From: Nanopusillaceae archaeon
Lineage (GTDB): Archaea > Nanobdellota > Nanobdellia > Nanobdellales > Nanobdellaceae
Direction: 5' to 3'
Assembly: GCA_049973735.1 (NCBI GenBank)
Contig: JBMFJL010000001.1
Location: forward strand, 1-32,000
DNA length: 32,000 nt
The notes beneath the pieces were generated by a model, which did not search any database, had not been told where the DNA came from, and worked only from the letters and a program-made list of their open reading frames with translations. Position numbers and translations under genes: made by a program. Each line of letters opens with the position of its first letter. Position 1 is the first letter of the stretch. Shown here one piece after another: positions 1 to 32,000 of this stretch.

Positions 1-204
1 AATAATATAAGGCTAAAGCATGATATAGTGGAGGAATTGCCCCCAAAATTAAAAGAGATTAGGGAAAGAAATCCAGAATTAAAAGAGATTAAGGAAAGAA
101 ATAAAGAACTATTATTGACATATTCTGTTGCTCTTGGCAAAATATATTTTAAAACCTCAGAACCATTCATAGAATATAATGCATTATTATATAGTATGTT
201 GTAG
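1..204 (+). CDS. 3' end of a CDS truncated by the window edge; hypothetical protein with tandem decapeptide repeat
   Basis: Frame 1 is open from base 1 to TAG at 202-204. Tail reads ...ELPPKLKEIRERNPELKEIKERNKELLLTYSVALGKIYFKTSEPFIEYNALLYSML*. Near-identical 30-nt units at 43-72 and 73-102 encode PxLKEI(R/K)ERN twice. No family recognised. Confidence 0.35.
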   Translation, partial: NNIRLKHDIVEELPPKLKEIRERNPELKEIKERNKELLLTYSVALGKIYFKTSEPFIEYNALLYSML

Positions 205-303
205 GTAAAATATATTTTATTTTTTATAGTTTTAGTTTTATTTTATGTTATGATATGAAATATCGAGGTCATATATAATAATATAAAAAACTATGTTCTA
301 TGT

Positions 304-323
304 CGGATAACGCCAATTATCCG
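304..323. repeat. Inverted repeat / hairpin CGGATAA-N6-TTATCCG
   Basis: A perfect 7-bp stem (304-310 / 317-323) with 6-nt loop CGCCAA, in a relatively G+C-rich spot of the 205-490 spacer. Confidence 0.4.
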
Positions 324-386
324 TCATCCAATACAACCCAAGGTATATTATGATCATAACTTATCTATGAAACTATAAAGTTGGTA

Positions 387-416
387 TAGATTAATCTAGA
401 TTAATCTGGACTAATT
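387..416. repeat. Tandem 10-bp repeat forming overlapping 12-bp palindromes (possible regulator binding site)
   Basis: TAGATTAATC (387-396), TAGATTAATC (397-406), then degenerate TGGACTAATT (407-416). TAGATTAATCTA (387-398) is a perfect palindrome; 397-408 repeats it with one mismatch. Lies about 45-80 bp upstream of the TATA box of the 491 CDS. Confidence 0.45.
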
Positions 417-461
417 ATTAAAATAATCAATACTCTTCATGTATAGTTGAGATACTATCAC

Positions 462-469
462 TTTATAAA
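462..469 (+). promoter_or_regulatory. TATA-box-like element TTTATAAA for the 491 CDS
   Basis: Sits 22-29 nt upstream of the ATG at 491. The same spacing recurs at other genes in the window, consistent with leaderless archaeal transcripts. Confidence 0.45.
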
Positions 470-490
470 TTTTTTTAATCATAGACTAAT

Positions 491-1192
491 ATGATAACAA
501 CAATAGTAAATAATTTCAAAGAAGCATTTGGTTATTATAAAAAAGGAATATTGCCTGGCATAATATACTCTATTCTATCGATTTTGATAGGTTTTATTAT
601 AATAATACCACTAATTGGTCCAATTATGTGGTTAATATTGTATTCCTATCTGTTTCCAAGAATAACTTCATGGTATTTAACAAAAATTCTTGATATAGAA
701 ATTAAACCAAACCATAATGTAGCTACCAAAATATTATTTATAGTCAATCTGCCAACTGTCATATCCTATTATATAGTATTGTTTATGATTTTGTCTTTAT
801 TTTCTACTAGTATTTACTCTATTATTTCTCTTAGCTCGGAAAGCAATTTGATCTATAATGAAGGATTATATTATAGCATTTGGATCTTTATTGTAGAATT
901 AGTATCTTCTATAGCGCAAATCATTTTAGTTATCATATGGTATTATAATATAATTGGTGCAATATTGGGAAAAGTAGATTCTTTGAAAGTAGATATCTGG
1001 AAATCTTTAGAAGTTGTTGCATACAACATTTTATTTGTAGTACTCATAATACCAGTAGTTCTAATTTTAATATTGCTTATCATCTTTTCACCAATAATAG
1101 GACTGTTATTGTTAATAATATTTGTAGTATTTTTCGTAATTCCTTACAATATAGTATTGCTGGCTACAGTAGTAAAAAATATATCCTCTTAA
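491..1192 (+). CDS. Polytopic integral membrane protein, unknown function
   Basis: 233-aa ORF with about six long hydrophobic segments (e.g. ILPGIIYSILSILIGFIIIIPLIGPIMWLILYSYLF; ILFVVLIIPVVLILILLIIFSPIIGLLLLIIFVVFFVI). TATA box upstream and a T-run after the stop. No recognisable family. Confidence 0.6.
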   Translation: MITTIVNNFKEAFGYYKKGILPGIIYSILSILIGFIIIIPLIGPIMWLILYSYLFPRITSWYLTKILDIEIKPNHNVATKILFIVNLPTVISYYIVLFMILSLFSTSIYSIISLSSESNLIYNEGLYYSIWIFIVELVSSIAQIILVIIWYYNIIGAILGKVDSLKVDIWKSLEVVAYNILFVVLIIPVVLILILLIIFSPIIGLLLLIIFVVFFVIPYNIVLLATVVKNISS

Positions 1193-1213
1193 ATACCTTT
1201 TTTAAAATAAGTT

Positions 1214-1720
1214 TTATCTGAAATCCTGGTTTTTTCTATTGTAACAAATATATAAATTATATTTACTATTCATCAATAATCTAGATATGACATATTCTAA
1301 TTTTGGGATTATATTTGTTGATCCTTCTCCAAAAAGTCTTTCAGCTTCACTATATATATTTTTAATTTTTTCTGCTAACTCTGATTTTAAGTATAGAATA
1401 TATTCTACTTTATCTTTTCTTTTAGTTTTTTCTATTCCGGTAAAACATTCAGAAATCATTTCTAGTTTATTATAAATAGCAAGTCTTAGTGCCGAATATC
1501 CAACATTCTTTTCATTGAGATTTAATTCTCTTAATATTTTTTCTAAATTTTTATTATTAAATCTTAAGGTATAAACATTACCTTTTCCGTTTCTAACTCC
1601 TTCTATAATTGAATAAAATAAAATTAGATCTGGACAGTCAAATCTCTTTGAGCAATCTTTTTCATTATCATAACGCCAAGAAGTTCTTAAATAAGGAGGT
1701 AGATTATAATAATCTACCAT
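1214..1720 (-). CDS. Hypothetical soluble protein (168 aa)
   Basis: Long ORF with TTTATAAA 24-31 nt upstream of its ATG. Mixed charged/hydrophobic composition, no TM segment, no motif recognised. Confidence 0.55.
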   Translation of the reverse strand: MVDYYNLPPYLRTSWRYDNEKDCSKRFDCPDLILFYSIIEGVRNGKGNVYTLRFNNKNLEKILRELNLNEKNVGYSALRLAIYNKLEMISECFTGIEKTKRKDKVEYILYLKSELAEKIKNIYSEAERLFGEGSTNIIPKLEYVISRLLMNSKYNLYICYNRKNQDFR

Positions 1721-1743
1721 ACTAAGAATTATTGTAAGGTTTG

Positions 1744-1751
1744 TTTATAAA
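1744..1751 (-). promoter_or_regulatory. TATA box TTTATAAA for the 1720 (minus) CDS
   Basis: Palindromic TTTATAAA located exactly 24-31 nt upstream of the minus-strand ATG at 1720. Confidence 0.45.
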
Positions 1752-1788
1752 TTTTACAATAACTTAGTAGCTATGCTAATAGAAATGC

Positions 1789-1796
1789 TTATAAAA
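1789..1796 (+). promoter_or_regulatory. TATA box TTATAAAA for the 1820 CDS
   Basis: Located exactly 24-31 nt upstream of the ATG at 1820. Together with 1744-1751 it forms a divergent promoter pair in the 99-bp spacer. Confidence 0.45.
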
Positions 1797-1819
1797 TTTT
1801 CTATAATAACTAATCTTTT

Positions 1820-2218
1820 ATGGGTGAATACACCTTGTTATTAATGCTGAACATAATTAATTCACTCATGCTGATATATGCAGTATATTTACTATCAGAC
1901 AGGAATATAATTATTTTGTTAATATTGATATTTTTAGTTTTATTATTGTTATTCCCATTTTTATTTTATTTTACAACATTTTTAGCAAATACAGTTCAAC
2001 TATTGTTTATAATTGGAATATTTATATTGTTATTAACAATTTTAGGATACTTATCTAATTCTATATCATTTGGTGCGGCACTATTTCTTATCATATTTGC
2101 AATAATATTGCTAATATTACTATATATATACTTTTTGCTCTTTGGATTTAACTTAGGCAATTTATTCATTCAATCTGTAGCTAATCCATCGCTCATAGTA
2201 GTTTCACCATTGTATTAA
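1820..2218 (+). CDS. Small polytopic membrane protein (132 aa), possible accessory subunit of the downstream GT2 synthase
   Basis: About four hydrophobic helices. Its stop at 2218 is only 2 nt from the GT2 ATG at 2221, suggesting translational coupling. The accessory role is inferred from position only. Confidence 0.55.
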   Translation: MGEYTLLLMLNIINSLMLIYAVYLLSDRNIIILLILIFLVLLLLFPFLFYFTTFLANTVQLLFIIGIFILLLTILGYLSNSISFGAALFLIIFAIILLILLYIYFLLFGFNLGNLFIQSVANPSLIVVSPLY

Positions 2219-2220
2219 AA

Positions 2221-3822
2221 ATGGATCTATTATTTATTTCAGCATTAATTTTACTATATATTGTGACAATTCTGTCTATATTTGAATTAAGATATTTAGT
2301 AAATATTGATAGAGAAATTGAAGTACCGAAATATGAAGATTTGAAAAGGCCAGTAAGACTTTTTGTAATATATCCTGTAAAGAACGAATATGAAGATGTA
2401 ATAATAAAAAAGATAGAATATTTATATAAAATAAATAATCCATACAAAAATTTTGATTTGAGATTTGTATTTATAGATGATACAGATATAAATAAAGAAA
2501 AAGTTCTTGTCAATTATCTAGATAGCAAAAAGCTAGGAATATATACATATAAAAACTTTTTAATATATGATCTGGGTAAAATAATATACATTTTCAGATT
2601 TGGTGGAATAAAGAGAAAAGGTGCAGCTTTAGACGAATTAATAGATTTTCTAGTAGAAAAATTTGGAATAGAATATGTTTCTATATATGATTTAGAATGG
2701 ACAGTTACTGTTGACTATTTATATAAAGCAGTATGTATACTTGAATCTAATAAAGATCTCTCGTTTGTTTATTGGAATAGGAGAACAGTTCCTGTAGATT
2801 ATTATCATAAATTAGTGGGTATATATGTAGATACATTTTTTGAATTAACATTGCCAGCAAAAAATTTACTAGATGATATATCAATGGTCCATGGTTCTTG
2901 TGGGGTTCTAAGAGTTAGAGATTATAAAGTAGCTGGAGGATTTACCCCACATTTAACTGAAGACGCATCTTTAACTTTGAGATTGTATATGAACGGATAT
3001 AAAGGTATATACATAAGAAATTGGATAGAATACGGACAAAATCTCCCACCAAACTTTAATATGACTATGAAAACATTGAGAAGATGGCAAACCGGTACTT
3101 TTGATGTAATATATTCTAATTTGTTTAAATTATTGTTTAACGAAAATCTAAATTTAAAACAAAAGTTAAGTTTCATGCATATGTTTTCATCTATTTATAT
3201 ACCTCTTCTGTCGTTTGTATTAATTTCTATAAGTATTTATTCTATAATTTCAAATTATAGTAGTGGAACATATCAATATATATTTCCATTTTTTTATTTT
3301 GCTACACTTTATATTGTCCTTCTTATGCTATACCAATATTATAAAGTGGAGGAAAGGATTTATGGGGAAGGATCTTTAAAGGATGCATTTTTGGTATTGT
3401 TGATTGGTTGGGGCATATCATCACTTACCATAGTATATTACTTGAGAAGAATATTATTTGGAATGGACAATAAATGGATTGTGACTAAGAAAAAAGTAAT
3501 AAGATATAACTATGATTATTATTCTATTACTGTACTTTTAATATTTCTTATAATAAATTTGATATTCATAATTAGAGCTATGCCATGGTTAATATATTTA
3601 TATTATAATGATCATTTACTATTTTTATTAACAATAACCCTTGGAGAGTTATCAAGTTATATCTGGGTTTTATCTATATTATTTATCTTCTATTTAATGT
3701 ATAGAGGATATACAATGAAAGAAAAGGATGTTGGAGATTTGCTATATCTAGGAATCAGAAATTTAGAGATTAAAGATAGTCCAGTAAAGATAAAGAACGA
3801 ATATATTACCAGATCTTTATAA
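2221..3822 (+). CDS. Family 2 glycosyltransferase, membrane-integrated synthase type (cellulose/chitin/PNAG-synthase-like fold)
   Basis: N-terminal TM helix followed by a GT-A domain with FIDDTD, KRKGAALDEL, GSCGVLR and TED (LTEDASL, nt 2956-2964). An RRW variant of QxxRW (TLRRWQTG, nt 3079-3087) follows, then at least five hydrophobic helices to the C-terminus. Confidence 0.8.
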   Translation: MDLLFISALILLYIVTILSIFELRYLVNIDREIEVPKYEDLKRPVRLFVIYPVKNEYEDVIIKKIEYLYKINNPYKNFDLRFVFIDDTDINKEKVLVNYLDSKKLGIYTYKNFLIYDLGKIIYIFRFGGIKRKGAALDELIDFLVEKFGIEYVSIYDLEWTVTVDYLYKAVCILESNKDLSFVYWNRRTVPVDYYHKLVGIYVDTFFELTLPAKNLLDDISMVHGSCGVLRVRDYKVAGGFTPHLTEDASLTLRLYMNGYKGIYIRNWIEYGQNLPPNFNMTMKTLRRWQTGTFDVIYSNLFKLLFNENLNLKQKLSFMHMFSSIYIPLLSFVLISISIYSIISNYSSGTYQYIFPFFYFATLYIVLLMLYQYYKVEERIYGEGSLKDAFLVLLIGWGISSLTIVYYLRRILFGMDNKWIVTKKKVIRYNYDYYSITVLLIFLIINLIFIIRAMPWLIYLYYNDHLLFLLTITLGELSSYIWVLSILFIFYLMYRGYTMKEKDVGDLLYLGIRNLEIKDSPVKIKNEYITRSL

Positions 3823-4006
3823 ATTTTTAAACTAATATTAAAAAAGATCGAATATTAGGAATAATATAATTAAAATTAATTATGCTAAAATAGTTTATGG
3901 AATAATTATCTCTTTTGCAATACTTTATCATAATCTGTCTCTCAAATTATAGTCTTTACTATTTGGTAGTGGTAAACTTAAAAACTTTTCTACTAAATAA
4001 ATTAAG

Positions 4007-5158
4007 ATGGCGGAAAGATTTAGGAGAAACTTAGACAATACTCTTGGTAGAAGAGATCTTATTAAATTCTTAGCAGGATTAGTAATTGGAGGTGCAGTAA
4101 TATACATGTTAGATCACCAATCACCACAAGTTATAAAAGAAACTGTTACATATACTCCTACAAAGGGAGAAGGATCCGGTCAAGTTATTGTCAACATTTA
4201 CAATGAACCATCACAATCGAGACGAGATATTACTTCTACTATCTCACAATCTAGTACAACTACTTCAAATATAGAAACATCTATCACATCTACAACTAAA
4301 CCAAAACCCACAAGCACAACAGTCTCAGAAAATACAGAAACAACTACTTCAACTCCATCAAGCACTTCAACTACTTCTCAGATTATTCAAAAAGGTTTAG
4401 AGTTACCAGATAATAAGTATGCAGTATTAATATTGGATAAAGTAGAGGAAAAACCACCATACTTACTACTTACAGTAAGGAATCCATACTCAAGAAATAA
4501 AACAATGAATATATTAGTGGATCAGCGTCTGTTTACAGCGAGGTATTCTGTATTTGGTAAAACTGGTACAATAAGTCTACAAGAATTATATAAATTTACA
4601 AAAGAAAACGGTTTAAATAATTATTTAGTAGTTGAAAATCCAAAAGATTACATATTGCCATATGGATCTGATAAATATTCGTTGAGATCAAATTCTCCAG
4701 CAATAGTAATATCTACAGATAAAGGCTGGAAAAATTTAGATAGTTTATTAAACGGACAAAATCCAGTAGCAGTTATATTGACTTCAGAAATTTCTAATGA
4801 TTCACCTGGAATGATATATGGTGGTGCCTTTTCATATAAAGATTCGGTGGCAATATTCCTATTAGATTATGATATAAATGAGGTTACAAATATTGTACAA
4901 AAAGAATCAGCATTAATGTTAGGTAAGTTAGGACTAAAAGGACAGTTGTCAAATCCTACAGGAAACTTTGTAAATGGCGCAGTGGCTCCAGTAGCTCTAA
5001 CAGAAGGACCAGTATATAGGGTAAAAATTGGAGATGTAGAATATAAAGCAGTAAATCTAGCTAAAGATAAAACAATATTAGGATATTTATCTTACGGAGT
5101 TCTAGGACAAGGATATAGAGTAGCAACTGAACTTTCATCGCAAATAACCCAAGACTAA
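4007..5158 (+). CDS. Exported or membrane-anchored protein with twin-arginine N-terminus and mucin-like Ser/Thr-rich linker
   Basis: N-terminus is MAERFRRNLDNTLGRRDLIKFLAGLVIGGAVIYML (RR motif plus hydrophobic region). Residues about 75-125 are nearly pure S/T/P/N (TSTISQSSTTTSNIETSITSTTKPKPTSTT...TTSTPSSTSTTSQ). The C-terminal ~250 aa globular domain is unrecognised. Confidence 0.7.
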   Translation: MAERFRRNLDNTLGRRDLIKFLAGLVIGGAVIYMLDHQSPQVIKETVTYTPTKGEGSGQVIVNIYNEPSQSRRDITSTISQSSTTTSNIETSITSTTKPKPTSTTVSENTETTTSTPSSTSTTSQIIQKGLELPDNKYAVLILDKVEEKPPYLLLTVRNPYSRNKTMNILVDQRLFTARYSVFGKTGTISLQELYKFTKENGLNNYLVVENPKDYILPYGSDKYSLRSNSPAIVISTDKGWKNLDSLLNGQNPVAVILTSEISNDSPGMIYGGAFSYKDSVAIFLLDYDINEVTNIVQKESALMLGKLGLKGQLSNPTGNFVNGAVAPVALTEGPVYRVKIGDVEYKAVNLAKDKTILGYLSYGVLGQGYRVATELSSQITQD

Positions 5159-5189
5159 TAGAAAAATAAATTTTTATTAAAAATTTTTC

Positions 5190-6251
5190 ATGGTCCAAAT
5201 CAACAGAAGGAATTTTTTGAAATTAGGAATAATTGTAGGATTATCATTAACTCCTATTTATTTATTATACAATAATTTAAATAATTATAGTTATGGTCAA
5301 AATAGTCAGATTAGTGAAACTTTAATTACAGGAACAATAGAAACAAAATATTTATTTTGGGTTGTAACATGGGGAAAAGAAACCTCCTTAGATAAAATAA
5401 TTCAATTGTCAAAACAAAGCAATAATATTAAGATAGGTTTGGTTGATATTGCCGAAAGCAGTTATCATAATGAAAGATTTAAATCATTTTTAAGAAATTT
5501 ATGTAATAAAACTGATGGAGAAATGTTTATTAATGAATTTTTTTATACTCAAAGAAATGACAAAACCGATATAGATGAAAATACATTAAATAACTATATA
5601 GATACACTTAAATATATTTCAAATGTTTGTAAAAATAAGAGAAACGTAACAATATTTTTCAGTGAGATGGATTCAATGCCTTTAGATGCACTAGTAGATT
5701 TATACAAGATTACAAAAGAATATTTACCAAATGCAAAATTCGGTTATTATACAAATTTTAATCAGAATCCGGAATATATAATTGAATTATATAAAAAACT
5801 TGATAACTTAGGTATAAAACTTTCATACGTTGGATATGATATCTGGCCAGTGCCAGGATATGTTTACAAAAAAGAAAATGGAAAGATAGCTATACCAAAA
5901 CAATATGTAGATATGTATCTAAAGCCAATAATAAAGTTTGCAAAGGATAAAAATATTACCTTATTTATTGGTGAGATAGGATTTAGAAATGGAGATCCAG
6001 AGGGATATCTTTATCCTGCAGAAGTTTGCTTATCAAATAATAATTGTACTAAAACAAAGGATTATGAAAAAACAATTGGATATTTGATAGATGTTATTGA
6101 AGATTTAAAGAAAATTGTTATAGATAATAATTATTCTGGAGAATTTTATATAGGTATTTGGAATTTAAATGGTGCAAATGATGATACATTTGGAATAGGA
6201 GATAATCCTTATTTTGATAGATTAATAAATTATATGATAAAAGATCAGTAG
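5190..6251 (+). CDS. Exported protein with consensus Tat-like motif; putative TIM-barrel glycoside hydrolase (clan GH-A-like)
   Basis: N-terminus is MVQINRRNFLKLGIIVGLSL, matching the (S/T)RRxFLK pattern. LFIGEIGF resembles the clan GH-A nucleophile strand and IFFSEMD is a possible acid/base strand (SE instead of NE). Alternating beta/alpha-like pattern. The CDS is solid; the function is tentative. Confidence 0.6.
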   Translation: MVQINRRNFLKLGIIVGLSLTPIYLLYNNLNNYSYGQNSQISETLITGTIETKYLFWVVTWGKETSLDKIIQLSKQSNNIKIGLVDIAESSYHNERFKSFLRNLCNKTDGEMFINEFFYTQRNDKTDIDENTLNNYIDTLKYISNVCKNKRNVTIFFSEMDSMPLDALVDLYKITKEYLPNAKFGYYTNFNQNPEYIIELYKKLDNLGIKLSYVGYDIWPVPGYVYKKENGKIAIPKQYVDMYLKPIIKFAKDKNITLFIGEIGFRNGDPEGYLYPAEVCLSNNNCTKTKDYEKTIGYLIDVIEDLKKIVIDNNYSGEFYIGIWNLNGANDDTFGIGDNPYFDRLINYMIKDQ

Positions 6252-6291
6252 GATTTTTCATCATTTAATCAGCAGTGGTAGAACTCATCAT
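6245..6291 (-). ncRNA. C/D-box sRNA candidate (2'-O-methylation guide)
   Basis: Minus strand reads ATGATGA (C) - GTTCTACCACTG (12 nt) - CTGA (D') - TTAA - ATGATGA (C') - AAAATCCTA (9 nt) - CTGA (D). All four boxes are canonical. The D spacer is shorter than the usual ~12 nt, and the D box overlaps the stop codon of the convergent 5190-6251 CDS. Confidence 0.5.
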
Positions 6292-6327
6292 AATAGTGTT
6301 ATATTAGACAAAATACAAATAATCATA

Positions 6328-7695
6328 ATGCTAGACTGGGTAGATATAAAAAATCATTATATGAAAAAGGAGGTCATGAACGAAATAATAGAATATTCAA
6401 AGAATAGGTGGATTGCAATAGAAACTTCTAGATTAGATCAGAGAGTATTTATAAGATATGATAGAGATAAAAGACCATTAAAAATAGAGAATGAAGATGA
6501 ATATAAGTCTCTATTTGTAAAATTTTCTAATTTAAAATTTAGAACAATTTATGCAACTATAAATATTTATAATGAAATAAAGGAAGAAAAGTTGAAGGAT
6601 ATAAACAATATAAGATTGGTAACTCCAGTATTCGATATAGATGGTACTTTAGAGGATTTTGAAATAATAAAGAATGTTGCAGAAATAATAATATCATATT
6701 TGGAAAAATATAATATATATAAATCGGTGTATTTAAAGTGGAGTGGGAGAGGAATTCACATACATATAAATGAAAATGCTTTTTCTAAAAACATATTAAA
6801 TAAATATCATCCATTAGATATAGCATTTTCGGTAGTAGACTTTATAATAAAAAAGGCTAAAAATGATCTTGAAAAAGAAATATCGAAGGCAAAGGGAAAA
6901 TCAAGAGAATTTAAAGTAGAAAATAAAATTGATATACAAAGGGTATTTACTGTACCATTATCATTTCACAGATTTTTAGATTATGTTTGTGTAGTATTTA
7001 AACCTAATGATCTAAATAATTTTGATTTATCTTGGGCAGACTATAGAAATTATAAGCATGATAAAAGTTGGAGGGAATATGAAGAAGGGGAAGGAGATTA
7101 TCTAGCAGAATTGTCTATCAAAGAGTCTAAAGGATATATTAAAGATTATCTGACAAAATCTACAATTGATCAAACGAAAATATCAATAAATAAAAAAAAT
7201 TATGGAAATGTTGGAAGATTCCAGATCATGGCATTATTACAAGCAGCCAGATATTATTTATTATATGGTGATTTAAATAAAGCAAAAAGTTTTGGATTGA
7301 ATAGAGCAATATTTTATGCATGGGCAAAATACTACAGGCCTGTATACGGAAGAAGTAAAAGGAAAATATTCTTTGGAAAAGGTGAAAAAAATTATAGCAT
7401 AAGTAAAGATATAGAATTTATTAAAGTTGGGAATGAGGAGGTACCATACAATAAAATTACAGGATTTTTCCATATGGGCGATAAGGATCAGACTCCAGAA
7501 GATTATGATAAAGAAGTAAAAGATAAAATAGATGGTATTATAGATTATGAAAAAGCTTGGAATTTTGCATTAGAATATTTGAAAAAATTCCCAAAGAGTG
7601 TATTAGAAAACCAGCAAGAATTTTATAAAAGAGTTTATGAACCTATAAGGGATAGGTTTTTAGAAGAATTAATAAAAAGAGAGAGATCAAATTAG
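6328..7695 (+). CDS. priS: Archaeo-eukaryotic DNA primase, catalytic PriS-type domain with C-terminal helical extension
   Basis: AEP motifs in order: VFDIDGT (DxD), WSGRGIHIHI (sGxGxH), IDIQRVFTVPLSFH (D...R..P.S.H). A further ~200 aa helical C-terminal region (e.g. GRFQIMALLQAARYYLLYGDLNKAKSFGLNRAIFYAWAKYY) contains no cysteine cluster. Confidence 0.8.
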   Translation: MLDWVDIKNHYMKKEVMNEIIEYSKNRWIAIETSRLDQRVFIRYDRDKRPLKIENEDEYKSLFVKFSNLKFRTIYATINIYNEIKEEKLKDINNIRLVTPVFDIDGTLEDFEIIKNVAEIIISYLEKYNIYKSVYLKWSGRGIHIHINENAFSKNILNKYHPLDIAFSVVDFIIKKAKNDLEKEISKAKGKSREFKVENKIDIQRVFTVPLSFHRFLDYVCVVFKPNDLNNFDLSWADYRNYKHDKSWREYEEGEGDYLAELSIKESKGYIKDYLTKSTIDQTKISINKKNYGNVGRFQIMALLQAARYYLLYGDLNKAKSFGLNRAIFYAWAKYYRPVYGRSKRKIFFGKGEKNYSISKDIEFIKVGNEEVPYNKITGFFHMGDKDQTPEDYDKEVKDKIDGIIDYEKAWNFALEYLKKFPKSVLENQQEFYKRVYEPIRDRFLEELIKRERSN

Positions 7696-7935
7696 TCAAT
7701 CTATTTTTATCCTTTTTATTCTTTTAAATGCTCCTCTCATGATAAGTTCTTTCTCTATAAATTCCAATAACTCTTCAAATGTAATATATTGAATATAAGT
7801 AGATAAATTTTGAGGGATGATATTTGACTTAATATCTTCATAATATCTTAAAAGGGTATTTGTAGAAAGAGTAGCCAATTTGGATCTCAGTTCTTTAACA
7901 ACTTCTTCATTTATGTTAGTTATTTTTTCTTCCAT
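7696..7935 (-). CDS. Hypothetical small protein (79 aa)
   Basis: ORF downstream of, and on the same strand as, the rhomboid gene. It abuts the primase stop with no spacer. Helical and charged composition; no family recognised. Confidence 0.4.
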   Translation of the reverse strand: MEEKITNINEEVVKELRSKLATLSTNTLLRYYEDIKSNIIPQNLSTYIQYITFEELLEFIEKELIMRGAFKRIKRIKID

Positions 7936-8003
7936 GGTATTTAATTGAATATTATTATTTATATATATTTTGTTAGCATATGAGATTAAATTAAAAAATT
8001 TGA

Positions 8004-8636
8004 TTATGAATAATATTCTATAATATCGCTTTTGTTTTTCAATTTTTTCCTTAATAGATATCCATATAGTATACCAAAGAATATACCACCTAGATGGGCT
8101 GAAAAACCTATTGGTAAAAATTGAAACATTAATCCAACTAGGTTAAATATTATCCATACTACTGCAGCATAAGACATATTTATTGGAATCATTATTGGAA
8201 ATATAATAATTTTTTCTTTGGGTTTTAAAACTGCTAAAGCTCCCAGTATTCCAGATATTCCACCTGAAGATCCTACTCCGCCAATATATGGATTGTTATA
8301 AAATTGTAGATAAAATGCTATGTTTCCGAAGATTCCAGATAATATAAATAATATTAATAAATGAACTTTTCCGTAATTAAATTCGAATATAAGACCCAAA
8401 AATAGTAGAGCTAATGTGTCAATCAAAAGTGGATAGATTGTAGTAGGATCGCTGGCAAAAATAGATGTTATATAAGTCCAAGGATATATCAATGAATAAT
8501 ATGGATAAAATGCAATCTGTAATATTAACAAAGGATCTTTTGATATTAGGAATAATTCGATAATGTATGTAAAAATCGTTATTATAATAATTATATAGGT
8601 CATTGGTATGGACTTTAAGTTTTTATAGATCGACAT
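8004..8636 (-). CDS. Rhomboid-family intramembrane serine protease
   Basis: Six hydrophobic helices. Catalytic-Ser motif GVGSSGGISGILGA (GxSG) and catalytic-His motif FSAHLGGIFFGILYG. TM2-like EFNYGKVHLLILFILSGIFGN is also present. Confidence 0.85.
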   Translation of the reverse strand: MSIYKNLKSIPMTYIIIIITIFTYIIELFLISKDPLLILQIAFYPYYSLIYPWTYITSIFASDPTTIYPLLIDTLALLFLGLIFEFNYGKVHLLILFILSGIFGNIAFYLQFYNNPYIGGVGSSGGISGILGALAVLKPKEKIIIFPIMIPINMSYAAVVWIIFNLVGLMFQFLPIGFSAHLGGIFFGILYGYLLRKKLKNKSDIIEYYS

Positions 8637-8668
8637 AGATTTAAAATTATCGCAAAGATTTATATAAA

Positions 8669-11101
8669 ATGAGGCTGCCTCTGGATGTAAAGCCAGAACA
8701 TTATTATATCAAAATATTTGTGGATTTAAACAATCTAGAATATAGGGGTGAAGAAATAATAACTTTGAATTTTGAAAAACCAAAAGATAAAATATATATG
8801 CATGCAAAGGAATTGAAAATAGAAAAAGTTAAAATAAATAATATAAATGTGAGTTTTAGATTTATAGAAGAAGATTTATTGGAAATATCCCTTAATAGAA
8901 AATATTCTGGAAAAAACAAATTATATATAGTATTCAAGGGTAAAGTAAGAAATGATTTAATAGGTCTATATCTAAGTAAAGGTAGGGATAAAATATTAAC
9001 TACCCAATTTGAACCTACATATGCTAGATATTTTATACCATGTTTTGATGAACCAATATTCAAGGCCAAGTTTGAATTAGAAGTGGAAGTAGATAAGGAT
9101 TATGATGTAATATCAAATACAGAAATTGAATATGAAGAGACTAAGGGTGATAGGAAAATAGTAAAGTTTAAAGAAACTCCTCCAATGTCCACATATTTAT
9201 TATATTTGGGTATAGGTAAATTTGATTATCTTGAACAAAAATATAATAATAAAAGGATTAGAATAGTTGCAGATAAAGATAAAGCTAAAGATGGAGAATT
9301 TTCATTAAATTGGGCAATAGATGTATTAAAATATTTTGAAAAATATTCTAGCATAGATTATCCATTAGAAAAGTTAGATTTAATAGCAGTACCAGATTTT
9401 GCTGCAGGTGCTATGGAGAATTGGGGAGCTATAACATTTAGAGAAACAGCATTACTATACAATAAAGATATTTATTCTCATTCTCAAAAGTTGAGAATAA
9501 TGGAAGTTATAGCACATGAGCTATGGCATCAATGGTCCGGAAACTTAGTTACAATGAAATGGTGGGATGATTTATGGTTAAATGAATCATTTGCAACATA
9601 CATGGCATACAAGGCAATAGATGAACTGTATCAAGATGAAAAAGTAGCCTTTGGTAGGATGTACCTAGTAGATACTTATGAGGCTAAATTTGATGATTCT
9701 ACAATATATACTCATCCAATAAGTGTAAAAGTTGAAAGAGAGGAGGAAATAGAAAGTATTTTTGATAATATAAGTTATGGAAAGGGTAGTAATGTGTTAA
9801 GAATGATAGACAACTATCTTGGATATGACAAATTTAGAGTAGCAATAATAAATTATTTAAATAAGTATAAGTATTCTAATGCCACATCTTCAGATTTATT
9901 CAAAGAGTTTGAATTAATCGGTGGCAAGGAGATAAAATATATGATAGAGAAGTGGATTAATGAGGAAGGGCTACCAATAATAGAAGTAAATTACAATAGA
10001 AATATTATAAGTATTAATCAATCTAGATTTGTTTATGGGAAGAAAGAAAATAAAAAATGGGTTATACCATTATTCTTAGAAATAGAGGGTGAAAAGTTTA
10101 ACATATTATTTAATAAAACTAAGGGAAGGATAGTACTAAAAAGAGATCCATCATTTTTCTCATTAAATAGAGAAGCAATTGGATTTTATGTTGTTAAATA
10201 TAATAACATGGAGCATATATTTAATGGAATAAAAAACAAACAAATTTCAGAATTAGGAAGAGCAGCTATATTACATGATTATTATTTATTGAACTTAATG
10301 AATAAAATAGGAATAAACACCCTGTTAGATTTAATAGAGCATTACAGGGATGAAGATTATTGGTTGACAATAGCTATACTATTTAATATATTATATGATA
10401 TAGCATTTTATTTTAATCTGGATTATAAAAAATTCTTGATAAAATACAAAGACATATTTTACAGGTTTAAAGATATAGAAGCCAAGGATTATTCGTCTCT
10501 GATGAAAAAATACGTTTCTTACAAGTTTTTATCATTAATCAATGATTATGATATAGTAGAAGAAGCATTTAACAAGTTTAAATCATGGGAAAAATTGAAT
10601 AATAATGAAAAAATGTTGATATCGGAAATAGTAGGTATGCATGGAGGTACAAACGAATTTAGAAGATTATTAAACTTATACACAAAAACAAATAATCCAG
10701 AGGAAAAAGTGATTTTATTAAGAGGTCTAACTAGTTTTAGAAGATCTAGTTTATTGCTGGAATTATTAGATAATGCAGTTTCTGGTACAATAAGAGTTCA
10801 AGATTGGAGATTACTATTTAGTTTATTATCCAGAAATCCAGAGTCCATCTATGTAATGTATTCATGGATTAAGGAAAATATAGATGAAATAAAGAAATAT
10901 GAAAAAGCATATTTGATAATTAGAGATATAATAGAAAGTATATTTATGTTGTATACAGGAGATATAGTGAAAAACATAAGAAATTACTTAATTAAGCATT
11001 TACCAAAATATAAAAATGATATAATAAAATACAGTCATTATTCAGAGATATACACAAACTGGATAAGAAAAAATAAAGATAAATTAGAGGAAATGTTATA
11101 A
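8669..11101 (+). CDS. M1-family zinc aminopeptidase (aminopeptidase N / tricorn-interacting-factor type)
   Basis: GAMENWG exopeptidase motif followed by HELWHQWSGNLVTMKWWDDLWLNESFA (HExxH-x18-E). The 810-aa length includes a helical C-terminal domain typical of M1 enzymes. Confidence 0.9.
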   Translation: MRLPLDVKPEHYYIKIFVDLNNLEYRGEEIITLNFEKPKDKIYMHAKELKIEKVKINNINVSFRFIEEDLLEISLNRKYSGKNKLYIVFKGKVRNDLIGLYLSKGRDKILTTQFEPTYARYFIPCFDEPIFKAKFELEVEVDKDYDVISNTEIEYEETKGDRKIVKFKETPPMSTYLLYLGIGKFDYLEQKYNNKRIRIVADKDKAKDGEFSLNWAIDVLKYFEKYSSIDYPLEKLDLIAVPDFAAGAMENWGAITFRETALLYNKDIYSHSQKLRIMEVIAHELWHQWSGNLVTMKWWDDLWLNESFATYMAYKAIDELYQDEKVAFGRMYLVDTYEAKFDDSTIYTHPISVKVEREEEIESIFDNISYGKGSNVLRMIDNYLGYDKFRVAIINYLNKYKYSNATSSDLFKEFELIGGKEIKYMIEKWINEEGLPIIEVNYNRNIISINQSRFVYGKKENKKWVIPLFLEIEGEKFNILFNKTKGRIVLKRDPSFFSLNREAIGFYVVKYNNMEHIFNGIKNKQISELGRAAILHDYYLLNLMNKIGINTLLDLIEHYRDEDYWLTIAILFNILYDIAFYFNLDYKKFLIKYKDIFYRFKDIEAKDYSSLMKKYVSYKFLSLINDYDIVEEAFNKFKSWEKLNNNEKMLISEIVGMHGGTNEFRRLLNLYTKTNNPEEKVILLRGLTSFRRSSLLLELLDNAVSGTIRVQDWRLLFSLLSRNPESIYVMYSWIKENIDEIKKYEKAYLIIRDIIESIFMLYTGDIVKNIRNYLIKHLPKYKNDIIKYSHYSEIYTNWIRKNKDKLEEML

Positions 11102-11124
11102 AATTTTTTAATAAATTTTAATCA

Positions 11125-13260
11125 ATGGAAAAAGAGATTGTATTAATTACTTCTGCGTTACCATATGTAAATAATGTACCACATATAGGTCATTTAGTTG
11201 GTAGTTTATTACCATCTGATATTTTTGCAAGATATAATAGATTAAAGGGGAATATTGTCTTTTATCTATGTGGAACAGATGATCATGGTTCTGCTACAGA
11301 AGTAGAAGCAATTAAAAATAATACAAAACCAGAAAAAATAGTAGAATTTTTTCATGACGTACATAAAAAAATATATCAATGGTTTAATTTATCTTTTGAT
11401 ACATTTAGCCAAACTTCAAAAAATAAGGTGCATTATAAAATAGTTCAAGAACTATTTGTCAAGACTTTTATAAATGGATATATAGTAGAAAAAGAAGTAG
11501 AATTGCCATATGATCCAAACTGGAATAAATTCTTACCTGATAGATTTGTAGAAGGTACATGTCCATACTGTGGATATGAAAAAGCAAGAGGAGATCAATG
11601 TGAGGCTTGTGGAAGATTATTAGATCCAAAAGATCTAATAAATCCTAAAAATGCAATTACTGGTAGCAGTGTAGTATTTAGAAAAACAAGACATCTATAT
11701 TTGGATTTAACAAAACTAGAAAATTACATAAAAGAATATGTTGAAGGCAAGAAAGGTATATTTACAGATCTGGCTGTTACAATGTCTTTGGGATGGATAA
11801 AGGAAGGACTTAGGGAAAGAAGTATAACTAGAGATTTGTCTTTTGGAGTACCAGTTCCTTATAAGGAACTTTGGGAGGCACTAAAGAAAAAAATATTTAA
11901 TAAATTAGACTTCGGTTCAAAAGAGAAATTTAGAGATTCTTTTATTGAGGCATTGAAGAATGAAGGTCTTATTGTGCCTGAAGAAGAGTATGTAAAAATA
12001 TTGACAATTATAGAAGAAAATTGGCCAAGAGTAGATAATATATTAAATAATTATAACTATTTTGAAATATATAAAAATAAAGTTTTGTATGTTTGGTATG
12101 ATGCACTAATAGGATATATATCATTTATTGCGGAAAAATTAAAAGGCGAATATTTTTATGATGATGTAAAATATGCAAAAATAGATGATTTAGCTTTGAT
12201 AGAGGATAATGGAAATAAATTAATAATTAAAGTAGGAGAAGATATATATAATTTAAATTATAAAATAGAAGGGAGTGTATTGTATTTATACGGAATGAGA
12301 GAGAAATTCTATAATTTAGAAAAAATATTAAAATACTTGTTTGATAATAAAAAAGTTCAAAAAATAGTCTTAGATATAACATGGAAAGATTTTTGGACTA
12401 AAGGAAAGATTTATCATTTCTTAGGAAAAGACAATATACCATTTCACGCAGTATTCTGGCCAGCTATATTGATATCTTCTTCAAATATATCAGAGGATTA
12501 TAAAGAATTATTTCCAACAACAGATCTATTAAACTTTGTATTACCGTACAATGTAATAGGTTTATCATATCTACTTTATGAGGGGAAAAAGATTAGTAAA
12601 AGTCAAAACTGGGGTGTTTTCTGCGATTCATTAATAGATTCTAAATTGGAAAGAGATTATTGGAGATTTTACTTATCATATCTATTACCATATAATAAGG
12701 ATGTTAACTTTAGGTGGGAAGAATTTAAAGAAGTTATAAACAACGATTTGGTTAATAATATAGGTAATTTAACAAACAGAATACTATCTTTTGTATACAA
12801 ATATTATAATGGAAAGATTGATGGAAAAGCAGATAAAAAGGTTATAGAAGATATAAAGAAAATATATTATGAGTATAGGAATATAATGGATAAATGTGAA
12901 TTACATATCGGCCTAAGAAAAATATTGGAACTGGGAAACTATGGAAACAAAGTATTTCAAGATAGAAAACCATGGGAAAACCCAGAAAAGAACAGAGAAT
13001 TTTTAAAATCACTAATAATCTTACTAATTGTATTATATACAATGTTATATCCATTTACTCCAGATTTTTCTAATAGATTTTTCGATATCCTAGGATATAA
13101 GGATGTATCTTTTGATACAATAAATAATATATTTAATTCACCAGATGCTCTTTCAATTGAGATAAAAGAAAAACCATATCCTTTATTCAATAAAGTAGAT
13201 GATAACTTGATAAAATCCTTAGTTGATACAGTGACCAAACCAAAGTTAACCTTTAAATAA
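11125..13260 (+). CDS. metG: Methionyl-tRNA synthetase
   Basis: PYVNNVPHIGHL (HIGH), CPYCGYEKARGDQCEACG zinc knuckle, VLYVWYDALIGYISF, HFLGKDNIPFHAVFWPA, KISKS (KMSKS loop) and an anticodon-binding helical domain. Carries two large extra segments (see findings). Confidence 0.95.
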   Translation: MEKEIVLITSALPYVNNVPHIGHLVGSLLPSDIFARYNRLKGNIVFYLCGTDDHGSATEVEAIKNNTKPEKIVEFFHDVHKKIYQWFNLSFDTFSQTSKNKVHYKIVQELFVKTFINGYIVEKEVELPYDPNWNKFLPDRFVEGTCPYCGYEKARGDQCEACGRLLDPKDLINPKNAITGSSVVFRKTRHLYLDLTKLENYIKEYVEGKKGIFTDLAVTMSLGWIKEGLRERSITRDLSFGVPVPYKELWEALKKKIFNKLDFGSKEKFRDSFIEALKNEGLIVPEEEYVKILTIIEENWPRVDNILNNYNYFEIYKNKVLYVWYDALIGYISFIAEKLKGEYFYDDVKYAKIDDLALIEDNGNKLIIKVGEDIYNLNYKIEGSVLYLYGMREKFYNLEKILKYLFDNKKVQKIVLDITWKDFWTKGKIYHFLGKDNIPFHAVFWPAILISSSNISEDYKELFPTTDLLNFVLPYNVIGLSYLLYEGKKISKSQNWGVFCDSLIDSKLERDYWRFYLSYLLPYNKDVNFRWEEFKEVINNDLVNNIGNLTNRILSFVYKYYNGKIDGKADKKVIEDIKKIYYEYRNIMDKCELHIGLRKILELGNYGNKVFQDRKPWENPEKNREFLKSLIILLIVLYTMLYPFTPDFSNRFFDILGYKDVSFDTINNIFNSPDALSIEIKEKPYPLFNKVDDNLIKSLVDTVTKPKLTFK

Positions 13261-13654
13261 TGGAACAATAAAAAATAATTATAATGGATGAAGCCTTGGA
13301 AGACCCACCTCAGTGTGTCGTCACAAAGAAATTATTCTATTACATAGGACAGATTATTTCTTTTGTTGTCCTTGTGACTTTTCTTCTTCTTTCTTCTTCT
13401 TTGCCATATACAATATTTTGTAAAAAATGTTTAAAAATCTATCATTTTTTCACAGGCAGTATGGACTACTTGTATGAGATAAAAGGATTTAAAGAGAGAA
13501 TATTTATAAATACGCTTTAAAAGGATTATTAAAACATATTTTTTATAAGAGCAGGTTGTAGGAAAGAAATGTATATAAATACAAAATGATAAGAAAATGC
13601 TATAAAATCACAAAATTTATAATGATTAAAAATTTTTATATAGAAATTTTTTAT

Positions 13655-14599
13655 ATGTCGTTTGATATAGTTGGAGATATTGCAATAATAAAGAAACCAT
13701 TGATTTACTCAGAAGAAGAATATGTAAAAAAAATTTTGGAAAAGCATAAACATATAAAAACAATATTATTACAGGAAACAGAAGTTCTTCCTCCTTATAG
13801 AATACCAAAATATAAAATACTCTATGGAGAAAATAAAACTGAGACTATTAATATTGAATATGGATTAAAATTTAAAGTAGATGTAGTTAGAATGTATTAT
13901 TCTCCAAGATTGAGCAATGAAAGATTTAGAATAGCTAAAGAAGTTAAGGATGGAGAAGAAGTATTGGTTATGTTCTCTGGAGTAAATGTATATCCAATAT
14001 ATATTTCTAAATTTTCGAAAGCAAAGACAATATATTCTATAGAATTAAATCCTTTTGCAGTAAAATATGGCAGAGAAAATCTAAGATTAAACAAAGTAAA
14101 TAATGTCATAACAATATTGGGAGATGTAAGGGAAGTATCCCCATATATAGGATATTTAAAGGATGGAGACGGAATACTAAAAAATGATGAAGAATATATA
14201 AAGGATTTAATTGAATCTGGATTAGAAATAAATGATTTATATATACAGGAATATAAAGAATTAGTAGAAAAGATAAAATACAAGAATATAAAATATTTGA
14301 GAGATTTAGATAATTTGGAAAAATTTAATAAAAAGTTTGACAGAATAATAATGCCCTTACCAAAAGAAAGCCATAATTATCTGGATTACGCAATACCATT
14401 GATAAAAGATGGAGGGGTTATACATCTATATCAATTTTTTAAGGAAGATGAAATAGAAAGAAATGCGTATAAATTATTGGATGAATATTCAAAAAAATTC
14501 GGATTCAGTTATGAAATACTTAAAATATTAAAAGTAGGTGATATAGCTCCATCAATATATAGAGTATGTATAGATTTTACGGTAAAATTTAATTTTTAA
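13655..14599 (+). CDS. trm5: Trm5/Taw2 (Met-10+) family tRNA methyltransferase (m1G37 / wyosine pathway)
   Basis: MSFDIVGDIAIIKKP, YYSPRLSNERFRIAKEV, GEEVLVMFSGVNVYPIYISK (SAM-binding loop), ILGDVREV, FDRIIMPLPK (NLP-type motif) and GGVIHLYQF. Start chosen at ATG 13655, which has A/T-rich ATTAAAAA 23-30 nt upstream. The ORF is open from 13586, so the start is uncertain. Confidence 0.8.
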   Translation: MSFDIVGDIAIIKKPLIYSEEEYVKKILEKHKHIKTILLQETEVLPPYRIPKYKILYGENKTETINIEYGLKFKVDVVRMYYSPRLSNERFRIAKEVKDGEEVLVMFSGVNVYPIYISKFSKAKTIYSIELNPFAVKYGRENLRLNKVNNVITILGDVREVSPYIGYLKDGDGILKNDEEYIKDLIESGLEINDLYIQEYKELVEKIKYKNIKYLRDLDNLEKFNKKFDRIIMPLPKESHNYLDYAIPLIKDGGVIHLYQFFKEDEIERNAYKLLDEYSKKFGFSYEILKILKVGDIAPSIYRVCIDFTVKFNF

Positions 14600-14622
14600 A
14601 TTTTGATAATTAGATAGTTAAT

Positions 14623-15090
14623 ATGAGAAGCGACATACTAACAAAATTAGTTTTTATAATGTTTGGTATTTTGATAGGAGTAATAATATTGGTATTGTTT
14701 GTTCCACCAACAGGGGTTACTGGTCTTTTTGGAGGGAAAAACGAAAACATCGTATATAGTTTTAATGTATCTGTAATGTATTTTCAGGCTAATGGCGAAA
14801 TATATGCTATAATTTATAATAATGGAAATGGTGCAATAGAGTTGGGAAATATTTCTGCCATAGCTTCCGAATATGAATATATATCTAAAGTAAGTACAGG
14901 AAATAGGTACAGTTGTAGATCAAATAGTTCTGGAACATTATATCCACAGAATCAAACTACAATACTGTTGAATTGTGATAGTTCTCAAATTATTGTGGAA
15001 AATTTATTATCTACTAAATATTATTATGTATTTAGATTTCAATATAATGGAAAAGATGTCGTTCAATCAACTTTAGGTACAAAAGAATAG
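14623..15090 (+). CDS. N-terminally membrane-anchored, beta-rich extracytoplasmic protein with N-glycosylation sequons
   Basis: The N-terminus MRSDILTKLVFIMFGILIGVIILVLFVPP is followed by a hydrophilic beta-type sequence with NVS, NIS, NSS and NQT sequons. Size and layout resemble ArlF/ArlG-type or pilin-accessory proteins, but there is no diagnostic motif. Confidence 0.55.
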   Translation: MRSDILTKLVFIMFGILIGVIILVLFVPPTGVTGLFGGKNENIVYSFNVSVMYFQANGEIYAIIYNNGNGAIELGNISAIASEYEYISKVSTGNRYSCRSNSSGTLYPQNQTTILLNCDSSQIIVENLLSTKYYYVFRFQYNGKDVVQSTLGTKE

Positions 15091-15094
15091 ATAG

Positions 15095-15169
15095 CGGACC
15101 CGGGGGGATTCGAACCCCCGACCTACGGCTTAGAAGGCCGTCGCTCTATCCAAGCTGAGCTACGGGTCC
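15095..15169 (-). tRNA. tRNA-Arg (anticodon UCU)
   Basis: Minus strand folds as a cloverleaf: GGACCCG-TA-GCTC-AGCTTGGATA-GAGC-G-ACGGC-CTTCTAA-GCCGT-AGGTC-GGGGG-TTCGAAT-CCCCC-CGGGTCC-G. Anticodon loop is CU-UCU-AA. No intron and no encoded CCA. Confidence 0.9.
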
Positions 15170-15189
15170 TTATAGTAAATTTCTAGATT

Positions 15190-15202
15190 TATATTTTTAA
15201 AT
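15190..15202 (-). promoter_or_regulatory. TATA-like element (TTTAAAAATATAA on minus strand) for tRNA-Arg
   Basis: Located 21-33 nt upstream of the mature tRNA 5' end at 15169. Confidence 0.4.
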
Positions 15203-15293
15203 AGTTTTATTTACTTGACTAAAACCGGTTTTCATTGTGGAAGAAAAATATTTTCGATAAAACAAAGTTTATTACTTTTGAATGAATTTATAT

Positions 15294-15357
15294 ATCTAAG
15301 CATGAAGATGCAAGGCATTTCTGATGAATGATGAAACAACGATGTACAGATGTAGAT
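15294..15357 (+). ncRNA. C/D-box sRNA candidate with terminal stem
   Basis: ATCTA-AGC-ATGAAGA (C variant, 15302-15308) - TGCAAGGCATTT (12) - CTGA (D') - TGA - ATGATGA (C') - AACAACGATGTA (12) - CAGA (D variant, 15347-15350) - TG-TAGAT. ATCTA (15294-15298) and TAGAT (15353-15357) form a 5-bp closing stem. Both spacers are exactly 12 nt. Confidence 0.6.
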
Positions 15358-15379
15358 TTCAATGATTAAAATATTAAAG

Positions 15380-15450
15380 TGGGGTCGCGGGGATTCGAAC
15401 CCCGATCCCTGGGACCCAAACCCAGGAGCCTACCACTAGCCTACGACCCC
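15380..15450 (-). tRNA. tRNA-Pro (anticodon UGG)
   Basis: Minus strand reads GGGGTCG-TA-GGCT-AGTGGTA-GGCT-C-CTGGG-TTTGGGT-CCCAG-GGAT-CGGGG-TTCGAAT-CCCCG-CGACCCC-A. The D stem uses two G-U pairs. No intron and no encoded CCA. Confidence 0.9.
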
Positions 15451-15473
15451 TATTCATAAAAAATATTATACAA

Positions 15474-15481
15474 AATTTAAA
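15474..15481. promoter_or_regulatory. Shared A/T element AATTTAAA midway between divergent tRNA-Pro and rpl3
   Basis: Lies 24-31 nt from the tRNA-Pro 5' end (15450) and 26-33 nt from the rpl3 ATG (15507). It reads as a TATA box in both orientations. Confidence 0.45.
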
Positions 15482-15506
15482 AGAGTTTTAAGGAAATAAC
15501 TAGAAA

Positions 15507-16484
15507 ATGCCACAGCATGGTAGACATAGACCAAGAAGAGTAGCTATGCAATTTTGGCCCAGAGTAAGGGCTAGAAGAATTTATCCAGAAATAAAAAATT
15601 GGCCTAAAATAGATCAAATAGTTCCGGTTGCATTTGTTGGATATAAAGTTGGTATGACTCATATAATCGATACAGAAAATACTTTCATACCAGTAACAAT
15701 AATAGAAACACCTCCACTAAAGGTATTTGGAATTAGATTATATAAAAGAGATCTAAACAAAGGTAATCAAACATTGATGGACATAATATCTAATAATATT
15801 GACAAAAGATTAAAAAGAAAGATAAAAGGTATAGAACCAAATAATGATTTGGAAAATGATTTAAATAAAGCAAAGGAATTAATAGATAAAATTTCAATAG
15901 TAAAATTGTTGGTACATACTCAACCATGGTTAACTACACTGGGTAAAAATAAACCGGAAGTATTAGAGATACCAGTTGGTGGAAAAGATATTAAAAAGGT
16001 TTTCGAATATTCTGTAAATTTATTAGGAAAAGAAATAAATATTTCCGATGTATTTAAGGAGGGAGAATATGTAGATACTATAGGGGTAACTAAAGGGAAA
16101 GGTTTTCAAGGTGAAGTAAAGAGATTTGGAATAAAAATACAGCCAAGAGAACATAAAGTTGGTAAATCTGCAAGACATACACAATCTAGAGGTGCAAGAG
16201 GTATGCATAGAATATTTCCAACAACGCCAATGCCAGGTCAATATGGATTCTTTAGGAGAACAGAATATAATAAGTTAATAATAAAAATATCAAATAATGT
16301 AGAAGAAATTAATCCAAAATCTGGTTGGCCACATTATGGTATAGTAAAGAATTCTTATGTTATACTAAAAGGATCTGTTCAAGGTCCAGCAAAGAGATTA
16401 ATAGTATTGAGAAAAGCAATAAGGCCTAAGAAGGCTGGAAAGAAAATAACAATAAGTTATCTATCATTGGCCCCAAAAAATTAA
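15507..16484 (+). CDS. rpl3: Ribosomal protein uL3
   Basis: N-terminus MPQHGRHRPRRVAMQFWPRVRARR matches the archaeal L3 start. Also FVGYKVGMTH, GVTKGKGFQGEVKRFG and MPGQYGFFRRTEYNK. Confidence 0.95.
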   Translation: MPQHGRHRPRRVAMQFWPRVRARRIYPEIKNWPKIDQIVPVAFVGYKVGMTHIIDTENTFIPVTIIETPPLKVFGIRLYKRDLNKGNQTLMDIISNNIDKRLKRKIKGIEPNNDLENDLNKAKELIDKISIVKLLVHTQPWLTTLGKNKPEVLEIPVGGKDIKKVFEYSVNLLGKEINISDVFKEGEYVDTIGVTKGKGFQGEVKRFGIKIQPREHKVGKSARHTQSRGARGMHRIFPTTPMPGQYGFFRRTEYNKLIIKISNNVEEINPKSGWPHYGIVKNSYVILKGSVQGPAKRLIVLRKAIRPKKAGKKITISYLSLAPKN

Positions 16485-16510
16485 AATATAACATATAGTT
16501 ATAAATAAAA

Positions 16511-16807
16511 ATGGATGTTAAGATCTATAGAGTTGAAGGGTTAATATTTAAGACAAAGATTATTAGAAGACCAAGTAAGAAAGAAGGAGTTATAACTAAA
16601 AGAAAGGTAGTATACAAATTTAGAAAGGAATTGCTAGGTATATCGGAAAAAGATGTGTTAGAAAGAATATATTCTATATTGGGAGGAAATTTTAAAGTTA
16701 AGAAAAATAGAATAAAGATCTTAAGCATAAAAGAAATAACAGAAGATCAAATAGAAGATAAGAAACTTAAAAAGTTTATAGAGTCAATTAAGAATGGAAT
16801 ATATTGA
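16511..16807 (+). CDS. rplX: Ribosomal protein LX (L18Ae / eL20 family)
   Basis: The pattern YRVEG...F.KE..G.SEKDVLERIYSILGGNFKVKKNRIKILSIKEI matches the archaeal LX signature. It sits immediately upstream of prefoldin alpha, as in the conserved archaeal LX-pfdA pairing. Confidence 0.75.
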   Translation: MDVKIYRVEGLIFKTKIIRRPSKKEGVITKRKVVYKFRKELLGISEKDVLERIYSILGGNFKVKKNRIKILSIKEITEDQIEDKKLKKFIESIKNGIY

Positions 16808-17126
16808 AGAATTAGGATACTTGTATAAAGAAAAAGAAGAAGTAGAAAAGAGAATATTAGATTATAGATTAATAAAAGAATATATACTAAATTTGAAAAA
16901 GCAAGATCTTGCATATATAAATCTAGGTGGCATGATTTTTGTTAAAGGTTCTATAATTGATGATAGTACTTTGTTGATAAATATTGGTAGAAATATTTAT
17001 ATAGAAAAGGATAAAAATGAAGTAATCGATTTAATAGATAAAAACATAGATAGATTAAATCAATATCTAGAAGAAATAAACAAAAAAATTAAGGAAATTA
17101 CGCAGAAAAAAACTCTTCAATCCTAA
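16794..17126 (+). CDS. pfdA: Prefoldin alpha subunit (short form)
   Basis: N- and C-terminal coiled-coil segments flank two beta-hairpin-like stretches (AYINLGGMIFVKGSI; TLLINIGRNIYIEKD), the alpha-class arrangement. Overlaps rplX by 14 nt. Confidence 0.65.
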   Translation: MEYIEELGYLYKEKEEVEKRILDYRLIKEYILNLKKQDLAYINLGGMIFVKGSIIDDSTLLINIGRNIYIEKDKNEVIDLIDKNIDRLNQYLEEINKKIKEITQKKTLQS

Positions 17127-17730
17127 CTATTTCGTGTCCTGTGCTATATTTGCCAACTATTAAATAGTCTTTATTTATCTCTATTCCATATCTTAAGTAA
17201 GGGCTTCCAAAATTAACAGAACCAGTTTCTACCTTATATCCAGTGATCTCTTTTATCTTGTTTATATTACTTTCCTTTTCCTCTTGTGAAATAAGCAATT
17301 TATTTTTGTGTACCCTAGAAATACTACCTATATAATATTTAGATTTAATTTTGTAAGCTGGAAGTCCCAGTTTTTTTGAGATCAACTCTACATCTTCAAT
17401 TTTTGCACGAGAATATATAATTCCATTTTTACCAATTAAAAAAACATTTCCAATCAAATTTTCTATTACATCTATCTCTATTAAATCAAAAAATTTTCTT
17501 AAAAGATCCTTTAATTCTTCTGGAGAATTTTTGGCTATGATAATTTTATCCTCAAATTCAATAAAATAAGGATATACTATTGGTATATCTAATGTATAAA
17601 TCTTTAAATCCAGATTTAGTTTTTTGATATTGCTTTCTATACTTTTCGAGGAAATTACAAAATCATCGAAGAGATGCATCAGTAGGCCAATCGAACCAGT
17701 TTCTATATCTTCAAATTTTTTAATTATCAT
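17098..17730 (-). CDS. eif6: Translation initiation factor 6 (aIF6)
   Basis: Size is as expected at 210 aa. N-terminus MIIKKF..., repeated G..iG/N.G-type subdomain pattern, and C-terminal SVNFGSPYLRYGIEINKDYLIVGKYSTGHEIVRIEEFF resemble archaeal aIF6. The sequence is divergent. Confidence 0.7.
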   Translation of the reverse strand: MIIKKFEDIETGSIGLLMHLFDDFVISSKSIESNIKKLNLDLKIYTLDIPIVYPYFIEFEDKIIIAKNSPEELKDLLRKFFDLIEIDVIENLIGNVFLIGKNGIIYSRAKIEDVELISKKLGLPAYKIKSKYYIGSISRVHKNKLLISQEEKESNINKIKEITGYKVETGSVNFGSPYLRYGIEINKDYLIVGKYSTGHEIVRIEEFFSA

Positions 17731-17806
17731 AATATTGTATGGATTAACAACAATGATTATAAATATTTAAACATTGCTTATATATATTGATGTACTCTAT
17801 TATTAT

Positions 17807-18553
17807 ATGGATATATTTTCCATTTTTAGGAGAAAAAAAGATCATGCTAATCAGGAATTAATCCCCGTACAAAATGTAAATCCAAACCCAACACCAATTC
17901 AGAATAATGAAATAACTAGCATAATAAATTCAATAGAGGGTTTGGCAAGATCTATAAGAGAAATGGAAAATAGAATTTCTGAATTATCGAATAAATTTGC
18001 TGAAATAAATACAAAAGTTGAATCAAATCAAAATGAAATAAATAACATTAAAAATAATTTGGAAAAAATGTTTTCTATATATGAATTATTGATGAGAAGT
18101 TATAATCCATTTGTAGAAACAGAAGAAAAAGTAGTTGAAGCTAAACAGGACATTCAAAATATTTCAATAACTAATAATGAAGAAAAGACACATATATTAC
18201 CATTAAAAGATTTGGATGATAATCCTGCAGTTGCATCCATAATAATAGGCTGGTTATCTTACTTAGTAAAAAAGTCAAATATGGAGGAAGTAGAAAAAGC
18301 ATTAGATTATTATGAAAATATAAAATGGATAACAGAAAAAGTAAAAATAAAATTAAAAGAATATCTAACAGGATTATCCGGATTAGAAACAGAAGATAAA
18401 AAATTAACACCCAAGGATCATTTAGTAAGTTTATATATAATAACAAAGCTATCTAATTTATCAAATGAGCGAAATTTAGAAAGAATGAAGGATTTGTATA
18501 AAGAATTGGTTGAAAAGGGATATATATCTCCGACGGAAAAAGAAAATGCTTAG
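17807..18553 (+). CDS. Archaellum accessory protein, ArlC/D/E (FlaD/E) family
   Basis: Coiled-coil N-half ending ...YELLMRSYNPF, then PLKDLDDNPAVASIIIGWLSYLVKKSNMEEVEKALDYYENIKWITEKVK, which matches the FlaD/E signature (W..fL...; L.YYe.i.WI). ATG 17807 is preferred over the TTG at 17774 because CTTATATATA lies 21-30 nt upstream. Confidence 0.7.
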   Translation: MDIFSIFRRKKDHANQELIPVQNVNPNPTPIQNNEITSIINSIEGLARSIREMENRISELSNKFAEINTKVESNQNEINNIKNNLEKMFSIYELLMRSYNPFVETEEKVVEAKQDIQNISITNNEEKTHILPLKDLDDNPAVASIIIGWLSYLVKKSNMEEVEKALDYYENIKWITEKVKIKLKEYLTGLSGLETEDKKLTPKDHLVSLYIITKLSNLSNERNLERMKDLYKELVEKGYISPTEKENA

Positions 18554-18935
18554 ACAACTGGTATATTTAGCAGTATTATTTATAGTAGGATATATATCCG
18601 TTTATATATTTTACAATTACTTTGAATCCACAGGTAATGTCTTAGCTAGAGAGGTTTCAAACTTTACAAATAGCGTCTATGTACAACCTTTTACATCTTA
18701 TATCATAAGTTCATATTCTTCTCCAGAGTATTCTATATTGTATTTGATAGGGAGCTCCCAGTTGAGTAATTGCATAAAAAACATATTGGTAGAAGATTTA
18801 CCAGTTAATTATACGGTAAAATTCTTGAATAATTATACAGCAGAGATAAAAGTATATGGTAGAGAAGTAGATAAAGGGGCAAATTTAACTATACAATATT
18901 GTGATGGCCAAAAGGTATTTTATATAATATCATAA
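18546..18935 (+). CDS. ArlF/ArlG-like archaellum protein (N-terminal TM anchor plus beta-rich domain)
   Basis: MLRQLVYLAVLFIVGYISVYIFYNYF is followed by ~100 aa of beta-type sequence. Its position between ArlD/E-like and ArlH, with an 8-nt overlap on the upstream gene, fits this role. There is no diagnostic motif, so the call rests on context. Confidence 0.45.
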   Translation: MLRQLVYLAVLFIVGYISVYIFYNYFESTGNVLAREVSNFTNSVYVQPFTSYIISSYSSPEYSILYLIGSSQLSNCIKNILVEDLPVNYTVKFLNNYTAEIKVYGREVDKGANLTIQYCDGQKVFYIIS

Positions 18936-18938
18936 AAA

Positions 18939-19643
18939 GTGGTAGAGTATATAGATATTTATTTGGATAGAGATGAATTTGCCGACAGGTTGGGAGGAGC
19001 AATACCAAAGGGTAGTATATTTATAATTGAAGGAGATCATGGATCTGGAAAAAGTATAATAGCTCAAAGAATTGTATATGGAGCTCTATACAATAATTTT
19101 AAAGTTACTTATATATCTACAGAGTTGTCGGTTGTAGATTTTGTAAAACAAATGAACTCTCTAGGATATTCAATAGAAGATTATCTACTTAAACAGAGTC
19201 TTCTCTATATATCTACTTTAAATTTATTTGGTAAGGTAAAGGAAAAAGAAAATTTAATATTTGAATTGACTAAAGAAAAATCAAGGAAAATATTTGAATC
19301 AGATTTAATAGTACTAGATTCTTTGTCTTATCCATTAATTAATGGTTTGAGTAATATGGATTCTGTTAAATTGATAGAATTTTTTGGAAAAATTAAGGAT
19401 TGGGGAAAAACAATACTTTTAACCTATAACCCATCTGAAATCAATGAATTTTTTGTAAGAAATATTAGGAGGGTATCAGACATATACTTTAATATTAAAT
19501 TTAGCACAATTGGAGAAGGATCCTCATTAAGAATAATTGAAGTAAAAAGATTTAGATATCCAAGGGGAATATATAATAATGTAATACCATTTAGGGTAGA
19601 ACCAAATATAGGCTTAATTATCGAAATATCTTCATATGTATAA
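18939..19643 (+). CDS. arlH: Archaellum ATP-binding protein ArlH (FlaH), RecA/KaiC-like
   Basis: DEFADRLGGAIPKGSIFIIEGDHGSGKSIIAQ (Walker A), a hydrophobic strand ending in D (LIVLDSLS, Walker B-like) and ~230 aa length. GTG start at 18939, since no in-frame ATG is nearby. Confidence 0.85.
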   Translation: MVEYIDIYLDRDEFADRLGGAIPKGSIFIIEGDHGSGKSIIAQRIVYGALYNNFKVTYISTELSVVDFVKQMNSLGYSIEDYLLKQSLLYISTLNLFGKVKEKENLIFELTKEKSRKIFESDLIVLDSLSYPLINGLSNMDSVKLIEFFGKIKDWGKTILLTYNPSEINEFFVRNIRRVSDIYFNIKFSTIGEGSSLRIIEVKRFRYPRGIYNNVIPFRVEPNIGLIIEISSYV

Positions 19644-21322
19644 TGAATGAACAATTAATACAAAAAAGCCAACAAGAATATATAATAAAGAGAGAAAGGG
19701 CACATACAATATCTATAGAAATTACTAAAGATTTTAATCAAGCTTTAATTAGATATCCTCATTTGAAGTCATATATTGATGATATATCTAGAAAAATCGG
19801 ACTTCCAGAATGGAAAACAGAATTAACTTTTGATCTAAGAAAAAGGACAGAGTTCAATATTCTATATCCTGTTGGAGATCCTATATTTATTCATGTTTAC
19901 AAATTGCCAAGTGGCGAAGCTCATTATAATGTTATAGAACCACAAATTACAGAAGAAGAAAAGAAAAAATTAGAGAAAATTCAATCTAAAATCGTTAAAT
20001 ATTCTATAGAAAATATAAATACAGAAAATGTAGAAGAGGTAAAAAGATATATAGTGGATTTATTTAATAGGGTAATTGAAGTTGGTAAGAAATCTCTATT
20101 TTCTGACAAAGTTTTTGTAAAAGATAAGGAAGAATACGATAGATTATTATATTTCTTAATAAGAGAAAGATTTGGGTATTCCTTTTTAGAGCCATTTTTG
20201 AGAGATCCTTATCTGGAAGATGTCCATGTTTTAGGATTGGGAGATATTTATGTAGTACATAAAATATTTGGAATGTTAAAAACAAATAGGAAGTTCAAAG
20301 ACGAAGTAGAATTAAACAAATATATGATAAGATATTCTGAAATTGTTGATAGACCAGTATCAGAAAATAGGCCAATAGTAGATGCTATATTGCCAGATGG
20401 ATCTAGAGTTAATTTCATATATGGAAAAGATATTTCTTTACATGGATCATCATTTACAATAAGAAAGTTCTCAATGAAACCATTGAGCATAACTCAATTA
20501 ATATCTTTTGGAACTATTTCTCCAGAAGAGGCTGCATATTTATGGCTAGCCATAGAAAATGGAATGAATATAGTAATATCTGGAGAGACAGCATCTGGTA
20601 AAACTACATTATTAAATGCTCTAGCTACATTCATTAAACCAGATGCAAAGGTATATTCTGTAGAAGATACACCAGAATTAAATATTCCACATCCAATATG
20701 GCAAAGACTTGTAACAAGAGAAGTAGGAAAAAGATCAGACGTATCCATGTATGATTTATTGAGAGCAGCATTGAGATCAAGACCAAATTATATATTAATT
20801 GGTGAAATTAGAGGAAAAGAAGGTTATGTAGCATTTCAGGCAATGCAAACTGGTCATCCTGTCATGACAACGTTCCATTCAGGTAATATAACTCAACTGA
20901 TAGAAAGATTGACTGGAGAACCAATTAATATTCCAATTACATTTATAGATAACTTAAATATTGCTGTATTCACATCCTCAGTAAATATAAAAGGAAGAGC
21001 TGAAAGAAGAGTCACAAGTATATATGAAATTGAAAAATATGTAGCAGAAATAAAAAAGGTTGCTGTTAGAAGAGTATTTGCATGGGAAAGTGTAAGAGAT
21101 AAACATATATTTTCTGGAAAATATAATAGTTATATTCTGGAGAAAAAAGTTGCTCCATTGATGAAAATAGAAGATAAAAGAAAAATATATGAAATATTAG
21201 ATTATCGTGCCAGAATATTAAAAAGAATGGTAGAAGAAAAAATATTTGACTTTTACGAAGTTTGGGAAATATTAAAAGAATTTTATCTTAATGGACCATC
21301 AGCATTACCCTTCACTGTATAG
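19643..21322 (+). CDS. arlI: Archaellum motor ATPase ArlI (FlaI), type II/IV secretion ATPase family
   Basis: SGETASGKTTLLNAL (Walker A), ILIGEIRGKE (Walker B/Asp box), MQTGHPVMTTFHSG (His box). Overlaps arlH by 1 nt (TAATG). Confidence 0.92.
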   Translation: MNEQLIQKSQQEYIIKRERAHTISIEITKDFNQALIRYPHLKSYIDDISRKIGLPEWKTELTFDLRKRTEFNILYPVGDPIFIHVYKLPSGEAHYNVIEPQITEEEKKKLEKIQSKIVKYSIENINTENVEEVKRYIVDLFNRVIEVGKKSLFSDKVFVKDKEEYDRLLYFLIRERFGYSFLEPFLRDPYLEDVHVLGLGDIYVVHKIFGMLKTNRKFKDEVELNKYMIRYSEIVDRPVSENRPIVDAILPDGSRVNFIYGKDISLHGSSFTIRKFSMKPLSITQLISFGTISPEEAAYLWLAIENGMNIVISGETASGKTTLLNALATFIKPDAKVYSVEDTPELNIPHPIWQRLVTREVGKRSDVSMYDLLRAALRSRPNYILIGEIRGKEGYVAFQAMQTGHPVMTTFHSGNITQLIERLTGEPINIPITFIDNLNIAVFTSSVNIKGRAERRVTSIYEIEKYVAEIKKVAVRRVFAWESVRDKHIFSGKYNSYILEKKVAPLMKIEDKRKIYEILDYRARILKRMVEEKIFDFYEVWEILKEFYLNGPSALPFTV

Positions 21323-21411
21323 CTTTTAAATATAATAAATGTAAAATAAATATGGCATTAAATATTGACCGGTATTAAGGCCAAGTATAAGAATTTTACT
21401 TACCTACTATT

Positions 21412-22686
21412 ATGATGGATAAAGAGATTGCAAAAGTATTGCTTTGGAAAAAACCATCTATAGAAGTTTTAGGCGAGGAGAAAGTAAATAAAATAGATAA
21501 GTTTAGACATTACATTGGTTTTGAAATTTCGGGCTATGTACACATAGGTACTGGGGTAGTATCTGGTTTAAAGATAATAGATGCATCAAAAATAGGAGAA
21601 GCAAGTATATTTTTAGCAGATTGGCATACTATGATAAATAATAAATTAGGAGGGGATATAGAATTGATAAGAAAGATTGCCAGAGGATATTTTTCAGAAG
21701 CATTATTAAGATCAATAGAAGCATTAGGAGGTAATAGAGATAAAGTAAAGGTGGTTTTAGCATCAGAGATATATAATAATGATTATTGGTTAGAAGTGAT
21801 AAAGATAGGAAAAAATACGACACTAAATAGAGTATTAAGATCAATAACAATAATGGGAAGAAAAGAAAGCGAATCTATCCCATCAGCATTTTTAATATAT
21901 CCACTAATGCAGGCTGCAGATATAATATTTCAAAAAGTAAATATAGCGCATGCAGGAATAGATCAGAGAAAAGCCCATGTAATTGCAATAGAATATGCTG
22001 ATAAAGTAGATTATCCATTGATTGCAATGCATCATCAATTAATAACCAATTTGCAATTACCTCTGGAAGTATTTCAAAAGTTAAAACAAGGAAATAAAAA
22101 AGAAGCAAAGGAGGAATTATCAGAATTGAAAATGTCTAAGTCAATACCAGGTTCAGCAATATTTGTCCATGATTCTCCAAATGAAATAAAAGAAAAAATA
22201 AATAAAGCATTTTGTCCTCAAAAGGAATTAGATTTCAATCCTATATGGGAAATAACAGAATATTTAATATTTAGGGGACAAGAAAATTATGGATTAATAA
22301 AAATATTATTAGAAAAAGGATATAAGATAGAAGGAATATCTGAAAACTTAGATTATAATACATATGAAGAATTGAAGGATAAAAATATGATAAATTGGGA
22401 TAATATTTATGAAATTGCAAATAAAGAATCTAATGAGTTATATAAGTATTCGTTTGAAGAAATAGAGTTTGAAATAATAAATGGAAAAACTGGGGAGAGA
22501 AAGATATATACAAAATTGTGGGATTTGAGAAGAGATTGGGTTGCAGGGAAAATACATCCATTAGATTTAAAGTCTGCAGTTGCTAGGTGGATGATAGAAA
22601 AACTAGAGCCTGTTTATAAATATTTCAATGAAGGACCTGGAAGAAAGTACAAAGAAGAAATGGATTCTGTAAAGATCACTAGGTAG
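21412..22686 (+). CDS. tyrS: Tyrosyl-tRNA synthetase (archaeal type, extended)
   Basis: GFEISGYVHIGTG (HIGH region), FLADWHTMINNKLGGD, YPLMQAADI, GIDQRKAHV, KMSKS, DSPNEIKEKINKAFCP and C-terminal HPLDLKSAV...KLEPV. At 424 aa it is longer than compact archaeal TyrRS. Confidence 0.8.
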   Translation: MMDKEIAKVLLWKKPSIEVLGEEKVNKIDKFRHYIGFEISGYVHIGTGVVSGLKIIDASKIGEASIFLADWHTMINNKLGGDIELIRKIARGYFSEALLRSIEALGGNRDKVKVVLASEIYNNDYWLEVIKIGKNTTLNRVLRSITIMGRKESESIPSAFLIYPLMQAADIIFQKVNIAHAGIDQRKAHVIAIEYADKVDYPLIAMHHQLITNLQLPLEVFQKLKQGNKKEAKEELSELKMSKSIPGSAIFVHDSPNEIKEKINKAFCPQKELDFNPIWEITEYLIFRGQENYGLIKILLEKGYKIEGISENLDYNTYEELKDKNMINWDNIYEIANKESNELYKYSFEEIEFEIINGKTGERKIYTKLWDLRRDWVAGKIHPLDLKSAVARWMIEKLEPVYKYFNEGPGRKYKEEMDSVKITR

Positions 22687-22739
22687 TGTTATTATCTTCT
22701 TTTTATAACATATATAAATTTTTCTTATAATGATAATTT

Positions 22740-23072
22740 ATGAAGATAGACAATATGATTAACAACGCATTTTTATTACTAGATTTATATAGACTGCATT
22801 CTAAGAAATTGATGAAAAAAATAAAAAATGAGGAGATCAAAGCTTTGTTGTTAATATCTTATAAAGAAGATGATATATTGGAGATGATTGAAAATATTAT
22901 GTATGAAAAAGAGTTATTAAAAGATTATTTAGAAAAGAATGACCTAAATAACGCCTATAGAATATATAAAGACATAAAATATAAATATAAAATGATAGAA
23001 AAAATTTTAATTGATAGGATTGAAGATCTTATTAAAATAAGAGCTTTAGATATTATGAAATCAAATCATTAA
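22740..23072 (+). CDS. Hypothetical helical protein (110 aa)
   Basis: ORF with K/E/I-rich helical sequence. Overlaps the 3' end of the convergent PGM/PMM gene by 20 nt. No family recognised. Confidence 0.4.
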   Translation: MKIDNMINNAFLLLDLYRLHSKKLMKKIKNEEIKALLLISYKEDDILEMIENIMYEKELLKDYLEKNDLNNAYRIYKDIKYKYKMIEKILIDRIEDLIKIRALDIMKSNH

Positions 23073-24327
23073 ATATTCTTTCTAAATCTAAATCTTTTTT
23101 ATAACTTTCTATTATAATTCTATAAACTGGTTCTGTTTGCGATTCCCTAACTAATATCCTTACGTCATCTTTTGCTAATTCTACACCATCCAGTTCCCCA
23201 TCTAAATTATTTATATGATATCCATTATTTTTTCCATATTCTAGAGCTTTTCTTATCAAATCCTTTTCCTTTGGAATAACTTTTTTAATTATTTTGAAAT
23301 TTTCTATGTTTATATCGACAAAATTGTCTATCTCTTTTAAAAACATTAGACCTGCAAATAGAGCATCATCTATATAGCTATTTTCTGAAAAATATATATG
23401 TCCAGAGTATTCTATTCCCATGTAAGCATTATATTTTTTGCATTTTTCTTTTATAAATGTATGACCAGTTCTAGATAGGATATAATGGCCCTTTTTCTCT
23501 TCAATATATTTCCTTACATACATTGGTACAGATATCTCTATTATAAATCTCCTATTTTCTTTAACAAATGGTATTATGTATTTATCTGGTTTTATTATAT
23601 TTCCATTTTTATCTACAATACCTATTCTGTCTCCGTCGCCATCAAATGCAAAACCAATATCTAATTTTTTATTAATTACTAATTTTTTTAATTCACTTAG
23701 ATTTTCTTCATTTGAAGGATCTGGTGGATGTGATGGAAAATTACCGTCGAGTTTTTCGTTTATAGCATAAACTTCATTTCCCAGATCTAATAATATATCT
23801 TTCATTAAGGATAAAACAGAGTTTGCAGGATCATAGCCAATTTTGTATCCTTTTATTTTTTTGAATTTTTTTCTTATATACCATTTATAAAATTCTATTC
23901 CGTTTTCTTCCTCAATTATACCATTCTTTTGATTAGGTTTTTCTACTTTTTTAGTCAGTTCTTCAATTATCTTTATCTCTTCGGAATTTAGACTTTCCCC
24001 ATTATTTTTTATCGGTTTTATTCCATTATATTCCGGTGGATTGTGCGATGCAGTTATCATCAATACCGGTATAGAATAGACTTTTGCAAGGTAATGTGCC
24101 TCTGGTGTAGAACCAATTCCAAAGTCTATAACATTATGTGTATGAGTTAGAGAAGATAACAATATATTCTTAATCCTTTCCGAATGTATTCTAACATCTC
24201 TAACTATACCTATTGTTTCATTGTTTTCAAAAAATTTTCCAAATGCTAAACCTATCTTATATATTAATTCATCTGTAAGTTCTTTTCCATATATACCTCT
24301 AATATCATAAGCTCTAAATACGCTCAT
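23053..24327 (-). CDS. Phosphohexomutase (phosphoglucomutase / phosphomannomutase / GlmM family)
   Basis: ITASHNPPEYNGIK (active-site phosphoserine loop), FAFDGDGDRIGIVD (metal-binding loop), GIEYSGHIYF (sugar-binding) and RESQTEP (phosphate-binding loop). Confidence 0.9.
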   Translation of the reverse strand: MSVFRAYDIRGIYGKELTDELIYKIGLAFGKFFENNETIGIVRDVRIHSERIKNILLSSLTHTHNVIDFGIGSTPEAHYLAKVYSIPVLMITASHNPPEYNGIKPIKNNGESLNSEEIKIIEELTKKVEKPNQKNGIIEEENGIEFYKWYIRKKFKKIKGYKIGYDPANSVLSLMKDILLDLGNEVYAINEKLDGNFPSHPPDPSNEENLSELKKLVINKKLDIGFAFDGDGDRIGIVDKNGNIIKPDKYIIPFVKENRRFIIEISVPMYVRKYIEEKKGHYILSRTGHTFIKEKCKKYNAYMGIEYSGHIYFSENSYIDDALFAGLMFLKEIDNFVDINIENFKIIKKVIPKEKDLIRKALEYGKNNGYHINNLDGELDGVELAKDDVRILVRESQTEPVYRIIIESYKKDLDLERIFNDLIS

Positions 24328-24332
24328 AAAGT

Positions 24333-24557
24333 TTATTTCCTTCTTACTCTATATAAAGGAATTTTCCCTTTGTATGATAGATAAGTAAATATATTAACTA
24401 TTATCATAACTAGCATAACTAATGTTGATATGAAAATCATTTTGGGATCCAGATTCTTTTGATATGATAATGTAGTAAAAATAATCAAAAATACAATTAT
24501 AGATATTAATAAAGACATGTATACTTCATATTTTGTTGCATACAATTCTTCTTCCAT
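24333..24557 (-). CDS. Small two-TM membrane protein (74 aa)
   Basis: Two hydrophobic helices (LLISIIVFLIIFTTL; FISTLVMLVMIIVNIFTYL). Ends 5 nt upstream of the PGM/PMM start on the same strand. Confidence 0.5.
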   Translation of the reverse strand: MEEELYATKYEVYMSLLISIIVFLIIFTTLSYQKNLDPKMIFISTLVMLVMIIVNIFTYLSYKGKIPLYRVRRK

Positions 24558-24591
24558 TATTATCTATATAAATATCTAGTTTTTAAATATA

Positions 24592-24640
24592 TCAGAGCTC
24601 AAGACCCTCATCACCTATCAGACGAGGGGTTTTCTTCACT
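24592..24640 (-). ncRNA. C/D-box sRNA candidate
   Basis: Minus strand reads A-GTGAAGA (C variant) - AAACCCCTCGT (11) - CTGA (D') - TAG - GTGATGA (C') - GGGTCTTGAGCT (12) - CTGA (D). This is the most G+C-rich spot of the 24558-24691 spacer, with an A/T-rich TATA-like tract upstream on the minus strand. Confidence 0.6.
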
Positions 24641-24691
24641 CAGAAAATAATTTAAAAAATTATAAAAAATTATTTGGTACTACTCTTTCTT

Positions 24692-25753
24692 TTATTTTCT
24701 TCTGCTATTAATTTTCCAGATTTCATACTCTAATTCATTGGACAATTCTATAATATCATTAACATCAGTAAAATTACCAGATAATATTTTGCTATATGTT
24801 TGATTTATAATATCTATAGATTTATTTACTTGTGCACAAATTAGCATTCCTCTACCTCTGGCGCAAAGATCCCTTATTCTTTCTAATACATCTTGTTCTA
24901 CTTCTAATAATCTAATTGCTTTACTTTCTATTACTTCTTCTATTTTGATTTCATTCTTTCTTTTTTCTTTGAATTCTACCTCGATTTCTGCTTTTATTTT
25001 TTGTTTTTCAAATGGTATAGCTACAGTTCCATTTTGTACTTGTGGTAATATACACTTCTCACCTATTTTTCCAACAAATACTTCTCTAATTTCAAACCAA
25101 TCTGTATCCTCACTTATATTTACATATATTACTTTGGGAAGATATTTGCACACCATATTCTCTATTTTATGTGTATCATTTAATGTATATACTGTGTAAT
25201 TTATTCCTAATGAACGCAATTCATCAGGTATTCTTCCTAAGCTACCTTCTTCTCCTGTGAATATGAAAACTTCCTTAACTTGCAAGGTAGTTAATGCTCT
25301 TATCGTAGAATTCCATAGAGAACCATCTGGTACAATTAATATTGGAGCGCTATAATTTTGTGCTAATTGTACAGCTTCTGTTACTAATTTTATCTTTTTG
25401 CCCTTTACATTTTCATTTACTAAATCCCTTGTAAGTATTACTGCATAATTTGAATTGTTCCAGAACAACATAGCTACGTATGCAGATGTATCATATCTTC
25501 TCACACCCCAAATCCACTTGTAACTTATATATGTCTTATTCAATTCATCAAATAGCAGTGTAGATATTACTGCTGGTCCACCAATTATTATAACATTTGT
25601 TACATTATTTTGCAGAAGATATGATACTGTTTGATTTATACTAATTGGATCTTGATGTACTGTATATACTGGTAATCCATATATACTACCTACGACATTT
25701 GCTACAATAAAATCTGCATAAGTTATATTGGTTGTTAAAATTGCAGTAACCAT
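24692..25753 (-). CDS. Hypothetical protein with cell-wall-binding-2 (CWB2)-like repeats and C-terminal coiled coil
   Basis: CWB2-like strings: ADFIVANVVGSIYGLPVYTV...VIIIGGPAVIS; WGVRRYDTSAYVAMLFW..NYAVILT; AVQLAQNYSAPILIVPDGSL...VFIFTGEEGSL. More than ten N-x-S/T sequons, a K/E-rich coiled coil in the last ~100 aa, and no N-terminal signal or TM segment. Confidence 0.55.
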   Translation of the reverse strand: MVTAILTTNITYADFIVANVVGSIYGLPVYTVHQDPISINQTVSYLLQNNVTNVIIIGGPAVISTLLFDELNKTYISYKWIWGVRRYDTSAYVAMLFWNNSNYAVILTRDLVNENVKGKKIKLVTEAVQLAQNYSAPILIVPDGSLWNSTIRALTTLQVKEVFIFTGEEGSLGRIPDELRSLGINYTVYTLNDTHKIENMVCKYLPKVIYVNISEDTDWFEIREVFVGKIGEKCILPQVQNGTVAIPFEKQKIKAEIEVEFKEKRKNEIKIEEVIESKAIRLLEVEQDVLERIRDLCARGRGMLICAQVNKSIDIINQTYSKILSGNFTDVNDIIELSNELEYEIWKINSRRK

Positions 25754-25776
25754 AATGATTATTTACTATATAATTT

Positions 25777-26646
25777 TTATAAATTATTAAGTATTGATTC
25801 CAACTTGTTATAAACATCTTGTATATTTTCAAAAGTAAAACCGGCAGAATGTTTGTGACCACCACCTCCTAAAGCATTTGCAATTTTTAAAACATCCTTA
25901 TTATTTAATGTCCTAATTTCTCCCCTCTTAGAGTTTTCAAAAAGTGTTATAACATAATCGGGATTATCTTTTAACTTTTCTTTTATATACTCTAAAATAT
26001 AATTGGAAGGTATGTTTTCGGTCATTCTAATTATATAAATTTTGTATTTTTCATTAATTATTTTAATATTTTTATCTAAGTCTTTAAAAATATCGTTTAA
26101 TTTCTTCCTAAATTTCTTTATAATCTCGTAGTCAATTATATCTTCTATCCTATTATTTAGAAGTTTTTTTGCTATTGAAATAAAATATATATCATAAGTT
26201 TTAGGGTAAAGATATCTTATTCCTACAACCATATCTACAAAATCTTTTTCCAAACCATTTTTTATCTCTCCAGAATCTATATCATCTATTATATCCAAAT
26301 AATCTGAATTAATATTTAGGTATTCGGCAAGGACTCTTGCGGCAGATTTATAAGGTTTTATATAAAGATTGACTCTTGAAGTCTTTTCTATATTGTTTGT
26401 AATAATATGATGATCTATCCAATGTACTTTTTTAAAATATGATGATAAATATATCGCCTCTTGATTTAAGGCAATATCAATGACATATAATTCTTCTTCC
26501 TTTTCATTATTTTCTATTACTTTTAATAAAGTTTTATTTATTGATCTAGGACTAGAAAAATATACTTTGAACTTATCTCCAAATTTTTTATACATCAAAT
26601 ATAAACAGAAAATTCCATCCGCATCCCAATGTGTTATTACAATCAT
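25777..26646 (-). CDS. DHH/DHHA1-family phosphoesterase (NrnA / small RecJ-like)
   Basis: ITHWDADGIFC (motif I), YVIDIA (motif II), WIDHHI (DHH motif III) and GGGGHKHSAGF (DHHA1 GGGH motif). Its start overlaps the Hef stop by 4 nt. Confidence 0.85.
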   Translation of the reverse strand: MIVITHWDADGIFCLYLMYKKFGDKFKVYFSSPRSINKTLLKVIENNEKEEELYVIDIALNQEAIYLSSYFKKVHWIDHHIITNNIEKTSRVNLYIKPYKSAARVLAEYLNINSDYLDIIDDIDSGEIKNGLEKDFVDMVVGIRYLYPKTYDIYFISIAKKLLNNRIEDIIDYEIIKKFRKKLNDIFKDLDKNIKIINEKYKIYIIRMTENIPSNYILEYIKEKLKDNPDYVITLFENSKRGEIRTLNNKDVLKIANALGGGGHKHSAGFTFENIQDVYNKLESILNNL

Positions 26647-28922
26647 TTATTTTCTTTTTTATATTCTTCTTCAAAAACTTTCTTTATCCTTTCGGCTCTC
26701 TTTTCTCCTACTATATTTTCCAAATCTGCTTTTTGAGCCAAGAAAATATTTTTTAGCGATTTATATTTTTCCAATAATTTTAATGCTAAATTTTCACCAA
26801 TTCCAGGTATAGTTTTGAGTATTTCCAGTTTTACTTGATCTAAATCCTCAAAGTTTTTAGATCTTTCTGGTATTTTTGGAAATTTTTTATAATTTTTTGC
26901 TAGCAAATATAGATAACTTGCAGTCTCTAGAAAATCAGAAGTTCTTATTATTGGTATTCTATACTCTAACATAATTTTTAATATTAAAGTTCTAAGATAG
27001 TTTATGGATATATCGGTTGTTAAACCAATACTTTCATCCGATCCTTCAAGTATTATAATTGGATTTTTGTCTTTTAATTTATCTAACTGATTATATAATC
27101 TTCCGTCCAAAATAGAATTTATGAAATCAATAACAGTCTTCCTTTCTATTATATAATCTCCAATTATATAATCACCATATTCCAAATTTTCTAATCTTAC
27201 TAATATATCTGTATTTGCCAGTGTTTGAATAACTCCAGAAGATTTTTCTTTATAATCCGCGATTATTATTGGTATATCAGAATTTTTATTTATTTTTATA
27301 TCCCTATCATCAATATTTTTTTCCTCTTTACTATACTCTTGACTATCGCTAGATATATATCTAAGTATACTTTCTTTCTTTTCAGTTTTTATTTCCTCTT
27401 TATTCTCCATATTTGTTATCTGTATGTTTGATTTGTTTTCTATTATATTTTGTTTGTTGAGATATTTTTTTAATCTTTTAACTAAAAGAAACATCTTTCT
27501 TTCTTTGGTTATGGCAGTCCAGTAAAATCTTTCATCTAAAGTATTCTTTGTTACAAGTATTATTACTTTTCCAATTTCTCCTCTTCCAGTTCTCCCCCTT
27601 CTTTGTATATATCTAATTTCAGAAGGTACTGGTTCATAGAATATTACAATATCAACCTTTGGAATATCTATACCTTCCTCGCCAACAGATGTAGATAATA
27701 AAACATTAAATTTATTTTCTTTGAATTCGTTAAGTATTTTTGATTGTTCCATTTTATTCATTTCTTTTTTTCCAACTAATCTTTTTGATTTTATTCCTTC
27801 TTTATCACAAAATTCTTTTATTCTATCTAAAGTCTTCCTTATTTGAGCAAAAACAATTATTTTTTTATCCATATTGTTTTTCAAAATTTCAATTAATTTA
27901 TTAAGTTTCGGATGTTCAACATTTTTATTTATAAGTTCTTTAGCTAGATATATAGCTTTTTTAATTCTTATATCGTTTAAAACTTCATAATCTGCTCTAG
28001 TTTTTCTCATATCTTTTTCTAAATCATTAAAATATTCTACAAAAGTATGTAATGTTTGTGTTTCAAGTAACTCTATTGCATGAGCTATTTTTAATAATTC
28101 CGAAAGTATAGATAATATTTGCTTTAGTCTTGGATCTCTGCTATTAAGTTCAAGATTCTTTTTTATCTCTTCTATCCATTCTAATATATCTTTTTTACCT
28201 TTTTTTATATCTATTGATGGATCTAACTCTTTTATTTTATCTAATCTTATTTGTATAGCTCTATCTAGTAACTCTTTTATTTGTTTTAAGTTGTTGTCTA
28301 ATTCTAATTCTACTTTCTCAATTTCTATATTTTTTATATACGGTTTTATATCTTTTTCATATCCAGTTCTAATTTCGATTTTTTCTATATGTAAATTTTC
28401 CATTACTTCTCTTATTCTATCTAGGTTCCATCCTGGTGAGGCGGTTAATCCAATTATTCTTCCATCTTTTGCTTGTTCATAGAATTTATTTGCAATAAAT
28501 GTATATGCATATTTTTTTACTGCTCTATGCGCTTCATCGAATATTATTGTAGAAGCATTATAAAATGTTACCCTGCCACTTATTATATCATTTTGCAAAG
28601 TTTGGGGTGTTGCAAATATTATTTTTGCTTGATTATATAAATAAGATCTCCTTTCTTGATTTGTATCCCCAGTGATCAAAATAGATATTTCCCTATATTC
28701 TGGAAATATTTTTATAAAATTCTGATAATGCTGATTGGCTAATGGCCTTGTAGGTGCTAAAAAGAATATTTTTTTATCCGGATATAATTTAATTCTTTCT
28801 ATTATTAAGAAAAAGGCTATAATAGTTTTACCAGTACCAGTTGGTAAAATAACTAAGGTATTATAATTTTTACAAGTTTCTAATATATTTTTCTGATACT
28901 CTCTTAACTCTATAATACCCAT
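26643..28922 (-). CDS. hef: Hef: SF2 helicase fused to XPF/Mus81-type nuclease and HhH2
   Basis: LPTGTGKT (motif I), FDEAH (motif II), GLTASPG (III), QRRGRTGR (VI) and a K/E/S-rich linker. Then GDYIIGDYIIERKTVIDF (GDxnERKxxxD nuclease motif) and IPGIGENLALKLLEKY (HhH). Confidence 0.9.
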   Translation of the reverse strand: MGIIELREYQKNILETCKNYNTLVILPTGTGKTIIAFFLIIERIKLYPDKKIFFLAPTRPLANQHYQNFIKIFPEYREISILITGDTNQERRSYLYNQAKIIFATPQTLQNDIISGRVTFYNASTIIFDEAHRAVKKYAYTFIANKFYEQAKDGRIIGLTASPGWNLDRIREVMENLHIEKIEIRTGYEKDIKPYIKNIEIEKVELELDNNLKQIKELLDRAIQIRLDKIKELDPSIDIKKGKKDILEWIEEIKKNLELNSRDPRLKQILSILSELLKIAHAIELLETQTLHTFVEYFNDLEKDMRKTRADYEVLNDIRIKKAIYLAKELINKNVEHPKLNKLIEILKNNMDKKIIVFAQIRKTLDRIKEFCDKEGIKSKRLVGKKEMNKMEQSKILNEFKENKFNVLLSTSVGEEGIDIPKVDIVIFYEPVPSEIRYIQRRGRTGRGEIGKVIILVTKNTLDERFYWTAITKERKMFLLVKRLKKYLNKQNIIENKSNIQITNMENKEEIKTEKKESILRYISSDSQEYSKEEKNIDDRDIKINKNSDIPIIIADYKEKSSGVIQTLANTDILVRLENLEYGDYIIGDYIIERKTVIDFINSILDGRLYNQLDKLKDKNPIIILEGSDESIGLTTDISINYLRTLILKIMLEYRIPIIRTSDFLETASYLYLLAKNYKKFPKIPERSKNFEDLDQVKLEILKTIPGIGENLALKLLEKYKSLKNIFLAQKADLENIVGEKRAERIKKVFEEEYKKENK

Positions 28923-28949
28923 AAAAGTATTTTGTATTAAACCTTTTTA

Positions 28950-29231
28950 TTACTTATTTAAAAATTTAGTTATTTTTTCTTGTACATCTTTTTGTATTAC
29001 TATATTAAAATAATCTTCATATTTTTTTATAATATCTTTATCTACATCTCCAACAATTAATATATTCATTTTACCCTTTTTTCTAAATCTTTCTTTATAA
29101 TTTTTTAATGTTTCAAGTATATCTACAATATCGTTTTTGTTTTTTGTTTTTTCATTTATATACCATATAATATCTGGATTTCCATCTAATTTTAGAATCT
29201 TTTCAACTTTGATCATTAAGCTATATCTCAT
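28950..29231 (-). CDS. Hypothetical protein (93 aa)
   Basis: ORF in the same-strand array between trm1 and hef. No motif recognised. Confidence 0.45.
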   Translation of the reverse strand: MRYSLMIKVEKILKLDGNPDIIWYINEKTKNKNDIVDILETLKNYKERFRKKGKMNILIVGDVDKDIIKKYEDYFNIVIQKDVQEKITKFLNK

Positions 29232-29240
29232 ATAATAATA

Positions 29241-30335
29241 TTATATTTTTGGATAATTAATAACTTTTATACCGTAATCTGTGAAATGAGTTCTACACCC
29301 ATTGTTTATTTCCAATATTTTTTCAATTTTAGGTAAATCCTTCTTATAGAAAGAGGCTATTTTTCTTATATCATAATAATACCATGAATCAAATTTTGAA
29401 TCGCAATTTATTATTCTATCAAATGTTTTCTTTTCTTCTTTGTCAAAATCTATTATATTAATATTGTTTTTCATTTTTTCTAAAATCTCTTCTTTGTATA
29501 TTTTTCCCACATATATTGGACCAAGTTTAATTAATTCACTATTACATATATTACATCTTCCACCTTCTAAACTCTTATAGCCACAATTTTTGCAATAGTA
29601 GATTTCTTTAATATTTTCAGTTAGATATTTTATATCCTTGCTTTTAAAACTTTTTAAAAAGAATACTCTATAATGGTGTTTATAATAATAGCCAAAAATT
29701 GGTGTTAGAGCAATATCATATTTTAATCCTTCAGATACTACATATTTTATTAAATTCCTAATTCCAAATTCTAAATAGAAATCTGTTTTTATACCAATTG
29801 TACCATATTTTCTAAAGCATGAACCTTTTTTAGAACCAGACAAAGATGAAATATCTGTAGCGGTTACACCAGCTATACCATACTTCTTTAATGATCTGGG
29901 CAAAAATTCTACAAAGCCAACTGGAGTTCCAAAAGGATCTATATCGATATAGTCAAATTTTTCTTCTAGTAGAATTTTTCTACAATCTTCATTTTTTACT
30001 ATTACTTTATTGTTTATTTCTATATTATTTAATTTAAGATTTTCGATTATATTTTCTACAGCTTCTTTCTTTATATCATTTATTACAATTTTATTTATTA
30101 CTTCTGGTATTTCTTTTATTATTCTTATAGATCTAATACCAGTAGCACTCATGCAGTCTAGTATATCTAATTTTTTACCATACAGATCGTAGTAAGATTT
30201 TAATAACAATATTGTAAAGTCTCTATTTATTTTCATTAACGGATTATAAAATATTGGGAGTTTTGAAGATAAATTCTTTAAAAAATCTTGATTATAATTT
30301 ATTTTTGCTTTTCCTTCACTTATCCAAGTCAACAT
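29241..30335 (-). CDS. trm1: tRNA (guanine26-N2)-dimethyltransferase Trm1
   Basis: ISEGKAKI..., FYNPLMKINRDFT, DCMSATGIRSIR, YIDIDPFGTP and a Cys cluster CKNCGY...CNIC. Confidence 0.9.
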   Translation of the reverse strand: MLTWISEGKAKINYNQDFLKNLSSKLPIFYNPLMKINRDFTILLLKSYYDLYGKKLDILDCMSATGIRSIRIIKEIPEVINKIVINDIKKEAVENIIENLKLNNIEINNKVIVKNEDCRKILLEEKFDYIDIDPFGTPVGFVEFLPRSLKKYGIAGVTATDISSLSGSKKGSCFRKYGTIGIKTDFYLEFGIRNLIKYVVSEGLKYDIALTPIFGYYYKHHYRVFFLKSFKSKDIKYLTENIKEIYYCKNCGYKSLEGGRCNICNSELIKLGPIYVGKIYKEEILEKMKNNINIIDFDKEEKKTFDRIINCDSKFDSWYYYDIRKIASFYKKDLPKIEKILEINNGCRTHFTDYGIKVINYPKI

Positions 30336-30660
30336 AAGCTACACTATCTTTCTTTATTATTTTTATATTGTATTTTGTCGGTGGTTTTCTAATACCCCTA
30401 GACCAAATATAATTATTTAATCTTATAGATAATTTTACTTCTCTAGCCTTAAATCTCAACTTTACAATATCTTTTATAGCCTTTACAGCCCTTTTAGCCC
30501 TCCTATTTATAGGAGATCTCAATATATATTTTCTTATATTTAGCTTTACATGATACTCCTCAATATTTTCTTTCTTTTCTTCCTTTACCTCTTGAACATT
30601 TTGTTGAGATACTTGTTGGGTTTCTAATAATTGAGTATTATTCCCTTCTGACATTATCAT
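30316..30660 (-). CDS. rpl31e: Ribosomal protein eL31 (L31e) with N-terminal Q/E-rich extension
   Basis: EYHVKLNIRK...INRRAKRAVKAIKDIVKLRFKAREVKLSIRLNNYIWSRGIRKPPTKYNIKI matches the L31e core (RA.RAvK.i; lN..iW.rGir.pP). Overlaps trm1 by 20 nt. Confidence 0.85.
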   Translation of the reverse strand: MIMSEGNNTQLLETQQVSQQNVQEVKEEKKENIEEYHVKLNIRKYILRSPINRRAKRAVKAIKDIVKLRFKAREVKLSIRLNNYIWSRGIRKPPTKYNIKIIKKDSVAYVDLDK

Positions 30661-30689
30661 ATTTAAATAACAAAATCTTATAAACTAAT

Positions 30690-31214
30690 ATGCTAAAGAA
30701 ATTCTACTATATTTTGCATCCGAGACCTGCCTATGCCATTGGATCTGGGAGTGTTGAAAATAATGAAATAAATTTCATGGCAGCTACATGGGTAATGCCG
30801 TGTGATGATGAAATAAAGGCAGTTGTATTGGCATGCGAAAGAGAAAATAAAACATTTGAATTAATAGAAAAATATAAACAATTTTCAATAAATGTTATAG
30901 ATGATTATAAATTATTATGGAAATTGGGAACTACATCTGGGAAGGAAATTAATAAGGTAGAAAAATTTAATTTAAAAGTCAAAAAAGGTAATAAGTTGGA
31001 TGTACCTGTATTAGAAAATTCACTGGGAGTTATAGAAGCTAAAGTAATTAATTATATTGATGTTGGGGCTCATAGATTATATATAGGGCAAGTTTTAGAT
31101 TATTATGGAGATGTAGAGGAATATGGACTAAAAGAATTTTGGAAAGTTCCTTTGCATAAGGGTGGAAAAGCCTTTGCTTCAATTAACAAATATTTAAACT
31201 TTATTAAGGATTAG
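30690..31214 (+). CDS. Flavin reductase-like FMN-binding split-barrel protein
   Basis: HPRPAYAIGSGSVENNEINFMAATWVMPCDDEIKAVVLACERENKTFELIEKYKQFSINV fits the flavin-reductase domain pattern (P.p..lv...g..N.m..sw..p.s..P..v.v......t...i.....f.iNv). Confidence 0.7.
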   Translation: MLKKFYYILHPRPAYAIGSGSVENNEINFMAATWVMPCDDEIKAVVLACERENKTFELIEKYKQFSINVIDDYKLLWKLGTTSGKEINKVEKFNLKVKKGNKLDVPVLENSLGVIEAKVINYIDVGAHRLYIGQVLDYYGDVEEYGLKEFWKVPLHKGGKAFASINKYLNFIKD

Positions 31215-31923
31215 ATTTTAATTTTTCTTTTGTTAATCTTAAAACCCCCATCAGGATGGAATATTCTCTTTTTGTTATGAGTGCTTTTCCGACTAGATTT
31301 CTCAATGCTCTATAGATTACTGGCTTTCTATAATCATGCGTTGGGATCAAGTTTACCCATTCTTTAAAACTTTCATATAACAATTTTTTTTCATGACTAT
31401 TCAGTAATTTAAATGTTTTTCTTATAGGATTGTTCTTCGATAAGAATATTTCATATAAAATAATTGCAGCTGCATGTGTTATATTCATTATAGGATATTC
31501 TTCATCTGCAGGAATTGTTATTATAGAATCGAATAAATCTAATTCATCATTATCAAAACCTCTAGATTCTCTCCCAAAAAATATTCCTATTTTCCCATCA
31601 TATTTCCATATAACATTTGCAAGTTCTCTTGGAGTTAAAGGATTTCTTAAAACTTCATTTGCCCTCTTTGATGATACTCCAGTAGTTCCATATGTTATAT
31701 CGAATATATCTACAACTTCCTCCAATTTTTTATATATTTTTGCATTTTTTAATATCTCCCATCCTTTATCTCTTGCAACAATTTTTACTTTTTCTGAAAA
31801 TGGATCAACCAAAGGATTTACCAATATTAAATTTTTAAAACCAAAGTTAGCCATTACTCTTGCCAAAGCTCCAATATTATCTTCAGATTCTGGTTCTACA
31901 AAAATAATATAAAATTCTGTCAT
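31204..31923 (-). CDS. SpoU/TrmH-family RNA 2'-O-methyltransferase (TrmJ-like)
   Basis: IIFVEPESEDNIGALARVMANFGF (motif 1), IFFGRESRGF (motif 2) and IPADEEYPIMNITHAAAIILYE (motif 3, trefoil knot). The C-terminal extension resembles group-1 TrmJ-type enzymes. Confidence 0.8.
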   Translation of the reverse strand: MTEFYIIFVEPESEDNIGALARVMANFGFKNLILVNPLVDPFSEKVKIVARDKGWEILKNAKIYKKLEEVVDIFDITYGTTGVSSKRANEVLRNPLTPRELANVIWKYDGKIGIFFGRESRGFDNDELDLFDSIITIPADEEYPIMNITHAAAIILYEIFLSKNNPIRKTFKLLNSHEKKLLYESFKEWVNLIPTHDYRKPVIYRALRNLVGKALITKREYSILMGVLRLTKEKLKSNP

Positions 31924-32000
31924 GGTTCCAATCTATTTGGATCTCTTGGTAATAATACTGCTTCTTTTACATTTTCTATGTTTAATAATTGTTTGATAAA
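31920..32000 (-). CDS. 3' end of a CDS running in from the window edge (partial)
   Basis: The minus-strand frame is open from 32000 to TGA at 31922-31920, reading FIKQLLNIENVKEAVLLPRDPNRLEP*. The stop overlaps the TrmJ-like ATG as ATGA. Too short to identify. Confidence 0.4.
   Translation of the reverse strand, partial: FIKQLLNIENVKEAVLLPRDPNRLEP

Follow-up and report, generated by a model that had tools for sequence, protein, structure and literature searches.

Described synthase systems and the present locus

The closest described systems are the bacterial synthase BcsA (reference structures 4HG6, 4P00 and 5EJ1 from R. sphaeroides; 7LBY and 9B8V from E. coli), whose helix layout has been described (PMC8892547), and the pairs PgaC-PgaD and IcaA-IcaD, in which a short GT2 needs a small integral membrane protein, the product of an adjacent gene, as its partner (PMC8892547). 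Synthase systems commonly include a hydrolase and a co-polymerase (PMC8892547), and in the pairs BcsA-BcsZ and CcsA-CcsZ the synthase gene lies beside that of an extracytoplasmic glycanase; CcsZ, which accompanies a clostridial cellulose synthase, is a GH5 enzyme of clan GH-A (PMC7710045). Short archaeal GT2 proteins resembling cellulose and PNAG synthases have also been noted, and one of them, from a Woesearchaeota (DPANN) archaeon, has been modelled, purely in silico (Romling 2022, PMC10086821).

The window analysed here is a stretch of 32,000 nt with 25% GC from a Nanopusillaceae (DPANN) MAG (GCA_049973735.1, contig JBMFJL010000001.1, positions 1 to 32,000). It contains the four same-strand ORFs listed in Table 1, as an earlier note on this DNA had described, with the GT2 ATG starting 2 nt after the stop codon of the small membrane partner. 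All four are genuine genes and not chance ORFs, because at this GC content stop codons arise by chance with p ~0.09 per codon, so that a 353-codon open frame has a calculated p of ~1e-14, and because the C-terminus of GT2 has a dN/dS of 0.13 against its closest relative. The description of the four genes as a tight block holds for the partner and GT2, but a 185-nt spacer precedes the 383-aa gene. A T5 run lies in this spacer immediately 3' of the GT2 stop, and some 25 nt 5' of the ATG of the 383-aa gene there is a TTAAAAA element. The spacer is kept except for a 21-nt indel in a near-identical metagenome contig (L008), and contained no RNA genes when examined for them; judging from its sequence, it is likely a transcript boundary.

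Table 1. Positions of genes, motifs and spacer in the window
Feature	Position	Strand	Basis
Small membrane partner, 132 aa	1820..2218	+	ORF; four hydrophobic segments; no Pfam family
C-terminal tail of partner (aa 113-132, ...P...SPLY-COOH)	2156..2215	+	Alignment A5; codon variation
Putative BcsA-like membrane-embedded GT2 synthase, 533 aa	2221..3822	+	Pfam; PDB; AF2; Foldseek
PVKNE, GT2 aa 52-56	2374..2388	+	Invariant in A3; resembles PxYNE at start of GT-A fold in BcsA
DDT, GT2 aa 86-88, first UDP-binding Asp motif	2476..2484	+	Invariant in A3
YDLEW, GT2 aa 156-160, DxE variant of DxD metal/UDP motif	2686..2700	+	A3
TED, GT2 aa 246-248, predicted catalytic base at start of finger helix	2956..2964	+	Invariant in A3
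RRW, GT2 aa 287-289, within KTLRRWQTG of predicted interface helix	3079..3087	+	Invariant in A3
WIVTKK, GT2 aa 419-424, gating-loop motif [FW]xVTxK	3475..3492	+	A3; BcsA alignment
AT-rich spacer, GT2 to 383-aa gene, 185 nt	3823..4006	.	Sequence
Surface protein, 383 aa, strain-specific	4007..5158	+	ORF; hydrophobicity; composition
Surface protein, 353 aa, strain-specific, predicted (beta/alpha)8 barrel	5190..6251	+	ORF; AF2; Foldseek

The GT2 synthase

By its sequence matches and predicted fold, the GT2 protein is a member of the membrane-embedded processive synthase superfamily. The Pfam family proposed for it in the earlier note, Glyco_trans_2_3, is matched above the cutoff (30.6 vs 27 bits). 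CelA is its only NCBIfam match, at 32.8 bits, which is far under the cutoff of 699 and sets it apart from BcsA, and PgaC_IcaA gave no match at E<=1. All PDB sequence matches are BcsA (E 3e-8 with a single sequence, 1e-9 with a profile), the E. coli protein aligning with profile positions 120-451. BcsA gives the best superposition with the AF2 model (pTM 0.81), over both the catalytic and the membrane regions: Foldseek ranks 1-8 are all BcsA (query-normalised TM-score 0.55-0.66 in alignments of about 500-540 columns), HAS, CesA and chitin synthases come next, and the first non-processive GT2, PcManGT, is found only at rank 41. These comparisons of sequence and model support a BcsA-like channel-type synthase, as the earlier note had proposed from the layout, and not a soluble or dolichol-phosphate GT2.

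Hydrophobicity and the AF2 model indicate one hydrophobic helix at the N-terminus and five in the C-terminal part. As in BcsA, the GT-A domain is inserted between transmembrane (TM) helices, and after RRW the predicted order of two TM helices, interface helix, gating loop and two last TM helices agrees with the BcsA layout. The helix at aa 386-413 is therefore probably an interface helix and not a TM helix, since it occupies the position of the BcsA interface helix directly before the gating loop; the claim of at least five C-terminal TM helices probably stands only as a count of hydrophobic helices. At the N-terminus, GT2 has one TM helix, compared with four in BcsA and two in a proposed minimal synthase core (PMC8892547). 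It also differs from BcsA in having no PilZ domain, and hence no c-di-GMP control, and in having no BcsB, BcsC or BcsZ genes nearby.

The motifs quoted in the earlier note are all present, with FIDDTD at aa 84-89 and KGAAL within KRKGAAL at aa 131-137. GT2 has the PxxNE, DD, KxG, TED and xxxRW motifs of BcsA and an equivalent of its DxD, and among homologues at 47-65% identity (alignment A3) the family retains PVKNE, DDT, KxKG, YDxEW, GSCG, TED, RRW and WIVTxK, with Y156, D157, E159 and W160 invariant, as are W419, I420, V421, T422 and K424. In a residue-by-residue alignment with the BcsA-like protein P0077, PVKNE pairs with PSYNE, DDT with CDDGG, YDLEW with FDADH and WIVTKK with SFKVTAK; TED aligns with the TED of BcsA in PDB chains 4hg6, 4p00 and 5ej1, and the RRW region with QRGRWATG of BcsA. 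Unlike BcsA, GT2 has DxE for DxD and Thr for the Gln of QxxRW, making the site a TxxRW variant. The gating-loop motif, also shared with BcsA, lies in a loop of low pLDDT (aa 415-425) that separates the interface helix from the final two TM helices, and its position is occupied by [FW]xxTPK in distant relatives. The more distant relatives of GT2 also match PgaC_IcaA about as well as CelA, a likeness to poly-beta-1,6-GlcNAc synthases, so that the sequence does not fix the sugar; in contrast to PgaC and IcaA, no deacetylase gene (PgaB/IcaB) is found near GT2.

We consider it quite unlikely that GT2 is instead a glycolipid or oligosaccharide synthase, attaching a single sugar or a few sugars to an archaeal lipid taken from the host, or making NodC-like short oligomers, with the partner as a stabiliser. 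Nanoarchaeota rely on lipids from their hosts, and N. acidilobi has been suggested to glycosylate lipids (PMC4935971). The Thr in place of the QxxRW Gln would be consistent with such a role, (Q/R)xxRW with TM helices is also found in lipid GT2/GT21 enzymes, and some GT2 relatives match HpnI and NodC weakly, but among the relatives the matches to CelA and PgaC are stronger, CelA being the sole NCBIfam match of GT2 itself; the conserved gating-loop motif and helix order, and a best full-length modelled fold match to BcsA that includes the membrane region, also argue against it.

The small membrane partner

The 132-aa protein has the four hydrophobic segments previously claimed for it, and a Pfam search of 14 members of its family gave no match; the family appears to be undescribed so far. 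An equivalent ORF lies directly upstream of GT2 in 37 of 39 related loci (16/17 and 21/22), ending between -1 and +9 nt from the GT2 start, and accompanies GT2 relatives as distant as E 3e-43; one lineage (L021/L043) has GT2 with no upstream partner. The C-terminus is almost always Pro-x-Tyr, and in alignment A5 Y132 is invariant and P113 and P130 are present in at least 90% of members. The codons of this tail vary synonymously (CCA/CCT, six Ile/Leu codons, TAT/TAC), which indicates that selection acts at the protein level. Thus, a conserved, translationally coupled companion of GT2 is supported, and the proposed parallel with PgaD and IcaD is borne out in its logic. The partner differs from PgaD and IcaD in being encoded upstream, with three to four TM helices, where theirs are encoded downstream, with two, and in having the conserved PxY tail and no Pfam family.

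The enzyme itself is of a kind already known and previously noted in DPANN, and the earlier statement that no equivalent had been described there was too strong in view of the Woesearchaeota GT2 modelled by Romling 2022 (PMC10086821). By their description, the proteins noted there are likewise short archaeal GT2s with TM helices resembling the cellulose synthase core; neither a conserved partner gene nor a Nanopusillaceae family is described in the available text of that study.

Proposed working of the synthase and its partner

The reading that we favour, as the probable one, is that this conserved synthase and partner pair of a tiny symbiotic archaeon produces a surface sugar polymer and exports it, and that the 383- and 353-aa genes were inserted recently. 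GT2 would be a minimal cellulose-synthase-like enzyme whose cytoplasmic GT-A domain consumes a nucleotide sugar, with the acceptor end held and advanced by the finger helix (TED) and the interface helix (RRW), the WIVTxK gating loop closing over the nucleotide, and the growing beta-linked glycan extruded through a pore of the protein's own TM helices. The partner would be an obligate membrane subunit produced by translational coupling, and its three or four helices would most likely pack on the single N-terminal helix of GT2, in the region that three further helices occupy in BcsA and for which PgaC and IcaA require PgaD and IcaD. The positive-inside rule predicts that the Pro-rich tail of the partner, with its terminal Tyr, is on the outside of the membrane and close to the exit of the pore. 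The product would be a surface glycan of the ectosymbiotic Nanopusillaceae and of a few further DPANN lineages, with Glc and GlcNAc as the obvious candidate sugars. In N. acidilobi, glycosyltransferases are expressed and the cells bind WGA (PMC4935971); the WGA staining would fit a GlcNAc polymer such as that of PgaC and IcaA.

The downstream genes and gene order in relatives

The 383- and 353-aa genes accompany the pair only in the window and in L008, where the order is the same, and are absent from all 36 other loci examined; in the remaining Nanopusillaceae genomes and in the metagenome loci, the next gene downstream of GT2 is ThyA-like or primase-like. No homologues of either protein beyond L008 were detected among 5.8 billion proteins or metagenome contigs. 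By this comparison of gene order, the conserved functional unit comprises GT2 and partner, two genes and not four, and the 383- and 353-aa genes are strain-specific additions outside it. The four-gene order, whose conservation the earlier note had named as a check, is thus conserved only in L008, and the four-gene module as a whole is only partly supported, because its last two genes are missing from the loci of other species.

The 383-aa protein has a GRRDLIKFLAG signal or anchor with one N-terminal hydrophobic segment, a Ser/Thr-rich stalk (aa 65-124) that agrees with the earlier description, 68% of the 50 residues at aa 75-124 being Ser or Thr, and a globular C-terminal domain of no assigned fold; searches of Pfam and PDB gave no match. 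Its sole homologue in protein databases and metagenome contigs, on L008, is 88% identical, and the gene evolves almost neutrally (dN/dS 0.84, vs 0.13 for the GT2 C-terminus), as do those of hypothetical external proteins of Nanoarchaeota, where rapid diversification of single-TM proteins has been reported (PMC6142677).

Both downstream proteins had been called twin-arginine exported. The motif of the 383-aa protein is kept in L008 as GRRDxIKFLAG, but in the 353-aa protein the assignment is doubtful on sequence grounds, because codon 7 (AGG) is TGA in L008 and interrupts the motif. The motif requires a start at ATG 5190; NCBI annotates a 344-aa product starting at codon 10 (TTG 5217), and of the 5 differences between L008 and the window in the first 129 nt of the gene, 3 fall within codons 5-7. 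N. equitans has no Tat system (PMC2614490).

The 353-aa protein is an orphan by sequence, with no GH match in Pfam or NCBIfam. Its single-sequence AF2 model (pLDDT 63, pTM 0.72) has eight beta/alpha units, and the best Foldseek matches are GH10 xylanases, GH53 galactanases, GH39 and GH5 (E from 2e-6) at TM-scores of 0.38-0.47 and 8-12% identity; almost all of the best 35 are GH-A hydrolases, one being a computationally designed enzyme. IFFSEMD (aa 155-161) and LFIGEIGF (aa 258-265) place E159 (nt 5664-5666) after strand 4 and E262 (nt 5973-5975) in strand 7 of the model, the catalytic positions of clan GH-A; Ser-Glu replaces the Asn-Glu of that clan, and the NEP motif is absent. The clan GH-A proposal of the earlier note is thus retained, at low confidence, as a modelled (beta/alpha)8 barrel closest to that clan.

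If all four genes formed one synthase-dependent secretion module, the 353-aa protein would trim the polymer and the Ser/Thr-stalk protein would bind or anchor it. The adjacency of the genes on one strand, the two Glu of the modelled barrel and the precedents of hydrolases in synthase systems, CcsZ among them, are in accord with this. So are exported RR-signal proteins with Thr- or Pro/Thr-rich stretches whose genes immediately precede that of the partner in two further lineages (L010/L019 and L011), but these share no homology with the 383-aa protein, and a putative glycanase confined to one strain lineage is unlike CcsZ and BcsZ. Together with the terminator-like and promoter-like elements of the spacer, the near-neutral evolution of the 383-aa gene and the Ser-Glu of the low-confidence barrel, the absence of both genes elsewhere makes this arrangement unlikely.

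It is a considerable possibility, somewhat short of an even chance, that the two proteins are host-interaction or S-layer-associated surface proteins with no role in glycan metabolism, the barrel match reflecting a binding protein, a pseudoenzyme or an artefact. Their orphan status, the fast evolution of the 383-aa gene and the weak scores of the 353-aa model point this way, but nearly all of the best Foldseek matches are to GH-A hydrolases and not to other TIM-barrel classes, and the two Glu are at catalytic positions, that of IGEIGF in what we take to resemble the GH5 nucleophile strand. In our preferred reading of a synthase pair with a recent insertion, the inserted genes would encode fast-evolving, membrane-anchored surface proteins, of which the 353-aa protein may be a GH-A-type glycanase that would trim the synthase glycan or a host glycan.

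The flanking genes at 491-1192 and 1214-1720, which had been suggested as further members of the module, are not conserved neighbours in related loci. A PGM/PMM gene is also encoded within the window.

A conserved pair of genes for a membrane protein and a synthase-type glycosyltransferase

The four open reading frames of a surface-glycan module proposed in an earlier note, which runs from position 1820 to 6251 of the window, were all recovered at their claimed places in the ORF listing. At a GC content of ~25%, a random codon would be a stop ~9% of the time, and open frames of 350 to 530 codons therefore cannot be chance. The first two of these genes, encoding a small membrane partner and a family 2 glycosyltransferase (GT2), form a conserved, translationally coupled pair, and the GT2 combines a fold like that of BcsA with the complete catalytic and gating motifs, which are under purifying selection. 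The description of the four genes as a tight block holds for this pair, in which the partner ORF ends 2 nt before the ATG of the GT2 gene, but not for the GT2 gene and the 383-aa gene, which are separated by a spacer of 185 nt. A T5 run lies directly past the GT2 stop codon and a TTAAAAA element ~25 nt before the next ATG, and the 31-nt gap ahead of the 353-aa gene is likewise AT-rich; judged by eye, these two gaps are a possible transcript boundary, such elements being weak evidence of little weight in a genome of 25% GC. An RNA gene search found none in the region or its spacers.

Features of the window and of related loci discussed in the text
Sequence	Feature	Location	Strand
Window	233-aa membrane protein gene	491-1192	
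Window	168-aa protein gene	1214-1720	
Window	132-aa small membrane partner gene	1820-2218	+
Window	533-aa GT2 gene	2221-3822	+
Window	383-aa protein gene	4007-5158	+
Window	353-aa protein gene (alternative start TTG at 5217)	5190-6251	+
Window	455-aa primase-like protein gene	6328-7695	+
Window	Archaellum gene set	17774-21322	+
Window	FlaC/D/E-like gene	17774-18553	+
Window	KaiC-like FlaH gene	18939-19643	+
Window	FlaI ATPase gene	19643-21322	+
Window	PGM/PMM gene	23053-24327	-
Window	CWB2-like protein gene (353 aa)	24692-25753	-
L001	ThyA-like gene	8619-10031	
L003 (YN1)	Second synthase-type GT2 gene (466 aa)	5151-6551	
L008	Start of 353-aa protein gene (window 5190-5318)	1827-1956	
L011	Second GT2 gene (483 + 91 aa)	208-1895	
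L012	ThyA-like gene	4835-6253	
L018	GT2 gene of Nanopusillus isolate RSNS12	6001-7479	
L021	cis-Prenyltransferase-like and MscS-like genes	4222-4938	
L049	158-aa ORF upstream of P0017	2521-2997	

NCBI has a protein of a Nanopusillaceae archaeon, labelled as a family 2 glycosyltransferase, to which the GT2 shows 100% identity. Its Pfam match to Glyco_trans_2_3 is just above the cutoff (30.6 bits versus 27), and its sole NCBIfam match, to CelA (TIGR03030), is far below (32.8 bits versus 699.1). Bacterial cellulose synthases were the only matches in a sequence search of the PDB, with E-values of 3e-8 (single sequence) and 1e-9 (family profile) for R. sphaeroides BcsA and of 1e-6 for E. coli BcsA, which aligned with positions 120-451 of the family profile. 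The motifs named in the earlier note were located at aa 84-89 (FIDDTD), 131-137 (KRKGAAL, for the motif given as KGAALDE), 246-248 (TED) and 287-289 (RRW). The last two align with BcsA motifs, as do DDT (86-88) and YDLEW (156-160, the DxE motif), and PVKNE, DDT, KRKGxAL, YDxEW, GSCG, TED, RRWQxG and WIVTxK are invariant across six GT2 homologues of 47-65% identity. Local profile alignment of these family motifs with P0077, a BcsA-BcsB-like protein from the search of representative proteins, gave PSYNE, CDDGG, AKAGNLN, FDADH, CGSA, TEDA, QRGRWATG and SFKVTAK. The last of these pairs with the invariant WIVTKK at aa 419-424, between the interface helix and the last two transmembrane (TM) helices; FxVTxK is the gating-loop motif of BcsA and binds the UDP moiety (PMC8892547).

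An AlphaFold2 (AF2) model of the GT2 (pLDDT 75.9, pTM 0.81) has one N-terminal TM helix followed by a GT-A domain. The RRW helix is succeeded by two long helices and a third at 386-413, then by a loop of low confidence (415-425) in which WIVTKK is located, and lastly by two further helices, beyond which the protein continues for ~35 residues; this order agrees with that of BcsA, TM5-TM6-interface helix-gating loop-TM7-TM8 (PMC8892547). The top eight Foldseek matches of the model in the PDB were all BcsA (query-normalised TM-score 0.55-0.66 over ~500-540 columns), with hyaluronan, plant cellulose and chitin synthases ranking below them; the first non-processive enzyme, archaeal PcManGT, was at rank 41 and matched in the GT domain only. 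In the order of its helices and in its match to the BcsA fold over the full length (TM-score 0.62-0.66), the model is compatible with a putative glycan pore directly above the active site.

When 1.84 billion representative proteins were searched exhaustively with a profile, only 768 relatives of the GT2 were found at E<1e-3, 8 of them at E<1e-30; many of these relatives have [FW]xxTPK at the gating-loop position. The Pfam Cellulose_synt threshold was passed by two long fusion proteins, P0075 (1047 aa) and P0026 (1174 aa). These distant giants have several extra N-terminal TM helices, the Cellulose_synt-passing core, and C-terminal parts that are large extracytoplasmic or membrane domains, with a weak PMT_2 match in P0026. 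Several distant relatives score about equally as CelA and as PgaC_IcaA, all far under the NCBIfam cutoffs, so that the sugar used by the GT2 cannot be assigned as CelA-type or PgaC_IcaA-type from scores. Its likeness to BcsA in motifs and predicted fold, together with its sub-cutoff CelA score, places the GT2 in the processive synthase superfamily, nearest to BcsA, as a member that is not a BcsA equivalog, a placement based on NCBIfam and PDB profile scores.

The GT2 differs from BcsA in several respects. It is without the C-terminal PilZ domain (none in Pfam), it has one TM helix before the GT domain where BcsA has four, the one helix aligning with the last N-terminal helix of P0077, and no BcsB stands beside it, a rhomboid being the only Pfam match among its neighbours. 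The Gln of QxxRW is Thr in the GT2 and DxD is DxE, and besides falling under the curated CelA cutoff the protein has no match to PRK11498; the gating-loop motif, however, is kept. Compared with the PgaCD/IcaAD systems, the GT2 has no match to PgaC_IcaA (TIGR03937) at E<=1, and its relatives score 66-111 bits versus a cutoff of 422; its partner is analogous to PgaD/IcaD in arrangement but not homologous.

Distribution and features of the small membrane partner

A hydrophobic ORF of 120-127 aa ends within a few nt of the GT2 start in all of the first contexts retrieved (Nanobdella aerobiophila, YN1 and three metagenome lineages), and the same arrangement is seen with the far more distant synthases P0011 (E 1e-133) and P0014 (E 3e-43). 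A scan of species-representative genomes yielded 11 loci, comprising 10 from Nanopusillaceae (Nanopusillus spp., Nanobsidianus stetteri, Nanobdella and YN1) and one from a MAG labelled Woesearchaeota, and a metagenome scan yielded 25 further loci. The proposal of a small membrane partner is supported by its position directly upstream of the GT2 gene (gap -1 to +9 nt), seen at 16 of 17 testable loci in a first set and at 21 of 22 in a second. The exception is a lineage (L021/L043) whose GT2 gene has, instead, an 87-aa hydrophobic ORF downstream that does not end in PxY. Upstream of the GT2 gene in this partner-less lineage are an MscS-like channel gene and a gene that we take to be cis-prenyltransferase-like from its DGNRRYA motif. 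Two other distant archaeal GT2 relatives had no such upstream ORF, and a third, P0017, is preceded at 3 nt by a different, 158-aa ORF that also terminates in Tyr (...GVVVGVY); its product has two TM helices, an acidic coiled-coil-like region and a short hydrophobic end.

The partners are ~20-30% identical overall, but all of them end in Tyr, and at least 90% have Pro two residues earlier. This ending was considered as a nucleotide signal for translational coupling and rejected: its codons vary synonymously (CCA/CCT; ATA/ATT/ATC/TTG/TTA/CTA; TAT/TAC), and thus the constraint acts on the protein. No significant Pfam match was found for 14 partner sequences, the only hits being to two unrelated families (E 0.015 and 0.47). 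Basic residues are located in loop one and, for the L010 lineage, in loop three as well, a distribution that suggests an N-out, C-out topology; the tail would then face outwards, as would the N-terminus of the synthase. By analogy, the arrangement reads like a synthase that has its N-terminal membrane helices on a separate chain.

Other copies of GT2 genes were noted. In YN1 (L003), a second synthase-type GT2 with QQTRW and YIVTPK motifs is encoded directly upstream of the partner gene. The second GT2 gene of locus L011 is called in two parts, with QWIVTKRK in the small ORF, and is probably frameshifted or split. The GT2 gene of Nanopusillus isolate RSNS12 (L018) matches as three pieces in differing frames, which indicates a pseudogene or an assembly error.

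The two downstream genes are specific to a strain lineage

The four-gene order was not conserved. When the 383-aa and 353-aa proteins were compared with all retrieved loci by tblastn, the only matches were in L008, a 1,956-bp JGI contig of a near-identical organism (identities of 96% at the C-terminus of the GT2, 88% in the 383-aa protein and 95% in residues 1-43 of the 353-aa protein). In other Nanopusillaceae the GT2 gene is followed by a ThyA-like gene of ~470-480 aa (Thymidylat_synt and PterinBD-DUF4346 domains) or by a primase-like gene; in YN1 the latter is a homologue (77% identical) of the 455-aa gene of the window. Synteny between the window and other Nanopusillaceae returns further downstream, with a 79-aa gene, a rhomboid gene and an M1 peptidase gene. 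As both genes are shared with L008 alone and synteny returns beyond them, they are an insertion specific to this strain lineage, and the conserved unit is two genes. The hydrolase-like and stalk genes should thus not be propagated as members of a conserved operon. The flanking 233-aa and 168-aa proteins, also suggested as possible members, had no tblastn match in any related locus, and the 233-aa protein is not the equivalent of a 255-aa Nanobdella protein at the same position (E 10).

The ThyA-like gene is directly 3' of the GT2 gene in most Nanopusillaceae (L012, L001 and equivalents); its position in the window is occupied by the two surface-protein genes and the primase-like gene. The 455-aa product of the latter has no Pfam match, is 76-78% identical across Nanopusillaceae, and contains FDIDG and SGRGIHIH, presumably archaeo-eukaryotic primase motifs. 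This gene is upstream of the pair in most species and downstream of it in the window and in YN1.

A single N-terminal hydrophobic segment is found in the 383-aa protein, and over 50 consecutive residues its Ser/Thr content is 68%; its only homologue found was the L008 copy, with no match in the PDB. Compared with L008, dN/dS was 0.84 for this gene and 0.13 for the GT2 gene, in keeping with a report that hypothetical external proteins diversify rapidly in Nanoarchaeota (PMC6142677). For the 353-aa protein, the only match among 5.8 billion proteins was itself, with none in the PDB, Pfam, NCBIfam or metagenome contigs, and it showed no homology to the C-terminal extra domain of P0075.

Both proteins had been considered twin-arginine exports, the signal of which is S/T-R-R-x-F-L-K ahead of a hydrophobic region. 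The motif of the 383-aa protein, GRRDLIKFLAG, is kept in L008 (GRRDxIKFLAG), but NRRNFLKLG of the 353-aa protein is present only if translation starts at 5190, and in L008 the codon for its second Arg (codon 7) is an in-frame TGA. Three of the five nucleotide differences between the two sequences in the first 129 nt of this gene are in codons 5-7, and NCBI starts the product at codon 10. The gene either starts in fact at the TTG at position 5217 of the window or is a pseudogene in L008; given the TGA and the NCBI start, the true N-terminus may be a plain signal anchor (M-K-hydrophobic). A scan of the window proteins gave 12.4 bits for Pfam TAT_signal versus a cutoff of 22.7, and Pfam detected no Tat component among the 29 ORFs (essentially of at least 90 aa) of the 32-kb window. 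Tat is reported to be absent from N. equitans (PMC2614490).

A motif screen of 183 ORFs from the retrieved loci flagged only the two window proteins and a protein of L010. Directly upstream of the partner gene in L010 and L019 is a gene for an exported protein with a TRREFL-type or SRRAFL-type signal and a Thr-rich stalk, which in L019 overlaps the partner gene by 13 nt; in L011 the exported protein in this position carries, besides its TRRDFMK signal, a segment rich in Pro/Thr and an anchor at the C-terminus. Those of L019 and L011 were seen by eye. BLASTP detected no homology of the L010 and L011 proteins to the 383-aa protein, the best match (E 0.03) being confined to short segments. These neighbours hint that surface proteins tend to stand beside the synthase pair; they are not evidence of a conserved module, as most Nanopusillaceae loci are without any.

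The 353-aa protein had been likened to clan GH-A hydrolases from two motifs, which were located (IFFSEMD, 155-161; LFIGEIGF, 258-265). A TIM barrel with two Glu residues is weakly backed by a single-sequence AF2 model of modest quality (pLDDT 63, pTM 0.72) of eight beta/alpha units, with E159 right after strand 4 (153-158) and E262 in strand 7 (257-265). The best Foldseek matches of this model in the PDB were nearly all of clan GH-A (GH10, GH53, GH39 and GH5), with E-values from 2e-6 and TM-scores of 0.38-0.47. The Asn expected before the acid/base Glu of GH-A (NEP motif) is Ser (S158-E159-M160), and no match in Pfam, NCBIfam or the PDB assigned the sequence to a glycoside hydrolase family. 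The protein may play a role like that of BcsZ/CcsZ, a glycanase beside the synthase (PMC7710045), although its action as a glycanase on the polymer of this synthase, proposed by analogy, is rather unlikely.

Possible function and significance of the gene pair

From a nucleotide sugar, a membrane complex of the partner and the GT2 would build a beta-linked glycan and extrude this polymer across the membrane. The partner would supply the helices that BcsA carries in cis, its Pro-rich, Tyr-terminated tail would sit near the pore exit, and the glycan would be part of the surface of the symbiont. Cells of N. acidilobi bind wheat germ agglutinin (WGA), and glycosyltransferases are present in its proteome (PMC4935971); from this binding a GlcNAc-containing product is possible, but N-glycans would explain the WGA staining equally well. 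Carbohydrate metabolism makes up a large share of the same proteome, without an energetic role (PMC4935971). The phosphoglucomutase/phosphomannomutase (PGM/PMM) gene of the window may provide sugar-1-phosphate and fits a local supply of sugar precursors. The partner might even do more than stabilise the complex, with its terminal Tyr a covalent acceptor, as a glycogenin-like or O-Tyr-type primer on which the glycan starts or as its final attachment, but this seems very improbable. If true, the polymer would be tethered to the symbiont membrane through a proteolipid of 100-130 aa, a new anchoring mode for a synthase-made glycan and a candidate tether between Nanopusillaceae and their hosts.

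The absence of any described equivalent in DPANN archaea, as claimed in the earlier note, does not extend to the kind of enzyme, which is already known: short archaeal GT2 proteins resembling cellulose or PNAG synthases, with one DPANN example, are pointed out in an earlier paper (PMC10086821). A search of a library of papers found nothing linking Nanopusillus to cellulose synthase. What appears new is that the Nanopusillaceae GT2 is predicted to keep the gating loop and the membrane layout of BcsA, that there is a conserved partner family with an invariant C-terminal Tyr, and that the unit, judged from gene order, is two genes, not four. The pair would be among the smallest BcsA-type machines, without PilZ or BcsB and with its membrane domain partly on a separate chain, and with so minimal a composition it could help to show what a synthase truly requires. 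As a source of a secreted or surface polymer it is a candidate open to testing, in organisms with genomes of ~0.6-0.8 Mb, some of them cultivated (Nanobdella aerobiophila, N. acidilobi), and it bears on the way in which DPANN ectosymbionts form their cell surface and attach to hosts.

Other genes of the window may also relate to the cell surface. The product of the gene beside that for PGM/PMM has a weak match to CWB2 (cell wall binding 2) and is possibly associated with the surface layer. The archaellum gene set agrees with a report that N. acidilobi expresses archaellum proteins.
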